In this document: one piece after another, positions 1 to 64,000 of the stretch
How positions within the stretch are numbered: position 1 is the first letter of the stretch
Layout: each line of letters starts with the position of its first letter
From: an uncultured Chloroflexia bacterium
Lineage (GTDB): Bacteria > Chloroflexota > Limnocylindria > Limnocylindrales > CSP1-4
Direction: 5' to 3'
NCBI GenBank assembly: GCA_963729175.1
Contig: CAVSMY010000011.1
Span: 151,926 to 215,925, forward strand
Length of the DNA: 64,000 bases
The notes under the pieces: model-generated
Told to the model about the DNA's origin: nothing
The model's input: the letters and a program-made list of their open reading frames with translations, nothing else
Database searches by the model: none
Translations under genes and position numbers: made by a program

Positions 1-455
1 AGCAGCTCGGGTCGATGCTGGAGCGCGACGATCAGCCCGACCTTCTGCTTGTTGCCCTTCGAGTACTCCCGGAACCGTCGGCTCGGATCGAGATCGAAGC
101 GCTCGATGAGCCGCGCCTGGTAGGCCTCGTCGACGCCGCCCCGGAGGTTCGCGAAGTACTCGATCGTCTGGGCGCCGGTCAGCCGGTCATACAGGCCGAA
201 CTCGCCCGGCAGATAGCCGGACCGGCGATGGATCTCGACCGAGTGCGCGACGCTGTCGAGCCCGAAGACGAGGGCCCGGCCGCTGGTCGGTCGAATCAGG
301 TCGAGGACGGTCCGGATCGTCGTCGTCTTGCCGGCCCCGTTCGGGCCGAGGAAGCCGAAGATCTCGCCCTCGCCGACCTCGAGGTCGACCTCGATGATGC
401 CGCGGTGGTCGCCATACGACTTCGTCAGTCGCTCGGTCTGGATGATCGCTGTCAT
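1..455 (-). CDS. ABC transporter ATP-binding protein, N-terminal part (gene runs off the left edge)
   Basis: Own minus-strand translation from ATG (plus cat 453-455): MTAIIQTERLTKSYGDHRGIIEVDLEVGEGEIFGFLGPNGAGKTTTIRTVLDLIRPTSG...YSKGNKQKVGLIVALQHRPELL. Has Walker A GPNGAGKT and an ABC-signature-like SKGNKQK. Not in the ORF track because there is no stop inside the window. Confidence 0.85.
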   Translation of the reverse strand, partial: MTAIIQTERLTKSYGDHRGIIEVDLEVGEGEIFGFLGPNGAGKTTTIRTVLDLIRPTSGRALVFGLDSVAHSVEIHRRSGYLPGEFGLYDRLTGAQTIEYFANLRGGVDEAYQARLIERFDLDPSRRFREYSKGNKQKVGLIVALQHRPEL

Positions 456-520
456 GGCCGTCCCTTCGTGCGACAGGGCTTCCTGGCGGGAGCGCCCGCG
501 GGATGGCGGTCGCCCGGAGG

Positions 521-1020
521 TCAGCGGCGCGTGGCCCGAAGTGCCGCGCTGAGCCCGCGCAGGTGGGTCTCCGTCACGCGGGCCAAGGCGTCGCCGCCGG
601 GACCGGCGAGCAATCCGGCGAGGCGATCGCCGACGGTCCCGCTCGCCTCGTGGTCACGACGGAACCGCCGGAGCGCGGCGCCAGCGTCCAGCGTCCACTC
701 GGCGTGGATCGCGCCGGCCTGGAGGCAGTACCGGAACCGGGCGTTCGGACGGGCCTCGAGGCTCTCGACCGTCGCGTCCTCCCGGAGCATCCGAAGCCGC
801 AGCCGCCCGGCGCGCCGCTCACCGGCAGCCGGCCACGCCGCCGAGCGCAGGACCGAGCCGCAGCTCGGGGGTGATCGTCGCCGCCCAGCGGGGATCGTGG
901 AGGACCGCCCACACGGCCGCGGGCTCGGCGTCGACGAAGATCCGCCGGCTGATCCGGGCGGGCGGGGCGGGAACGGGGTCGGGCCGGTCGGCGCCGGACG
1001 CGACGACTGCCGAGTGCCAT
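521..1020 (-). pseudogene. SRPBCC/START-fold (cyclase/dehydrase-like) protein, reading frame disrupted about twice
   Basis: ATG at 1018-1020, one nt after the upstream ALDH stop. Domain pieces lie in different frames: ISRRIFVDAEPAAVWAVLHDPRWAATITPELRLGP (tail of ORF 819..1343) and MLREDATVESLEARPNARFRYCLQAGAIHAEWTLDAG... (ORF 521..790). Confidence 0.55.
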
Positions 1021-1021
1021 G

Positions 1022-1976
1022 TCAGACGCCGATCGGATGCCACACGGTCTTGAACTCGAGGAACGCCGCGATCCACTCCGGGCGCTCCGACGGCGCGATC
1101 GTCGAGCCAGTCGAAGGACCCGACTCGCGGACCCGCCGAGGCCGCTTCGACAGGCGCTTGATCGTGTCGGCCGCGGTCAGCTCGGCGTCGAGTCCGCAGC
1201 GCGTCCGGGCAACCCCACAGGTCGACCGCATCAACATCGCCGTGGGCCGCCAGGACCGGCACGAGCTCCTTCCGCTGGCCGGTCAGGAGGTTGACGACAC
1301 CGCCCGGGACGTCGGACGTGGCGAGGACCTCGGTAAGGGTCACGGCCGGCAGGGGCCGACGCCTCGGATGCGAGGACGACGGCCGTGTTGCCCGAGACGA
1401 GGACCGGGGCGAGCCGGCTCACGAGCCCGAGGAGCGACGACGACTCTGGCGCGACGACGCCGACGACGCCCGGTCGGCTCGGGGATGGTGAAGTCGAAAT
1501 ACGAGGCGCCGACCGGGTTCGTCGAGCCGAGGATCTGGGCGATCTTGTCGGCCCAGCCGGCGTACCAGACCCAGCGGTCGATGGACCGATCGACGATCGA
1601 GGCGGCCCGAGCCGACCGGGACGCCCTCCGCCCGTCGGACCTCGTCGACGAACTGGTCGCGGCGCCCCTCCATCAGCTCGGCGACGCGGTAGAGGACCTG
1701 GCCCCGGTTCATCGCCGTCCGCCCGGACCAGCCGTCGAACGCGCCGCGGGCGGCACGGACCGCGTCGCGAAGGTCCTTCCGCGAGGCCCGGCAGGCGTTC
1801 GCGAGGAGCTCACCGTCGGCCGCCTTCACGACGTACGAGCGGCCGCTCTCGGTCCGCGGGAACTGGCCGCCGATGTAGAGCTTGTACGTCTTGCGGACCT
1901 CGACCCGGGGCGTCGGGCGCGGCTGCGGCGCCCGGGCACGCGAACGGCTCGGGGCGGGCGGGCGTCGGCTGGCCAT
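1022..1976 (-). pseudogene. Aldehyde dehydrogenase family protein (second paralog), at least three frameshifts
   Basis: N-terminus KTYKLYIGGQFPRTESGRSYVVKAADGELLANACRASRKDLRDAVRAARGAF (ORF 1419..2120, Met at 1976). SRLAPVLVSGNTAVVLASEAS (ORF 1231..1422). TLTEVLATSDVPGGVVNLLTGQRKELVPVLAAHGDVDAVDLWG (ORF 819..1343). C-terminus EWIAAFLEFKTVWHPIGV (ORF 1022..1237). Confidence 0.7.
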
Positions 1977-1978
1977 CG

Positions 1979-2466
1979 TCAGCGGCCTTCCTCGCGGGGG
2001 CGCGGCCCGACGAACTCGAGGCCGTAGCGCTCGGCGACGGCTCCGACGACCGCCGGTGGCGTCATCGACAGACCCGCCGGCAGGCACGTCGCTCGTGGCG
2101 GGCACCCCGACCTCGAACACGAACCGTTCGAAGCCCGCCGGCGACGTGATGACGAGGATGCGCGACGGCTCCGATGTCGACCGTGAAGGTGTGGGGGATC
2201 CCCATCGGCGCGAAGGCGAGCGACCCGGTCGCGGCAGTCATCACCGCCTCGCCCACATGGAACGTCAGCTGGCCGTCGAGGACGTAGAAGGCCTCGTCCT
2301 CGTGGTGATGGATGTGCCGCCGGGGCTCGGAGGTCCTCGTCACGACCGCCTCGAGGATCGAGAGCCGGTCGGCGGTGTCGTCCCCGCCGGTCTTGCGGGT
2401 GAAGCGACCACCGATCGACCACACGGATCCGCCCGCGCCGGGCTCGACCAGGAAACCGGCCGTCAT
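1979..2466 (-). pseudogene. Cupin domain protein, 3' part frameshifted
   Basis: MTAGFLVEPGAGGSVWSIGGRFTRKTGGDDTADRLSILEAVVTRTSEPRRHIHHHEDEAFYVLDGQLTFHVGE...GIPHTFTV in the ORF 2062..4032 frame. The tail continues in two other frames (FEVGVPATSDVPAG, then LSMTPPAVVGAVAERYGLEFVGPRPREEGR ending at 1979). ATGA overlap with the ALDH stop at 2463-2466. Confidence 0.6.
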
Positions 2467-3980
2467 CGGTCCTCCAGCCGCACATAGGCGAGGAGGCCAT
2501 GCAGCCCGCCCTCGCGGCCGTAGCCGGATTCCTTGTAGCCGCCGAACGGGCTCGTCGGGTCGAACTTGTTGAACGTGTTCGCCCAGACGACGCCGGCACG
2601 CAGCTTGCGGGCCATGTCGAGGATCCGGCTGCCCTTCTCCGTCCACACACCGGCGGAGAGGCCGTACGCCGTGTTGTTCGCCTTCTCGACGGCCTCGTCC
2701 GGCGTCCGGAAGGTCAGGACCGAGAGGACCGGCCCGAAGATCTCCTCGCGGGCGATGCGGTGACTCTGGGCGACGTTGGTGAAGAGCGTCGGGCGGAAGA
2801 AGTAGCCACGCTCGGGCAGGTCGCAGGCCGGCTGGTACAGCTCTGCGCCCTCGTCGACCCCGGCCGCCACGAGCTCGGTGATCCGCTCGAGCTGGGCCTT
2901 CGAGTTGATCGCCCCGACATCGGTGTTCTTGTCGAGCGGGTCGCCGACGCGGAGGGTCGAGAGGCGATCCTTGAGCTTGTCGATGACGATCGGCGCGACG
3001 CTCTCCTGGACGAGCAGCCGCGAGCCGGCGCAGCAGACCTCGCCCTGGTTGAAGTAGATCCCGTTCACGATGCCCTCGACGGCCTGGTCGAGGGCGGCGT
3101 CCTCGAACACGATGTTCGCGGCCTTCCCGCCGAGCTCGAGGGTCAGGGCCTTGTCGGAGCCGGCGACGGCCTTCGCGATCGTCCGACCCACCTCCGTCGA
3201 GCCGGTGAAGGCGACCTTGTCGACGCCGCGATGTCGGGCCAGGTGACCGCCGATCTCGCCCGGCCCGGTGACGATGTTCACGACGCCGGCCGGCAGCTCC
3301 GCCTGACGGCAGACGTCGGCGAACAGGAGGGCGGTCAGGGGCGTCGTCGAAGCGGGCTTGAGGATGACGGTGTTGCCCGCGGCGAGGGCAGGGGCGATCT
3401 TCCAGGCGAGCATGAGCAGCGGGAAGTTCCAGGGGATGATCTGGCCGGCGACCCCGAGCGGCCGGGCGATCGCGGCCGGGGAAGGCGTAGTCGAGCTTGT
3501 CGGCCCAGCCGGCGTAGTACCAGAAGTGGGCCGCGACGAGCGGGATGTCGACGTCGCGGCTCTCCTTGATCGGCTTGCCCGAGTCCATCGATTCGAGGAC
3601 CGCGAACTCGCGCGACCGCTCCTGCAGGATGCGGGCGATCCGGAACAGGTACTTGGCTCGCTCCTTGCCGGCCAGGCGAGCCCACTTCCGATGGGCCCGG
3701 CGGGCGCTGCGGATCGCCCGATCGATGTCGGCAGGCGTGCCTTTCGCGACCGCCGCGAGCGGCTGCTCGGTGGCGGGATCGACGCTCGTGAACGTCCCTC
3801 CGCCGGTCGCCTCGACTTCGCGACCGCCGATGAACAAGCCCGTAGCGGTCCTTGAGTCGGACGATGTCGCGGGCCTCGGGCGCTGGGGCGTACTCCCACG
3901 GGATCGCCTGGCCGTCCCCGAGTCCCCAGCTCGACGCCGCGACGCTCGAGCGCGAGTGCGCCGTTCCCGTCGCTGGGCAT
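2463..3980 (-). pseudogene. NAD(P)-dependent aldehyde dehydrogenase, about three frameshifts
   Basis: C-terminal 330 aa are intact in the ORF 2463..6101 frame (QIIPWNFPLLMLAWKIAPALAAGNTVILKPA...ELGGKAANIVF...FNQGEVCCAGSRLLV...EEIFGPV). The N-terminal part LFIGGREVEATGGGTFTSVDPATEQPLAAVAKGTPADIDRAIRSARRAHRKW is in the ORF 2062..4032 frame. WEYAPAPEARDIVRLKDRYG is in a third frame. One shift is an extra G in a G-run (plus CCC 3839-3841). An alternative start is at 4016. Confidence 0.85.
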
Positions 3981-4024
3981 CCTCGTCAGTGCTCGTGCGT
4001 CGGTGTCGGTCGCCATCGCCCCGA

Positions 4025-5063
4025 TTATGCACCCGGCCCCCGGGTACGGCCGGCGGACGGACCGTGCCGACAGGATGTCAGGGTGCTCGCCAATGGGATC
4101 CCGTCGCCCGCGAGGTAGACGCCGGTCGGACCGGAGACGCGAAGGTCGTACGTCCGCCCCCGGCATACGGGACGAGGTCCGCCTGGGCGACGACGGCGCC
4201 GTCGACACGATCGCCGGGCCGAAGGTCGCCGAGACGGCCGGCCGTCGGGCAGCGGATGGCCCGGCGATGCGGTCACCGTGCGTCCGTCCGACAGCACCAG
4301 ATCGACGACCCGATGGTCGGGCGGCACGGGTGTGCTGGCGACGGCGAGGACGACGCCAGGGACCCGCCGGTCGTGGCCGTCCAGGGTCCAGATCACGTCG
4401 CCGACCGTGAGTGCCTCGACCGCGATCGCCCCATTCGGCGTCGCGATCGCCGTGCCTCGGGCGAGGCAGATGGGGCAGGGTGGCGGACCCGACGGACTCC
4501 GCGACGCGACCGTGATCGTCCCGTCCGATGCGATCGTCCCGCTCACCCGCTCGATCGGTCGGTCGGCGGCGTCGGTCTTCTGGAAGATCTCGTCGAAGCC
4601 GAAACCGCCGTCGGCCGGTGTCAGCTCCAGCGCCCGGAGCTGTTTCCAGACCGTGTAGATCGCGAGCGTGGCGGCCGGCGGTCGGCGCGAGAGTCGGGTC
4701 AAGACCGAGGTACGTCGTGATCGCCGACCAGGTCGCGCGGTCCGCCCGGATCTCCGGGAGCCGCTCCTGCGCGCGGGAGGCCACGTCGGCGACACCGACC
4801 GGATACTCGTCGGGGTCGCAGTAGACGAGACCGCCGAACTCCACCAGGAGGGCGGCCTTCAGGGCCGGCTGGGACAAGGTGGAGGCCGACGGGGGCGGCG
4901 ACGCGGAGGCCGGAGGCGAGGTGGATGGACCGGGCGAGGTCGTCGGGCTGGGACCGCCCGAGCCCGTCGCGCCGGGCACGCAGCCGACCGCGAGGAGCGC
5001 GACGACCACGATCGTGCCGGCTGCGACGAGCGCGGGCTGGCGGACGGTCATGCGCGGGCTCAT
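4025..5063 (-). pseudogene. Lipoprotein with C-terminal Hint (bacterial intein-like) domain, about three frameshifts
   Basis: Signal peptide plus lipobox MSPRMTVRQPALVAAGTIVVVALLAVGC and a Pro/Ser linker (ORF 2463..6101 frame). Then ATLAIYTVWKQLRALELTPADGGFGFDEIF...PPPCPICLARGTAIATPNGAIAVEALTVGDVIWTLDGHDRRVPGVVLAVA...VVDLVLSDGRTVTASPGHPL...RTYDLRVSGPTGVYLAGDGIPLASTL (ORF 4025..4795). A middle piece GDLRPGDRVDGAVVAQADLVPYAGG is in another frame. Confidence 0.6.
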
Positions 5064-5192
5064 GCGGCGCTGACGACCTCGGCCGAGGGCTGGTTCCCTC
5101 GATCGTACCCCGCCGGCTCGTCTAGGCTTGGCCGCGGACCACCTCCGACCGAGCGATCTCATCCCGGAGGGGCCACGCCGCAGCGGACGACC

Positions 5193-5900
5193 GTGGACCG
5201 ACTCTCCGGAGCCGTCGAGCGACTCGACGGGCCCCTCGACGACCCCGTCGCTCTCGAGGCGAACCTGCGCGACCTGCGTTGGATCAACCGCTGGCTGGGC
5301 GGTGTCGCTCTGAGCTCGTGGGCGCTCGGCTGCCTGGTCGACGACCGGCGAGGGCTCGCCCTGCTCGATGTCGGAGCCGGTGCGGCCGACATCCCGATCG
5401 CCCTGATCCGCGCCGCCGCCCGTCGCGGGCAGCCGATCCGGGTGACGGCCGTGGATCGCAGCGAGCGGGTCCGCGCCGCCGCTCTGGCGATCGACCCTGG
5501 GCTGGCCCATGAACCGGCTCTCCGGTACGAGGTCCACGACGGCCTGTCGCTGCCGTTCGAGGACGACGCGGTCGACATCGCCCACGCCTCGATGACGCTC
5601 CACCACCTCGACGGGGACGCGGCGGTGGCGTTCCTGCGCGAGCTCGGGCGGGTCGCTCGTCGTGGCGTCATCGTGAACGACCTCGACCGGACCGCGCTCG
5701 CGTACGCCGGTGCTCGGCTGCTCACGGCGACGCTCACGCGAGCCGCCTACACCCGTCACGACGGACCGCTGTCGGTCCGACGGGCCTACCGACCGGCCGA
5801 GGTGTTCGAGCTCGCGACAGCGGCTGGGCTCCGGCCGATCGGATCGCGGATGGACGTCCTCCGGCATCGCTACGCCGTCGTCGCGGTCCGGGCGACATGA
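5193..5900 (+). CDS. Class I SAM-dependent methyltransferase
   Basis: C-terminal 235 aa of ORF 4668..5900 from GTG 5193. SAM motif I LLDVGAGAADIP, then DAVDIAHASMTLHHL and GVIVNDL. The start is chosen as the first plausible in-frame GTG, so it is uncertain. Confidence 0.75.
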   Translation: MDRLSGAVERLDGPLDDPVALEANLRDLRWINRWLGGVALSSWALGCLVDDRRGLALLDVGAGAADIPIALIRAAARRGQPIRVTAVDRSERVRAAALAIDPGLAHEPALRYEVHDGLSLPFEDDAVDIAHASMTLHHLDGDAAVAFLRELGRVARRGVIVNDLDRTALAYAGARLLTATLTRAAYTRHDGPLSVRRAYRPAEVFELATAAGLRPIGSRMDVLRHRYAVVAVRAT

Positions 5901-7147
5901 CGATCGATGCCGAGAGGCCCGATGTCGTCGTCGTGGGCGGTGGACCGGCGGGCGCCCTCGCGGCGGCCGCGATCGCCCGGGCCGGTCGCTCGACCGTGCT
6001 CCTGGAGCGCTCGCCGACGACCCGCTGGCGGGCCTGCGGCGTCTTCGCGTCGCCGGTCGCGGTCCGCCGCCTCCGCCGAGCCGGTCTGCCGGAGACGACA
6101 CTCGACGCGGTGGCGCGCCCGCTCGAGGCGATGCTCGTCACGGCACCGGGCGGCGCGACCGTCCGGCTGACCTACGGGGCCACGGCGGGCGGAGCGGCCC
6201 GGGGCCGGGCGGCGGCGGGCGGAGCGCCGCCGGTCGGGTTCGATCGCGGTCGGCTCGACCCCGCGCTGCTCGATCTGGCCCGCGCGGCCGGTGTCGACGT
6301 CCGGACCGGTGTCACCGTGGAGGACGTGACGCTCGGAGGCCGGCGGCCGAAGATCGGGATCCGATCAATGGATGGCACCGCCCGCCTCGAGCCGCGCATC
6401 GTCGTCGGCGCGGACGGCCATCACTCGGTCGTCGCGACGCGGGCCGGCGTGGTGCGCCGGCCGTTCCTTGCCGACCGGGTCGGGCTCACCTATCACGTCC
6501 AGGAACCCGACCCCGGTGCCAGCCGGGAGGCGCGGATGGCGGTCCTTGACGGCGCCTACTGCGGCATCGCGCCGGTTCCCGGCGGTCGGCTCAACATCGG
6601 GATCGTCCTGGCCGGGGCCGCCTGGCACGACCGGCTCCGGCGACGCGGCGCCGGGGAGACGGTGCGAGCGGTCATCGCCGCGATCCCGCCGCTCCCCGGG
6701 GAAGACCGGCGCTGGCGCGCCGCCGAGGCGATCGACACGATCGAGGGCGCCGTCCCGCTCGGGACGCGCGTCGCCCGGCGGAGCGGCCGCGACTGGCTCC
6801 TGATCGGCGACGCGGCCGGGTTCCTCGACCCGTTCACCGGCGAGGGGCTCCACCGGGCGTTCGTGTCCGCCGCCCTCGGCGCCGCGGCGGTCCTCGCCGC
6901 GCTCGATGGCGACCCGACCGCCCTCGACCGCTACGATCGGTCGATGCGCGCCCGATTCCTCGCGAAGGACGTCGTCAGCCTGATCGTCCAGGGGTTCCTC
7001 GGCCGACCGCAGGCGTTCGACTTCGCGGCCGAGCGACTGGTCCGTCGGCCGGCGGAGCGGGAGCTCCTCGGCCTCGTCATCGGCGACCTTGCGCCCGCCA
7101 GTCGCGCGCTCGATCCGCGGTTCCTGTTCCGCCTCCTGGCGCCCTGA
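5897..7147 (+). CDS. FAD-dependent oxidoreductase, geranylgeranyl reductase family
   Basis: ORF 5897..7147. Dinucleotide-binding DVVVVGGGPAGALAAAAIARAG, RIVVGADGHHS, and GDAAGFLDPFTGEGLHRA typical of the GGR/FixC family. ATGA overlap with the methyltransferase stop. Confidence 0.85.
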   Translation: MTIDAERPDVVVVGGGPAGALAAAAIARAGRSTVLLERSPTTRWRACGVFASPVAVRRLRRAGLPETTLDAVARPLEAMLVTAPGGATVRLTYGATAGGAARGRAAAGGAPPVGFDRGRLDPALLDLARAAGVDVRTGVTVEDVTLGGRRPKIGIRSMDGTARLEPRIVVGADGHHSVVATRAGVVRRPFLADRVGLTYHVQEPDPGASREARMAVLDGAYCGIAPVPGGRLNIGIVLAGAAWHDRLRRRGAGETVRAVIAAIPPLPGEDRRWRAAEAIDTIEGAVPLGTRVARRSGRDWLLIGDAAGFLDPFTGEGLHRAFVSAALGAAAVLAALDGDPTALDRYDRSMRARFLAKDVVSLIVQGFLGRPQAFDFAAERLVRRPAERELLGLVIGDLAPASRALDPRFLFRLLAP

Positions 7148-7149
7148 CG

Positions 7150-7596
7150 ATGCCGACCCGCGACTTCGTCACGTACGTCGGCGCCTACGGCATCTGCGTC
7201 GACGACGACCGGATGCTCCTGGCCCGGATCCGCGAGGCCACCCCCGACGATGGCAAGTGGACGCTTCCAGGCGGCGGCCTGCTGTATGGCGAGACACCGG
7301 ATGATGCCGTTCGGCGCGAGGTCGAGGAGGAGACGGGACTCCTGTGCCGGGTCGAGGCGTTGCTCGGGACGAGCGTCATGACGATCGACCGGAGCGTCGC
7401 CTTCGACGGCGCGCCGATGCACTTCGTCGGGATCCTCTATCGGGTCCGGATCGTCGGCGGCAGCCTGCGCGACGAGGTGGATGGGACGACCGACGCGTGC
7501 GGCTGGTTCAGCCGCGAGGAGATCGCGACGATGCCGCTCGTCTGGCTCGTCGAGCGGGACGCCCTGCCCCTGGCGTTCCCGGGCGACGCGACGTGA
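7150..7596 (+). CDS. NUDIX hydrolase
   Basis: ORF 7150..7596. Nudix box GGGLLYGETPDDAVRREVEEETGL. Starts 2 nt after the upstream stop. Confidence 0.85.
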   Translation: MPTRDFVTYVGAYGICVDDDRMLLARIREATPDDGKWTLPGGGLLYGETPDDAVRREVEEETGLLCRVEALLGTSVMTIDRSVAFDGAPMHFVGILYRVRIVGGSLRDEVDGTTDACGWFSREEIATMPLVWLVERDALPLAFPGDAT

Positions 7597-8127
7597 GGTC
7601 ATCGATCGGGATCGACGTCGCCGCAGCCCCGGCGGTCGTCTTCGCGCTGGCCCACGATGTCACCCGCTGGGAGCGGCTGCTGCCCCACTACGCTCCGATC
7701 ACGGGCGATCCGACGCGAGGCGGGCGGTGAGTCCATCGTCGGGTTCGTCGCCCGTCGACCCGCCCCCTGGCCGCTCGATGCGCTCGGGCTGGCGATCCCC
7801 GTCGCCTGGCGGGCGCGCTGCTGGTCCGAGCCCGGGACATGCCGGCTGCGGTTCGTCCATCAGGGCGGCGCGACCTCGGGCATGGCGGTCACGTGGCGGA
7901 TCGAGCCGATCCCGGAGGGCTGTCGGATCACGATCGAGCACGACTTCCGGCCCCGGGTCGGGCCGTGGGCGGTCATCGTCGACCGGCTCTTCACCCGCCC
8001 GATCGCTGGTCGGACACTCGCGACCTTCAAGGCGCTCGCCGAGGCCGTGGGGACACCAGCCGCCGCGGGCCTGCCTGCCGCGGGCGAGGAGTCCGCCGAC
8101 CCCGTGCTGGCGGATCCTCCGGTATGA
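7593..8127 (+). pseudogene. SRPBCC family protein (cyclase/dehydrase-like), one frameshift
   Basis: GTG 7593 overlaps the Nudix stop (GTGA). N-terminus VRSSIGIDVAAAPAVVFALAHDVTRWERLLPHYAPIT (ORF 7344..7730 frame). Continues as AIRREAGGESIVGFVARRP...RLRFVHQGGATSGMAVTWRIEPIPEGCRITIEHDF (ORF 7657..8127). The shift is at G-run 7703-7705. Confidence 0.65.
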
Positions 8128-9396
8128 GAGCAGTCGGCCGACGCGACGCCTGGATCACCGGGATCGGGATCGTGACCGCGATCGGCACCGGCCGGGACGC
8201 GTTCTGGCAGGGCGTCCGGAGCGGTCGCTCGCCGGTCAAGCGGATCGACCGCTTCGACCCCTCGCCCTTCCGCTCCCAGGTCGCGGCCCAGATCGACGAC
8301 TTCGACCCGCTCGACCACATGGACGTCCAGGCGGCGCGGCGGCTCGACCGGTTCAGCCAGTTCGGCCTGGCGGCCGGTCGGATGGCGATGGCCGACGCGG
8401 GTCTCACGCCCGGCCAGGGCGGCGGCGCGACGCCCGAGAGGATCGGGATCAGCGTCGGCAGCGCCCTGGGCGGGATCGCCTTCGCCGAGATCCAGCACGA
8501 GCGCTATCTCGAGAAGGGCATCAAGGCGGTCGCCCCGACCCTCGCCCTGGCGGTCTTCGGTGGGGCGGCGCCAGCGAACCTCGGGATCGACCTCGACGTC
8601 CGCGGACCGATCATGTCGACCGCGAACTCCTGCGCCTCCGGCGCGGTCGCGCTCGGATCGGCGCTCGAGGACATCCGGACCGGCCGGATCGACGCGGCGG
8701 TCGCCGGCGGCGTCGAGGTGCCGTTGAGCCCGCTCGCGTTCGGGGCGTTCGACATCATCCGGGCACTGTCCGCGGGCGCCAACGACAGCCCCGCGATCGC
8801 CTGCCGGCCGTTCGATGCCGGACGCGATGGCTTCGTCATGGGTGAGGGCGCGGCGATGGTCGTCCTCGAGGCCGCCGACGTCGCCCGTCGGCGGGGCGCG
8901 GTGCCGTACGCCCGTCTGCTCGGCTATGCCGCCACCTCGGATGCCCACCACATGGTCCAGCCGCGGCCCGACGGGCTGGAGGCCGGCCGCGCCGCCACCC
9001 TGGCCCTCGAGGATGCCGACGTCGCCGCCGGCGACATCGAGTACGTGAACGCCCACGCATCATCGACCCCGATCGGCGACGCGGCCGAGGCCCAGGCACT
9101 CGAGCGGGCCCTCGGGCCCCGGGTCCGCGACGTGCCGGTCAGCGGCACGAAGGCCCTGCTACGGCCACCCGCTCGGTGCGTCCGGGGCGATCGAGGCGGT
9201 CATCTGCGCGCTCGCGATCCGCGACGGCTGGGCGCCGGCCTCAGCGAACCTGCGGGACGTCGATCCGGCCATCGCCGCGCGGCTGCCCGGGCTGCTCCGC
9301 GACGGCCGGCCCGGGTCCTACGGGCGGGTGCTTTCGACCTCGTTCGGGTTCGGCGGCCTGAACGCCGCGCTGGTGTTCGGCAGCGTCGAGGCCTGA
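8124..9396 (+). pseudogene. Beta-ketoacyl-ACP synthase I/II family (KAS-II-like), one frameshift near 9160
   Basis: In the ORF 7839..10280 frame from ATG 8124 (ATGA overlap with the SRPBCC stop): WITGIGIVTAIGTG, active-site Cys STANSCASGAVALG, DAHHMVQP, VNAHASSTPIGD, VSGTKAL. After the shift: YGHPLGASGAIEAVICALAIRDGWAPASANL...STSFGFGGLNAALVFGSVEA, with stop 9394-9396. Confidence 0.85.
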
Positions 9397-10706
9397 GCGG
9401 ACCGGACCGACGCGACCACGGGTGCCGTCGGGGACGGCATCGGCATCGGGCGGCTGACGGTGGCCCCGAGACCGCCGGGCACGCGGGCCCGCAGCCAGAG
9501 GGCCGCGCCGACGCCGACGACGAGCGCTGCGGCGCCGCCGACGATGAACGCCACCGCGACGCCGGCCGCCGAGGCGATCGAGCCGGCGATGAGCCCACCG
9601 ATCGGGCTCGAGCCGGCGAAGACGGTGGTGTGGACGCTGATCACCCGGCCGCGCAGGCCTTCCGGAGCCGCGAGCTGGATCGTCATGTTCGAGCTGACCG
9701 CCATCGCGATGCCGCCGGCGCCGGCGAAGAACAGCAGGACCAGGGCGACCGGGTACGACGTCGTGAAGCCAAGGGCGAACACGCACGCCCCGATGAGCAG
9801 CGCACCTGCCACGATGACGATCGGCCGAGGCCGTCCGAAGGCCAGCCAGACCGCGGCGATCAGGGATCCGACGCCCGTCGAGGCCATCAGGAACCCATAG
9901 CCCTCGGGCCCGGTGTCAAGGACGTCCTTGGCGAAGGCCGGGACGAGGACGTTGAAGTTCATGGACGCGGTCGCGACGAGCCCGACGACGGTCACCGCCA
10001 GGAGCACGATCGGGGTCCGGCGGACATAGGCCAGGCCCTCGGCAAGGGAGTCGGCCACCTCGCGGGCCGTGTGCGGGCGCTCCAGGATCGGAGAGGGTCG
10101 AAGCTCGGAGTCGCGCATCGCGACGAGCGCGGCGATGACGGCGATGAAGCTGAGACCGTTGAGCAGGAAGGCGAGCTCGACGCCGAAGGCCGCGATGACG
10201 ACGCCCGCGACGGCCGGGCCGACGATCCGGGCCGCGTTGAACATGGCGGCGCTGAGGGCCACCGCGTTCGCGACGTCTGAGCGGCCGACGAGCTCGATCG
10301 CGAACGACTGGCGGACCGGCATCTCGATCGCGTTGAGCGTCCCGAGCAGGAGTGCCAGGACGAAGACCATCCAGACCTCGATGCGGCCGGTGGCGGTCAG
10401 GCCGAACAGGATGAAGGCGAGGGCCATCATCCCGATCTGGGCCCACAGCAGCGTCGGCTTCTTCGGCAGGGCGTCGGCGACGAGACCCCCGAACAGCCCG
10501 AGCACGAGGACCGGGGTGAACTGGGCGACCGCGATGAGGCCGAGATCGAAGGGGTTGCCGGTCAGCGTCAGGACGAGCCACGACTGGGCGACGGCCTGCA
10601 TCCACGTGCCGACGAGCGACAGACCCTGACCCGCGAAGAAGAGGCGGAAGTTCCGGTGGCGGAAGGCCCGCAGGCCATCGGGCAGACCCTGCGGCCGGGC
10701 GGTCAT
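9318..10706 (-). CDS. MFS transporter (EntS/MFS_3-like)
   Basis: ORF 9318..10706. FRHRNFRLFFAGQGLSLVGTWMQ followed by about 12 hydrophobic segments. The last ~25 codons overlap the 3' end of the KAS gene, so the true stop is uncertain. Confidence 0.85.
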   Translation of the reverse strand: MTARPQGLPDGLRAFRHRNFRLFFAGQGLSLVGTWMQAVAQSWLVLTLTGNPFDLGLIAVAQFTPVLVLGLFGGLVADALPKKPTLLWAQIGMMALAFILFGLTATGRIEVWMVFVLALLLGTLNAIEMPVRQSFAIELVGRSDVANAVALSAAMFNAARIVGPAVAGVVIAAFGVELAFLLNGLSFIAVIAALVAMRDSELRPSPILERPHTAREVADSLAEGLAYVRRTPIVLLAVTVVGLVATASMNFNVLVPAFAKDVLDTGPEGYGFLMASTGVGSLIAAVWLAFGRPRPIVIVAGALLIGACVFALGFTTSYPVALVLLFFAGAGGIAMAVSSNMTIQLAAPEGLRGRVISVHTTVFAGSSPIGGLIAGSIASAAGVAVAFIVGGAAALVVGVGAALWLRARVPGGLGATVSRPMPMPSPTAPVVASVRSAQASTLPNTSAAFRPPNPNEVESTRP

Positions 10707-10752
10707 CGTCCGTCACCGGCAGGGACGGAAGGCACGTCCCGAGTCTATCACA

Positions 10753-10780
10753 ACCTTGACGTTGACGTGAATGTCAAGGT
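10753..10780. promoter_or_regulatory. Inverted repeat ACCTTGAC-N12-GTCAAGGT, candidate operator/promoter upstream of the MFS gene
   Basis: Perfect 8-bp arms at 10753-10760 and 10773-10780 in a locally AT-richer stretch, 47 nt upstream of the MFS start (10706). Contains TTGAC hexamers. Confidence 0.4.
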
Positions 10781-10820
10781 GGGCCGGGCCGGGCGACATG
10801 GCGGGCCGGCGACGGCAGCC

Positions 10821-11210
10821 TCAGGCCGGGACCGCCGCTCCGCATGACGGCAGCTCGGTGAACCGGCCCGGCGGGAAGATGCCCGAGACGGTGACGACGA
10901 CGCCGTCGTGGTCGACTGTCGGCCAGCCGAGCAGCCGGCCATCCACGGTCGTCAGCCGATATCGGTCGTAGGGGAACGGGACGACGACCATCTCCGTGCA
11001 CGGCGGGACCTGGATCAGGGCCGCGGTGCCGGCGTCGATCAGGAGCGTGTCGGGGATCCGGTTCCAGATCGTCAGCGCGCCCGGCTGCGCGGTCTGGCAG
11101 CCGCCCAGCATCAGCGCGGCGAGGCTGCCACCGACGATCGCCGCCCGTCGGTCGCGCCGCTCGGCCCGGGGTCGGCGGCTCGCCAGGACTCGGCCGATCG
11201 GCCTGCTCAC
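10821..11210 (-). CDS. Hypothetical lipoprotein
   Basis: ORF 10821..11210. Lipobox LAALMLGGC, high GC3. Starts 3 nt after the deoC stop, so probably co-transcribed. Confidence 0.6.
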   Translation of the reverse strand: MSRPIGRVLASRRPRAERRDRRAAIVGGSLAALMLGGCQTAQPGALTIWNRIPDTLLIDAGTAALIQVPPCTEMVVVPFPYDRYRLTTVDGRLLGWPTVDHDGVVVTVSGIFPPGRFTELPSCGAAVPA

Positions 11211-11213
11211 CGG

Positions 11214-12195
11214 TCAGTCCAGGGTGAAGTCGTCCGGGTCGGCGTAGGCCCCGGTCCGCTCCTTGTCGAGCTGCATCAGGACGTCGTTGAGCAGCGAGCT
11301 CGCCCCGAACCGGAACCGGTCGGGGGTCATCCAGCGCGGGCCGAGGGTCTCGTACAGGATGACGAGGTAGCCGATCGCCTCCTTCGCCGTCCGGATGCCG
11401 CCCGCCGGCTTCATCCCGATCGCCCGCCCGGTCGCCCGCTCGAAGTCCCGGATCGCCTCGAGCATGACGAGGGTCACCGGCATCGTCGCGGCGGGGGTCA
11501 CCTTGCCCGTCGAGGTCTTGATGAAGTCCGCACCGGCGGCCATCGCCAGGACGCTCGCCCGCCGGACGGCGTCATACGTGCCGAGCTCGCCGGTCTCGAG
11601 GATGACCTTGAGGTGGGCCTCGCCGCAGGCATCCTTGACCGCGACGATCTCGTCGAACACGGTCCGGTAGTCGCCCGACAGGAACGCCCCGCGATCGATC
11701 ACCATGTCGACCTCGTCGGCGCCCGCGTCGACGGCCGCGCGGGTCTCGGCGATCTTCAGGTCGAGGAACGTCTGCCCCGATGGGAAGCCGGTCGCGACCG
11801 AGGCCACGTGGACGCCACTGCCGCCGAGAGCCTCGCGGGCCTCAGCCACGAGGGCCGGATAGATACACACCGCCGCGACCGATGGGATCGTCGCGATCGC
11901 CCGGCGACGGATGGATCGCCTTGGCGCAGACAGCCCGGATCTTGCCTGGCGTGTCCTTTCCCTCGAGCGTCGTCAGGTCCATCATCCGGATCGCGAGGTC
12001 GAGGGCCCAGACCTTCGAGGCCCGCTTGATCGACCGCTTCCTCAGGGACTCGACACGGAGCTCGACACCGACCTGGTCGACGCCGCCGACGCGGCCGACG
12101 AGCGCGGCGAGGGAGCCGGGACCGGCGTCCCAGGCGCGGACCAGCTCGTCGGCCCGCTCCCGGGCCGGGCTGTCGGGACGCGCGACGGTGGTCAT
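11214..12195 (-). pseudogene. deoC: Deoxyribose-phosphate aldolase, one frameshift near 11870
   Basis: ORF 11214..11870 holds the core (VATGFPSGQ...EVDMVI...LKVILETGEL...FIKTSTGK...GMKPAGGIRT). The actinobacterial-type N-terminal extension MTTVARPDSPARERADELV...LDLAIRMMDLTTLEGKDTPGKIRAVCAKA is in the ORF 11842..12579 frame (Met at 12195). Confidence 0.85.
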
Positions 12196-12304
12196 GGGAG
12201 GGCGAGGATACACCTGGGTCGATCGCATCCGACCGACCCGACCGGAGCGTATCGAAGGACAGGTGGTCCGGGCACTGCCGCCCGGGACGACGTGGAGGAA
12301 CGGG

Positions 12305-12988
12305 ATGTCGCGACGCACCCTTGCCCGATGGTTGACCCTCGTCCTGGCGACCGCGGCGGCCGCCCTATGGGCGGCGCCGGCCTTCGCCGCCGACCAGACC
12401 GTGACGATCCAGGGCTTCGCCTTCGACCCCGGGACCGTCACCGTGACGGTCGGCGACACCGTGACCTGGACGAACAAGGACGGCGCGAGCCACACGGCCA
12501 CCGCGAACGACGGCAGCTTCGACACGAACGGCATCGGCGGCGGGACGACCGCGTCGGTCACGTTCTCGACGGCCGGCACCTTCGCCTACCACTGCAAGAT
12601 CCACCCTGACATGACCGCGACGGTCGTGGTCGAGGCAGCGGCGGCGAGCCCCAGCCCCGCGGCGAGCCCGAGCCCCGCGGCAAGCTCCAGCCCGGCGGCG
12701 AGCTCGAGCCCGGCGGCGAGCTCGGGCGGCTCGGGCGGCACCGGCGGCACGACCTCGCCGCCCCCGACCGACACGGCGGCCCCGACGCCGGCCCTGAGCG
12801 AGGCGATGCTCGTCAGCCTCCTCGCGCTCGGCCTGATCGGCGCGGCGACCCTGGCGCTCATCGCGCTCCGGCTCCGCCCGGTCGAAGAGAGCGACTCGGA
12901 CTGCCGTCGCCCTCTGGCGCTCAGGCTCCGGCGCGCTCCCGGGGCTTCGGCGGCAGTCGGCGCTCTCCGCGGACGAGGAACCAGGTGA
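12305..12988 (+). CDS. Cupredoxin (plastocyanin/amicyanin-like blue copper protein) with Ala/Ser/Pro linker and C-terminal membrane anchor
   Basis: ATG 12305 with GGAGGA 7 nt upstream. Signal peptide MSRRTLARWLTLVLATAAAALWAAPAFA. Cu-site pattern DGASHTAT...YHCKIHPDM. C-terminal TM LVSLLALGLIGAATLALIAL. GC3 drops in the last ~25 codons and they overlap the peptidase 3' end, so the 3' end is uncertain. Confidence 0.8.
   Translation: MSRRTLARWLTLVLATAAAALWAAPAFAADQTVTIQGFAFDPGTVTVTVGDTVTWTNKDGASHTATANDGSFDTNGIGGGTTASVTFSTAGTFAYHCKIHPDMTATVVVEAAAASPSPAASPSPAASSSPAASSSPAASSGGSGGTGGTTSPPPTDTAAPTPALSEAMLVSLLALGLIGAATLALIALRLRPVEESDSDCRRPLALRLRRAPGASAAVGALRGRGTR
12641..12730 (+). repeat. 18-bp tandem repeat x5 encoding (AAS[PS]SP)n linker
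   Basis: Units gcggcgagccccagcccc, gcggcgagcccgagcccc, gcggcaagctccagcccg, gcggcgagctcgagcccg and gcggcgagctcgggcggc, read directly. Confidence 0.8.
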
Positions 12989-15066
12989 ACCAGTCGCGCA
13001 CCTGGATGAGGTTCTCGCGCCGTCGGAACGGTGTGCCCGACCGGGTCAGCTCGTGCGTCTCGCCGGGGACGCGCATGAACCGGACGGGACGGCGGAGCGA
13101 GCGCAGGACCGTGAACAGCGCCTCGGCCTGGCCGACCGTCGTCCGGATGTCGTTCTCGCTGTGCTGGATCAGGAGCGGCGTCCGGATCTCGGCGGCCCGG
13201 GTGATCGGCGAGATCTCGCGGTAGAACGCGTCGTCCTCCCAGGGCGCCGAGCCGAACTCGAGGCGGGCCCAGTCGCCGGTCGCGATGTCGCCGGTCAGCA
13301 TCAGCATCGTCATGTCACTGACGCTCCGGGCGGTCAGGGCGGCCCGGAAGCGATGGTCGCGGGCGATGATCCAGTTCGTCAGGTAGCCGCCGTATGAGCC
13401 GCCGGTCAGCCCCAGCCGCTCCGGGTCCGCCAGGCCGTCGGCGATGAGGGCATCGACACCCGCCAGGACGTCGCGCGTCGGGCCGTCGCCCCAGTCGCGG
13501 TGGTTCGCCGCGTTGAAGGCCTCGGTGTAGCCGTCCGAGCCGCGCGGGTTGCTCGCGAACACGCCCATGCCGGCACCGGCGAGCATCTGCCACTCGAGCA
13601 TCGGCGCGAAGCCGTAGTGGGTATGCGGTCCGCCGTGGATCTCGGTGACGAGCGGGGCCGGCCCCGCCTCGGCGGCCGCCGGACGCCGGCGGCGCCAGGT
13701 ACCAGCCCTGGATCCGCCAGCCGTCGCTCTCGACCCACCGTTCGACGGGCTCGACGAGGGTCAGCTCGGCGAGGACCTCGTCGTTCAGGGCAGTCCGGCG
13801 CTCGAGCGCGATCGGCTTCCGGACTCGTCCCGCGGGGACGTCGAGGACATGGACGTCGGACGTCGTCGTCGGGCTGGATCGGAGTGCCGCGACCCGCATC
13901 GAGCCCCGCGGCCCCGGGACGGCGTGGAAGGCCGAGACGTAGTGGCGACCCTCGGTCAGCCGCTCGATCGATCCGTCGTCGAGGGCGACGCGCCAGATCT
14001 CGTCGGAGCCGTCGATCGGGGCGATGCGCCAGGACGTGGCCGCTCGGGGTCGGCTCGAGGGACGGTCCCTCGCCCGGCACGATGTCGCTGTTCATCGTCG
14101 AGGCGAACATCCGGTCGTGGCGGGCGGTGAGGTTGCGGCCGCGACCCCGTCCGGCGTCGGACCCGTCGGCCGCGAAGGCCCAGATGTCGGCGCGGGAGCC
14201 GGCCTGCGCCTCGAGGCGACTCCCGAGGGCCAGGACCGTCGTGCCGTCGACGGTCCAGGCCGGGCAGAGGAAGCTTCCGGGCGGGCTGCTGATACGGGTC
14301 TCGCGGCCGGTCTCGACGTCGGCGACGACGATCGACGAGCGGTCGAAGACAGTCCGGGTTCGCGATCGCGCCGGGCGACGTACGCGACTCGCCGCCCGTC
14401 GGGCGACCAGACAGGCGACGACTCGCCGAGCGGCCCGGAGGTCAGCCGACGGGCCTCGCCGGTCGTCGCATCGACGATCCAGATGTGGGCATCCCGGTCG
14501 TCGATGAAGCCGCGACCGTTGAACAGGTAGGTCAGCCGGTCGAGGTAGCGGTAGTCGGATGGCGGGGGTGAGCCGGGGTCGCGCCGCGCGCGGCGCCGGG
14601 CCCGGGCGTCCTCCGCCCGGGTCGCGCCGCGCGAGCTGCTGAGGACCGCGAGTCGACCGCCATCGGGCGACCAGGCGAACCCGTCGACGCCGCGCGGCAG
14701 GTCGGTGAGCCGGACCGCCTCGCCGCCGCCGGGCGGCAGGAGGTGGATCTGGGTCCCGTCCTCGCGATGCTCTGGATCCACGCCCTCCGGCGGGTCCTCG
14801 ACGGTCAGCCGGCGATCCGAGAGGAAGGCCAGGACGCGACCATCGGGCGAGAACCGGGCGTGGCGATCGTGCTTCGCGCCGAGCGTCACCCGGCGGGCCG
14901 GAGCGGAGCCGTCGGCCGGCACGAGCCAGATCGCATGACGGTACTCGTCGCGCTTGGGGGCGGGCGTCTGGACGGTGAACGCGACCCATCGGCCGTCGGG
15001 CGAGAGCTGCGGGTCGATCGGGACCTGGAAGCGGTACAGATCGTCTGGCTCGACGGGTCGGGGCAT
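12921..15066 (-). pseudogene. S9 family serine peptidase (prolyl oligopeptidase / acylaminoacyl-peptidase type), four or more frameshifts
   Basis: N-terminal beta-propeller part MPRPVEPDDLYRFQVPIDPQLSPDGRWVAFTV...WSPDGGRLAV...WSPDGRRVAYV (ORF 14092..15066). Further pieces lie in the ORF 13406..15085 and 13315..13899 frames. The catalytic domain is in ORF 12921..13601 (GLTGGSYGGYLTNW nucleophile motif, LLIQHSENDIR, PGETHEL). Confidence 0.8.
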
Positions 15067-15185
15067 GCGGCCCTCCGGCAGGCAACAGGCGCGGCGCCCG
15101 GCAGCGCCGACGGGGTCAGGACAGGGTCGCCGGCGAGTGTAGCGGCTACCATCGGCGCGATGCGCCTACCGCACCGCGTGGCCCG

Positions 15186-16028
15186 ATGACCGACCAGCTG
15201 ACGCTCGAGCTGGATGCCGCGCTGCCCCATCCGCCCAGCCGGCTGCGGCCGATGCTGCCCCGTCCGGCCGAGCACCCGTTCGACTCTGACGAGCACCTCT
15301 TCGAGCCGACCTGGGGTGGCCGGCGGGCGCTGGCGTTCATCGAGCCGGCGGTCGAGCAGGGCGACGACGGCGCCTGGCGGACCGCCGACGGGCTGCCGAG
15401 CCTCCGGCTGGTCGACGCCGGCGGCCGCGAGCTCGCGGTCCGGCTGCCGGAGCTGGCCGGGCTCGCGCTCCGGGTCGAGGCGCGCTCCGCGGTCCTCGAC
15501 GGCGAGCTCGTCGTCGTCGACGCCTCGGGCCGGCCCGATGGCCCGTCGCTCGAGGCGCGGCTCGGCGGGGCCGCCGGGGGCGACGTCGCCTACCTCGTCT
15601 TCGACCTGCTCGACCTCGATGGCGCACCGCTCCTCGGACGCCCGTTGTCCCGGCGACGCGAGGCCCTCCGGCGCGTCCTGCGGCCGGGACCGGAGGTCGT
15701 GGCGGTGCCGGCGATCCTCGGCGAGGGTCGGGCGCTTCACACGGCCGTCGGGGCCCAGGGCCTGGGCGGCGTCATGGCCCGGCGACGCGACAGCCCGTAC
15801 CTGCCGGGGATCCGGAGTCGGCTGTGGCGATCGATCGCCGCGGGACGGCCGCCGGTAGCCGGGACCGCGACGGCCGGAGGGGACGCTCCCGGGGCACCCG
15901 CATCCGGCCCGCGACCCGAGCCCCAGACGGGCCCCTGGGCCAGCGGCTCTGAGACCGATCGGCCGGTCGGGCCGGCACCGGTCCTGGCGGTCTTCCGGAC
16001 GCTGCCGCTCGACCTCGAGGAGGGCTGA
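15186..16028 (+). CDS. ATP-dependent DNA ligase-like protein (LigC/LigD adenylation-domain homolog) with degenerate catalytic motifs
   Basis: ORF 15186..16028. Ligase-like order of motifs: FEPTWGGRRA (motif I position), LDGELVVVD, YLVFDLLDLDG, GGVMARRRDSPYLPGIRSRLWRSI. The expected lysines are absent (see finding). The C-terminus is a Pro/Gly/Ala-rich tail with no OB-fold-length region. Confidence 0.7.
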   Translation: MTDQLTLELDAALPHPPSRLRPMLPRPAEHPFDSDEHLFEPTWGGRRALAFIEPAVEQGDDGAWRTADGLPSLRLVDAGGRELAVRLPELAGLALRVEARSAVLDGELVVVDASGRPDGPSLEARLGGAAGGDVAYLVFDLLDLDGAPLLGRPLSRRREALRRVLRPGPEVVAVPAILGEGRALHTAVGAQGLGGVMARRRDSPYLPGIRSRLWRSIAAGRPPVAGTATAGGDAPGAPASGPRPEPQTGPWASGSETDRPVGPAPVLAVFRTLPLDLEEG

Positions 16029-16034
16029 CGGGGG

Positions 16035-17334
16035 CTAGCGCGGGGTCCGGGCCGCGGCGATGAACGCCGCGCATGCCGGGGCGCTGGCCGTACAGGAGGA
16101 CACCCGCGCTGTAGACCCGGATCGCGATCCACAGGGCCGCGACGATGCCGGCCACCAGCAGCCCGAGCGACAGCGCGAGCTCCCACGGCGGGACCTGGCC
16201 GACCATGAGCCGGGCGAGCATGACGAACGGGCTCCAGAACGGCACGAGCGAGGCCAGGCGGATCACGGGGCCGGTCGCGCCGCCGAGGGCGGCGATCGCG
16301 ACGAGGTAGCCGGCCATCGAGATGAGGCTGAGCGGCAGCGCCGCCATCTGGAGGTCCTCGGGCCGGCTCACGAGCGAGCCGGCGGCGGCGTAGATCAGGG
16401 CGTACAGCCCGAAGCCGAGCAGGAAGAACGTCAGGAACGCCCCGAGCAGTGGCAGCGACAGGCCGGCCAGCGGCTCCGAGGCCAGGCTCGTGGGCCCGAG
16501 GGCCCAGATCGCGAGCCGGTCCTGCACGAGCAGGATCACGACGGCCGGCGCCAGGATCACCGCGTATTGGGCCAACCCGGCGGCACCGAGCCCGACGACC
16601 TTGCCGATCAGGAGCTGGACCGGTGATGCGGCGCTGACCATCAGCTCCATGACCCGACTGCTCTTCTCGGTGGCGACCCCGGTCGCGACCCACATGCCAT
16701 AGATGATCAGGGTCAGGAAGATCAGGACGACGAAGGCGATCCCGAGGAACGATCGACTGGCGACCGCCGATGGGTCGATCGCCTGGCCGCCCTCGGTCGG
16801 GGCGTTCGTCGGGACGACGTCGAAGGTGGGCGGACGGAAGATGTTCGTCGCGTCGCCGGGCAGGTGCTGCTGCCAGTCGAGGATCGCCGCGGCGAGCGTC
16901 CCGAAGCCGACGAGCTGGGTCTCGCTCGACGCGCCCGTGCCCTGCGTGTGGTACGCGAACCGGAGCCGCCCGTCCGCGTCCCGGGACACGACGAGAGCCC
17001 CGGCGGCCGCCCCCTCCTCGACGTCGGCGACTGCGGTGTCGGCGTCGGTCGCCGCGGTGATGCGGTAGCGCGGCTTGAAGGCGCCGGGGTCGACGCCCGC
17101 GGGCGGCAGGTTCAGGACGCCTTCGAGGGACGCGACGGTGCGAGAGCGGACGGTGTCGTCGGGTGCGACGACGACGATCGCGACCGTCTGGCCCCGATCG
17201 AGGACCCGCAACGCGAGCGGCCCGAGGGCGACGGCCGCGGCGATGAAGGCGAGGACGACCGTCGAGGCGAGGAACAGTCGGCTGCGGACCCGCTCGCGGA
17301 ACTCCCGAGCGGCGACGATGCCCGCGTTCGGCAT
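16035..17334 (-). CDS. ABC-2 type (NatB-like) transporter permease
   Basis: In the ORF 15772..18774 frame from ATG 17334: MPNAGIVAAREFRERVRSRLF, a large extracytoplasmic loop, then 5-6 TM segments (FVVLIFLTLIIYGMWVATGVATEKSSRVMELMVSA). The in-frame stop is only at 15772, after an Arg/Pro-rich tail antisense to the ligase gene. I infer a 3' frameshift near 16075 and the true stop TAG at 16035-16037. Confidence 0.75.
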
Positions 17335-17351
17335 GACCGGGTCGCGGCGGC

Positions 17352-18366
17352 TCACGAGACCCGTCCCGGTCCGTGGACCTCGGTGGCGCTGGCCGGCCGG
17401 CCCCGCGGACGCTCGTCCGGGTCGGTGCCGGCGGGATCGAGCGTCGCATCGTCGTCGACCGGCCGGCCGACACGCTCGATGAAGACCTGCTCGAGCGATG
17501 GCTCGACGATCTCGAACTTCCGGATCGGGATGCCGCGCTCGATCGCGGCGGTGAGGACCGTGTCCGGCTCGATGCCCGGGTCGAGAGCGAGCTCGACCTC
17601 GTCGGCGCCCGGCCGGACGACCCGGACGCCGGGGATGTCGGCGAGCCAGGCGGTCGGCATCGCCGACCTCGGTCCCGAGGCGGACGGCGCGACCGCCGGT
17701 CGAGCGCTTCACCTCGCGGAGCGAGCCCGCGACGACAAGCCGGCCGCGGTCCACGATGGCGACCGCCTCGCAGAGGGTCTCGACCGTCTCCATCTGGTGG
17801 GTCGAGAAGACGAGCGTCTTGCCGCGGTCCCGCAGCTCGAGGAACGCCTCCCGCAGGAGCGAGGTGTTGACCGGATCGAGGCCGGTGAACGGCTCGTCCA
17901 TGAGCAGCACGTCGGGGTCGTGGAGGATCGCCGCGATGAACTGGACCTTCTGCTGGTTTCCCTTGCTCAGCTGCTCGGCCGGACGCTCGGCGAGGTCCGC
18001 GGCATGGAACCGCGCGAGCCACGAGCGCGCCTCGCGCGCGGCCCGATCTCGCGGCAGCCCGTACAGGCGCCCGAAGTACACGAGCTGGTCGAGGACGGTC
18101 ATCCGGTGGTAGAGGCCGCGCTCCTCCGGCAGGTAGCCGAATGTCGAGCGCGGCAGGTCGGCCGTCGGCTCGCCTCGCCAGCGGATCAGGCCCTCGTCTG
18201 CCCGGACGACCCCGAGGGCGATCCGCATCGTGGTCGTCTTGCCGGCGCCGTTCGCGCCGAGGAATCCGAAGACCGATCCCGGGGCGACCTCGAACGCGAG
18301 GGCGTCGAGGGCGAGGACGGAGCCGAAGCGCTTCGTGACGTGATCGACGTGCAGGCCGCTGGACAT
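17352..18366 (-). pseudogene. ABC transporter ATP-binding protein (NatA-like), one frameshift near 17650
   Basis: MSSGLHVDHVTKRFGSVLALDALAFEVAPGSVFGFLGANGAGKTTTMR...LSKGNQQKVQFIAAILHDPDVLLMDEPFTGLDP...STHQME (ORF 15772..18774 frame, ATG 18366). The C-terminal domain WLADIPGVRVVRPGADEVELALDPG...FEIVEPSLEQVFIERVG is in ORF 17352..17660. Confidence 0.85.
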
Positions 18367-18501
18367 CCGGCGCAGCCTAACCGGGATCAGGCATCCCGAC
18401 CACGGGACCACCGGTGGGGCTCCCCTGCCCCGTCGGTCCGGGTGGTCCGCAGCCGGCGCGCCACCAGACCGCAGCGGCCCGACCCACCGTACGATTGGAG
18501 C

Positions 18502-18864
18502 GTGATCGACCCCGCCGACCGGACCCGCCCGCTCCGCATCCACGCCGACCGTGAGGCCGGTACCCTGTTCATCGCCTGGGCCGACGGGCACGAGACCCTG
18601 TTCGACGCGCCGACGCTCCGGTGGCTGTGCCCCTGTGCGTTCTGTCGGGGTGAGATGGGCATGCCGGGCTGGCTCGACAGCGGGCCGACCCTGACCCCGG
18701 CTCAGACGCGTCTGACCGACATCGGCCTGATCGGCCAGTACGCCGTCCAGCCGACCTGGGGCGACGGCCACCACACCGGGTTCTATGCCTTCAGCCTGCT
18801 GCGCGACCGGTGCTCCTGCAGCGAGTGCGTCGCCCGGCGCGCGGCCGCACCGAGCACCGCATGA
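18502..18864 (+). CDS. DUF971 (gamma-butyrobetaine hydroxylase N-terminal-like, Zn-ribbon) protein
   Basis: C-terminal 120 aa of ORF 16864..18864 from GTG 18502: LRIHADREAGTLFIAWADGHETLFDAPTLRWLCPCAFCRGE...YAVQPTWGDGHHTGFYAFSLLRDRCSCSEC. Confidence 0.7.
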   Translation: MIDPADRTRPLRIHADREAGTLFIAWADGHETLFDAPTLRWLCPCAFCRGEMGMPGWLDSGPTLTPAQTRLTDIGLIGQYAVQPTWGDGHHTGFYAFSLLRDRCSCSECVARRAAAPSTA

Positions 18865-18973
18865 TCACGCTCAGCTGGGGCGTCGGCGCACCGGCTCCAG
18901 CCCCTCCTCGTGCTACGATGCCCGGCCGAACGCTGCATCGCGATCGCGCGTCGACAGCCAGGAGCCAGCCCGG

Positions 18974-21152
18974 GTGACCGCCCTCAAGCCCGCCGACACC
19001 GGGCGCGCCGCAAGCGGCCGCGTCACGCGGGCTCGACGTGTCCGGGCAGCCGCATTCCCGTACCTGAACCGCGAGCTGTCGTGGTTGGAGTTCAACGCCC
19101 GCGTCCTCCATGAGGCCCGCGACGAGCGGAACCCGCTCCTCGAGCGGGCGAAGTTCCTGGCGATCTTCGCGTCGAACCTCGACGAGTTCTTCCAGGTCCG
19201 GATCGCCGGCCTGCGCCAGCAGGTCCAGACCGGCTCGACGTCCGTCTCCGCCGACGGCCGGACGGCCCCCGAGCAGCTGGCCGCGTCGCGTGCCCGCGTC
19301 CTGGAGCTCGTCGCCGAGCACTCGGTCATCTGGACCGACGTCAAGGCCGCGCTCCACGCCGAGGGCATCGCGATCCTCGACTACGACGAGGTCCCCGATC
19401 ACCACACCCGGTTGCGCGAGCGGTTCCTCGACGAGATCTTCCCGGTCCTCACGCCGCTGGCCGTCGATCCCGGCCATCCGTTCCCGTATATCAGCACGCT
19501 CAGCCTGTCGATCGCCGTCGGGCTGCGAGACCCCGACACCGGCGAGCGACGGTTCGCCCGGGTGAAGGTCCCGCCGATCCTGCCTCGGCTGCTCGAGCTG
19601 GATCACGGCCAGTTCGTCCTCATCGACCAGGTGATCGAGGCGAACCTCGACCTGCTGTTCAGCGGGATGGAGATCCTCGAGACCCATCTGTTCCGGGTGA
19701 CCCGCAACGCCGACCTCGCGATCGAGGAGGACGAGGCCGACGACCTGATGTCGGCCATCGAGGAGGAGCTCCGCCGGCGCCGCTTCGGCGAGGCCGTCCG
19801 GCTCGAGGTCGAACGGTCGATGCCGGCGACGACCCGGGCCCTCCTGATCAAGGGCATCGGCCTGGCCGAGGAGGACTGCTTCGAGGTCGCCGGGATGGTC
19901 GACCTGACCTCGCTCTGGCAGATCGTCGCGATCGACCGGCCGGACCTCAAGGACGCGCCCTGGACGCCGGTCACGCCGGCCCGCCTCCAGCCGCCCGACG
20001 ATGACGAGGCGGCGGACATCTTCGCGGCCATCCGGGCCGGCGACGTCCTGGTCCACCACCCCTATGAGAGCTTCGCCTCGACGACCGAGCGGTTCATCGC
20101 CCAGGCGGCGGACGACCCCGAGGTCCTGTCGATCAAGATGACCCTCTACCGGACGTCGGGCGACTCGCCGATCGTCCAGTCGCTGATCCGGGCAGCCGAG
20201 CGCGGCAAGCAGGTCGTCGTCCTCGTCGAGATCAAGGCCCGCTTCGACGAGGAGGCGAACATCGTCTGGGCCCGCAAGCTCGAGCGTGCGGGGGCCCACG
20301 TCGTCTACGGCCTGGTCGGCCTCAAGACCCACAGCAAGACGGCGCTGGTCGTCCGCCGCGAGGGCTCGTTCCTGCGGCGCTACGTCCACATCGGGACCGG
20401 CAACTACAACCCCCGGACGGCGCGCCTGTATGTCGACATCGGGCTGCTCTCGTGCCGCGACGAGCTGGGCGCCGACGTCACCGACCTGTTCAACGTCCTG
20501 ACCGGCCTGTCGCGCCAGCGGACGTTCCGGCGGCTGCTCGTGGCGCCGCACACGCTCCGGACGCGGTTCCTCGACCTGGTCGATCGCGAGATCGCAATTC
20601 GCCGAATCCGGACAGCCGGCCCGGATCGTGATCAAGTGCAACGCGATCGTCGACCCGGCCTGCATCGAGGCCCTCTACCGGGCCAGCCAGGCCGGGGTCG
20701 AGATCGACCTGATCGTCCGGGCGACGTGCGCTCTGCTGCCGGGTGTCGAAGGCGTGTCCGATCGGATCCGGGTCCGCTCCATCGTCGGGGAGTACCTCGA
20801 GCACTCCCGGATCTGGCGGTTCGGGAACGGCGGGCTCGAGGAGTGGTACATCGGGTCGGCCGACCTGATGGAGCGCAACCTCGACCGACGGGTCGAGGCG
20901 GTCGTGCCCGTCGAGGACAGCGTGGCCCGGGCGCGGATCGCCGAGATCATCGAGGTGATGCTCGCCGACGACCGCCACAGCTGGCAGCTCCGGTCCGACG
21001 CGACGTGGCGCCGGACCGAGGTGATCGAGGGCCGGGAAGGCACGATCGGCACGTTCGAGGTCCTCAAGGAACGCGCGCTCTGGCTCGGCGACGCCTCGCT
21101 TATCCCGCATCGACCTGGTGCCGGCGCCGGGTCGATGGACCCGCGTGCCTGA
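18974..21152 (+). pseudogene. ppk: Polyphosphate kinase 1, one frameshift near 20590-20610
   Basis: ORF 18785..21160 frame from GTG 18974: YLNRELSWLEFNARVLHEA...RAKFLAIFASNLDEFFQVR...FPVLTPLAVDPGHPFPYIS...MTLYRTSGDSPIVQSLIRAAERGKQVVVLVEIKARFDEEANI...GLKTHSKTALVVRRE...YVHIGTGNYN. The C-terminus is in ORF 20628..21152 (IKCNAIVDPACIEALYRASQAGVEIDLIVRATC...GEYLEHSRIWRF...SADLMERNLDRRVE). Confidence 0.9.
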
Positions 21153-21173
21153 CGGGATAGGAGTGCTGCACCG

Positions 21174-23189
21174 GTGACCACCGCACGCACGACCGAGATC
21201 GAGCTGAAGTACCGCGTGACCGACTCGGAGGCCGCGGAGCGGTTGGTCGCCGATCACCGGCTCGGCGATCTGATCGCGACCGGCCCGGCCCGCACCAGCC
21301 AGCACGAGGACCACTACGTCGACACGGCCGACGGCGCCCTCGCCCGGGCGGGGTTCGCGGTCCGGCTCCGCCAGGCGGGCGGCGCGACGATCGTCTCGAT
21401 CAAGTCGCTCGCCCGCGACGGCGGCGGCGCGCTGCATCGACGGGTCGAGCTCGAAGGGCCTGCGGATCGGGCGACCCGTCCGCATGACTGGCCGGGCTCG
21501 GCCGCCCGATCGATGATCCTCGAGCTCGCCGGCGACGCGCCCCTCGTCCAGCTCGTGGCCCTCCGGCAGCTCCGCCGGAAGCGACGCTACGCCCGCGACG
21601 GGACCGAGGTCGAGCTGAGCCTCGATTCGGTGGATGTCGTGGATCGGGGCCGGATCATCGACTCGTTCCGCGAGCTCGAGGTCGAGCTGGTCGCGGGCGA
21701 CCCGGCCGTCCTTGACGGGCTGGCGGAGCGGCTGGCGGACAGCCCCGGCCTCGACGCCGCCGAGCGCTCCAAATACGAATTGGCGCTCGATGCCGCGGGC
21801 ATCGTCATCGGTCGCACGTCCGCCGGACCCGGCGACCCGGCCGGACGGCCCTCGCGAGCGCGGAGCCGGGCGAAGCCGCCCGAGTCGACCGCGGCCCCGG
21901 TCGTCGCCGAGGAGTCCCAGAAGCCGGCCGAGCCGATGGCGACGTCCGCACCCGCCACCGGCGGGCCAGCGGACCCCACGACCACCGGCGAGACGAACGG
22001 CGCGGCGACGGATCGCCCGCCGACCTCGCCGACCACGAACGGCAGCGCGCCTCTCGCTGGGGACCCTGACGCCGAGTCCGGGTCGACCCCGGGGACGACG
22101 TCCGAGGATCCGGCCGGATCGCCGCGGCCGGCGCGGACGGGTGCCGGCGCGGCCAGACGGGCCGCGAGTGCGAAGGCGGCCGAGGCTCCGGTCGGTGCAT
22201 CGGAGGCGCCCGACGCCGCCGCACCTGAGTCAGCGGAGGCACTCCCGATCCTCGTCGTCGGGAAGACGCCCGGCGTGCGGGCCGACGACACGCTCGCCGA
22301 GGCCGGTCGGAAGATCCTCCGCTTCCACCTCGCCCGGATGCTCGCCCGAGAGCCGGGCACGCGGACCGGCGAGGACATCGAGGACCTCCACTCGATGCGC
22401 GTCGCGACCCGTCGGATGCGGGCCGCGTGGCGGGTCTTCGGCGACGCCTACCGGCCCGGCCGGACCAGGCGATATCGGCGCGATCTTCGAGACGTCGCGC
22501 GCCGGCTCGGCGCGGTCCGCGACCTCGACGTCCTGCTCGACGGGATCGGGGCCTACGCGAAGACCCAGTCGGCCCAGGAGCGCGACGGCCTTGAGCCGCT
22601 CGTCGCGGCGTGGCGCCGACGTCGCGAAGAGGCCCAGGTGCTCCTGCTCCGGACGCTCGACACGCCCGCCTATGGCCGCTTCTCCGAGGAGTACCGCGAG
22701 TTCGTCAGCACCGACGGCCTGGCGGTCCTGCCGGTCGCCCCGACGGCGCCTCATCGGGTCCGGGACCGGATGCCGTCGCGGATCTGGACCGCGTACGAGC
22801 AGGTCCGGGGTTACGAGCCGGTCCTGCGGTGGGCCGACGTCGAGACCCTCCACGAGCTCCGGATCGCGGCCAAATGGCTCCGTTACACGATCGAGTTCGT
22901 CCGCGAGCCGCTCGGCGTCGAGTCGGCCGTCCTGATCGAGCGCGTCGTCGCGCTGCAGGACCACCTGGGCTACCTGCACGACGCCGATGTCGCAGCGAAC
23001 CTCGCCCGGTCATTCCTCGTCGAGCACGCCGGCGACCTCTCGGACCATGAGACCGCGGCGATCGGCCGCTACCTGATCGACCGCGAGCGCGAGCTGGCGC
23101 GCCTCCGCCGGACCGTCGGCCCGACCTGGCGCCGTGTCGCGGGCCTTGCCTATCGGCGCGCGCTCGCCCGGACGATCGCCGGCCTCTAG
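21174..23189 (+). CDS. CYTH domain (triphosphate tunnel) - CHAD domain fusion protein with long disordered linker
   Basis: ORF 21174..23189. N-terminus EIELKYRV...HEDHYVDTADGALARAGFAVRLR...VELSLDSVDVV...FRELEVEL (CYTH). About 170 aa of Pro/Ala/Thr/Ser-rich linker. C-terminal CHAD helices (DIEDLHSMRVATRRMRAAWRVF...LHELRIAAKWLRYTIEF). Confidence 0.85.
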   Translation: MTTARTTEIELKYRVTDSEAAERLVADHRLGDLIATGPARTSQHEDHYVDTADGALARAGFAVRLRQAGGATIVSIKSLARDGGGALHRRVELEGPADRATRPHDWPGSAARSMILELAGDAPLVQLVALRQLRRKRRYARDGTEVELSLDSVDVVDRGRIIDSFRELEVELVAGDPAVLDGLAERLADSPGLDAAERSKYELALDAAGIVIGRTSAGPGDPAGRPSRARSRAKPPESTAAPVVAEESQKPAEPMATSAPATGGPADPTTTGETNGAATDRPPTSPTTNGSAPLAGDPDAESGSTPGTTSEDPAGSPRPARTGAGAARRAASAKAAEAPVGASEAPDAAAPESAEALPILVVGKTPGVRADDTLAEAGRKILRFHLARMLAREPGTRTGEDIEDLHSMRVATRRMRAAWRVFGDAYRPGRTRRYRRDLRDVARRLGAVRDLDVLLDGIGAYAKTQSAQERDGLEPLVAAWRRRREEAQVLLLRTLDTPAYGRFSEEYREFVSTDGLAVLPVAPTAPHRVRDRMPSRIWTAYEQVRGYEPVLRWADVETLHELRIAAKWLRYTIEFVREPLGVESAVLIERVVALQDHLGYLHDADVAANLARSFLVEHAGDLSDHETAAIGRYLIDRERELARLRRTVGPTWRRVAGLAYRRALARTIAGL

Positions 23190-23206
23190 GCCCGCCGCGC
23201 GCGGGC
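23190..23206 (+). terminator. GC-rich hairpin immediately after the CYTH-CHAD stop
   Basis: gcccgc-cgcgc-gcgggc, a 6-bp stem, starting 1 nt after TAG 23187-23189. No U-tract. Followed by a 20-bp tandem duplication (ccgcgcggtcggcgccggc at 23217 and 23237) in the convergent intergenic gap. Confidence 0.35.
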
Positions 23207-23265
23207 CGCACGGGCTCCGCGCGGTCGGCGCCGGCCCCGCGCGGTCGGCGCCGGCTCGACAGCGG

Positions 23266-24513
23266 CTACGGGATCCAGCCGTGGGCGAGCGCTTCGAGCC
23301 GGTCGCGCCAGGCCCGGCCGGCATGCTCCGTGACCATGACCAGGCCCTCGCGGATGCCGGCTTCGGAGACCGTCAGCTGATCGAGCCCGTAGTGCTCGAG
23401 GACCGCATCCAGGATGACCGCACCCGCCGGCAGGATCCGCGCTCGGATCGGGTTGACCGCGTGGCGCTCGGCTGCGACCGAGGCCGGCTCGGTCAGCAGG
23501 ACGGACAGAGCCTCGTCGAGCCGGCGGCGGTCCAGGGTCCGGTCGAGGGCCGCGGCGGGCAGGACCCGCAAGAGGTTCGAAGCGGTCCCGCCGACCGCGA
23601 CGAGCTCGGTCGGTGACGCTCGGCGGGTCCGGCCGACGAGCCGACGGGCGGCAGCGCGCATCGCCTCGATCTCGGCGGGCACCGGCGGGTCGTGCTCGAC
23701 CCAGCGATCGGCGAGGCGCGCGCTGCCGGCCTCGATCCCGACGGCGTTCGCGGGATGCGCGGGGCCGACGAACACGATCTCACTGCTCCCGCCGCCGACG
23801 TCGAGGACCGCCAGCTCGGTCGAGACCGGACGCCCAGCGGTCACGCCGACGAGCGTGAGATATGCCTCCTCCTCGTGGCTCACGACGTGGAGCGGCAGGC
23901 CGCTCGCGGCTTCGACGGCCCGGATCGCCCGAGCTGCGTCGGCGACGCGACGGAGCGGCTCCGTCCCGACGAATGTGATCGACCGAGCGCCGAGCCGGCG
24001 GGCGGTCGCGCCGTAGCCGACGAGCGTGGCGACAAGGGCGCCGCGGGTCTGCTCGCCGAGCAGGCCACCGTCGGCCGCCGCACCCAGACCGAGGAACACC
24101 GACTCGTCGATGAGCGGCTCGATCCGATGCGGGGTGACGACCGCGACGAGCAGATGGACCGAGTTCGCCCCGCAGTCGACCGCCCCCACGACGGTCGGCT
24201 GGCGGTCCGCGGCGGTACGCCTCCGAGCGGCCGTGGCCGAGGTGGCGGCCCGAGCGCGGGTCGTGCCGGTCCTCCCGGCCGCTGGGGTGGTCGATCGGCG
24301 CGCGGTCGTGGCCGTCGACGTCCGGGTCGACGTGGCGGTCGATGTCGGGGTCGAGGTTGTGGTCGACGAGCGCGACCCGCGCCGCGACCGTCGCCCGCTA
24401 GCCTCCTCCGGCGCCGTCGTCGGGGCGATCGGGTCGAAGGGACCTCCGGTGATCGTCGGCCAGCCCGGCCGACACGGGTTCCGGCTCCGAAGCCGGCACG
24501 GGTCCGGGCTCAC
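23266..24513 (-). CDS. ppx: Exopolyphosphatase / GppA family (Ppx) with low-complexity N-terminal extension
   Basis: ORF 23266..24513. Core VGAVDCGANSVHLLVAVV...FVGTEPLRRVADA...EEEAYLTLVGV...VLDVGGGSSEIV...AVGGTASNL. GTG 24513 overlaps the upstream stop (GTGA). The first ~105 codons are Ser/Thr/Arg-rich, and a later start (GTG just before GAVDCG, about 24195) cannot be excluded. Confidence 0.8.
   Translation of the reverse strand: MSPDPCRLRSRNPCRPGWPTITGGPFDPIAPTTAPEEASGRRSRRGSRSSTTTSTPTSTATSTRTSTATTARRSTTPAAGRTGTTRARAATSATAARRRTAADRQPTVVGAVDCGANSVHLLVAVVTPHRIEPLIDESVFLGLGAAADGGLLGEQTRGALVATLVGYGATARRLGARSITFVGTEPLRRVADAARAIRAVEAASGLPLHVVSHEEEAYLTLVGVTAGRPVSTELAVLDVGGGSSEIVFVGPAHPANAVGIEAGSARLADRWVEHDPPVPAEIEAMRAAARRLVGRTRRASPTELVAVGGTASNLLRVLPAAALDRTLDRRRLDEALSVLLTEPASVAAERHAVNPIRARILPAGAVILDAVLEHYGLDQLTVSEAGIREGLVMVTEHAGRAWRDRLEALAHGWIP
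24314..24370. repeat. 12-bp tandem repeat x4.75 (GTCGACGTSSSG-like) inside the ppx 5' region
   Basis: gtcgacgtccgg gtcgacgtggcg gtcgatgtcggg gtcgaggttgtg gtcgacgag, read directly. Encodes (TSTx)n in the ORF frame, or (D-x-D-x) with 100 percent GC3 in the neighbouring minus frame. Confidence 0.7.
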
Positions 24514-25724
24514 CCGCCGGGGCGGGCGGTGGACCCGCGGCGGGCGGCGGACCGACCTCTGCAGGTGGGGGGGCAGCGGGCGCCGGAGCCGCAGCAGGCG
24601 GCCGGGCCGACTCGCCCGGCCGGACCCGCCGACCCATCGAGGTCGCCGCGACGCGGGCTACGGGCCCGTCGCGCGGCCGCAGGCGGTCCGGCGGCCGGCG
24701 CCTCGGTCACCGCCTCGACGGCCCGCTCGACCGGCATCTCGGCCTTCGCTTCGGCGGCATCGACCGGCGCCGTCTCCATCACGGGTTCGCCGACCTCCGG
24801 CACCGTCGTGGCCTCCGGCGCAGTCTCGGACTCGATGGGGAGCGCGGCATCCGACTCGACCGGGATCGCGGTCTCGGGCGTGACCGACACGGCCATCGGA
24901 TCCGGCAGCGGCAGGTCGACCGTCGTCGAGGCGACCTCGGCCATCGCATCGGCGGTAGCTCCGGTCGCGGGGCTGGTCCTCGACTTGCCGTTCGATCGAC
25001 TCGTGCCCGCTGCGCTCGTCCGGGTCGTGGTGGGTCGGGCCGGACCGCTCCGGCTCGCTGGCTTCGATACCGACCGCGGCGTCCGCTTCGATGCCGCCTT
25101 CGATGCCGGTCGCGCGGCGCCGACCCGGGTCACCCGACCGGCGGCCGCAGCCGTGCCCTTCGCCACTCGTGTCGCCGCCTCGGCCGTGGCGCGCGTCGCA
25201 CGGGTCGTGACCGTCGCCGTGCCGCGGACCGCGCGGGTCGCCGCCTTGGCCGTGGCCCCGCGCACGCCGCGCGCGGCCTGGACCGTCGCACCGGCGACCT
25301 CGGCCGTCACCGCGGCGACACCGCGTCCCGCGCCGGCCGTGGCGCCAGATGCGTCGCGCGCGACATCGATGCCCGCCTCGGCGAGATCGTTCAGCTCGGC
25401 CTCGGCGCGATCGAGCAGGGCCCGCGCCGCATCGGCGGTCGGTTCCTCGACCGATCGGGCGAACTCGCGGATGCGAGCGGCCACGCCCTGGAGCTCGTCG
25501 ACGGCGGCCTCGAGCTGCCGACGGCGCTTGCCACGTCCCCTGCCGGCTCTCTCCGCGTCCTCGAGCTGGCGGCGCCGCTTGCGGGCCAGTCGGAAGACGT
25601 CGTCGAGCTCCGCGTCGAGCGTCCTGAGCCGGCGGCGGGCGGCCCGCTCCGCGTCGCGCATCGCCTCGTCCGTGCCCGCGATCTCGTGGGCTCGTTCTCG
25701 TGCCGTCTTGGTGGCCTTGGCCAT
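24510..25724 (-). CDS. Hypothetical protein: N-terminal coiled coil, basic Ala/Thr/Arg repeat block, acidic Pro/Glu tail
   Basis: In the ORF 24510..26015 frame from ATG 25724, with GAGGAG (25731-25736) 6 nt upstream. MAKATKTARERAHEIAGTDEAMRDAERAARRRLRTLDAELDDVFRLARKRRRQLEDAERAG...; middle ...RGATAKAATRAVRGTATVTTRATRATAEAATRVAKGTAAAAGRVTR...; tail ...PETAIPVESDAALPIESETAPEATTVPEVGEPVMETAPVDAAEAKAEMPVERAVEAVTEAP. No family recognised. Confidence 0.65.
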   Translation of the reverse strand: MAKATKTARERAHEIAGTDEAMRDAERAARRRLRTLDAELDDVFRLARKRRRQLEDAERAGRGRGKRRRQLEAAVDELQGVAARIREFARSVEEPTADAARALLDRAEAELNDLAEAGIDVARDASGATAGAGRGVAAVTAEVAGATVQAARGVRGATAKAATRAVRGTATVTTRATRATAEAATRVAKGTAAAAGRVTRVGAARPASKAASKRTPRSVSKPASRSGPARPTTTRTSAAGTSRSNGKSRTSPATGATADAMAEVASTTVDLPLPDPMAVSVTPETAIPVESDAALPIESETAPEATTVPEVGEPVMETAPVDAAEAKAEMPVERAVEAVTEAPAAGPPAAARRARSPRRGDLDGSAGPAGRVGPAACCGSGARCPPTCRGRSAARRGSTARPGG

Positions 25725-25737
25725 GATCCGCTCCTCG

Positions 25738-26670
25738 TCAGCGGGCGGCGTCGCGCCGCCCAAGGCCGCCTTCGAACAGGGTCGCCGGTCGTCCCGTCGC
25801 GACAGACCGGCGGCGGACGACCAGTGTGCCACCTTCGACGTCGATCTCGAGGAAGCTCGCGTCACGGCGGCCGTCGTTGACGAGCGCGCCGGCGCTGGCC
25901 ACGACCAGCGCCCGCTCGCCGGTCGCGATCCGCCAGGCATGAGCCCGATGGACGTGTCCATGGAGGGCGAGGTCGACCTCGAGATCGAGGAGCAGGGCGA
26001 GGACGTCTCCGGCACGATGACTCAGGTCGCCGTCGCGGAGCTTCCGGCCGGGGACCGGCAAGAGACCGTGATGGAGGGCGAAGACGCGCAGGGCGCCGCG
26101 GTCGGCCCGCCGCATCGCCTTGGCCGCTTTCTCGAGCGTCGACGACCGCAGGCGGGGGTTCGAGTCGACACCGACGACGTGGAGGCGGTCGGTCGCGATG
26201 ACCGGGGTCGGGTCGCCGAACCGGGCGGTCCACCGATCGAGCGGTGACGCGGAGTCAGCATCCGCCGGAGACCCGGTCGCCGCCGCATCGGCGTCCGCCG
26301 GCGACTCCAGACCCAGGCTCAGGACCGGCTCGAGGGCGAGGAAGTCGTCGAGGTCTGCATCGACCGGCAGCGCGCGGGCTTCGCCGGGGGCCCCGACCGA
26401 GGGCACGAGGTCGCGGTTGCCGGGGATCACCAGGCGTGGCACCGCGAGCCGTCGGAGCGCCCGGTGGACCGCATCGAGCTCGTCCGGGCGGCCGTCCGCG
26501 GTCAGATCGCCCGTCACGACCGCCAGGTCGGGTGCCGACGACGCGACCCGCTCGATCAGCTGGTCGAGGGCGGCGGCGAGCTCCGGGGAGCCGTCGTAGT
26601 GGAGATCCGACAGATGGGCGATCCGGATCCGGCCCGCGTTCCGGATCCGGTCCGCGGTCCGACGACCCAT
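25738..26670 (-). CDS. Metallophosphoesterase (calcineurin-like)
   Basis: ORF 25738..26670. Motif order IAHLSDLHYD, VVTGDLTADG, VIPGNRDL, FALHHGL, LHGHVHRAH. The start overlaps the upstream stop by 1 nt (TGATG at 26668-26672). Confidence 0.8.
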   Translation of the reverse strand: MGRRTADRIRNAGRIRIAHLSDLHYDGSPELAAALDQLIERVASSAPDLAVVTGDLTADGRPDELDAVHRALRRLAVPRLVIPGNRDLVPSVGAPGEARALPVDADLDDFLALEPVLSLGLESPADADAAATGSPADADSASPLDRWTARFGDPTPVIATDRLHVVGVDSNPRLRSSTLEKAAKAMRRADRGALRVFALHHGLLPVPGRKLRDGDLSHRAGDVLALLLDLEVDLALHGHVHRAHAWRIATGERALVVASAGALVNDGRRDASFLEIDVEGGTLVVRRRSVATGRPATLFEGGLGRRDAAR

Positions 26671-27308
26671 CAGCCGACCCCCGCCAGCGCCCCGGCCAGG
26701 TGCCGGTCGACGGCCGCCTCGATCCGTGGCTCGACCAGGACGGGCGGACCGTCGGCATCGATCCGGACGAAGCCGTCGCGGGCCGCGAGCTCGGTGAACA
26801 GGGCCCCGAGGCGCGACTGGTAGAGCCGGTAGCTCTCATGCAGGTCGGACGCGAGACCCAGATCGAGCCCGGCCTCGTAGGGATGCGGCTCGCGGTCGCG
26901 CCGGCCGAGCGAGGTCTCGACCGACACATCGAGCCAGACGACGAGGTCCGGCGGAGGCGCGAAGGCGAAGACGGCGGCGAGCCAGGCCGGGTCCACGCCG
27001 CGGACGGCCGCCCGGACCTGCGGTGTCGCGGTGTAGCGGTCGACGAGCACCACGAGCCCGGCCTGAAGGGCCGGGCCGATCGTCAGCTCGAGTCGCTCCG
27101 CGAGGTCGGCCGCGTACAGGAGGGCGAGCGCGGCGGCGTCATGGCTGCGCTCGTTGCGGGCCCGGCGGATCCGTGGCCCGGCGATCTCCGACGTCCCGAG
27201 CGACGAGCGGACGACGGCTCGGCCGACGCCCCGGAGGTGCTCCTCGAGGAGGGCGGCGTGGGTCGAGCGCCCGGACCGGTCGATGCCCTCGAGCACGATG
27301 AGGCTCAC
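26670..27308 (-). CDS. Thymidylate kinase-like protein with degenerate P-loop
   Basis: In the ORF 26670..27395 frame from GTG 27308 (GTGA overlap with the upstream stop). VSLIVLEGIDRSGRSTHAALLEEHL...LLYAADLAERL...VLVDRYTATP...PPDLVVWLDV. The Tmk-like motif order is kept, but the Walker A reads GIDRSGRST instead of GxDGxGK(S/T)T. Confidence 0.7.
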   Translation of the reverse strand: MSLIVLEGIDRSGRSTHAALLEEHLRGVGRAVVRSSLGTSEIAGPRIRRARNERSHDAAALALLYAADLAERLELTIGPALQAGLVVLVDRYTATPQVRAAVRGVDPAWLAAVFAFAPPPDLVVWLDVSVETSLGRRDREPHPYEAGLDLGLASDLHESYRLYQSRLGALFTELAARDGFVRIDADGPPVLVEPRIEAAVDRHLAGALAGVG

Positions 27309-27946
27309 AGGATCGGCCGGATCGCGCCACGGACGCGGCGCTCCAGGTCCTCTCGCGGAAGGCGGGCATCGAGCCGCAGGACGGTGACCGGCCACGGCGT
27401 CGCATCAGCATCCTCCGCGGTCGCGGCAAGTCCGTCGTAGGCGGCGAGGAGCCGCTCGACGAACGCCCGGTAGGCATCACCCACCACCGCGAGCTCCTCC
27501 GTCCTGGGCCGGGAGGCAAGAGCCCGCTCCACGACGACGGCCGAGCGCTCGCGGAACAGGAGCACCAGATCGGGCCGCGGCAGCGGCGCATGGAGCGTCC
27601 CGAGCCAGGTCGGGTCGAGCCCCCGGGCAGCGTGCCGCGCGACGGCGGTCCAGGCGTAACGGTCGGCGAGCACGATCCGGCCGTCGGCGAGGCGAGGCCG
27701 GATCCGTCGATCGGCCGCGGCCACGTCGTCGGATGCCTCGAGGAGGGCCGCCACCCGCGGCGTCAGGCGCGTCCGGCCGCGGGCCGATGCGGTCGCGGCG
27801 CGGACCGAGGGACTCGGTTCGCGGGCGACGACGCTGACCCGCCGACCGCTCCGCTCGAGCCATCGCGCGAGGCGCTCGATCGTCGTCGTCTTGCCGACCC
27901 CGTCCGGTCCCTCGGCGGCGATGAGGAGCGGCTGCGTGACGGGCAT
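27305..27946 (-). CDS. Thymidylate kinase-like P-loop kinase
   Basis: ORF 27305..27946. LLIAAEGPDGVGKTTTIERLARWLERSG (intact Walker A), VLADRYAWTAVA (DRY motif), RPDLVLLF. First gene of the operon. Confidence 0.75.
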   Translation of the reverse strand: MPVTQPLLIAAEGPDGVGKTTTIERLARWLERSGRRVSVVAREPSPSVRAATASARGRTRLTPRVAALLEASDDVAAADRRIRPRLADGRIVLADRYAWTAVARHAARGLDPTWLGTLHAPLPRPDLVLLFRERSAVVVERALASRPRTEELAVVGDAYRAFVERLLAAYDGLAATAEDADATPWPVTVLRLDARLPREDLERRVRGAIRPIL

Positions 27947-28009
27947 CGGTCCCCATGGTAGGGGCGCTCGACGCGGGCTGGCCGGCGCGTCCCGGAGCCG
28001 GATCGGGCC

Positions 28010-28048
28010 GCTAACCCATCGTTAACGTGGAGCCCATGACCCGTTGAC
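28010..28048. promoter_or_regulatory. Pho-box-like direct repeats in the divergent promoter between the tmk-like operon and the atypical regulator
   Basis: gCTAAC (28010) - 11 nt - GTTAAC (28021) - 22 nt - GTTGAC (28043). On the minus strand this reads GTTAACgatggGTTAGC, the same GTTAAC-N5-GTTAR unit as at 28801 and 44307. Confidence 0.5.
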
Positions 28049-28071
28049 CGCCGGGCCGGAGCCTTGAGTCC

Positions 28072-28788
28072 ATGCCCATCGCGGACCCGGCTGCCCGGCA
28101 CGACGGCCTCGCTGGCCCGTGGCTCGCCCTCGCGACCGACGGACCGATCGTCGGAGCCTGCGTCCTTGCCGGAGCGACCGCCCGCAGGACGGCCGATCCG
28201 TCGGAGCTGGCGGAGCTCCTCGACACGCTGCGCCCGCGGGTCGTGCTCGTCGGGTCGCCACCGGCCGGCCCTGCCGAGCTCGACCTCGTCGCGACCGAGC
28301 GACGGAGGCGGTCGTCGATGCGGGCGGTCCTGGTCGATGCGCCGGACGCCAGCGACGAACGGCTCGAGGCGCTCAGCCTGGGGTTCGACGAGGCGCTGCC
28401 GGACACGATCGCGGTGTCCGAGCTCCTCGGCAGGACGCGGCTCCTGCTCCGCCCCGGGTCGCGTCACCTCGCGGCGCGACCTGGCGCGTCGATCCCCCTG
28501 GGCCTCGACCTCGAGCTCGACCTGAGCGGGCAGGCCCTCCGCCGGGGCAGCCAGGCGATCCACCTCCGCCCGAAGGAGTATCGGCTGCTCGCCTTGCTGG
28601 CGACCCATCCGGGCCGCGTCTTCAGTCGTCGGCAGCTCCTCGACCGGGTCTGGGGTCCGGGCCACGAGGCCGATCCCCGGACCGTCGATGTCCACATCCG
28701 CTGGCTGCGCTCGAAGGTCGAGGCGGACCCGGAACGGCCCGAGCGGCTCGTGACGGTCCGCGGGACCGGCTATCGGCTCGACCCCTGA
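28072..28788 (+). CDS. OmpR/PhoB-family winged-helix regulator with degenerate (pseudo-)receiver domain
   Basis: ORF 28072..28788. C-terminus LRPKEYRLLALLATHPGRVFSRRQLLDRVWGPGHEADPRTVDVHIRWLRSKVE...LVTVRGTGYRLDP. The N-terminal REC-like region lacks the acidic pocket and phospho-acceptor Asp (PRVVLVGSPPAG where PDLVLLDxxLPG is expected). Confidence 0.8.
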   Translation: MPIADPAARHDGLAGPWLALATDGPIVGACVLAGATARRTADPSELAELLDTLRPRVVLVGSPPAGPAELDLVATERRRRSSMRAVLVDAPDASDERLEALSLGFDEALPDTIAVSELLGRTRLLLRPGSRHLAARPGASIPLGLDLELDLSGQALRRGSQAIHLRPKEYRLLALLATHPGRVFSRRQLLDRVWGPGHEADPRTVDVHIRWLRSKVEADPERPERLVTVRGTGYRLDP

Positions 28789-28797
28789 GCCAGGGGT
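28781..28797 (+). terminator. Hairpin overlapping the regulator stop codon
   Basis: ACCCCTG-agc-CAGGGGT, a 7-bp stem, spanning TGA 28786-28788. No U-tract. Confidence 0.35.
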
Positions 28798-28800
28798 CCC

Positions 28801-28822
28801 GTTAACGGAGCGTTAACCGAAC
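28801..28822 (+). promoter_or_regulatory. Pho box: two 11-nt direct repeat units upstream of pstS
   Basis: GTTAACggagc GTTAACcgaac (28801-28822), with a third related hexamer GTTGAA at 28835. About 120 nt upstream of the pstS start. Confidence 0.6.
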
Positions 28823-28942
28823 GAGGCATCAGACGTTGAACCGGCGCGCCCAGCCTCGGAGGCGCCACGGAACGGCAAGAGTGCGCTCGCGTCCAGGCTG
28901 GAGAAGGGCCGGACGGACGGCGCGGATGGAGGAAACGACGAC

Positions 28943-30148
28943 GTGACGATGATGACGAAGCGCCTGGCCGCCCTGGGTCTTGGTGCGGCGTTCGCGCTGT
29001 CCGCCTGCTCCAGCGGGGCCACTCCCGCCCCGAGCGCGGCAGCGAGTCCGAGCGCCGCATCCAGCCCCAGCGCCGCCGCCAGCCCGAGCGCTGCGGCCAG
29101 CTCCAGTGCCGCTGCCAGCCCCAGCGCCGCGGCCCTGCCGACCACCCCGCCACCGCCGACCGGCGACGTGACCCTGCAGGGTTCGGGAGCGACCTTCCCG
29201 GCCCCCTTGTACAACGCCTGGATCGAGTCGTATGGCGCGGCCTATCCGAACATCAAGATCGACTATCAGGCGATCGGCTCCGGCGGCGGGATCAAGGCCA
29301 TCACCGAGCAGACCGTCGACTTCGGCGCCTCTGACGCGCCGATGCAGGATACGGAGGTCGCCGCCCTGCCGGCCGGGACGAAGGTCCTCCACGTGCCGAT
29401 GGCACTCGGCGCCGTCGTCATGATCTACAACCTGCCCGGCATCTCGGACCTCCAGCTCGACGATGCGAACATCGCGGGTCTGTTCCTCGGGACGATCACC
29501 AAGTGGAACGATGCAGCCATCGCCGCCAACAACCCGGGCGTGACGCTGCCGGACACCGCCGTGACGGTCTGCCATCGATCGGATGGGTCGGGCACGACGA
29601 ACGCGTTCACGACCTTCCTCGACACGGTCAGCCCCGACTGGCACACCCAGGTCGGCAAGGGCAAGGAAGTGAACTGGCCGGTCGGCATCGGTGGTCAGGG
29701 CAATGACGGCGTGGCCGGCTGCGTGAAGCAGACCGAAGGGGCGGTCGGCTATGTCGAGCTCAACTACGCCACGACCGCGAACCTCACCTCAGCCAAGGTG
29801 AAGAACGCCGACGGCAACTGGGTCTCCGGCTCGACGGCCGGTGTCACGGCGGCCGCCGAGGCCGCGGTGGCGGACTTCCCCGACGACTTCCGCCAGGCCC
29901 CGATCATCAATGGCGCGGGCGCGGACACCTACCCGATCGCCTCGTACACATTCCTGCTCGTCTATCAGGACCAGAAGGACGCGACGAAGGGCCAGGCGCT
30001 CCTCTCGTACATGGTCTGGTGCCTGACCGATGGCCAGAAGGGCGAGGAGACCCTGGGCTACGCCCCGCTCCCGTCCGAGGTCCAGACCAAGTCGCTCGAC
30101 CTGCTTCACACCATCACGGCCAACGGCGCGCCGATCTGGCCGATGTAG
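28943..30148 (+). CDS. pstS: Phosphate ABC transporter substrate-binding lipoprotein PstS
   Basis: ORF 28943..30148. Lipobox AFALSAC, Ala/Ser/Pro linker, then GSGATFPAPLY..W...YQAIGSGGGI...FGASDAP...HRSDGSGTT. GGAGGA upstream. The start could also be ATG 28949 or 28952. Confidence 0.9.
   Translation: MTMMTKRLAALGLGAAFALSACSSGATPAPSAAASPSAASSPSAAASPSAAASSSAAASPSAAALPTTPPPPTGDVTLQGSGATFPAPLYNAWIESYGAAYPNIKIDYQAIGSGGGIKAITEQTVDFGASDAPMQDTEVAALPAGTKVLHVPMALGAVVMIYNLPGISDLQLDDANIAGLFLGTITKWNDAAIAANNPGVTLPDTAVTVCHRSDGSGTTNAFTTFLDTVSPDWHTQVGKGKEVNWPVGIGGQGNDGVAGCVKQTEGAVGYVELNYATTANLTSAKVKNADGNWVSGSTAGVTAAAEAAVADFPDDFRQAPIINGAGADTYPIASYTFLLVYQDQKDATKGQALLSYMVWCLTDGQKGEETLGYAPLPSEVQTKSLDLLHTITANGAPIWPM
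29039..29128 (+). repeat. 18-bp tandem repeat x5 encoding (AAS[PS]SA)n linker of PstS
   Basis: Units gcagcgagtccgagcgcc, gcatccagccccagcgcc, gccgccagcccgagcgct, gcggccagctccagtgcc and gctgccagccccagcgcc, read directly. Confidence 0.8.
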
Positions 30149-30165
30149 GTCCGTCCTGCTCGTTG

Positions 30166-30209
30166 ACAGGCCGGTCGCGCGCGGCTCGAAGCGCGGCCGG
30201 CCTGTTTAT
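30166..30209 (+). terminator. Long intercistronic hairpin plus TTTAT between pstS and pstC (partial terminator/attenuator)
   Basis: ACAGGCCGG (30166-30174) pairs with CCGGCCTGT (30197-30205). An inner stem cgcgc/gcgcg gives about 15 bp in total. Followed by tttat. Confidence 0.6.
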
Positions 30210-30253
30210 CCTCAGCTCCCACCACATCCGACCGGACCGGAGGCACGGCGAGC

Positions 30254-31216
30254 ATGGCCCAGGACATCGAAGCCCCGCCACTGAAGCTTCCCTCGACGGG
30301 CTCCCGGTGGCCGGACCGGCTGTTCCGCGGCACGTCCAGGCTCGCCGCATGGGCGATGGTCGCGATCCTCATCGGACTCGCGATCATGCTGACCCTGAGC
30401 TCGATCCCGGCATTCCAGGAGTTCGGGGTGTGGGACTTCGTCACCGGGACCGTCTGGGACCCGGTCAAGAGCATCTACGGCGCGCTGCCGTACATCGTCG
30501 GCACGATCCTGTCGTCGCTCATCGCCCTGATCATCGCGGCGCCGATCGCGATCCTCACTGCCATCTACCTGGCCGAGCTCGCCCCGCCGCGGATCGCCAC
30601 CCCGCTGACCTTCCTCATCGAGCTGATCGCCGCGATCCCGAGCGTCGTCATCGGCCTCTGGGGCGTGTTCGTCCTGACGCCGTTCCTCAAGGGCACGGTC
30701 GAGAGCTGGGTCGTCTCGAACTTCGGCTGGATCCCGATCTTCCAGGGTCCGCCGCTCGGCGTCGGGCTATTCGCGGCCGGCGTCATCCTGTCGATCATGA
30801 TCCTGCCGACGATCGTGACGATCTCGCGCGAGGTCATCCGATCGGTCCCCGACAACCAACGCGAGGCGATGCTCGGCCTTGGCGCCACGCGCTGGGAGAC
30901 GACGTGGAAGGCCGTCCTGCCGTTCGCCCGATCCGGCATCGTCGGTGCGATCATCCTGGGCCTCGGCCGGGCCCTCGGCGAGACGATGGCGGTGACGCTG
31001 GTCATCGGCAACAGTCCGAAGCTACCCGACTCGATCTTCGATCAGTCGCAGACCATCGCGTCGAAGATCGCGACGACGTTCAATGAGGCGAGCGTCGGCC
31101 TCCAGACCTCGAGCCTCATCGCCCTGGGCCTCATCCTGCTGGTCATCACGATCCTGCTCAACATCGCGGCGCGTGGCCTTGTCTGGAGCGTCGCCGGTGC
31201 CGTGAAGGCCGAGTGA
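30254..31216 (+). CDS. pstC: Phosphate ABC transporter permease PstC
   Basis: ORF 30254..31216. Multi-TM. LAELAPPRIATPLTFLIELIAAIPSVVIGLWG and the EAMLGLGATRWET motif. Confidence 0.9.
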   Translation: MAQDIEAPPLKLPSTGSRWPDRLFRGTSRLAAWAMVAILIGLAIMLTLSSIPAFQEFGVWDFVTGTVWDPVKSIYGALPYIVGTILSSLIALIIAAPIAILTAIYLAELAPPRIATPLTFLIELIAAIPSVVIGLWGVFVLTPFLKGTVESWVVSNFGWIPIFQGPPLGVGLFAAGVILSIMILPTIVTISREVIRSVPDNQREAMLGLGATRWETTWKAVLPFARSGIVGAIILGLGRALGETMAVTLVIGNSPKLPDSIFDQSQTIASKIATTFNEASVGLQTSSLIALGLILLVITILLNIAARGLVWSVAGAVKAE

Positions 31217-31217
31217 C

Positions 31218-32105
31218 ATGACCGCCGCCGCGACCCCTCGGGTCACCGCTCAGCTGCTCGAGCGCACCAGCGCCGACCGCCGTCGCATGATCGTCGATCG
31301 GACGATGCGGGCGCTCTGCATGATCGCTGCGGTCGCCTGCGTCGTGCCCCTGGCTGCGATCATCGCCTACGTCGTGATCAACGGCCTCCAGGCGCTCTCG
31401 CTCGACCTGGTCATCAGGCCGCCGACCGCATCGGGCGTCAACGGCGGAGCGCTCAACGCGATCCTCGGCAGCATCCAGATGGTCGGACTCGCGTCCCTCA
31501 TGGCCATCCCGATCGGGATCCTGGGGGGTGTCTTCGTCCACGAGTTCAGTGACCGCCGGTCCGCCCGGACGATCCGCTTCGCTGCCGACGTCTTCGTCGG
31601 TGTGCCGTCCATCCTCGTGGGCATCTTCGTCTTCACGATCCTCGTGCTGCCGTTCAAGCAGTACAACGCCTTCGCTGGCAGCGTCGCCCTGGCGTTCATC
31701 ATGATCCCGGTGATCCTTCGGTCGACCGAGGAGATCCTGAAGCTCGTTCCCGGGACGCTTCGCGAGGCCTCACTGGCACTCGGTGTGCCGATGTGGCGGA
31801 CGGTGGGCTCGATCATGGTCCGGACCGGACTGCCCGGGATCCTCACCGGCGTCATGCTGGCGGTGGCCCGAGCTGCCGGCGAGACGGCGCCGCTCCTGTT
31901 CACCGCGCTGGGCAGTCGGCTCGTCAACATCGGCGACTTCTCCAAACCGATGGATGCCCTGCCACTCTTCATCTACACCAACGCGCGGCAGCCGTACCCG
32001 GTGCTCAACGCCCAGGCGTGGGGCGCGTCGCTGCTGCTGCTGATCTTCGTCCTGTCCATCAACATCCTGGTGCGCTTCCGCACCCGGTCCGAGCGCATCA
32101 GGTAG
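31218..32105 (+). CDS. pstA: Phosphate ABC transporter permease PstA
   Basis: ORF 31218..32105. [15 protein letters not shown] and [10 protein letters not shown] motifs. Starts 1 nt after the pstC stop. Confidence 0.9.
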
Positions 32106-32115
32106 GAGGGCCCAG

Positions 32116-33057
32116 ATGATGTCCGTCGAGCGGCCCGATCCCCCGCCGGCCGCGCCCGACCCGATCGCCGATGACATCGGTCCCCTGCCCGTCGATGACA
32201 GTCCAGCGGCGGACCGGCGGGACGGTCATCCGGCGGTGCCCGTGCCGATCGCCCGCCCGGTGGCGACGCCGGAGGACGAGGCCGCCAGTGGGCGGATCTC
32301 GGTCCAGGATCTGTCCGCCTACTACGGCACGTTCCGGGCCGTCCGTGACGTCTCGATGGAGATCAAGCCTCACGCGGTCACGGCGATCATCGGTCCGTCC
32401 GGCAGCGGCAAGAGCACATTCATCAGATCGCTCAACCGGATGCACGAGCTGAACCCCGGTGCCCGGATCGAGGGCCATCTGTTTCTCGACGGCACGGACC
32501 TGTATGCGCCGTCCGTGGATGCCGTCCAGCTCCGGCGGGTCATCGGGATGGTCTTTCAGCGACCCAACCCCTTCCCGACGATGTCGATCTGGGGGAATGT
32601 GGTCGCCGGACTCAAGCTGACCGGCCGTCACCGCAAGTCGGAGCTTGACGAGGTCGTCGAACGATGCCTCCGTCAGGCAGCGCTGTGGGACGAGGTGAAG
32701 GACAAGCTTGACCAGAGCGGTGTGTCGCTGTCCGGCGGACAGCAGCAGCGCCTGTGCATCGCCCGCGCCCTCGCGGTCGGACCGAGCGTCCTACTCATGG
32801 ACGAGCCGGCGTCAGCCCTCGACCCGATCTCGACCCTCCGGATCGAAGAGCTGATCCTCGAGCTCCGCACGACCTACACGATCGTGATCGTCACCCACAA
32901 CATGCAGCAGGCGTCGCGCGTGAGCGATCAGACGGCATTCCTCAACATGGGCGACGACGGCGCCGGCTACCTCGTCGAGATCGGCGACACGGTCGAGATC
33001 TTCACCAACCCCAAGAACCAGGTGACCGAGGACTACGTCTCCGGTCGGTTCGGCTGA
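32116..33057 (+). CDS. pstB: Phosphate ABC transporter ATP-binding protein PstB (about 55-aa N-terminal extension)
   Basis: ORF 32116..33057. [62 protein letters not shown] 5 nt upstream of ATG 32116 supports the long N-terminus. Confidence 0.9.
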
Positions 33058-33068
33058 GAGGTCTGGAC

Positions 33069-33824
33069 ATGACCGACAACGCCTACGACTCGGCCGACCC
33101 CGTCAAGGTCCAGGTCGAGGAGATCCTGAGCGAGCTCTCGGCGCGCGCAGAGCACCCCCTTCAGATGCACGTCCGGACCGCGCTCGACCAGGAGGAGCAG
33201 CTGATCAAGGACGCGATCCTCCGGATGGGGTCGCTGGTCGAGGACGCGATCCGGGCCGCAGCGCGCGCCCTCGTCGAGCACGATTCCGAAGCCGCCGTCG
33301 AAGTGATCCGCAACGACCCGGTCATCAACGAGCTGCAGCGCAGCGTCACCCGTCTGATCGCCGTGACGATCGCGACCCAGCAGCCGGTCGCGCGGGACCT
33401 GCGCTACCTGCTCACGCTCGACCACGTGAGCTACGAGCTCGAGCGGATCGGCGACCACGCGAGCTCGGTCGCGAAGCAGGTCACGAAGCTCGCTCCGGAG
33501 CCGCCCCTCAAGGGCTACGTCAACCTGCCGGAGATGGCGGAGCGCGGCGCGACGCTTCTCCACGGCATCCTGCGAGCCTTGGTCGACGCGGATGCGATCA
33601 TGGCTCGCGAGCTGGCCGTGACGGACGACGAGATCGACCGGCTGAATCACGCGACGTTCGACGCCTGCATCGAGCTGTCGCGGCAGCACCCCGACAACGT
33701 CGAGCGGGCATTCCACATCGTCATCGCCAGCCACTACCTCGAACGGATCGGGGATCGCGCGACGAACATCGCCGAGGACATCGTGTTCCTCGCCACCGGC
33801 GACGTCGAGGACCTGAACCCCTGA
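33069..33824 (+). CDS. phoU: Phosphate signalling complex protein PhoU
   Basis: In the ORF 32754..33824 frame from ATG 33069. Two PhoU repeats: DPVINELQRSVTRLIAVTIATQQPVARDLRYLLTLDHVSYELERIGDHA and ...HYLERIGDRATNIAEDI. Confidence 0.9.
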   Translation: MTDNAYDSADPVKVQVEEILSELSARAEHPLQMHVRTALDQEEQLIKDAILRMGSLVEDAIRAAARALVEHDSEAAVEVIRNDPVINELQRSVTRLIAVTIATQQPVARDLRYLLTLDHVSYELERIGDHASSVAKQVTKLAPEPPLKGYVNLPEMAERGATLLHGILRALVDADAIMARELAVTDDEIDRLNHATFDACIELSRQHPDNVERAFHIVIASHYLERIGDRATNIAEDIVFLATGDVEDLNP

Positions 33825-33874
33825 AGCCCTCGTCCGGAGATCGGTCCGGGCGGCCGTCGGTCACAGGGCGTTCA

Positions 33875-33895
33875 CGCCCCGGAAACATCGGGGCG
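33875..33895 (+). terminator. Hairpin downstream of phoU
   Basis: CGCCCCG-gaaacat-CGGGGCG, a 7-bp stem, 50 nt after the phoU stop. No U-tract. Confidence 0.3.
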
Positions 33896-33954
33896 CGAGC
33901 ATCCGGGCATGGAGCGTTCCGGCGGCCACGATCCTGGGGGGTCCTGACGTGGAC

Positions 33955-34038
33955 ATGCTCGGAGCGTCGATCCTCGGCCTCATCGCCAGCATCGCGCTGC
34001 TGTTGGCAGTGACGTTCGTGTATCGCGCCCGCGCCTGA
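33955..34038 (+). CDS. Possible 27-aa single-TM micropeptide
   Basis: Own translation: MLGASILGLIASIALLLAVTFVYRARA, stop TGA 34036-34038. GC3 about 88 percent. A G-run (33935-33940) lies upstream, and an alternative GTG is at 33949. Too short for the ORF track. Confidence 0.3.
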   Translation: MLGASILGLIASIALLLAVTFVYRARA

Positions 34039-34185
34039 ACGCCGGTCCTCCACGACTCACGGCCCGGACGCCTGCCACGGCGTGCGGGCCGTCGAGTGTC
34101 CGCGGATGGGCCGGGCCGTGACCGGGTCCGGCAGGGCCGCGACCGGGTCCGGCCGCCGGTGACGTCGCCGCGGCGGCTGACGCGC

Positions 34186-34191
34186 TAGTCT
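34186..34191 (+). promoter_or_regulatory. -10-like hexamer TAGTCT 7 nt upstream of the sixA ATG (leaderless-type arrangement)
   Basis: TAnnnT hexamer at 34186-34191 and ATG at 34199 with no SD. The direct repeat gaccgggtccggc occurs twice at about 34120 and 34141 upstream. Confidence 0.3.
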
Positions 34192-34198
34192 GGCGACC

Positions 34199-34696
34199 AT
34201 GGCCGACCGGACCGCGCTCCACCTCCTCCGCCATGCCGACGCGGGTGATCCCGAGGCATGGTCGCGGCCCGATGCCGAGCGACCGCTTTCGGGCAAGGGA
34301 CGCAAGCAGGCCGAGCGACTCGGCCGATTCCTCGCTGCCGGAGGCTTCCGGACCGACGCACTGATCACCTCGCCGAAGGTCCGGGCGGCCGAGACGGCCG
34401 AGCTCGTGGCGGCCGAGCTGGTCGTCCCGGTCATCGTCGACGAGCGACTCGCCGAAGGGCTCGACGCGACCGACCTCGTTGAGATCCTCAGCGCCGCCGG
34501 AGACCCGCGCCGTCCGGTCCTGGTCGGCCACGACCCCGACTTCAGCTGGATCGCGACCTGGCTGACCGGGGCGGAGGTGACCCTGAAGAAGGGCGCGATG
34601 GCCCGGATCGACCTCGAAGGGCCGCCCGGATCAGCGAGCGGCCACCTGCGCTGGCTCTTGCCGCCCGACCTGCTCGACCCGGGCAAGCCCGACTGA
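34199..34696 (+). CDS. sixA: Phosphohistidine phosphatase SixA (histidine phosphatase superfamily)
   Basis: ORF 34199..34696. LHLLRHADAG (RHG-type motif), SPKVRAAETAE, LVGHDPDFS. Confidence 0.8.
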   Translation: MADRTALHLLRHADAGDPEAWSRPDAERPLSGKGRKQAERLGRFLAAGGFRTDALITSPKVRAAETAELVAAELVVPVIVDERLAEGLDATDLVEILSAAGDPRRPVLVGHDPDFSWIATWLTGAEVTLKKGAMARIDLEGPPGSASGHLRWLLPPDLLDPGKPD

Positions 34697-34748
34697 CGTC
34701 GGCACCGGCTCGTCGGGTCGGCGCCCGACCTCGGCGCCAGGCCGCTCC

Positions 34749-35969
34749 CTAGTCGGCAGCGACCGGGAACGGCAGCGCGATCGGGTCGGCCGCGTGACGG
34801 CTGCGGCCCTCGGCGTCGAAGCGATCGAGCCCCAGGTCGGCCGCCACCACGTCGACGACGTCGCTTCGGCCGTGGAGCGCGAGATCCGCCGCGACGCGAG
34901 CGACCGCCGGTCCCCACATCATCCCGTGCCCGCCGGGAGAGGCGACCCAGACGCCCTCGATGCGGCCTCGATCCGGCGTGATCGCCGGACCGAGGATCGG
35001 CAGATGGTCGGGGGTGTAGTCGATCGTCGCCGCCCAGACCTTCCGGATGCCGAGTCCGGCGGTCGTGGGGACGAGGCTCGCCAGACGCGCCCGGGTGCGC
35101 TCGAGGTCGGCGAAGTCGATCGAGCGGGCCTCGCCGGGCGTCTCATGGGGGTTGCTCCAGCCCCATAGCAGGCCACCCTCCTCCAGCCGCCAGTAGAGAC
35201 CCCGCCCGATGTCGAACACCATCGGCAGGCGGTCCACCTCGAACGCCTCGTGCGGCTCGGTCACGACCACGGTGTGCCGAGCCGCTCCGGCGGGGATCCG
35301 CAGACCCACCAGCCGTCCGACGCCGCGAAGCGTCGGGCCGCCGGTCAGGATGACTCGCTCCGTGGCGATCGGGCCGTCGGTCGTCTCCACCCCGACGACC
35401 CGCTGCCCTCCCCCACCCGCCGGCTCGGTCCGCAGTCCGGCGAACGCCGTCCGTTCCCGCAGGGTCACGCCGGCGTGGGCCATCGCCAGCGAGTACGCCC
35501 GGACATTCCGGGGCGGGTCGATGTGGCCGTCGCCGGCGCGGTAGCTGCCGCCGCGATGGCCGACGGGCGAGAGGGTCGGGTTCAGCCGGACCGCCTCGTC
35601 GGCGTCGACCCAGCGGACGTCGAGACCCTCGGCCTGCTGCATCGCGACGCGCGTCCGGCCCTCGCGCTCGTCATCGTCGGTGATCGCCAGGATCAGATAG
35701 CCGAGCTCGCGGAACCCGGAGTCCGTCCCGTCGCGGGTCGCCTGGGACCGGTAGAAGTCGATCGACCAGGCGCCGAGTGCGACCGTCGCCGGCGTCCCGC
35801 CCTGGGCCCGGACGATCCCCGCGGCGCGGCTCGAGGCGCCCGAGCCGACGGTCGCCTGCTCGAGCACGACGACACGGCCGACGCCGTCCTGGGCGGCGAA
35901 CACCGAGGCCCAGCCGCCGACCGTGCCCGCCCCGACGACGACGAGATCCGCGCGCTCCATCGCACCCAA
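34749..35969 (-). CDS. FAD-dependent oxidoreductase (DAO family; sarcosine oxidase beta / glycine oxidase-like)
   Basis: ORF 34749..35969. ADLVVVGAGTVGGWASVFAAQDG, GASSRAAGIVRAQ. C-terminus PGGHGMMWGPAVARVAADL. Confidence 0.85.
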   Translation of the reverse strand: MGAMERADLVVVGAGTVGGWASVFAAQDGVGRVVVLEQATVGSGASSRAAGIVRAQGGTPATVALGAWSIDFYRSQATRDGTDSGFRELGYLILAITDDDEREGRTRVAMQQAEGLDVRWVDADEAVRLNPTLSPVGHRGGSYRAGDGHIDPPRNVRAYSLAMAHAGVTLRERTAFAGLRTEPAGGGGQRVVGVETTDGPIATERVILTGGPTLRGVGRLVGLRIPAGAARHTVVVTEPHEAFEVDRLPMVFDIGRGLYWRLEEGGLLWGWSNPHETPGEARSIDFADLERTRARLASLVPTTAGLGIRKVWAATIDYTPDHLPILGPAITPDRGRIEGVWVASPGGHGMMWGPAVARVAADLALHGRSDVVDVVAADLGLDRFDAEGRSRHAADPIALPFPVAAD

Positions 35970-35990
35970 GTCTACGGTCCGGCGCTCGGC

Positions 35991-37598
35991 CTACCGGGTC
36001 GGCGTGGGCGCGAGCTCCGCCCGTTCGTCACGGTGGTCCCAGACCGTCGTCAAGGGGTCGCGCCGCCCGAGGGCCAACCACGTGAGCGGGGCGACCACGA
36101 GCGCCACCAGACCGGTGAACGCCAGGCTCACCCGAAGCGCCATGGTGAAGGCCGTGGCATAGCGCGCCACGTCCGCAGGGTCCAGCGTCGGCGCGATCTG
36201 ACCGAGCTCGGGTGTCCCGATGGCCGTGAGGACGTCGCGGAACGCCGCTACTGCCGCATCCCGTGCGGCAGGATCGAGCCCGCCGAGCGTCCCGGCATAG
36301 GCATCGAGCGCCAGACGCGTCGTGACGACGGTGACGACGACGAGGCCGATCCTGCTGCCCACCAGCACCGATCCCTCGTTGAGCGCCGCGGCGGTCGCCG
36401 GCAGGCCGCGCGACACGCTCGCGAAGATGATCGCCGTCCGGACGGTCGTGGCGACGACGAACCCTGCCCCGATGAGGACGAACGGCAGGACGAGCGTCGG
36501 ATACGGGACTCGCGGTCCGAGCGCGAGCGCGGCCAGCAGGTTGCCCACGCCGACCGCACCGACCCCCGCTGCGATCAGGGTCCGCGGCCCGAACCGGGAG
36601 ATGAGCACCCCCGCCACCGGCCCGGCGACGATGAGCGCGAGGATGAATGGCGCGGTCGCGAGGGTCGCCACGAGGGTGCCGTACCGAAGGACGACGTCGA
36701 GGAACAGGGGCAGCTGGAACAGCGGTGCCGCCTCGGCGAACCCGACCACGACGCCCACGACGATGGCGACGGTCACGGGTCGCCGTTCGATCGCGAGGTG
36801 GTCCGGATCTGCGGCGCCGCGGCGTCGCCGGTCCCAGACGACCGACGCCAGGAGCACCGCCAGGGCGCCGACGATGAGGACCACCCGCAGACCGTCGCCG
36901 GAGCCACTGCCGATGCCGACGACGCTCGCGGTCAGGACGACGATCGCGAACGCCCAGGCGGCCGTCCAGACGACGTACGAGCGCTGCGAGCGACCGACGG
37001 CAGGCAGGTCGGGAGCGCGGCCCCGGGCGAACCAGAGGGCGATCAAGGAGGCCGCGGCGGACGCGGCGAACGCCGGCCACGTCGGGCCGGCCGGGCCCAG
37101 GATCGTGAGCAGGACGGGCGACGCGGCCGTGGCGCCGCCGTAGACCGCGTAGACCACGCCGATGGCCGTCGCCCGGCCGATGCCGCTGTAGGTCATCGCC
37201 ACGAGGGCGAAGGCGAAGGGCAGGACGGCGCTTGCCGCCGCGGCGCCCGCCAGCCGAGTCAGGAGGAACAGCGGGCCCGAGGTGACGACGAGACCGACGA
37301 GGCTCGTCGCGAACAGGACGGCCAGGGCGCCGAGAAGGATCCTCCGCCGCCCATCGGCGTCGCCAAGGACCCCGCCGACGAACAGGAGCCCGGCGCTGAT
37401 GAGCGTGACGACCAGGATGAGGGTCTCCGTCTCCGGTCGCGCCCGGACGGCCGCCTGGACGGAGGGGAACCCCGGGGAGTAGACCCGGGGCTCCAGGCCC
37501 GCGGCGCCGAGCGCGACCGCAGCCACGAGCAGCACGCGCGCCGCGCCGGGCTCGGCGACGAGGTCGCGAAACACCGCCGGGATGGGCAGACGGCTCAC
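35991..37598 (-). CDS. MFS transporter (14-TM DHA2-like)
   Basis: ORF 35991..37598. Continuous hydrophobic segments and GDADGRRRILL-type loop motifs. Confidence 0.85.
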   Translation of the reverse strand: MSRLPIPAVFRDLVAEPGAARVLLVAAVALGAAGLEPRVYSPGFPSVQAAVRARPETETLILVVTLISAGLLFVGGVLGDADGRRRILLGALAVLFATSLVGLVVTSGPLFLLTRLAGAAAASAVLPFAFALVAMTYSGIGRATAIGVVYAVYGGATAASPVLLTILGPAGPTWPAFAASAAASLIALWFARGRAPDLPAVGRSQRSYVVWTAAWAFAIVVLTASVVGIGSGSGDGLRVVLIVGALAVLLASVVWDRRRRGAADPDHLAIERRPVTVAIVVGVVVGFAEAAPLFQLPLFLDVVLRYGTLVATLATAPFILALIVAGPVAGVLISRFGPRTLIAAGVGAVGVGNLLAALALGPRVPYPTLVLPFVLIGAGFVVATTVRTAIIFASVSRGLPATAAALNEGSVLVGSRIGLVVVTVVTTRLALDAYAGTLGGLDPAARDAAVAAFRDVLTAIGTPELGQIAPTLDPADVARYATAFTMALRVSLAFTGLVALVVAPLTWLALGRRDPLTTVWDHRDERAELAPTPTR

Positions 37599-37649
37599 CG
37601 GATCGATCCTAGCAAGGCGACGACCGCCCGATGCCTGGGCCGCCGGAAG

Positions 37650-38363
37650 TCAGCCTCGGCGCGGATCGAGCGCGTGACCCTCGACGCACAGGGCGACGAC
37701 CCCGAGGGCCGCGAGCCGCGCCGCCGTCGGCCGGCGCGTCACCGTCCAGGCGGCGATCTCGAGCCCGGCCGCCCGGGCCCGCGCGATCGACGACTCCGAC
37801 ACCGCACGCCACTGCGCGGAGATCCCGACACAGCCGAGGTCGACCGCCGTCGCGATGGTCCGACGACCGAGGTCGGCGGCGTTGAGCCACAGCGGCCAGC
37901 CCGGCGCCAGCTCGCGGACGTCGCGAAGGACGCGGGGATCGAACGACGAGACGACCACCCCCGGCGGTGGATCGCTGCGGGCGGCCCGGATGTCGGCGAC
38001 CGCCTCGGCCGCCACCGGCTCCTTCAGCTCGATATCGAGGAACGCCGGCGGCGGGGCCGCCTCGAGGACCGCCGCGAGCGTCGGGACCCCGAGCGCCTCG
38101 AGGTCGGCGGTCCACATCGTGTGGACGCTGTCCGGCCGGCGCTGGACCCGACGGAGGGTGTCGTCGTGGATGACGACCGCGACACCGTCGGCCGATGCCC
38201 GGACGTCGAACTCGAGGCCGCCGCAGCCCGGGACGGCGAGCGCGGCGTGGAAGGCGGCGAGGCTGTTCTCGGTCGCCTGCCGGTGGTCGCCCCGATGGGC
38301 GAGCAGCAGCGGTCCTTCCGCGCGCGCCAGCGCGCCGGTCGGCGCCGGGACGACGGCGGTCAT
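37650..38363 (-). CDS. Glycerophosphodiester phosphodiesterase
   Basis: In the ORF 37650..39131 frame from ATG 38363: LLLAHRGDHRQATENSLAAFHAAL...GLEFDVRASADGVAVVIHDDTL...LDIELK. ATGA overlap with the upstream stop. Confidence 0.85.
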   Translation of the reverse strand: MTAVVPAPTGALARAEGPLLLAHRGDHRQATENSLAAFHAALAVPGCGGLEFDVRASADGVAVVIHDDTLRRVQRRPDSVHTMWTADLEALGVPTLAAVLEAAPPPAFLDIELKEPVAAEAVADIRAARSDPPPGVVVSSFDPRVLRDVRELAPGWPLWLNAADLGRRTIATAVDLGCVGISAQWRAVSESSIARARAAGLEIAAWTVTRRPTAARLAALGVVALCVEGHALDPRRG

Positions 38364-39106
38364 CCGATCCGCAGGTCCGCGACCAGACCCAGGTGGTCGG
38401 ATGGATAGAGGGTCGGATCGCCCACGGCCGGCCGATCGAAGGCCAGCCGCGCCGAGGCGACCTCCACCGCACCGCGGACCCAGATGTAGTCGAGGCAGCC
38501 GGGCTCGCCGTCGGTATCGATCCCGGGCGCCTGGAGGCCCGACGGCCAGGTGACGGCCGGCTCGTCTCCGTTCGCGACGAGCGACGCCGAGCGGAAGCCA
38601 GCCGTGGACATCCGGGCATAGGTCGGCTCGTCGGGCTCGGCGTTGAAGTCGCCGACGACGACCTGGGCCGTCGCGCTCGGCGCGGCGTCGAGCCAGGCGA
38701 CGAGGGCGGCCGCCTGTTCGTCCCGGAAGCCCTCGTCGGCGGGCACGTGGTGGAGGTGGGTGACGCTGAACAGGATCGTGTCGGACCCGGAGACGGCGAC
38801 CCGGGCACGGAAGGCCGAACGCTGGGCCCCGAGCTCCAGGCGCTCGGGATCGTCGGCTGGCAGGTCCTCGGAGACCAGGAGGCTGTTGCCGTATTCCGGG
38901 CGACCCGCCCAGCCACGCTCGATCCGGTACCGCCGGCCACCGCCCGCCGCGATGATCCGGTCCTGCTCCATCGGGAAGACGACCTCCTGGAGCCCCAAAA
39001 GGTCCGGCCGCACGCTGGCCATGTCGGCCAGGATCAAGGGCAGCCGCTCGGCCCAGCGGTCCGCGAAGTGGCGGATGTTCAACGTCGCGACGCGGACCGC
39101 GGTCAT
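38360..39106 (-). CDS. Endonuclease/exonuclease/phosphatase (EEP) family protein
   Basis: ORF 38360..39106. VATLNIRH, DLLGLQEV, GNSLL, VVGDFNAEPDE, SDHLGLVADL. ATGA overlap with the kinase stop. Confidence 0.8.
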   Translation of the reverse strand: MTAVRVATLNIRHFADRWAERLPLILADMASVRPDLLGLQEVVFPMEQDRIIAAGGGRRYRIERGWAGRPEYGNSLLVSEDLPADDPERLELGAQRSAFRARVAVSGSDTILFSVTHLHHVPADEGFRDEQAAALVAWLDAAPSATAQVVVGDFNAEPDEPTYARMSTAGFRSASLVANGDEPAVTWPSGLQAPGIDTDGEPGCLDYIWVRGAVEVASARLAFDRPAVGDPTLYPSDHLGLVADLRIG

Positions 39107-40347
39107 CGGACCTCGCCCGCTGCGACGGCATCGCCGACGCTCCCGCCGGCGTCGGCAGGATGGCCCGCTGCGTCCGTCGCGACCGGCAGGATCACCGCGA
39201 ACGTCGAGCCGCGGCCGTCCTCCGACTCGAGCTCGATCCGGCCACCGTGGGCCTCCACGATGTGCCGGGCGATCGACAGCCCGAGGCCCGTCCCGCCGCC
39301 ACGGACGCGGGCCCGATCGACCTTGTAGAAGCGCTCGAAGACCCGCGGCTGGGCACTCCGCGGGATGCCGACCCCGTGGTCCTCGATCTCGACCTCGACC
39401 TCGCCGGTCTCGGTCTCGGAGCGCCCCCGGACGATCACGTCTCCACCGTCGGGGCTGAACTTCACCGCGTTGTGGAGGAGGTTGACGAAGACCTGTCCCA
39501 GGCGTTCCTCGTCGCCGCGGACCGGCGGGAGTCCGTCGGGCACATCGACGATGAGGTGGACGCCCTGCCGCTCGGCGAACAGCCGCAGCCGCTCGGCGGA
39601 CGCGGCGGCGAGTCGCCCCAGGTCGACCAGGTCATTAAGGGCGAGCGGCGGGCCGGACTCGATCCGGGACAGGTCGAGCAGCTCGGTGACCATCTGGACA
39701 AGGTGCCCGGTCTCTTCCTCGACCTTGCCGATCCGTTCGCGCATCCGCGTCGGGATCGCGTCGCCGGCGGCCTCGGCGTCGCGAGACAGGGTCTCCGCCA
39801 GGAGGCTGATCGTCGTCAGCGGCGTCCGGAGCTCGTGGCTCAGGTTGTCGATGAACTCGGCCCGGATCTGCTGGAGCCGGCGCAGCTCGGTCACGTCCTC
39901 CAGGACGAGCCAGACGCCGCGGGTCGGCGATCGGCGAGCCCGGACGACGAGGACCCGTCCGTCGCTGTCGCGGCTCGGCAGCTCGGTCGTCGTCGAGGCC
40001 GATGGACGGGCGCTGGCGACCAGGGTCTCGATCCGACGGTCGAGGAAGGCCTCCATGACGCTCCGTCCGACAAGGCCGCCGGACGGTCTGCCGAGGAGCG
40101 TGGCCGCGGCGGCGTTCGACCAGTCGATCCGACCGGACGGGTCCACGTGCAGGACGCCGGACTGGATCGCGGCGGCCAGCGCCAGGCCGTCCTCGTCGAG
40201 CGGCCGGTCGGCGGACTGCTGCTCACGTTCCTGCCCGGCGATCCGCTCCGGGACGGGCTCGGCGGCAGCCCGACGCCGGGCGATCGCGAAGCCGACAGCG
40301 GCGCCGAGCAGCGCCAGGGCGATCGCGAGGAGGACCGGGACGTCCAT
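39103..40347 (-). CDS. Sensor histidine kinase (PhoR/SenX3-like)
   Basis: ORF 39103..40347. N-terminal TM, a PAS-like region, H-box FIDNLSHELRTPLTT, N-box LLHNAVKFSP, G-boxes DHGVGIP and GGTGLGLSIA. Confidence 0.9.
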   Translation of the reverse strand: MDVPVLLAIALALLGAAVGFAIARRRAAAEPVPERIAGQEREQQSADRPLDEDGLALAAAIQSGVLHVDPSGRIDWSNAAAATLLGRPSGGLVGRSVMEAFLDRRIETLVASARPSASTTTELPSRDSDGRVLVVRARRSPTRGVWLVLEDVTELRRLQQIRAEFIDNLSHELRTPLTTISLLAETLSRDAEAAGDAIPTRMRERIGKVEEETGHLVQMVTELLDLSRIESGPPLALNDLVDLGRLAAASAERLRLFAERQGVHLIVDVPDGLPPVRGDEERLGQVFVNLLHNAVKFSPDGGDVIVRGRSETETGEVEVEIEDHGVGIPRSAQPRVFERFYKVDRARVRGGGTGLGLSIARHIVEAHGGRIELESEDGRGSTFAVILPVATDAAGHPADAGGSVGDAVAAGEVR

Positions 40348-40483
40348 GTCCGGAGCATCGCATACGACCGGTCACGCCGCCGCCGTGTCGCAGATGCCGA
40401 TGGTGGCTTGACGGACGCCCGATCGGCCGACAGATTCGCAGCCGGTGCCGGTCGCCCTTCCGGGACCATGAGGAGGGCCGGGG

Positions 40484-41023
40484 ATGAGCTTCCTGCAGAA
40501 GGCCAAGGACGCCGCTCAATCGATGGCCGACCAGGCCAAGACAGCGGCCGAGCAGGTCGCCGAGAAAGCGCAGGACAAGGACACTCAGGACCGCCTCAAA
40601 GGCCAGATGACGAGCGGGATGCACCTCGCCCGACGCGGGATGAAGACCGTCATCGACCGGATCGACCCGGGAACGCTGGCCGAGGTGATCATCAAAGCGA
40701 CGGCGATCCAGGAGCTGGCGAACCGGGCCTTGAAGGAGAAGGGCTCGCCCTACCGGATCAGCGAGATCTCGATCACCGCGACGATCCCGCCGGGCGTGAA
40801 CTTCGCGATCGGGCGGGTCGATGATCCCCATCTCGCCGCCCACGGTGTCTTCAGCTCGACCGAGCTCGCGGCAGCGAGCGAGGGCGACCCGGTCCTGTCG
40901 CTCACGGGCGCGACCGATGTCGCCGAGCTGGCGGCCGAGGTCGAAGCCGGCGACATCGCCGAGGAGCCAGAGCCGCCCGCCTCCGAGAGCACCCTGCCGG
41001 ACGCCAGCGCCCGGCCCTGGTAG
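40484..41023 (+). CDS. Hypothetical protein (N-terminal amphipathic Lys/Ala/Gln helix)
   Basis: ORF 40484..41023. GAGGAGGG 6 nt upstream and good GC3. MSFLQKAKDAAQSMADQAKTAAEQVAEKAQDKDTQDRLKG... No family recognised. Confidence 0.65.
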   Translation: MSFLQKAKDAAQSMADQAKTAAEQVAEKAQDKDTQDRLKGQMTSGMHLARRGMKTVIDRIDPGTLAEVIIKATAIQELANRALKEKGSPYRISEISITATIPPGVNFAIGRVDDPHLAAHGVFSSTELAAASEGDPVLSLTGATDVAELAAEVEAGDIAEEPEPPASESTLPDASARPW

Positions 41024-41050
41024 GGCGGGGCCGGCCGAGCCGGGCCCCGG

Positions 41051-42757
41051 TCAGGCGGGGACGGCCCCGGTCAGGCGGGCCTCGACCGCATCGATGGGCT
41101 CGACCCGCCGCTCGCCGGTCGCCCGGTCGGTCACCTCGATCCCGCCCGCAGCCAGCGAGCGGGGGCTGACCGTCAGGATCGTCGGCATGCCCAGCAGCTC
41201 CGCGTCGGTGAACTTCACCCCGGGCGACTCGGGCCGGTCGTCGTACAGGATCTCGCGACCGGCGGCGGCCGCGGCCTCGTGGAGCCGCTCGGCGACCTCG
41301 GTCACTCGCGGATCCTTGTCCGACCCGATCGCGACCAGGTGGGCCGGATAGGGAGCCACCTCGGCCGGCCAGACGATGCCCTTGTCGTCGTGGTGCGCCT
41401 CGACGATGCAGGCGACGTTCCGCCCCAGGCCGATGCCATACGAGCCCATGACGACCGGGTGACGCTCGCCGTCGTCGCCCAGGTAATAGGCCCCGAGCGA
41501 TTCCGAGAAGTCGGTCCCGAGCTTGAAGATGTTGCCGACCTCGATGCCCTTCGAGAGATGCAGCGGCGAGCCGCAGCGCGGGCACGGGTCGCCGTCGCGG
41601 GCGCTCGTGATGTCGGCCACGATGTCGGGCGCGTAGTCGCGTGGGACGTTGACGTTGCGGACGTGCCAGCCCGGCCGGTTCGCCCCGGCGACCAGGTTCG
41701 GGGCGCGCATCACGAGGTCGTCGACGACGATGACCGCGTCGCGGGCACCGATCGGAGAGCCGTAGCCGGCCTCCATGCCCCGGGCGGTGATCTCCTCGAT
41801 GTGGGCCGGCCGGAGGCCGCCGATCGCCGTGACGGCGTTGGCGAGCTTCGTCTCCTCGACGTCGTAGTCGCCCCGGACGACGGCGACGACGAACCGCCCA
41901 TCGCCGGTCATGAAGAACGCCGCCTTGGCGGTCTTGGACTTCGGGATGGCGAGGAAGTTCGCGAGGGCCTCGATGGTCGTCGCGCCGGGTGTCTCGACGT
42001 CCTCCATCGGGAGGAGCTGCTCGGGCTCCGGATCGGGCTTCCCGACCACCGCGATCTGCTGGTTGTCGGCGAAGTCGCCGTTGTCGCACAGGACCAGGGT
42101 GTCCTCGCCGAAGTCGTTCAGGACCATGAACTCATGGGCCCCCGAGCCGCCCATGATCCCGACGTCGGACCGGACCATGATCGCGTCGAGGCCGAGGCGC
42201 TCGAAGATCCGTTCGTAGGCGACGCGGTGCTTCTCGTAGCTGACGTCGAGACCGGCAGCGTCGCGGTCACAGGAGTACGAGTCCTTCATCACGAACTCGC
42301 GGACCCGGATGAGCCCGCCGCGGGCCCGCGGCTCATCACGGAACTTCGTCTGGAAGTGGTAGACGATCATCGGCAGCTGGCGATAGCTCTGCACGATGTC
42401 TCGCAGCAGCAGCGCCACGACCTCCTCGTGGGTCATCGCGATGACCATGTCGCGCTCCGCCCGGTCGTGGAATCGGACGAGCTCGGGGCCGATCTTGAAG
42501 TAGCGGCCGCTGTCCTTCCAGATCTCGGCCGGGTGGACGACCGGCATCTCCATCTCCTGGCCACCGATGCGGTCGATCTCCTCGCGGATGACCTGCTCGA
42601 CCCGGTCGCTGACCTTCTTCCCGAGCGGCAGGAGCGAGTAGATGCCCGAGGCGAGCTGGCGGACATAGCCGGCCCGGACGAGGAGCTTGTGCGACACCAT
42701 GTCGGTCTCTGCCGGGTCGTCGCGGAGCGTCGTGAAGAACAGCTGTGACAGGCGCAT
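41051..42757 (-). CDS. proS: Proline--tRNA ligase (bacterial type with INS editing domain)
   Basis: ORF 41051..42784, with Met at 42757: MRLSQLFFTTLRDDPAE...AGYVRQLASGIYSLLPLG...FRDEPRARGGLIRVREFVMKDSYS...GIEVGNIFKLGTDFSE...MGSYGIGLGR. Confidence 0.95.
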   Translation of the reverse strand: MRLSQLFFTTLRDDPAETDMVSHKLLVRAGYVRQLASGIYSLLPLGKKVSDRVEQVIREEIDRIGGQEMEMPVVHPAEIWKDSGRYFKIGPELVRFHDRAERDMVIAMTHEEVVALLLRDIVQSYRQLPMIVYHFQTKFRDEPRARGGLIRVREFVMKDSYSCDRDAAGLDVSYEKHRVAYERIFERLGLDAIMVRSDVGIMGGSGAHEFMVLNDFGEDTLVLCDNGDFADNQQIAVVGKPDPEPEQLLPMEDVETPGATTIEALANFLAIPKSKTAKAAFFMTGDGRFVVAVVRGDYDVEETKLANAVTAIGGLRPAHIEEITARGMEAGYGSPIGARDAVIVVDDLVMRAPNLVAGANRPGWHVRNVNVPRDYAPDIVADITSARDGDPCPRCGSPLHLSKGIEVGNIFKLGTDFSESLGAYYLGDDGERHPVVMGSYGIGLGRNVACIVEAHHDDKGIVWPAEVAPYPAHLVAIGSDKDPRVTEVAERLHEAAAAAGREILYDDRPESPGVKFTDAELLGMPTILTVSPRSLAAGGIEVTDRATGERRVEPIDAVEARLTGAVPA

Positions 42758-42829
42758 GGGGGACACAGGATATCGGTCGCACACTTCGCCCGTCGGGCCC
42801 GGAAGCTTCCGTCGTCGGCACTGCGCGAC

Positions 42830-43060
42830 TCAGGCGGCGAGCCAGCCCTCGCCGATGGCCGGGATGACGAGCTCGGGGTCCTCGAGATCGAGGACGTCGG
42901 GCAGCGACGTCGCCGGTCGGGTGGTAGCCCGCGCGATCGTCTCGACCGCTGTCGGGAGCGCCGGACCGAGGTGCCGACCGACCGGATGATGTCGTCCGCG
43001 GATCGCCCGATCGCGGGCCTCCCGCACGCGTCGTCGGCTGGCCGGTCGCGACGGGCTCAT
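42830..43060 (-). CDS. Hypothetical small protein (76 aa)
   Basis: MSPSRPASRRRVREARDRAIRGRHHPVGRHLGPALPTAVETIARATTRPATSLPDVLDLEDPELVIPAIGEGWLAA (tail of ORF 42830..43447). High GC3, and the start overlaps the upstream stop (TGATG at 43058-43062). Confidence 0.4.
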   Translation of the reverse strand: MSPSRPASRRRVREARDRAIRGRHHPVGRHLGPALPTAVETIARATTRPATSLPDVLDLEDPELVIPAIGEGWLAA

Positions 43061-43440
43061 CAGTGTTGGACGAGCTGCAGCTCGGCCGCCAGCGGCTCCG
43101 GCCACATCGGGCGGGCCGCTCCGTCGCTGAGCTCGAGCCAACGGATCGCGTACGCGACCGCAGCGGGTGACCGTGCCAGGGCCTCCCGGTCGTCCGGCAC
43201 CGAGACGTGGAACCCCTCGCGACCGAAGGACGCCGCGAGCGCGGCGCGCGAGCGGAGCGGCGCGAGATGGCGCCGGATCAGCTCGACCTCCCGGCAGAAG
43301 ACCGGGCGGTCCCAGGCGGATGGTCGGGGCGCGGCTCCCTGGATCACGAGCAGCGACAGGGCCGACCGCGCAAGGCGTCGGCGCGGGTCGTCTGTCGAGG
43401 GCGACGGGCCGGCGATCACGCGTCGAACGCTCGGGGCCAC
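43060..43440 (-). CDS. Hypothetical protein (126 aa)
   Basis: ORF 43060..43440. High GC3. Directly downstream of the response regulator. No family recognised. Confidence 0.5.
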   Translation of the reverse strand: MAPSVRRVIAGPSPSTDDPRRRLARSALSLLVIQGAAPRPSAWDRPVFCREVELIRRHLAPLRSRAALAASFGREGFHVSVPDDREALARSPAAVAYAIRWLELSDGAARPMWPEPLAAELQLVQH

Positions 43441-43443
43441 AGG

Positions 43444-44295
43444 TCAACGCCCGGTCAGCGGTCGGTGAACAGCCGACCTCGCCGAGTCAACGTTCAGCCG
43501 CCATTCTTCAGCCTTCGGACCCCACTCATGCCTCGGCCGCCGCCTCCACCGAGTCCGCGCCCCGGCTTCGATGCCGGCCGCGGCGACGTCCGGCGGCGGC
43601 CGCCGGAACACGTAGCCGACGCCGCGCACCGTGTGGAGGAACGCCGGTTCCGACGGATCCTCCTCGATCTGGCTCCGGAGCCAGTGGATGTGGACGTCGA
43701 CGGTCCGGGTCTCGCCGGCATAGTCGTAGCCCCAGACGTGCTCGAGCAGCTGGTCGCGGGTGAAGACCTGGCCGGGGTGTCGGACGAGGAAGGCGAGCAG
43801 CTCGAAGGCCTTCGGCTTGACCGGCAGGGCCTGGCCGTCGCGAAGGAGCCGATGGCCGGCCAGATCGACCTGGACCGAGCCCAGGTCGACGATCGCCGGA
43901 GGCGCCTCGACCGACTGCTGCTCCGTCCGCCGGAACATCGCCCGGACCCGAGCGGTCAGCTCGCGCAGGCTGAAGGGCTTGGTCACGTAGTCGTCGGCGC
44001 CGAGCTCGAGCCCGACGACCTTGTCGAGCTCGGAGTCCTTCGCGGTCAGCATGACGATCGGCACGCCCGACTCGCGCCGGATGATCCGACAGACCTCGAT
44101 GCCGGACATCTCGGGCAGCATCAGGTCGAGCAGGATCAGGTCCGGCCGCTCGGCGCGGAAGCGGGTCAGCCCCTCGCGGCCGTCGGCCGCCGTGACGACG
44201 CGATAGCCGTCCGCCTCGAGCGCCTCGGCGAGCGTCTCGCGCAGGGTCGGCTCATCGTCCACGACAAGGATCGTTCGGGCCACTCGCGACAGCAT
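43444..44295 (-). CDS. OmpR-family response regulator (PhoP/RegX3-like)
   Basis: ORF 43444..44295. ILVVDDEPTLRETL, PDLILLDLMLPEMSG, MLTAKD, DDYVTKPF, wHTH ...TRTVDVHIHWLRSQIE...LHTVRGVGYVF. GC3 is poor in the last ~50 codons, and a frameshifted end at TGA about 43526 is possible. The start may be GTG 44283. Confidence 0.9.
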   Translation of the reverse strand: MLSRVARTILVVDDEPTLRETLAEALEADGYRVVTAADGREGLTRFRAERPDLILLDLMLPEMSGIEVCRIIRRESGVPIVMLTAKDSELDKVVGLELGADDYVTKPFSLRELTARVRAMFRRTEQQSVEAPPAIVDLGSVQVDLAGHRLLRDGQALPVKPKAFELLAFLVRHPGQVFTRDQLLEHVWGYDYAGETRTVDVHIHWLRSQIEEDPSEPAFLHTVRGVGYVFRRPPPDVAAAGIEAGARTRWRRRPRHEWGPKAEEWRLNVDSARSAVHRPLTGR

Positions 44296-44306
44296 CGCCG
44301 CCCACT

Positions 44307-44334
44307 GTTAACGACTCGTTAGAGAGCAGTCAAC
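44307..44334. promoter_or_regulatory. Pho-box-like repeats immediately upstream of the response-regulator gene
   Basis: GTTAACgactcGTTAGAgagcaGTCAAC, three hexamers with exact 11-nt spacing (44307, 44318, 44329), 12-40 nt upstream of the annotated start. Confidence 0.5.
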
Positions 44335-44348
44335 AGGCACGGCCGGCT

Positions 44349-44745
44349 TCACCGACCGTGCTCGAGGATGAACCATTCGGTGAATGAGCTGCAGCGCCCG
44401 TCGGCATCGAACTCGAGCAGGTAGCTGTTGTGATACCGGCGCTCGAGCGGACCCGCCAGGCCCGGCGAAGTAGTCCGAATGACCGACCGCGACCGCGCGA
44501 TCGCCCTCGATCGCGAACGGGCGGTACTCCGCGTCGTACGTTCCGGGCGCGTCGCGGGTCGTCGCATCGCCGCCGGGTTCGACCCAGTCGGCGACGATCG
44601 CGTCGCGCCCGCGGAGCGGCTCGTCCCAGGGGTGGTAGCGATACTCCGCGTCCTCGCTGAACAGGTCGCCGATCTCGGCCGGGTCGAAGGACTTCCAGGC
44701 GGCGACGTAGCGGTCGAGCCAGACCTGGACGTCGTCGTGGGTCAT
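44349..44745 (-). pseudogene. SnoaL-like / NTF2-fold protein, one frameshift near 44455
   Basis: MTHDDVQVWLDRYVAAWKSFDPAEIGDLFSEDAEYRYHPWDEPLRGRDAIVADW...AVGHSDYF (ORF 44308..44745). The C-terminus ERRYHNSYLLEFDADGRCSSFTEWFILEHGR is in ORF 44349..44567. Confidence 0.65.
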
Positions 44746-46244
44746 GCCGGCACCTCCAGGAGGCCGATGGCGTCGTCGAGGCGGGCGAGGACACGGTCGC
44801 GGCCGAGCGCGACCAGCGTGTCGAACAGCGGCGGGGCGGACGTCTGGCCGGTGACCGCGACGCGGATCGCGGTGAACAGGTCACCGGCCTTCCAGCCGTG
44901 CGCTTCCGCGAGCCCCCGGAGCGGCGGCTCGAGCTCGTCGGCCTCGAAGGCGACCTCGCCGACCGCCGCGATCGCCTCGCGCGCAGCCTGCAGGCCGGCG
45001 ATCGTCGTCGCGACATCCCAGCGCTTCGGGACGAGGAGCGCCGGGTCGGGCGACACCGCGTCGCGCCACAGGAACCCGACAAGGTCGCCGATCGCGCCGA
45101 GGGTCGGGAGCCGCTCCTGGACGACCGGCAGCAGGGCGGTCAGCTCCTCGTCGGAGGGCATCCGGTCGATCCGGCCGGCCTCGCGCTCGTTCTGGATGAA
45201 TGGCCGCAGCCGGTCGACCAGGTCCTCGGGTGGGAGTCGGCGGATCCATTGGCCGTTCAGCCACTCGAGGCGCTCCCGGTCGAAGACGGCGCCGCCCTTG
45301 TGGACCTTCTCGAGTTCGAACCGCGCCGCGATGTCATCGAGCGAGAGGATCTCCTCCTCGGTCCCCGGCGACCAGCCGAGAAGGGCGAGGAAGTTGTCGA
45401 GCCCCTCCCGGATGAAGCCCTCCTCGATGTAGTCGCCGACGGCGGTCTGGGTCATCCGCTTGCTCATCTTCGTGCGGTCCGGGTTGAGGATGAGCGGCAG
45501 GTGGGCGAAGGCCGGGACCGGTTGGTCGAGCGCCCGGCTGAGGAGGATCTGCTTGGGCGTGTTCGAGATGTGGTCCTCGCCGCGGATGACGTGGCTGATC
45601 CGATCGCCGACGTCATCGACGACGACAGCGAAGTTGTAGAGCGGGGTCCCGTCGCTGCGGACGATGATGAAGTCGCCGCCGAGGTTCGCGACGTCGATCT
45701 CGACGCGCCCGCGGATCAGATCGTCGAACCCGACGACGCCTTCGCCGACCCGGAACCGCAGCGGCCCGCGATGTCCCTGGGCCTCCCGTGTCGCACGCTC
45801 CTCGGGACTCAGGTGAGCACAGCGGCCGACGTAGTGCGGAGCCTCGTGGGCGGCCTCCTGGGCCTTCTTGTCGGCCTCGAGCTGCTCAGGCGAGCAGTAG
45901 CAGGTGTAGGCCCGGTCCTCTGCGAGCAGCCGGTCGGCCGCCTCGCGATACCGAGGAAGCCGCTGCATCTGGCGATACGGCGCATACGGGCCGATGTCCG
46001 CGCCGCCGGCGACATCCGGCCCCTCGGTCCAGGTCAGCCCGAGCCAGTGGAGCCCGTCGAGGATGTCCTTCTCGTAGGCGATCGATGAGCGGGCGACGTC
46101 GGTGTCCTCGAGCCGGAGGATGAACGTCCCGCCGACGCGCCGGGCGAAGAGGTAGTTGTACAGCGCCGTCCGCGCCGTGCCGATGTGGAGCGGGCCCGTC
46201 GGCGACGGGGCGATCCGGACGCGGATCGGGGCCGGGTGGCTCAT
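44742..46244 (-). CDS. gltX: Glutamate--tRNA ligase
   Basis: In the ORF 44742..46586 frame from ATG 46244: VRIAPSPTGPLHIGTARTALYNYLFAR...RLEDTD...HVIRGEDHISNTPKQ...KMSKR. ATGA overlaps at both ends. Confidence 0.95.
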   Translation of the reverse strand: MSHPAPIRVRIAPSPTGPLHIGTARTALYNYLFARRVGGTFILRLEDTDVARSSIAYEKDILDGLHWLGLTWTEGPDVAGGADIGPYAPYRQMQRLPRYREAADRLLAEDRAYTCYCSPEQLEADKKAQEAAHEAPHYVGRCAHLSPEERATREAQGHRGPLRFRVGEGVVGFDDLIRGRVEIDVANLGGDFIIVRSDGTPLYNFAVVVDDVGDRISHVIRGEDHISNTPKQILLSRALDQPVPAFAHLPLILNPDRTKMSKRMTQTAVGDYIEEGFIREGLDNFLALLGWSPGTEEEILSLDDIAARFELEKVHKGGAVFDRERLEWLNGQWIRRLPPEDLVDRLRPFIQNEREAGRIDRMPSDEELTALLPVVQERLPTLGAIGDLVGFLWRDAVSPDPALLVPKRWDVATTIAGLQAAREAIAAVGEVAFEADELEPPLRGLAEAHGWKAGDLFTAIRVAVTGQTSAPPLFDTLVALGRDRVLARLDDAIGLLEVPA

Positions 46245-46981
46245 GCGCCTGCCCGGTCGGCCGACGGCACGTGATGGAACAGGGCCGGATCCGCCTCGCC
46301 GAGGATGACCCGGATCAGGCCGGCCGGTCGAAGGCCCAGCGTCGCCCGGCCGCGCGGCCCGTCGAGCGTCAGCGAGTCGAGCGACTCGGAGCGGGCGAGG
46401 ATCGTGATCGAGGCGCCCGGCGTGAGCGCCCGGGCCTCGAGGTACGACAGCAACCCGGCGTCCTCCTCCGCCTCCTCCGTGATCCGGTAGACGGTCGCGT
46501 GCTGGCCGGCCTCGACCTCGCTCAGCGGCACGCCCGCCGGACGCCGCCGAGCCGTCTCCGCGTCGATCGGGTTGCCGTGCGGGCATGTCTCGGGATGGCC
46601 GAGCAGCTCGTCGAGGCGGGCCTCGACACGTGGCGAGATCGCGCCCTGGAGCCTGCCGGCCTCCTCGTCCGACTCAGCCCAGCCGAGACCGACGAGCGAC
46701 GTGAGCAGCCACTCGAGCAACGCATGTCGCCGGAAGATGCCGTCCGCCGCGGCACGCCCGGCCTTGGTCAGGTGGAGGTCACGCGCATCGGCCTGGGCGA
46801 CGAGCCCGTCGGCGATGAGCCGCTTGAACATCTCGCTCGACGCCTGGGTCGAGACGCCGAGACGCCGGCCGACCTGAGCGGCCGTGACGCGCGAATCGCG
46901 GTCACCGGCCATGACCCGGAGGGTCAGCAGATACTCCTGGGCAGCGCTGGAGATCTCGCTCGCGTCGTGATGGCGGGGCAC
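46241..46981 (-). CDS. DtxR/IdeR/MntR-family metal-dependent transcriptional regulator with C-terminal FeoA/SH3-like domain
   Basis: ORF 46241..46981. QEYLLTLRVMAGD...VTAAQVGRRLGVSTQASSEMFKRLIADGLV, RRHALLEWLL, ETCPHGNPI. Confidence 0.85.
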   Translation of the reverse strand: MPRHHDASEISSAAQEYLLTLRVMAGDRDSRVTAAQVGRRLGVSTQASSEMFKRLIADGLVAQADARDLHLTKAGRAAADGIFRRHALLEWLLTSLVGLGWAESDEEAGRLQGAISPRVEARLDELLGHPETCPHGNPIDAETARRRPAGVPLSEVEAGQHATVYRITEEAEEDAGLLSYLEARALTPGASITILARSESLDSLTLDGPRGRATLGLRPAGLIRVILGEADPALFHHVPSADRAGA

Positions 46982-47063
46982 CTCCCGATGGTACCCGCGG
47001 GTCAGCCGATGCGGGGGGTCGACGGGTTGACCCGGGCGCGGTGGCGCTCTCGGGAGCCCGAGC

Positions 47064-48435
47064 TCAGCCGACGCGCGCCCTCCCGACGAGCAGCACGGCG
47101 AGCGAGGTGAGCCCGCCGACGGCGATCGGGAACAGGAGTCCGAGACCGGCGAGACCGCCGTCCGCGGTCGGGCCCATGCTCAGCAGACCGATGGTCGTCG
47201 GGATCAGGGCCAGGCCACCGGCGACGAGCCCGGCCGTCAGGGCGGGGCCGCCGCCGCCACCTCCGCTGGCCCGGTGATGGTCTGCGCTCGGTCGGTCCCC
47301 CGTCGGACGGCTGGCGGCGCCGGGACGGACGTCGCCCGGGGGCGGGGCGGTGGCCGCCGGACCACGCTGTGCTGTTCCCGGATCCCGCCGGGCGTCGGAC
47401 GGACCAGTGGACGTCGACGCGGTCCAGCCCTGGGCCCATGGGTCCGTCCCGGGAGGCGGTGGGCTGGGAGCGGGGCGCGGCCGCGGCGCCGCGGGCTCGG
47501 CCTCGACCTCGACCTCGGCGTCGATCCCCGATGCGGCCGTCGAACCGGCGGAGCCGGGCCCGGGACCCGATGGCGTCGCCGTCGCGCGGCGGGCCCGCGC
47601 CTGGTACTCGGGCCCGTGCTTGCGCGGGTCGGCGTACTCCTTCGGGTTGATGGTCCAGTACGTGCCGCTCGACGTCCCATACCAGCTGCTGCCCTGCCAG
47701 CCCGGCTCGAAGGGATCGTGGGCGGCCTCGTCATACGACGTCGAGGTGAGGGTCGCCTTGCGTCGCGTCCCGGAGCGTCGGCCGGCCCGCGCGCCGCGAC
47801 TCGAGCGCGCACCCGGCTCACCGCTCCCGCCAGGCGGCGCAGCCGGACCTGCGGCATCGCCGCCCGGCCGCTCGGTCCGCCGCCCGCTCGGCCGCTGCTT
47901 GGTCCGCGGACCGTCCGGACCCGGTCGCTGCGCCCCTGCCGTGCCTCCCGTAGACCCGCCCTTGCCGGCGGATCCGGCTGGGGGTCCAGCTGTCGTGGAT
48001 CCGGCCGACGTGCGATCCGGCCGACGTGGATCCGGCCGACGTGGATCCGGCCTTCCACCACGCTCCGGTGCCGGGCGCACTGCCGCCGGCTCGATCGCGC
48101 TTCGGACCGGGACCTGCGTCTCCGGTCGAGGATCCGTCGGTCCGCGTGCCGGCGCGACCGGCTCGATACCGGTATGCATCGCGCGTCGCCCGGGCGCGGC
48201 CCGGGTCCGCCTCCCACGGTCGCGCCGTCGGGCGGCTCGTCGCGCGACGACCGGGAGGGCGGGTCGGGAAGACGATCGTCTCGTAGGCAACCTGGATCGC
48301 GAGGAATCGCTCGGTCGCGGCGTCGCCCGCGGTGTCGGGGTGATACCGCTTGGCGAGGCGCCGATAGGCCCGCTTCACGTCGTCGAGCGAGGCACCCGGC
48401 TCCAGCCCGAGCGTCTGATACGGATCCGTGGTCAC
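47064..48435 (-). pseudogene. J-domain (DnaJ-like) membrane protein, one frameshift inside a tandem repeat
   Basis: J domain DPYQTLGLEPGASLDDVKRAYRRLAKRYHPDT (ORF 47818..48435). A long Gly/Ser/Pro/Arg-rich region. Conserved-looking block SYDEAAHDPFEPGWQGSSWYGTSSGTYWTINPKEYADPRKHGPEYQ and C-terminal TM segments (ORF 47064..48290). Confidence 0.7.
47995..48052. repeat. 15-bp tandem repeat (gtggatccggccgac) x about 3.8, one unit 16 bp
   Basis: Units at 47995-48009, 48010-48025 (gtgcgatccggccgac, one extra c), 48026-48040 and 48041-48052. Encodes (STSAG)n on the minus strand. Confidence 0.85.
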
Positions 48436-48504
48436 CTGTGTCCCATCACCGCGCCGACCGCGGTCGGCGTCCGGGCGAGCGATCGCTCGCCGCTGCGGTG
48501 AACG

Positions 48505-49686
48505 CTACCCGATGAGCTCGCCGACCGGGACCAGCTCGAAGTCGACGATCGATTCGGCGGCCAGCCGGCCATGCGGGTCCACCTCCGTCGGTCGGTGATA
48601 GCGGCCGAGCTGGCGGAGCGGCGCGCGGTCGAGGATGCCCGCCTGGCGGACCGCCTCGATGGACGCCGCCCACGTCCCGCGCTCGTAGCCGTCGCCATCC
48701 TCGATCTTGAGGGCCAGCCCGGACGGCCCGGCCAGGCCGTTGCCGTTCCTGGGCCCACGGAGGATCGCCACGCCCCGGAGGGCCTCCATCCCGCCCTTGC
48801 TCACGACCCGTCCGGGGACGGCCTTCATGAGCGAGGTATCGAGCCGGTCGCGCGACCCGGCGACCATCTCGGGGTGGCCGAGCATCGCGTCGCGGATGAT
48901 CGTGAGCGCGCTCGCGAGCGCGTGGCGAGGGTCGGTCGCGGCCACGGATGCCGGCTCGGCGAGCATCGCGTAGGCCCGGGCGACATCCCGCAGCGGGAAG
49001 GCGTACGTCGAGATGCCGCAGCCATCGATCGCCAGACGGAGACCGGTCGGCTCGGTGCCGAAGGCTCGCGCGACCGCTTCCCGGTACACGACCTGGGCGG
49101 GATGGTCGTCGAGCCAGTAGCCGTCGGGGTCCCAGTCGTTCAGCCTGCTGAGCAGCAGGAAGACCGAGTGTTGGCCCGAGCACATGTGCCGGATCGGCCC
49201 GGCCTTCTCGCCGTCACGTGCCAGTCGCGCGGCCGTCAGGGCGTCGAGCGGCATCCCCTCCGCGCCGCAGGCGAGGACCGCCTGGCTCACGTTGACCCGT
49301 CGATACATCGCCTGGAGCGTGCGGACGTGGAGGTCCTCGCCCGAGTGCGAGCTCGCCATGATCGCGATCTCCGGCGCCTGGAGATCGAATGCCTCGATGC
49401 CGCCGGCGAGGATCAGCGAGAGGAGCCCGAACGGCTTCACGGTGCTTCGGAGCGTCACCAGCCGGTCGGGGTCGCCGAGGAGGCGGATGAGATGGCCGTT
49501 CGCGTCCGTCTCGACGATATGGCCGCGGTGGACGCTCTCTTCGATCCCGTTCCGGACGACACGGACGAGGACCGGCGCCGCCTGAGGGGCAGCCCGCGTG
49601 CCGGGCCGCCGCGTGGCATGAGCCACCCCGTTCGACGAGGCGACGAGGCGATCGGGAGCTCGTTTCGCGGGCACGGACGAGCGCAT
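48505..49686 (-). CDS. Asparaginase II family protein (Rhizobium-type L-asparaginase)
   Basis: ORF 48505..49761, with Met at 49686. VVRNGIEESVHRGHIV, RSTVKPFG, MASSHSGEDLH, IRHMCSGQH, IDGCG, SKGGMEAL. Confidence 0.8.
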   Translation of the reverse strand: MRSSVPAKRAPDRLVASSNGVAHATRRPGTRAAPQAAPVLVRVVRNGIEESVHRGHIVETDANGHLIRLLGDPDRLVTLRSTVKPFGLLSLILAGGIEAFDLQAPEIAIMASSHSGEDLHVRTLQAMYRRVNVSQAVLACGAEGMPLDALTAARLARDGEKAGPIRHMCSGQHSVFLLLSRLNDWDPDGYWLDDHPAQVVYREAVARAFGTEPTGLRLAIDGCGISTYAFPLRDVARAYAMLAEPASVAATDPRHALASALTIIRDAMLGHPEMVAGSRDRLDTSLMKAVPGRVVSKGGMEALRGVAILRGPRNGNGLAGPSGLALKIEDGDGYERGTWAASIEAVRQAGILDRAPLRQLGRYHRPTEVDPHGRLAAESIVDFELVPVGELIG

Positions 49687-49998
49687 CTCCGCATGGGCCG
49701 GCACGCGCGCCGACGGTCTTCCGAGGATAGCGCGGCGGCGGCCGGTCAGGGGCCGGTCCAAGCAGCGGTCGGACCGCGAGACGACCGTCCGTGGGCACCC
49801 GTCCGGCCGTCGTCGCGGTCCAGCCGCGGCCTCCGACGCTAGGCGGAGCGATCCGGCGGGTCAAGGGTCGCGGTGCCTCCGCGCACCGCTCAGGGGCACC
49901 ACCGCGGTGCGGCGAGCCGGTGCTAGCATCGACCACGACCCCGTCGCCCCCCGTCCTGCCGGCACACCGTGGCCGCGCTCATCGCCCGGAGGACTCCC

Positions 49999-50661
49999 GT
50001 GACCGACGTCGCGACCCTGCCGTCGACCGTCCACGTCTCGACCCATCCCGCGGTCAAGCACAAGCTCGGCATCCTGCGGGACGTCGCGACGGAACCGAAG
50101 AAGTTCCGGGAGGTCGTCCGGGAGCTGTCGTGGCTGCTGGGCTACGAGGCCCTCGCCGACGCCCGCGTCCACCCGCTGACGGTCCGAACCCCGCTCGAGA
50201 CGATCGAGGGCGAGGAGCTGGGCGAGCGGATCGGCCTCATCCCGATCCTCCGGGCCGGGCTCGGGATGGTCGACGCGATGCTCGAGCTCATGCCGACCGC
50301 CCAGGTCTGGCACCTCGGGCTGTTCCGGGACGAGCGGACGCTCCGACCGGTCGAGTACTACAACAAGCTGCCCGACTCGGCGACCGTCGACCTGTGCCTC
50401 ATCCTCGACCCGATGCTCGCGACCGGCGGCTCGGCGACCGCGGCCATCGACGTCCTCAAGCGCTGGGGCGCGGTGACGCCGGTCCGGATCAAGCTCATCA
50501 ACCTCATCGCTGCGCCGGAGGGCATCGCGGCGGTGACGGCGGCGCATCCCGACGTCCACATCCACGCTGCGGCACTCGATCGCGAGCTGAACGACCGGGG
50601 CTATATCCTGCCCGGCCTCGGCGACGCCGGCGACCGCCAGTTCGGGACCGGCCACGGCTGA
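49999..50661 (+). CDS. upp: Uracil phosphoribosyltransferase
   Basis: In the ORF 49969..50661 frame. GTG 49999 with GGAGGA (49988-49993) 5 nt upstream. [47 protein letters not shown]. Confidence 0.9.
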
Positions 50662-50676
50662 TCGCCGCGTCGCGCG

Positions 50677-52026
50677 ATGCCCCCGAGTCCGTCGTATCCG
50701 TTCGTCCCCCGGACCACCACCCAGCTGAAGGCCGGCCAGTTCTGGCCGATCGCGCTGTCCGATGGCCGGTTCGCGTGCGGTCGGGTGCTCGGTCTGCGGC
50801 GATCCGGGCGACCCTCGCGGATGTGGTTCGTCGCCGGCCTCCTCGATTGGGTCGGGACGGCGCCGCCGACACCCGAGACGATCGCCGAAGCCCGGCCGTT
50901 CGCGGTCGGCATCGCCCGCATCGAGGCGATCTCCGAGGGCGGTGGGGCGATCATCGGCGAGCGACCGCTCGAGCTCGACGGCATCGAGCGGCCCGACGAC
51001 CCGAACACGTACTGGGGGATCCCCTTCCCGCGACTCCGGGCAGAGCAGCGGTTCATCGCCGGTGATCCGCCGCCCACCTCGGAGCGGCGCCATGTCTCGT
51101 CGCCGTTGACGGCCGAGATGCTGCGACCGTCACCGACCGGTCGGGGGCAGGTCCAGTTCGACCGTCTCCTGACCGACGACGACTTCCGGGCCATGGCCGA
51201 GTGGTTCCGGCAGTACCCAGAGATGTCCCTCCGCGCCTACGGGGGATACGACGGCTCGATCCGGGACCTCGAGTTCCTGCGCTTCTTCCCGTCGCTGCGG
51301 AGCCTCAGCGTCGACGCGCTGTACGACCGGATCACCTCCCTCGACGGACTCCGGCACTTGTCGGACGACGTCGAGGAACTCGGGATCGGGGCGACGAAGG
51401 CTCGGCTCGACCTGGCCTCGATCGAGCGCTTCAGTGGCCTCCGGACGCTGTACCTCGAGGGCCAGATGAAGCACATCGAGGTCCTCTCCCGGCTGACCCG
51501 GCTGGAGGACCTCACGCTCCGCTCGATCAGCCTGCCCGACCTGTCGCTCCTCCTGCCGCTCCGCCGGCTCCGGTCATTCGACCTCAAGCTGGGCGGGACG
51601 CGCGACCTGCGCCTGCTGCCACGGATCGGCGAGCTCCGCTACCTGGAGCTGTGGCTGATCAAGGGCCTCGACGATCTGTCCGTGGTCGGCGAGATCGCGT
51701 CCCTCCGGTCGCTGTTCCTCCAGGCCCTGCGACGCGTAGACCGGCTACCCGACCTAGGAAAGGCGACGATGCTCCGGCGGGTCCACCTCGAGACGATGAA
51801 GGGCCTTCGCGACCTCACACCGCTGACGACGGCTCCGGCTCTCGCTGAGCTTGTCCTCATCGACATGCCCCAGCTGACGCTCGGCGATCTGGAGCCGCTT
51901 CGAACGTCGACCTCGCTGCGAGCCGTGACCTTCGGCCTCGGCAGCATCCGCCGGAGTGCGCAGGCGCAGGCCCTCCTGGGCCTCCCCCGGGTCGAGACGT
52001 CGTTCGACTGGCGGGCCGATCCGTGA
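50677..52026 (+). CDS. Leucine-rich repeat protein with unrelated N-terminal ~150-aa domain
   Basis: ORF 50677..52026. The C-terminal 270 aa hold about 10 LRR-like units of ~22-24 aa (LRSLSVDALYDRITSLDGLRHL, LRTLYLEGQMKHIEVLSRLTRLEDLTLRSISLPDLSLLLPLRRLRSFDLKLGG, LRYLELWLIKGLDDLSVVGEIASLRSLFL...). No signal peptide. Confidence 0.75.
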   Translation: MPPSPSYPFVPRTTTQLKAGQFWPIALSDGRFACGRVLGLRRSGRPSRMWFVAGLLDWVGTAPPTPETIAEARPFAVGIARIEAISEGGGAIIGERPLELDGIERPDDPNTYWGIPFPRLRAEQRFIAGDPPPTSERRHVSSPLTAEMLRPSPTGRGQVQFDRLLTDDDFRAMAEWFRQYPEMSLRAYGGYDGSIRDLEFLRFFPSLRSLSVDALYDRITSLDGLRHLSDDVEELGIGATKARLDLASIERFSGLRTLYLEGQMKHIEVLSRLTRLEDLTLRSISLPDLSLLLPLRRLRSFDLKLGGTRDLRLLPRIGELRYLELWLIKGLDDLSVVGEIASLRSLFLQALRRVDRLPDLGKATMLRRVHLETMKGLRDLTPLTTAPALAELVLIDMPQLTLGDLEPLRTSTSLRAVTFGLGSIRRSAQAQALLGLPRVETSFDWRADP

Positions 52027-52079
52027 TGCGGGCGAGCCGTCCAGGGGCCCGCGAGAGCTGATCTGGGCGCGGGCTCGGT

Positions 52080-53354
52080 TCAGTCCTGGATCGCTCGTCC
52101 GTCCGCGATCGTCCGGATCCGTGGCAGCGGCGAGAACACGAGGAACAGGATCGACACGGCCATCCCGAACCAGCCCAGCGCGATCCCGCCGCGGACGCCG
52201 ATCACGCCCGCGACGGCAGCAGCCACCAGCGCACCGATCGGATAGGCGATCCCGTGCGAGAACACCTCGAGCGTGGCGTTGACACGGCCCAGCACGTGAT
52301 CGGGGCTGAGGCCCTGGATCACGGACAGCTCGGCGACCCCCTCGATCGTCTGCAGGCCATCGCCGAACAATTGCGGGATGAGCACCATGAGCGTCGCGAG
52401 CAGCAGCGGTCCCTGGGCTAGCGGCGTCAGGATGCCGAGCGCCGATGCACCGACCGCCGTCCAGATGAGGGCCGGCCCGAGCCCCATGATGCGGATGACC
52501 CGCGACGCGAACAGTGAGCCGACCAGCGCTCCGACGCCGCCCGCTGAGACGACGACGCCGAGCAGGAACGGCGACAGGTGCAGATCGTCGATGAGATAGA
52601 TCGTGTACAGGACGCCGTAGAACGACCCAGCGACGTGAGCGACCACCGATCGCATGACGATCGGAAAGAGCACCCGGTGGTGCCGGACGAGCCGGAGGCC
52701 TTCGACGATCTCCAGGCGGATCGCCGTCGTGGTCGTTCTCGCCGGGCGAGGTGGCTCCGGTGTCCGGATGAGGAGCAGCGACACGGCCGACACGGCGAAC
52801 GACACCGCATCGACCAGGATCGCGAAGGGGGCGCTCACCAGCTGGACCAGGGCGCCGGCGAGACCGGGGCCGCCGATCTCGGCGAGCGACGAGCTGGTCG
52901 CGAGCTTGCTGTTGCCATCGACGACCCGATCGACGCCGATCAACGACGGGACATAGGCGGGATAGGCCGCATCGAACAGCGCGCCGAGGCAGCCCTCGAG
53001 GAACGTCACGAGGTAGAGCTGCTCCATCCGCAGTGCGCCGGCGGCGTACGCGATCGGGATCGAGGCCAGGAGCAGCGACCTGACCGCGTCCGCGCCGATC
53101 AGGATCGGCCTGCGCCGAAGACGGTCCACCCAGGCTCCCGCGAAGAGACCGACGAGGAGGACGGCGAGACTGCCGGCGACCACCAGGAGCGCCATATCCG
53201 TCGGACCCGCCCCGAGGACGAGCAGTGCGACGAGCGGGACAGCCGTGCGGGTCACGACCGTTCCGAGCTCGGACACGGTCTGGCCCGTCCACAGCTTCAG
53301 GAAGTCGGCGTGTCGCCAGAGCGATGGAGCTGTCTCGGCGTCGCGATGGGTCAC
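52080..53354 (-). CDS. MFS transporter
   Basis: ORF 52080..53354. WRHADFLKLWTGQTVSELGT, GAWVDRLRRRPILI, 12 hydrophobic segments. Confidence 0.85.
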   Translation of the reverse strand: MTHRDAETAPSLWRHADFLKLWTGQTVSELGTVVTRTAVPLVALLVLGAGPTDMALLVVAGSLAVLLVGLFAGAWVDRLRRRPILIGADAVRSLLLASIPIAYAAGALRMEQLYLVTFLEGCLGALFDAAYPAYVPSLIGVDRVVDGNSKLATSSSLAEIGGPGLAGALVQLVSAPFAILVDAVSFAVSAVSLLLIRTPEPPRPARTTTTAIRLEIVEGLRLVRHHRVLFPIVMRSVVAHVAGSFYGVLYTIYLIDDLHLSPFLLGVVVSAGGVGALVGSLFASRVIRIMGLGPALIWTAVGASALGILTPLAQGPLLLATLMVLIPQLFGDGLQTIEGVAELSVIQGLSPDHVLGRVNATLEVFSHGIAYPIGALVAAAVAGVIGVRGGIALGWFGMAVSILFLVFSPLPRIRTIADGRAIQD

Positions 53355-53421
53355 GACTCCCAGACTAGGACGACGGAGACACCGGTACGGGCTCGATCGA
53401 CGCCTCGAGCCGGTGGCTCAG

Positions 53422-53829
53422 TCATCGGGGCTTCGGGCCGGTCGCGTCCGCTCGGACCGCCCGGGACTCGAGGAAGTCGGCGACCCCGAGCATTCGCAGG
53501 GGCGGGCGGACGAACCAGGGAACCGCGCGGCGTGCCGGGTCCCGGTACAGGCGCGGCTCGCTCAGCACCCACGTATCGCGCGATCCCCGGAACGTTCCAC
53601 CGCCCGTCGCGATGACGTTGAGGACCCAGTCGCTCGACCGGCCGTAGGTGATCGCGAACGTCAGGCGATCGCCATGGCGGAACGCGAGGAGCGGGGTCGC
53701 GTACGTTCGCCCGGAGCGGCGTCCGACATGCTCGAGCTCGCCGAAGCCGGGCAGATGCCGCACGACCGGCCAGAGGAGCCGGTTCGTGACCCGTGCATTG
53801 AGGCGACCGAGCGACCGGGGCAGCGGCAC
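53422..53829 (-). CDS. Nitroreductase-family deazaflavin (F420)-dependent oxidoreductase-like protein (DUF385 type)
   Basis: In the ORF 53422..53910 frame from GTG 53829, 8 nt after the upstream stop. VTNRLLWPVVRHLPGFGELEHVGRRSGRTYATPLLAFRHGDRLTFAITYG..DWVLNV. Confidence 0.7.
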   Translation of the reverse strand: MPLPRSLGRLNARVTNRLLWPVVRHLPGFGELEHVGRRSGRTYATPLLAFRHGDRLTFAITYGRSSDWVLNVIATGGGTFRGSRDTWVLSEPRLYRDPARRAVPWFVRPPLRMLGVADFLESRAVRADATGPKPR

Positions 53830-53836
53830 CGTCGGG

Positions 53837-54211
53837 TCAGCGGGGGACGAGCCGCAGGGTCGAGACGACGGCCGCGGCGGACACGACCGTGCCGACGGTC
53901 CGCGGCCCATAGCGGTCGTACTTCGCGTGGTAGGCCGAGGTCACTGACTCGGCGATGTCGCCATCCGGCACCTCGAACGTGACGTCCCTCTCGACACCGC
54001 CCGCCGCGACGCGACCCTGGCCGGCGCGGAGCGCTCGCTGGAACCACGGGTTGTCGTGCCCGTGAGCCGAGCGGACATAGAGCTCGTCGGCGTCGCGGAC
54101 GACCCACATCGTCACGGGCTTCGTCAGGCTGCCATCCGTCCGTCGAGAGGCGAGCCGTAGTTCGTCGGCCCGACCGATCCGGTCGAGCTCGTCCGCGGTC
54201 CAGCTGCTCAT
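53837..54211 (-). CDS. DUF2255 family protein
   Basis: ORF 53837..54211. WTADELDRIGRADELRLASRRTDGSLTKPVTMWVVRDADELYVRSAHG...AYHAKYDRYG...STLRLVPR. Confidence 0.7.
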   Translation of the reverse strand: MSSWTADELDRIGRADELRLASRRTDGSLTKPVTMWVVRDADELYVRSAHGHDNPWFQRALRAGQGRVAAGGVERDVTFEVPDGDIAESVTSAYHAKYDRYGPRTVGTVVSAAAVVSTLRLVPR

Positions 54212-54351
54212 CGGCTGACCCCCACGCGCACGAGCGACTTGATCGCCCGCCGCTCGTCCATCTCCTTGTAGCCCTCGACGATGCGGTCGAGGTCGGTCTC
54301 GAAGTCGAACACCCGGATGTCGCGCGGCCCGTTGAAGATCGCTGCTCGCAT
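54208..54351 (-). pseudogene. Remnant of a Zn-dependent (MDR) alcohol/formaldehyde dehydrogenase: N- and C-termini fused, about 300 codons missing
   Basis: Own translation: MRAAIFNGPRDIRVFDFETDLDRIVEGYKEMDERRAIKSLVRVGVSR (47 aa). The start resembles the MDR N-terminus (MKAAVxxGPxDIRV), and the end resembles the MDR C-terminus (LDxIxEGYxxMDxRxAIKxLV). ATGA overlap with the DUF2255 start. Confidence 0.5.
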
Positions 54352-54399
54352 GCTCCGCCTCTGGCTCAAGGACCGGTCGTGCCGGATCCGAACCTCGGG

Positions 54400-55660
54400 T
54401 CAGCCGGCCGTGGCGACCGGCGATCCGACCGCGATCGCCTCGATCGCCTCGAGGACCCGGTCGATCTCGTCAGCGGTGTTGTAGTGGACGATCCCGAGCC
54501 GGAGGATCCCGCCGGTCTCGGCCTGGCCGAGCCGCTCGATGAGCGACTGGGCATAGAAGTCGCCGTCCCAGGTGAAGATGCCCTGGCGTCCGAGGACCTC
54601 GGATGCCTCGCGCGGCGAGCAGGCGTCAAGGGTGATCGAGATCGTCGGTGCCTTCTCGGCCTCGAACCGGGTCGGGTCGGTGACGCCCCAGATCCGGACG
54701 CCCGGGATGGCCTGGAGGCCGCGCATGAGCCGGCCATGCAGGTCGAGCTCATGGACCCGGATCGCGTCGAGGCTGCGGCCGAGCCTCGTGCGCCGATCGA
54801 CGTCGGCGGGAGCGTCGGGACCGTCTGCGAGCCCCGCCATGTACTCGACAGCGGCGGCAGTCCCGACGATGCCCTCGAAGCTCTGCGTCCCGGTCTCGAA
54901 CCGGTCCGTCGCCGGGCGGATCTTGTATGACGGCACGGCCTCGAGGACCGCGCGCTTGCCATACAGGGCCCCCAGATGCGGGCCGTACCACTTGTAGGCC
55001 GAGCTGACAAGGAAGTCGGTGTCGAGGGCTCGGACGTCGATCCGTCCGTGGGGCGCGTAGGCGACGGCGTCGATGTACGTCCAGGCGCCGGCGGCGTGGG
55101 CTCGGCGGACGATCTCGGCCACCGGGTTGATCGTCCCCAGCGCATTCGAGGCGTAGCCGACGCAGACGAGCTTCGTCCGCGACGACAGCTTCGCGTCGAG
55201 GTCGTCGAGGTCGAGCGTCCCGTCCTCGTTGATGTCGACCGTCCGGATGACGAGGTCGCGATCCTGGGCGATGAGCTTCCAGGGGCCGATGTTCGCCTCG
55301 TGGTCGAGGGTCGTCGTGACGATCTCGTCGCCGGCACCCATGGTCGCCCCGATCGAGCGGCTGACGTGGAGCGTCAACGAGGTCATGTTCTGGCCGAACT
55401 TCACCTCTTCGGCGTCGGCGCCGTAGAGGTCGGCGACGGCCGCGTGGGCCGCCTCGACCCGGGCATCGCTGCGCTCGGCTGGTGATGAACGCGCCCTCGT
55501 GGTTCGCGTTCGCCTCGGTGTAGTAGGCGACCGTCGCGTCGATGACGTCCTGGGGGACCTGCGTGCCACCCGGGCCGTCGAAGTAGGCGACGGGTCGACC
55601 GCCGACCTCGATGCCGAGCGACGGGAAGCGGGCGCGGATCGCGGCGAGGTCGAGGGTCAT
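54400..55660 (-). pseudogene. Class V aminotransferase / cysteine desulfurase-like protein, one frameshift near 55475
   Basis: N-terminus MTLDLAAIRARFPSLGIEVGGRPVAYFDGPGGTQVPQDVIDATVAYYTEANANHEGAFITS (ORF 54749..55660). The rest is in ORF 54400..55569 (FGQNMTSLT...TTLDHEANIGPW...DAVAYAPHGRIDV...FLVSSAYKWYGPHLG...GIVHYNT). Confidence 0.85.
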
Positions 55661-55742
55661 CGGTGGGCTGCTCCAGGCTGAGGTCGGACGCTGCGAGGGT
55701 GCGGCGCCCGGCCACGAGCGCCGACGGACCGCGTCAACGATA

Positions 55743-55776
55743 CGACGAGGCCGGCCATCGCTGGCCGGCCTCGTCG
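55743..55776 (-). terminator. Perfect 14-bp GC-rich hairpin downstream of the ABC substrate-binding gene
   Basis: cgacgaggccggcc-atcgct-ggccggcctcgtcg, 20 nt after the stop at 55796. On the minus strand it is followed by gtatcgttgac. Confidence 0.6.
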
Positions 55777-55795
55777 GGGCTCTCTGGGGAGAGGC

Positions 55796-56917
55796 TCAGT
55801 TCCCGCCGGCGTTCAGCGTGACTGTGCCCTTCTGGAAGCTCGTGCCCTTCGTGTCGACGCTGGAGCCGAGCGCGGCGAGCGCCGCGGCGGCGAGGTCCTC
55901 CCGATGCGCGCCATCGGTCGGGGCGGCCTTGAGGACCTTGTACGTCGTGGCGATCGTGATCGTGTTGTCCCAGGCTGCCTGATCGAACGTGCCGATCCCG
56001 TTCGGACTCGGCCAGATCAGGCCGTTGATCTCGTTCATCTCCCAGGCCTGGTGGCTGGCACCGAGCTGGGAGCCCTTCGAGAGCACCAGGTCGACGCACT
56101 TCTGGGCGTTGTCGCGGCAGTAGATCCAGCCCTTGTACGAACCCTCGAGGAACTTCGTCGCGACGTCCGCGTTGTTGCCCGTCTTGAGCCACTTGTCGCT
56201 GGCGAAGATCTGATCCTGGAGCATCGCCGTCCCGACCGATGGGTCGTTGAAGTCGACGATGTCGAGATCTTCGGGCTTGTACAGCTCGCCGGTCGCCGGG
56301 TTCTTCGCTTCGAGGATCTGGGCGAACTCGTTGTAGATCATCGCCTGGGCCGTATCGAGATCGCCCTTCAGCAGACCCGACATGTCGAAGTTCTGCTTGA
56401 TGATGTTCTCTGTGGTCGGGTCCATCCCGGCCTTTGTCAGGGCCGCGAAGAGCTCCGGCTCGTTGCCGCCCAGCCACGACCCGATCTTCTTGCCCTTCAT
56501 GTCAGCCGGGGATGTGATCCCGGCTGCCTTGAACGACGCCATCCGGGTCCCGGACCGCTGGAAGATCTGAGCGATCGAGACGAGGTCCGTCCCACCTTCG
56601 CGGGACTGGAGCATGCTCGGCATCCAGGTGGTGCCGATGTCCGCCTGGCCGCTGGCGACGTTCGCGACCTCGTTGATGTTCGGCCCGCCGAGCACCAGGG
56701 TCACGTCGAGCCCGAGATCCTTGTAGTAGCCCTGGTCCACCGCGGCGTAGTAGCCGGCGAACTGGGTCTGGGCGACCCACTTGAGGTGGAACTTCACCGG
56801 GGTCAACGCTCCGGCGGAGCCGGCGCCACTCGGCGCGGGCGTCGCACCCGACGAGCACGCCGCCAGTGCCAGCGCGAGTGTGGCGGTAAGCCCGAGCACC
56901 CTCCGAGTCATCGTCAT
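55796..56917 (-). CDS. ABC transporter substrate-binding lipoprotein (NMT1/THI5-like, NitT/TauT family)
   Basis: In the ORF 55796..56989 frame from ATG 56917, with GGAGGAGGAGGAG 7 nt upstream. Lipobox LALALAAC. KFHLKWVAQTQFAGYYAAVDQGYYKDLGLDV. Confidence 0.85.
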   Translation of the reverse strand: MTMTRRVLGLTATLALALAACSSGATPAPSGAGSAGALTPVKFHLKWVAQTQFAGYYAAVDQGYYKDLGLDVTLVLGGPNINEVANVASGQADIGTTWMPSMLQSREGGTDLVSIAQIFQRSGTRMASFKAAGITSPADMKGKKIGSWLGGNEPELFAALTKAGMDPTTENIIKQNFDMSGLLKGDLDTAQAMIYNEFAQILEAKNPATGELYKPEDLDIVDFNDPSVGTAMLQDQIFASDKWLKTGNNADVATKFLEGSYKGWIYCRDNAQKCVDLVLSKGSQLGASHQAWEMNEINGLIWPSPNGIGTFDQAAWDNTITIATTYKVLKAAPTDGAHREDLAAAALAALGSSVDTKGTSFQKGTVTLNAGGN

Positions 56918-57013
56918 CTGATCGCTCCTCCTCCTCCAGACAGCGTCGGCCTGCCGATGGCTCGCCGACCAGTCACCTCGCGAGTGCACGATGGTAGGTC
57001 ACGACCGCCTCCA

Positions 57014-57790
57014 TCACCGCGCGGTTTCGCGCGCCGAATACCACGGGATGACGAGACGCTCCAGAGCGACCGCGATGAGATACAGCCCGATGCCGAGACC
57101 GCACGCCAGCAGGATCGCCCCCCACGCCGAGGGATAGCGCTGGTGGCCGGTCTCGAGGGTGATGAAGATCCCGAGGGCATAGAGCGGTCCGCCGAAGAAC
57201 TCCCCGACGACCGCGCCGATGACCGCCAGGGTCGTCGAGATCCGGAGGGCCGTGAACCAGTACGGCAGGGCGTTCGGGATCCGGAGCTTCGTCAGCGTCT
57301 GGCTCTCCCGGGCGGCGTAGGACGACAGCAGCTCGAACGCGCCTGGCTCGATGTTCGTCAATCCCCGGACGGTGTTCACCATGACGGGAAACGTCACCAT
57401 CACCGCGACGATCGTGATCCGCGGCAGTTGGCTCTCCGGCCCGAACCAGTTGATCGTGATCGGGGCGAAGGCGATGATCGGGATCGCGCTCGCCCCCACG
57501 GCGATGGGCAGGAGCATCTCCCGGGCCGTCTCCCAGCGCGCGACCGCGAGCCCACAGACGGTCCCGATCGTCAGCCCGACGAGCAGCCCGATGACCGCCT
57601 CCGCGCCGGTGAAGAGGATGCCTTTCAGGAGCGTCGGCCACTGCTCGAGCAGGCTGGCGGCGATGACGCTGGGCCGGGGCAGCAGGAACGACTGGACGCC
57701 GAGGAGGAGAAGCGAGACCTCCCAGACGACGAGGATGCCGAAGAAGAACACGACCGCCGGCAGCCAATCCCGGGCCGCGGCGCGGCTCAC
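57014..57790 (-). CDS. ABC transporter permease (NitT/TauT family)
   Basis: ORF 57014..57790. FLLPRPSVI, IPIIAFAPITINWFG, SYAARESQTLTKLRIPNALPY. GTGA overlap with the ATPase stop. Confidence 0.85.
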   Translation of the reverse strand: MSRAAARDWLPAVVFFFGILVVWEVSLLLLGVQSFLLPRPSVIAASLLEQWPTLLKGILFTGAEAVIGLLVGLTIGTVCGLAVARWETAREMLLPIAVGASAIPIIAFAPITINWFGPESQLPRITIVAVMVTFPVMVNTVRGLTNIEPGAFELLSSYAARESQTLTKLRIPNALPYWFTALRISTTLAVIGAVVGEFFGGPLYALGIFITLETGHQRYPSAWGAILLACGLGIGLYLIAVALERLVIPWYSARETAR

Positions 57791-58633
57791 GCCAGTCCTT
57801 CGGCGCGGATGCGATCCGCCTCGATCGGCTCGTCGGGACCGACGCCCTCGTGCTGTCGGAGTGCCTCACGGACGCGGGTCACGAGCTCGAAGTAGCGCTC
57901 CGACTCCCGGGTCTCGACCGACCGATCGGCCGGCAGGTCGATGTCGACGACCTGCGAGACCCGGCCGGGTCGGGCGGACATGACGACGACCCGGGTCGAG
58001 AGGAAGACGGCCTCAGGGATGCAGTGGGTCACGAAGATGATCGTGGTCCCGGTCCGGCGCCAGATGTTGAGGAGCTCGGCGTTCATCCGCTCGCGAGTCA
58101 TCTCGTCGAGCGCACCGAACGGCTCGTCCATCAGCAAGAGCTTCGGGTCGAACGACAGCGCCCGGGCGATGGCGACCCGCTGCTGCATCCCGCCCGAGAG
58201 CTGCCACGGATGGCGGTCCGCAAAGCCCTCGAGCTCGACGAGCCGGAGCAGCTCGGCCGATCGGCGGCTCCGCTCTTCGGGCGCGAAGCCCATGATCTCG
58301 AGCGGCAGCTCGATGTTCTTCGCGATCGTCCGCCAGTCCATGAGGACCGGGGCCTGGAAGACCATCCCGTAATCGCGGTCGAGGCGGGCACGTTGCGGTG
58401 CCTTGCCGTTGATCCGGAGGGTCCCGCTCGTGGCGTCGGTCAGGTCGCCGATGATCCGCGAGCAGCGTGGATTTGCCGCAGCCCGACGGGCCGATGAGCG
58501 ACACGAACTCGCCCCGGCTGATGGTCAGGTCGATGCCTTCGAGCGCGGTGACGGCCGATGCGGCCGCCCCGAAGACCTTGCCGACCCCGGCGGCCTCCAC
58601 GACCGGCGCAGCCTCGGGCGAGGCGGATGACAC
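57787..58633 (-). pseudogene. ABC transporter ATP-binding protein (NitT/TauT family), one frameshift near 58440
   Basis: [22 protein letters not shown]...[29 protein letters not shown] (ORF 58013..58903 frame), then [14 protein letters not shown]...[15 protein letters not shown]...[11 protein letters not shown]...IFVTH (ORF 57787..58365). The start GTG is at 58633 or 58657. Confidence 0.8.
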
Positions 58634-58643
58634 GGCGCTCAGA

Positions 58644-59632
58644 TCAAGACCCTCCACCGGTCGATAGCGTCCCCGCAGGAGGAGCCGTTCGGCGATGTTG
58701 ATGACCCCGACGAAGAACAGCCCGAGGATCGTGCAGGTGATGATCGTCGCCCACAGCCGAGCCGGGGCCGAGATGTAGTACTGGTTGTAGGTGATGATCG
58801 CGCTGCCGAGACCCGACGCGACGCCGGCCGTCTGCTCGCCGATGATCGCGCCGATGACCGAGGCGGCGGCTGCGACCCGGAACCCCGAGAACAGGTACGG
58901 CACGGACGTCGGGCAGCCGGAGCTGCCAGAGCGCCTGACGCCGGCTGGCCGCGTACGAGCGGAACAGCTCGAGGGCCCGCGGGTCCATCGCCCGCAGCCC
59001 CCGCAGGGCGGCGATCGTCACCGGGAAGAACGTCAGGTAGGTCGCGACGGCCATCACCGACAGCCAGTCGGCCCGCAGGGCGACGACCACGAGCGGCGCG
59101 ATGGCGAGGATCGGGACGGTCTGGGAGGCGACGACATACGGGACCAGCGCTCGCTCGGCGAGTCGTGAGTGGACGAACAGGATGCCGAGCCCGAGACCGA
59201 GCAGGCCGCCCAGGACGAACCCGGCCGACCGCCTCGGCCAGGGTGAAGAGCGCCTGCCCGAACAGCACCGCCGCGAGCGGCGGGCCGGCCCGCTGGGCGG
59301 GATCGATGAACGCTCGTCGCGATGTCCCAGACATGGGGCAGCGAAAGGTCATCGGCGATCCGCCACTTCAGCAGCGGGAAGTGCTCGTAGTCGATCGCGA
59401 TCCCGGCGACGGTCGCGTGGATCCGCCACGGGTCGCCGCCGAGCCACTTCACGGCTTCCCAGACGACGACGAGGCCGACGAGCGACGACGAGAAGGCCGA
59501 AGATCCGGCGCCTTCGGGAGTGACCAGCGCGGCCTCCCGATCGCGGCCACGGCACGCCGGGACGCCCGGGGCAGCGACCCGCTCGCGGCCGTCACCGGTC
59601 GGCTCCCGCGAGGCGGCGCGGCGGGCCGGCAC
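58644..59632 (-). pseudogene. Second ABC transporter permease (NitT/TauT family), three or more frameshifts
   Basis: Pieces lie in three frames: SSAFSSSLVGLVVVWEAVKWLGGDPWRI...LLKWRIADDLSLPHVWDIATS; RRAFIDPAQRAGPPLAAVLFGQALFTLAEA; [59 protein letters not shown]; [23 protein letters not shown]...[11 protein letters not shown]. The 3' end is uncertain. Confidence 0.7.
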
Positions 59633-60946
59633 TAGTCCCGCGACCGCCTCGTCGGCGAGCGCGAGCGCGGCGTCGAGGACCTCGAAGCCCTCGGCGAGCT
59701 GATCCTCGGTGATGCACAGCGGCGGGTTCGTGTGGATCGCGTTGTTGGCGATCATCGTGTAGACGCCGTGCTCGCGGAGGTACTTGCCGACCGCCTTCAT
59801 CTCGTCGCTCGTCCCGTTGAACGGCGTCATCGGCGTCCACGGATCGCGGCTCCGGACGAGCTCGATGACCCCGAACAGGCCGAGGTTCCGGTGCGCCCCG
59901 ACGGATGGGTGGCGCTCGGCCAGCCGTTCGTGGTGGCCCTGCATGACCGGCCCGAGCCGGGCGGCATTGCCGATCAGGTCGTCCTCCTCGTAGACCGACA
60001 GCGTCGCCAGCGACGCCGCCAGGCTCACGGGATGGCTCGAGTAGGTCAGGCCGCCGAAGAACATCTTCGTTCTCGAAGACCTCGGCGATGCCATGGCGCA
60101 TCGCGACAGCGCCGAGCGGCAGATACGAGCTCGTCAGGCCCTTGGCCATCGTCATGAGGTCGGGCACGACGTCCCAGTGGTCCACGGCGAACCAGCGCCC
60201 GGTCCGGCCGAAGCCGGCCATGACCTCGTCGCAGACCATCAGGATGCCGTGGCGGTCGCAGATCTCGCGGACGCCGGCGAGGTAGCCGTCGGGCGGGATG
60301 AGGATGCCGTTCGTGCCGACGATCGTCTCGAGGAAGACGGCCGCGATCGTGTGCGGGCCCTCGTAGCGGATCACGTCCTCGAGGCCCTGGAGGCTCTCCT
60401 CGACCGGCCGCGGCTCCTCCTCGCCCCAGCGGTGCGTGTCGGCGTAGCGGACGACGCCGACGAGACCGGGCTCGTTGGCCCAGCGGCGCGGGTCGCCGGT
60501 CAGGGTCATCGCCCCCATCGTCGCGCCGTGATAGGCCCGGTAGCGGGCCAGGACCTTGTAGCGGCCGGTGACGTGTCGGGCGAGCTTGATGGCGTTCTCG
60601 ATCGCCTCGGCGCCGCCGAGGGTGAAGAACACCTTGTCGATGTCGCCCGGCAGGATCTCGGCCAGCTTGGCACCCAGGCGGCCCCGGATCTCGGTCGCGA
60701 AGGCCGGCTGGACGAACTGGAGCTTCAGTCGCCTGCTCGGTGATCGCGTCGATGACCCGTCGGTCGCCATGGCCGATGTTGACCGACATCAGCTGGCTGT
60801 TGAAGTCGAGGATCCGCTGGCCCTCGGGCGTGTAGAGGTAGACGCCCTCGGCGTGGTCGATCGCGATCGGGTCGAGCGGCGCTCTGGATCGACCACGAGA
60901 ACAAGGTGTGGGCGCGGTTGAGCGCGACGATCTCGGCGCTCGTCAT
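59632..60946 (-). pseudogene. Class III (omega) aminotransferase, four or more frameshifts
   Basis: MTSAEIVALNRAHTLFSWSIQ; MSVNIGHGDRRVIDAITEQA; FATEIRGRLGAKLAEILPGDIDKVFFTLGGAEAIENAIKLAR...YHGAT...FLETIVGTNGILIPPDGYL...LMVCDEVMAGFGRTGRWFA...MAKGLTSSYLPLGA; FFGGLTYSSHPVSLAASLATLSVY...IHTNPPLCITEDQL. These lie in at least four frames. Confidence 0.8.
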
Positions 60947-61061
60947 CGCGGATGTGGTCGGGCTGGCCATCGATCACCTCGGGCGGCCGCCGGGTGTGCT
61001 GCGGGCGGGCGGCGCGTCCGCCGATTACAGCACATCCCGCCGGGCCCCCGAGCCGTGGGCC

Positions 61062-61111
61062 GCATCAGCTGCCGCGCGGCATCAGCTCCGTGCCGCATCA
61101 ACTGCCGCGCC
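61062..61111. repeat. Three tandem 16-17-bp units containing CATCA(G/A)CTG
   Basis: gcatcagctgccgcgcg (61062-61078), gcatcagctccgtgcc (61079-61094) and gcatcaactgccgcgcc (61095-61111). They span the stop of the upstream membrane-protein gene and lie about 115-165 nt upstream of the aminotransferase start. Confidence 0.6.
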
Positions 61112-62928
61112 GACGGACCTCCCCGACGTTGTCGACGATGAGCAGGACGCCGAGGCCGAGCAGCACGACCAGCAGGACCTCGCGGAGATAGGCGACGACG
61201 ATGATCGCCATGCTCACGATGGCCAGGGCCAGGGCGATCCGGAGGATGAGGACCCGGACGTCGCGCCGGAAGAACGACTCGATGACGAGGTACCCGCCGA
61301 CGATCGCGAACACGGCGACGAGCGGGTTGAGGATCCGGAACCACAGGATGACCGCGAGGGCGACGACGAGGAGCCCGACGCTGAGCGCGGCCCACGTCTC
61401 GGCCAGGGCCCGGCGTCGAGTGTCGACCGGCTTCTCCGGCTCGGATGCGTGGTGGAGGTGGATGCGCGGATCGTCGAGCTCCCCGGCTCGCAGTCGAGCG
61501 ACCCGCTCATCCGAGGCCCCGATGACCGCGCCAAGCTCGACGATGCGGGTCCGGAGGCCGGCCAGCTCGACCTCGCCGGCGCGGAGGTCGGTCGTCCGCG
61601 CGGTCCGGTAGGCGTCGACGCCGGCGCTCGTCCTGATCGCGGCGATCTCCTGGTCGATGAGCGGGAGCTGGGTCTCAAGCACGCCGGCCTTCGTCGCGGA
61701 CCTCGTCGCGCTCCGCCCTGAGCTCGGCGATGCGCGTCTCGAGCGCCTCCGCCGCCGCGACTCGGCGGGGCGACCTTCTCGAGCCCGGCGAAGCCCAGCG
61801 GGTCGTGCCACGACTGGCGGACCGCGCCGGTCCGGGTGTACTTCGGCCCGGCGGGGGCACGCTCACCGGCGAACCGGTCGCCCGTGTCGAGGCCCCACAG
61901 GCCGCGATATCGGTCGACCCAGCCGTCCTCGTCGCCGATGACGATCGGCGTCCACTCGAGCCCGCCCGGCCCGACGACCGTCCCGTCGCCACGGGCGTAG
62001 TCGACGAACGGGACGCTGACGGCCCGACGGACGTCTCGGCGAGGTCGCCCGGGTCGGGCTGCTCGAGGGTGTCGCGCCAGACGCGGCGGGCCAGCTCGAG
62101 GGGCCCGCGGAGGTTCCGCTCGCCGGGGAACGGCAGCCGCATGATGTACTCGCCCTGCTCGAGATACGTCGCATGCGAGCCGGCCCCCGGGAAGACGATC
62201 GGGTGGCCATCGACGAGCCGGAGACGCGGGTCGTCCCAACGGCGGCGCAGGTCGTCGCCCTTCTCGTCGTGGGCGGCCGCGCAGAACCACGCCGGGACCA
62301 CGGACCCATCGGCCCGCTCCTCGCAGACGACGAAGCACTGCTCGAGATCGGCCTCGTGGTCGTTCGCTCCCTCGAAGGTCGAACGCCAGTCGTTCATCGC
62401 GTACAGAAACATGTAGTGGAGGACGACCCAGCCGCCCTCCCGCACGACCCGGCCGTGGTAGACGACCCGCGGGTCGCGGGTCCGGATCTCCTCGTAGCGG
62501 ACCGATGCGGCCGCCGCGGTGCCGCCCGGGACCCGGCCGCGGAGCAGGAGCGACAGCACCAGGCCGGCGTCGACGAGCCGGGCGAGGAGGCCGACCCGGG
62601 CGAGACGGCCGGGCGCCTTGAAGACCGGCCGGCCGGACCGGTTCCGCCAGCGGGCCAGCTCGATCGAGCCCATCGGCTTGGGGGTGAAGCGGAGGAACTG
62701 GGCCTCGCCGGGGGCCGGATCGGCGACCGAGGCGAGCTTCTCCAGGTCGAGCTCGCCGGCCGGGATCGCGACCCGCGCGGCGCGGAGGTTCGGGCCCTCG
62801 AGCAGGTCGCACTTCTCCACGTATGACTCCGCCGCCATCGGGAAGAACAGCTCGCCCTCGGTGAACCGGAGGATCGGCTCGTGACGCCGGAGGAGCTCGA
62901 GGTCGGCCGCGCCGTCCGATCCGCTCAT
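61098..62928 (-). pseudogene. Large hypothetical protein: N-terminal globular domain, coiled coil, C-terminal multi-TM region; about three frameshifts
   Basis: MSGSDGAADLELLRRHEPILRFTEGELFFPMAAESYV...VVLHYMFLYAMNDWRSTFEGANDHEADLEQCFVV...IVFPGAGSHATYLE (ORF 61675..62928). SVPFVDYARGDGTVVGPGGLEWTPIVIGDEDGWVDRYRGLWGLDTGDRFAGERAPAGPKY (ORF 61214..62959 frame). AAAEALETRIAELRAERDEV, then LETQLPLIDQEIAAIR...LSVGLLVVALAVILWFRILNPLVAVFAIVGGYLVIE...ALAIVSMAIIVVAYL (ORF 61098..61811). Confidence 0.6.
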
Positions 62929-63347
62929 CCACCGACCTTGAAGGCGGCCCGCAGGTCACGCTGGTTGAGGTAGAACACCGCGACCGAGTTCAGGAGCATC
63001 GAGAGGTAGCGCGGGTCACCGGCGAACCACCAGCCGAGGTTCAGGGCCAGGACCGTCCCGGAGGTGACGATCGCGAGGGTCCAGCCCCACGTTCGGCGGG
63101 TCAGGAGACCCCAGATCGTGAGGAGACTCACCGCGAACAGGACGATCAGGCCCCCCTGGGAGATCACTCCGACCGCGGTGTCGAGGGGATAGACGGGCAC
63201 GGGCAGCAGGTCCTTGACCTGGTCCAGATCGAGGACGCCGGCCTCGACGAGCCACTGGACGACGATCACCCCGGCCCGCCAGGCGGTGAGGAGGACGACG
63301 ACGAGGATCCCGATCCTCGGCACGCCCGACGGGGCTTCGGTATCCAT
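62925..63347 (-). CDS. Small integral membrane protein (about 4 TM)
   Basis: Tail of ORF 62925..63827 from ATG 63347: MDTEAPSGVPRIGILVVVLLTAWRAGVIVVQWLVEAG...GGLIVLFAVSLLTIWGLL...WTLAIVTSGTVLALNLGWWF. ATGA overlap with the next gene. Confidence 0.6.
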   Translation of the reverse strand: MDTEAPSGVPRIGILVVVLLTAWRAGVIVVQWLVEAGVLDLDQVKDLLPVPVYPLDTAVGVISQGGLIVLFAVSLLTIWGLLTRRTWGWTLAIVTSGTVLALNLGWWFAGDPRYLSMLLNSVAVFYLNQRDLRAAFKVGG

Positions 63348-63388
63348 ACCCCCGAGGCTAGCAGACGGTGTGGCCCGTCGAATGCCCC

Positions 63389-64000
63389 TCAGGGAGCCGG
63401 CACCACGACCTGGAGTGAGGCGGGGCGGACCTCCACCTCGAGCCAGCCCGGCGGCAGCACATCCCCGTCCACCTGGATCGGTTGGGGCGGCGTCGCCTCG
63501 ATCCGGACCGTCCGGACGAGGCGCCGGACGGCGGCGCCGTCGAGGGGGCCCTTGCGGACGAGCACCTCCACCGCGCCTCGGGCGCCGGCGATCGGATCGG
63601 AGCCGCCCAGGACGATCAGGTCGAGCATCCCGTCGTGGGGATCGATCCGCTGTCGCGGGCCGACCCGGCCGGGGATGATGTCGCCGCAGTTCGCGACCAT
63701 CGCCGTGTAGCCGGGCCGGCTGCTCCGGTCGCCATCGGCGACGACGTCCAGATCCGCGACCGTCAGCCGCGTCAGCTCGCGGAGGGCGGCTCCGACATAC
63801 GCACCGAACCGCATCCGACGCTTCCACTCGTGCTCGGCGGCTTCCATGATCCGGGCGTCGGCCCCGATCCCGCAGGCGACCAGGAAGATCCCCTCGCCCG
63901 CCCGCGCCGGGTCGCCAGGGGATCCCCAGGAGACCAGGCCGACGTCGATGCTGCGGGTCCCGCCGTGGCGGATCGCGTCGAGGCTCCGGCCGATCCCGCG
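63389..64000 (-). CDS. Diacylglycerol/lipid kinase family protein (YegS/BmrU-like), C-terminal part; 5' end beyond the window
   Basis: ORF 63389..63847 plus an in-frame extension to 64000: RGIGRSLDAIRHGGTRSIDVGLV...GIFLVACGIGADARIMEAAEHEWKRRMRFGAYV...YTAMVANCG...IQVDGDVL. Confidence 0.75.
   Translation of the reverse strand, partial: RGIGRSLDAIRHGGTRSIDVGLVSWGSPGDPARAGEGIFLVACGIGADARIMEAAEHEWKRRMRFGAYVGAALRELTRLTVADLDVVADGDRSSRPGYTAMVANCGDIIPGRVGPRQRIDPHDGMLDLIVLGGSDPIAGARGAVEVLVRKGPLDGAAVRRLVRTVRIEATPPQPIQVDGDVLPPGWLEVEVRPASLQVVVPAP

Follow-up and report, generated by a model that had tools for sequence, protein, structure and literature searches.

A compact minus-strand gene cluster, identified within a window of 64,000 nucleotides from an uncultured Chloroflexia bacterium (the whole stretch of DNA analysed here), encodes two thymidylate kinase (Tmk) look-alikes, a metallophosphoesterase, a basic protein and an exopolyphosphatase. 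It is most likely a lineage-specific variant of the known PPK3 system, situated in a phosphate-starvation cluster, rather than an unknown system. We put at roughly 0.7 the probability that the cluster represents a PPK3-type locus for polyphosphate (polyP) in a bacterium, a high-GC Chloroflexota of Limnocylindria type, working by the mechanism proposed below.

PPK3, reported in a 2024 preprint and by Hofmann et al., JBC 2026, is a polyphosphate kinase of a third type, formed by catalytic and regulatory dTMP-kinase paralogs (cPPK3 and rPPK3) whose genes adjoin ppx, CHAD and pst; two 'thymidylate kinases' beside ppx are, in the published system, a heteromeric polyP kinase. Predicted PPK3 operons always encode both subunits and have PPX, CHAD, PstS/C and SixA as neighbours. 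A preliminary description of this DNA had stated that the gene combination had no described function, which these publications render out of date. Its core inference, a Pho-linked module with a Tmk-like pair in polyP or nucleotide phosphotransfer, a non-catalytic second paralog and gene 4 as a candidate polyanion binder, matches the PPK3 system.

Organisation and conservation of the locus

The open reading frames (ORFs) of genes 1 to 3 and the ORF starting at 25724 (Table 1) are identical to those called by an independent gene caller on a public contig. Tight coupling had been proposed for all five genes, and it stands for genes 1 to 3, whose overlapping junctions are real (GTGA at 27305-27308, TGATG at 26668-26672), as does the 13-nt gap with GAGGAG (25731-25736) that precedes gene 4; it does not stand for the junction of genes 4 and 5, gene 4 being frameshifted here. 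The overlap of 4 nt between genes 1 and 2 is a conserved trait of catalytic and regulatory gene pairs. Pfam profiles bore out the proposed assignments of genes 1, 2, 3 and 5 and matched no family in gene 4.

Table 1. Features of the polyP locus and its surroundings (positions in the window)
Feature	Position	Strand	Remarks
ppk1	18785-21160	+	
CYTH-CHAD fusion	21174-23189	+	
Gene 5, short-form Ppx/GppA exopolyphosphatase core	23266-24189	-	Pfam Ppx-GppA 2e-32
Gene 4, basic protein	24398-25724	-	ORF start at 25724; frame interrupted in this sequence
Gene 3, calcineurin-like metallophosphoesterase	25738-26670	-	310 aa; Pfam Metallophos 6e-14
Gene 2, putative regulatory rPPK3-like subunit	26670-27308	-	212 aa; Pfam Thymidylate_kin 7e-19
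Gene 1, putative catalytic cPPK3-like subunit, dTMP-kinase fold	27305-27946	-	213 aa; Pfam Thymidylate_kin 6e-18
Pho-box-like direct repeats GCTAAC-N5-GTTAAC-N16-GTTGAC	28010-28048	.	11-bp phasing; divergent promoter, gene 1/regulator
OmpR/PhoB-type DNA-binding regulator	28072-28788	+	Pfam Trans_reg_C only, residues 161-236
GTTAAC-N5-GTTAAC direct repeat	28801-28817	.	Upstream of pstS
pstS	28943-30148	+	
pstC	30254-31216	+	
pstA	31218-32105	+	
pstB	32116-33057	+	
phoU	33123-33824	+	
SixA/PhoE-like His_Phos_1 gene	34199-34696	+	End of 28943-34696 stretch with pst genes

The neighbours are those first described: ppk1 and CYTH-CHAD converge on the operon, the regulator and pstSCAB diverge from it, and phoU follows pstB. 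This order, in which pstSCAB diverges from tmkA-tmkB-metallophosphoesterase-basic protein-ppx, with CHAD and then ppk1 beyond, was found in 17 Limnocylindria-type loci; the ppk1/CYTH-CHAD pair is likewise kept in related loci, and the Tmk-like pair is adjoined by ppx in three other phyla too. The adjacency of PPK1 is a point against the PPK3 reading, since most PPK3 genomes have neither PPK1 nor PPK2 according to the PPK3 paper.

The paired kinase-like proteins

In phmmer comparisons, genes 1 and 2 score 68-117 bits against Saci_2019 and bacterial A/B subunits, as against 41-47 for Thermus thermophilus Tmk. The best PDB sequence match of gene 1 is ST1543 (2PLR/5H70), a homolog of cPPK3, at 1e-16 compared with 1e-12 for canonical Tmk, and gene 2 matches the same protein at 4e-23 compared with 1.5e-9. 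ST1543 also provides the top eight Foldseek matches to the AF2 model of gene 2 (pLDDT 95). Both families have replaced the thymine-contacting Gln/Tyr of Tmk, by the PPK3-specific Arg100. The first genes of the Longimicrobiales, Sumerlaeota and Bacillota pairs are 44-51% identical to Saci_2019, and gene 1 of the window is 35% identical. The most likely identity of the Tmk look-alikes is that of the paired PPK3 subunits.

Gene 1 contains the motifs initially reported, EGPDGVGKTT (with Walker A GVGKT) and DRY, while a deletion of nine residues has removed the EAGxD lid loop. Its family keeps 10 of the 13 cPPK3-specific basic columns, and the Walker A Lys, the DRY Arg, Arg100, Arg104, Arg137 and Arg142 each recur in 38-41 of the 41 homologs, which argues for a working phosphotransferase site; gene 1 would be the catalytic subunit. 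Against the PPK3 reading stand the great divergence of gene 1 and a crude NJ tree, in which its family is not placed inside the cPPK3 clade (bootstrap 36-41%).

Gene 2 has the reported P-loop EGIDRSGRST, with Lys replaced by Arg in Walker A (SGRST), and retains DRY and EAGLD. To call this P-loop degenerate, as was done at first, is misleading, since every one of 120 homologs has the Arg and the change has therefore been selected rather than arising by decay. Where the genes are paired, the second carries GRS in 24 of 24 loci and the first GK[ST]. The r/B-type states W26H, W38L, K54D/E and K146D are common to the gene 2 family. P-loop enzymes with a Walker A Arg generally retain binding but not transfer. 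The regulatory Saci_2020 has kept GKT and lost the Arg of DRX, whereas gene 2 has kept DRY and exchanged the Lys; given these differing residue states, it is from sequence that we infer gene 2 to be a non-catalytic partner.

The invariant Arg of gene 2 would also suit an explanation that we consider unlikely, though it is the strongest rival: that the pair, though a member of the PPK3 clade, is in this lineage no ADP/ATP-polyP kinase and serves another acceptor (a different NMP/NDP, or a nucleotide of the (p)ppGpp type on which Ppx/GppA acts), or is a non-catalytic polyP/nucleotide sensor with Ppx, the phosphoesterase or PPK1 under its control. The EAGxD lid loop is gone from the gene 1 family, together with cPPK3 Lys53 and Lys146, and the Walker A Lys is missing from three of its 48 clusters; PPK1 is already present for synthesis, and pppGpp is a further possible substrate of Ppx/GppA enzymes, as the family name indicates. 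Against this, the basic residues that point to phosphotransfer are almost universally kept in gene 1 homologs, and the context (ppx, CHAD, ppk1, pst) is wholly one of polyP and Pi.

It is very improbable that gene 1 is just the genome's housekeeping thymidylate kinase, with gene 2 a decaying duplicate and the link to polyP incidental. Both proteins do match Pfam Thymidylate_kin, their homologs are automatically annotated 'dTMP kinase', the AREPS of gene 1 resembles canonical TREPGG, and the fold of gene 1 (AF2 model, pLDDT 93) is as close to T. thermophilus Tmk as to ST1543. However, both proteins fall under the NCBIfam dTMP-kinase equivalog cutoff (61 against 83 for gene 1), the Arg that binds the dTMP phosphate is missing from both families, as are the thymine-contacting residues, and Saci_2019 and Saci_2020 are themselves without dTMP kinase activity. 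Furthermore, the 43 invariant columns of the gene 2 family, besides the fixed GRS, show strong purifying selection on this gene, and the 17 loci, as well as other phyla, keep the pair together with its polyP neighbours.

Downstream genes and promoter repeats

The GNRD motif noted in gene 3 is present and, with all metal-ligand motifs, is invariant in 17 homologs; the best PDB match is GpdQ (8e-4). LpxH, which cleaves a pyrophosphate bond, has a GNRD motif too, and Ppn2, a metallophosphatase with endopolyphosphatase activity, offers an analogue. By analogy, gene 3 is a candidate phosphoanhydride hydrolase acting on polyP or short polyP.

Gene 4 comprises a helical head, an Ala/Thr/Arg block, an acidic Pro/Glu stretch and a conserved C-terminal RRSLRP motif; the 11-residue periodicity claimed for the basic block was upheld by its K/R spacing (window z=3.8; closest relative z=4.4). 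It belongs to no Pfam or NCBIfam family and has only three matches among 1.84 billion representatives. The family has a pI of 11.4-12, and its architecture of head plus basic repeat is like that of AlgP, which is located on polyP granules; gene 4 would, by this likeness, be an AlgP/histone-H1-like binder of polyP or the nucleoid.

The earlier reading of gene 4 as 404 aa with an acidic tail, joined to gene 5 by GTGA at 24510-24513, was not confirmed. In 11 relatives the head and the C-terminal RRSL[QRH]P share one frame, with ppx at +1. In the window, the ORF that is in frame with the head continues to 24510 and the orthologous C-terminus, HRRSLRPDRPDDGAGGG and stop (24449-24398; 86% DNA identity to the relative L034), lies out of the head's frame. 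The conserved tail implies a frameshift or an assembly indel. Around 24700-24600 the reading frame of gene 4 shifts by +1, and the public contig assembled from short reads of this sample is broken around 24683. Gene 5, with homologs at 1e-90 to 1e-117 in 13 loci, has a 415-aa ORF in which Ppx homology and the TIGR03706 profile begin only at residue ~109 (GTG 24189), and DNA homology to L034 begins at about 24193; the extension of this ORF up to GTG 24513 is not supported. The overlapping ORF ends of the two genes are thus out-of-frame read-through, which is frequent at 75% GC.

The GTTAAC-type repeats reported earlier were recovered as GYTRMC-N5-GYTRMC at 28010-28026 and 28801-28817, the window holding four such pairs where 0.23 are expected. 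Pfam detected no recognisable receiver domain in the divergent regulator. As the 11-bp-phased repeats are common to the operon and pstS, a PhoB/PhoP-type regulator probably drives the two when Pi is limiting.

It is highly implausible that the kinase-like pair and the phosphoesterase make up a defence system acting against phage or by nucleotide depletion: the PADLOC candidate PDC-M51B (30-38 bits, genes 1 and 2) and NCBIfam DS9_1 anti-phage phosphoesterase (gene 3, 53 bits where the cutoff is 420) matches are far under threshold and reflect generic fold similarity, while the locus is chromosomal, syntenic and inside the Pho/polyP cluster in all relatives, not a variable defence island, and its G+C does not deviate from the remainder of the window.

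Proposed mechanism and lineage-specific features

Under the PPK3 reading, genes 1 and 2 would be exapted dTMP-kinase paralogs, made in fixed proportion because of their start-stop overlap and assembling into a heteromer, probably like the alpha2beta2 SaPPK3 of S. acidocaldarius. Gene 1, with its Walker A Lys, DRY and most of the cPPK3 basic residues, would catalyse a reversible phosphate transfer that links polyP with ADP/ATP and runs mainly in the direction polyP + ADP to ATP, and gene 2 would be the oligomerising and activating subunit. Mobilising and organising the polymer would be the task of the products of genes 3 to 5: the phosphoesterase as a candidate endo- or short-chain polyphosphatase, Ppx by freeing Pi from chain ends, and the basic protein by binding. 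Synthesis and coating of polyP would fall to the neighbouring PPK1 and CYTH-CHAD. Within the PPK3 system, the features particular to this lineage would be the phosphoesterase with invariant GNRD, the AlgP-like basic protein, the lid deletion of gene 1 and the presence of PPK1 next door.

The paired Tmk-like genes and their family

The five minus-strand genes (genes 1 to 5, listed in the first table), which lie in DNA of ~72% G+C like the rest of the window, most likely form, to judge from their sequences, an operon of the type that encodes PPK3, a polyphosphate kinase with a catalytic (cPPK3) and a regulatory (rPPK3) subunit. The preliminary description had read them as one translationally coupled operon and knew of no described function for the combination; the latter statement has to be withdrawn, since such an operon has already been described (PMC12995831), although its functional instinct was good and the finding itself is real. 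Pfam profiles agree with its family assignments (Thymidylate_kin twice, Metallophos and Ppx-GppA, with gene 4 outside any family). The motifs EGPDGVGKTT and DRY (gene 1), EGIDRSGRST (gene 2) and GNRD (gene 3) are all found, as are the GTGA and TGATG junctions that link genes 1, 2 and 3, and the gap between genes 3 and 4 reads TGA, c-GAGGAG-cggatc, ATG, with GAGGAG placed as quoted. An independent gene caller, applied to a public short-read contig from the same sample, gave identical calls for genes 1–3 and for the start of gene 4. A simple scan found neither promoter nor terminator inside the operon. An interpretation of the cluster as an anti-phage defence system was rejected.

Features of the operon and its surroundings (window positions)
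Feature	Position	Strand	Length	Pfam match (E) or remark
Gene 1, Tmk-like	27305-27946	-	213 aa	Thymidylate_kin, 6e-18
Gene 2, second Tmk-like paralog	26670-27308	-	212 aa	Thymidylate_kin, 7e-19
Gene 3, metallophosphoesterase	25738-26670	-	310 aa	Metallophos, 6e-14
Gene 4, basic protein	start ATG 25724	-		no Pfam family
Gene 5, Ppx/GppA, ORF as read	23266-24513	-	415 aa	Ppx-GppA, 2e-32
Junction gene 1/gene 2	27305-27308			GTGA
Junction gene 2/gene 3	26668-26672			TGATG
Gap gene 3/gene 4	25731-25736			GAGGAG
Repeats, gene 1/regulator promoter	28010-28048			GCTAAC-N5-GTTAAC-N16-GTTGAC
Repeats, pstS promoter	28801-28817			GTTAAC-N5-GTTAAC
Third repeat site	43443-43459			GYTRMC-N5-GYTRMC
Regulator divergent from gene 1	28072-28788	+		Trans_reg_C, sole domain
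phoU	33123-33824			after pstB
SixA/PhoE-like histidine phosphatase	34199-34696			His_Phos_1; after pstB
OmpR/PhoB-type response regulator	43444-44295	-		Response_reg + Trans_reg_C
ppk1 ORF	18785-21160	+		PP_kinase_N
GBBH-like_N/DUF971 homolog	18502-18828	+		
ABC ORF	15772-18774	-	1000 aa	

In Sulfolobus acidocaldarius, two 'thymidylate kinases' encoded beside ppx constitute the heteromeric polyphosphate kinase PPK3 (Hofmann et al., JBC 2026, PMC12995831). Saci_2019 is the catalytic cPPK3 and Saci_2020 the inactive rPPK3, which activates Saci_2019 via oligomerisation in an alpha2beta2 enzyme; dTMP kinase activity is absent from both, and the reaction is reversible, with formation of ATP from polyP and ADP favoured ~50-fold (PMC12995831). 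The family originated within the dTMP-kinase superfamily, separately from PPK2, and consists mostly of bacterial dTMPK paralogs; its operons always encode both subunits and have PPX, CHAD, PstS/C, SixA and NUDIX as neighbours, and its bacterial occurrence was termed 'a few scattered bacteria' (PMC12995831). To date PPK3 has been characterised in one archaeon only.

Both window proteins are nearer to cPPK3 than to canonical Tmk, their best PDB match being ST1543 (2PLR/5H70), a crystallised cPPK3 homolog, and both fall under the curated cutoff of the dTMP kinase equivalog TIGR00041 (second table). The gene 2 model has ST1543 in all of its top eight Foldseek matches (TM 0.83–0.88); for the gene 1 model, ST1543 and T. 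thermophilus Tmk tie, so that fold search by itself cannot tell the two apart. A crude NJ tree of 39 sequences grouped gene 2 with cPPK3 and the B subunits (bootstrap 36–49%) and left the gene 1 family unplaced; the cPPK3 (95%), B, gene 1 and gene 2 clades (100% each) are well defined, with weak deep branches between them. Here A and B denote the first and second gene of a pair, also called tmkA and tmkB.

Similarity of the Tmk-like proteins to PPK3 subunits and thymidylate kinases
Comparison	Gene 1	Gene 2
PDB phmmer, ST1543 (E)	1e-16	4e-23
PDB phmmer, best canonical Tmk (E)	1e-12	1.5e-9
phmmer, Saci_2019 (bits)	68	88
phmmer, bacterial A/B subunits (bits)	79-85	111-117
phmmer, T. thermophilus Tmk (bits)	47	41
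NCBIfam dTMP kinase TIGR00041 (bits; cutoff 83.25)	61.3	77.9
AF2 model pLDDT	93	95

Gene organisation points the same way. The two genes overlap by the 4-nt GTGA, and a tandem pair with such an overlap is found in 24 loci and also in S. acidocaldarius. The neighbours are as first described: ppx lies in the operon, ppk1 and a CYTH-CHAD fusion are convergent with it, and the Trans_reg_C regulator and pstSCAB, followed by phoU and the His_Phos_1 gene, are divergent. Within the 64 kb, phmmer detected no Tmk homolog beyond these two.

Residue states were compared column by column across 118 cPPK3, 41 gene 1-family and 119 gene 2-family sequences, with the S. acidocaldarius locus at hand. In the cPPK3 sequences Lys/Arg makes up 90% or more of thirteen columns. 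The gene 1 family keeps ten of these (including the Walker A Lys, Lys52/54, Arg73, Arg92, Arg100, Arg104, Arg137, Arg142 and Arg201), as well as DRY, Trp26 and Trp38; seven are kept in the gene 2 family and 4–5 in canonical Tmk. Both families have Arg at the Gln/Tyr column with which Tmk contacts thymine, and both are without the Tmk Arg that binds the dTMP phosphate (A/L in the gene 1 family). The gene 1 family has in sum retained the ATP-site residues and most of the basic cleft residues and replaced those of the dTMP site, and at positions 26, 38, 54 and 146 the gene 2 family has the states of bacterial 'B' subunits and Saci_2020. On these columns and on gene position, gene 1 corresponds to cPPK3 and gene 2 to rPPK3.

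The second subunit departs from its archaeal equivalent in where it is altered. The Walker A Lys is replaced by Arg, with DRY kept, in all 120 gene 2 homologs, and the same replacement occurs in the second gene of 24/24 paired loci from four phyla; gene 2 would have lost its activity by this route. In archaeal rPPK3s, by contrast, it is the DRX Arg that is replaced (PMC12995831), Saci_2020 keeping GKT and carrying DGY in place of DRY. The first subunit has its own peculiarity, a 9-residue deletion in the Limnocylindria gene 1 family that takes out the EAGxD lid loop. Three of the 48 gene 1-family clusters (P0037, P0038 and P0043, reading GTS, NTS and GSD) have lost the Walker A Lys and kept DRY, so that neither subunit in these genomes may have a canonical P-loop lysine.

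Two familiar enzymes share some of these features. PPK2 (PF03976) shares the P-loop kinase fold and the proposed role, polyP phosphorylating nucleotides beside PPK1, and two-domain class II PPK2s also join an inactive to an active module, but the window proteins have no Pfam PPK2 match. Canonical Tmk shares the fold, the P-loop, DRY and the lid Arg residues; the window genes differ in being paired, in their polyP context, in scoring under the family cutoff, and in having the dTMP-contacting Arg and Gln/Tyr replaced. The S. acidocaldarius PPK3 is among the closest known systems: adjacent, overlapping dTMP-kinase paralogs with replaced dTMP-binding residues, one fully motif-equipped and one altered, with ppx alongside and CHAD, SixA-like and pst genes near, and both window proteins closest to ST1543. 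The window pair differs in its bacterial, Chloroflexota-like host, in the missing lid loop of the first subunit, in the addition of a conserved metallophosphoesterase and a basic protein, and in adjoining PPK1, most PPK3 genomes having been reported without PPK1/2 (PMC12995831).

The metallophosphoesterase, the basic protein and the start of ppx

Gene 3 is a calcineurin-like phosphoesterase (PF00149, 53 bits; cutoff 21.5). It has the DxH, GD, H and GHxH motifs, none of which varies among 17 homologs; GNH(D/E) reads GNRD, equally without exception in the 17. The family has invariant blocks of its own, LHHGLLPVPGRKLRDGD and AGALVNDGRRDAS. Its nearest solved relative is GpdQ, a weak match (E=8e-4), and there was no match to LpxH or Ppn2. 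LpxH, which cleaves a pyrophosphate bond, nevertheless shows the same GNH to GNR change, as checked directly in its PDB chains, and yeast Ppn2, a metallophosphatase with endopolyphosphatase activity, shows that a member of the superfamily can cut polyP. By analogy with these two enzymes we infer a phosphoanhydride substrate for gene 3.

Gene 4 belongs to a family of very basic proteins (165–386 aa, pI 11.4–12), each with a helical head of ~110–125 aa (core ...LEKRL..AR..E.KRRRQL...), a variable basic Ala/Thr/Pro/Arg/Lys low-complexity middle region, with repeats in some members (KPATTA x14 in locus L014, AAKPAA in L008), and a C-terminal RRSLxP tail (RRSL[QRH]P). Neither phmmer nor tblastn found homologs in related loci, where they were recovered by position, motif searches and alignment, and no family assignment resulted from Pfam, NCBIfam or 1.84 billion representatives. 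The architecture recalls AlgP/PhaF of Pseudomonas, namely a helical head of ~120 aa followed by a long, disordered basic region rich in Ala/Pro/Lys(Thr/Arg), tandem repeats in some members and a genetic link to polyP; the histone-H1-like AlgP sits on polyP granules in P. aeruginosa and spaces them (PMC9239181). The gene 4 family differs in its Arg/Thr-rich rather than KPAA basic region, in its C-terminal motif, in its location inside a PPK3-ppx operon and, in the window clade, in an added acidic Pro/Glu insert. There is no significant sequence similarity: against AlgP_Nterm (NF038178, cutoff 100 bits) one of eight family members gave the best score, 9.9 bits (E=0.89), and gene 4 of the window gave no match.

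The 3' part of gene 4 requires correction. Third-position G+C switches frame several times across 24800–24200, and the Ppx profile alignment begins only at residue ~109 of the 415-aa gene 5 ORF. In the loci of 11 relatives, the gene 4 head and the C-terminal RRSL[QRH]P(...)stop motif are in a single frame, and ppx follows at +1 relative to gene 4, ~120–180 nt downstream. The closest relative, L034 (69% and 74% identical to genes 1 and 2), has an uninterrupted gene 4 of 386 aa ending in SRRSLRPDSPDSGAGGGG*; the DNA of this C-terminus aligns with window 24449–24401 at 86% identity, and the window there encodes HRRSLRPDRPDDGAGGG*, with the stop TAG at 24400–24398, in a frame shifted by +1 relative to the gene 4 head. 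The single frame of the relatives and the L034-like C-terminus in a shifted frame indicate that gene 4 of the window carries a frame change at about 24700–24600. It could be an assembly indel: several long-read MAG loci in the comparison set contain frameshifts, L014 has a gene 4 frame pattern like that of the window, and the public short-read contig breaks at about 24683. It could also be a real lesion. A programmed frameshift is unlikely, given the single frame in 11 relatives, the unshifted gene in L034 and a different garbling in another relative, P0169. The acidic tail ascribed to gene 4 is a real Pro/Glu stretch, which L034 has as well, yet the protein does not end there.

DNA comparison places the start of the Ppx core at ~24193; its frame offers just two start codons, GTG 24189 and an unsupported GTG 24513. 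Together with the frame of gene 4 in the relatives, this makes the supposed GTGA coupling of genes 4 and 5 at 24510–24513 a product of two over-extended ORFs. From the gene 4 stop (24398) to the Ppx core is ~205 nt, ~110 nt more than in L034, and one minus-strand frame across 24460–24280 has a third-position G+C of 0.82–1.00 (peak 1.00) and translates as VDHNLDPDIDRHVDPDVDGHD. This stretch may or may not be coding; if it is, it could for example represent an acidic extension at the N-terminus of Ppx, shifted in frame and comparable to the EPAIEP repeats of L005. Gene 5 itself scores 113 bits against Ppx/GppA (PF02541, cutoff 27) and 164 against the 'exopolyphosphatase' model TIGR03706, under its cutoff of 307; its DxGSNS-type ATPase-fold motif near the N-terminus reads VDCGANSVHLL.

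Promoter repeats and flanking genes

The GTTAAC-type direct repeats noted in the divergent promoter region are present, both between gene 1 and its divergent regulator and upstream of pstS. The pattern GYTRMC-N5-GYTRMC has four matches in the 64 kb against 0.23 expected, a number that no shuffle reached, and GTCAAC-N5-GTTGCC-N5-GTTAAC stands upstream of tmkA in six relatives. An 11-bp phasing of direct repeats is characteristic of PhoB/PhoP boxes, which makes Pho control of the operon plausible. In L001, L002, L004, L005, L008 and L010 a conserved TATGAT box, downstream of three 11-bp-phased GTYRMC repeats, lies only 8–9 nt before the tmkA ATG, which suggests a leaderless or near-leaderless tmkA transcript in these loci.

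In the regulator next to the operon, the N-terminal ~150 residues look like a degenerate receiver in which no phospho-acceptor Asp is obvious. Elsewhere in the window there is a gene for a canonical OmpR/PhoB-type response regulator, 38% identical to the one beside the operon, and the third repeat site falls at the 3' end of that gene. The SixA-like phosphatase gene after pstB has an equivalent in the PPK3 operon of S. acidocaldarius, so that the same accessory genes return here in another arrangement. On the far side, PP_kinase_N does not begin before residue 93 of the ppk1 ORF, and a DUF971 homolog maps across the start of this ORF; the starts of this ORF and of the ABC ORF are therefore probably over-extended.

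Distribution and implications

Homologs of gene 1 fall into just 48 clusters, most of them from MAGs that carry the label Candidatus Limnocylindrales or Chloroflexota. Scanning species-representative genomes gave 32 loci; tblastn without composition correction was uninformative at the G+C of the window. Wherever the contig was long enough to be read, the order pstSCAB <-> tmkA-tmkB-metallophosphoesterase-(gene 4-like)-ppx <- CHAD <- ppk1 was found to be kept, in 17 loci of Limnocylindria type (16 and L034). MAGs of Longimicrobiales, Sumerlaeota and Bacillota (L017–L024) likewise contain tandem A/B pairs that overlap by 4 nt. These resemble the window pair in having A (GKS) before B (GRS/GRT) and ppx adjacent, a long-form Ppx/GppA gene lying directly upstream in Longimicrobiales and downstream in Bacillota, and phoB/phoR-like and pstCAB genes come after the pair in Longimicrobiales. 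They differ in that A is a clear Saci_2019 ortholog (44–51% identity) with an intact lid, and in having no ppk1 or CHAD within 10 kb; among the loci compared, only those of Limnocylindria type had the metallophosphoesterase and a gene 4 family member. In Longimicrobiales the pair is followed by a basic protein of 170–200 aa (L017 11375–11887, L020 10599–11207), ahead of the phoB/phoR-like genes, with a Lys/Pro/Ser/Ala-rich basic N-terminus, a conserved helical C-terminal domain and no Pfam match; it is a second low-complexity basic protein tied to PPK3, unrelated to gene 4.

More than 5,000 database proteins match ST1543 at E<=1e-8, which makes the family far larger than 'a few scattered bacteria'. 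In public databases nearly all cPPK3-like, gene 1-family and gene 2-family proteins carry the name 'dTMP kinase' or 'thymidylate kinase', and hundreds of 'dTMP kinase' entries are probably mis-named. PPK3-like pairs are frequent among bacterial MAGs from soil and freshwater (Chloroflexota, Gemmatimonadota, Sumerlaeota, Bacillota), and the bacterial second subunit has a different and invariant signature, the Walker A Lys to Arg change. Specific to the present lineage are the divergent catalytic subunit with its lid deletion, the metallophosphoesterase, the AlgP-like protein and the adjacency to PPK1; the GNRD phosphoesterase and the AlgP-like basic protein are two conserved candidate partners of PPK3.

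A PPK3-like pair and PPK1 can share a single Pho-type cluster, and their coexistence there suggests a division of labour in which PPK1 makes polyP and PPK3 converts it back to ATP. A more ambitious proposal, which we consider less likely than not, is that the Limnocylindria-type operon is an elaborated bacterial polyP 'utilisation machine' with three undescribed parts. The gene 4 product would be a scaffold from a new, fast-evolving polyP-granule/nucleoid family, with a helical head, basic repeats and RRSLxP as docking motif, hard-wired to PPK3 and Ppx; the GNRD metallophosphoesterase would be the first bacterial endopolyphosphatase of its superfamily; and the regulatory PPK3 subunit would, through its invariant Walker A Arg, be a nucleotide or polyP sensor, not a dead enzyme. 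Were this true, PPK3 could work against PPK1 within one cell.
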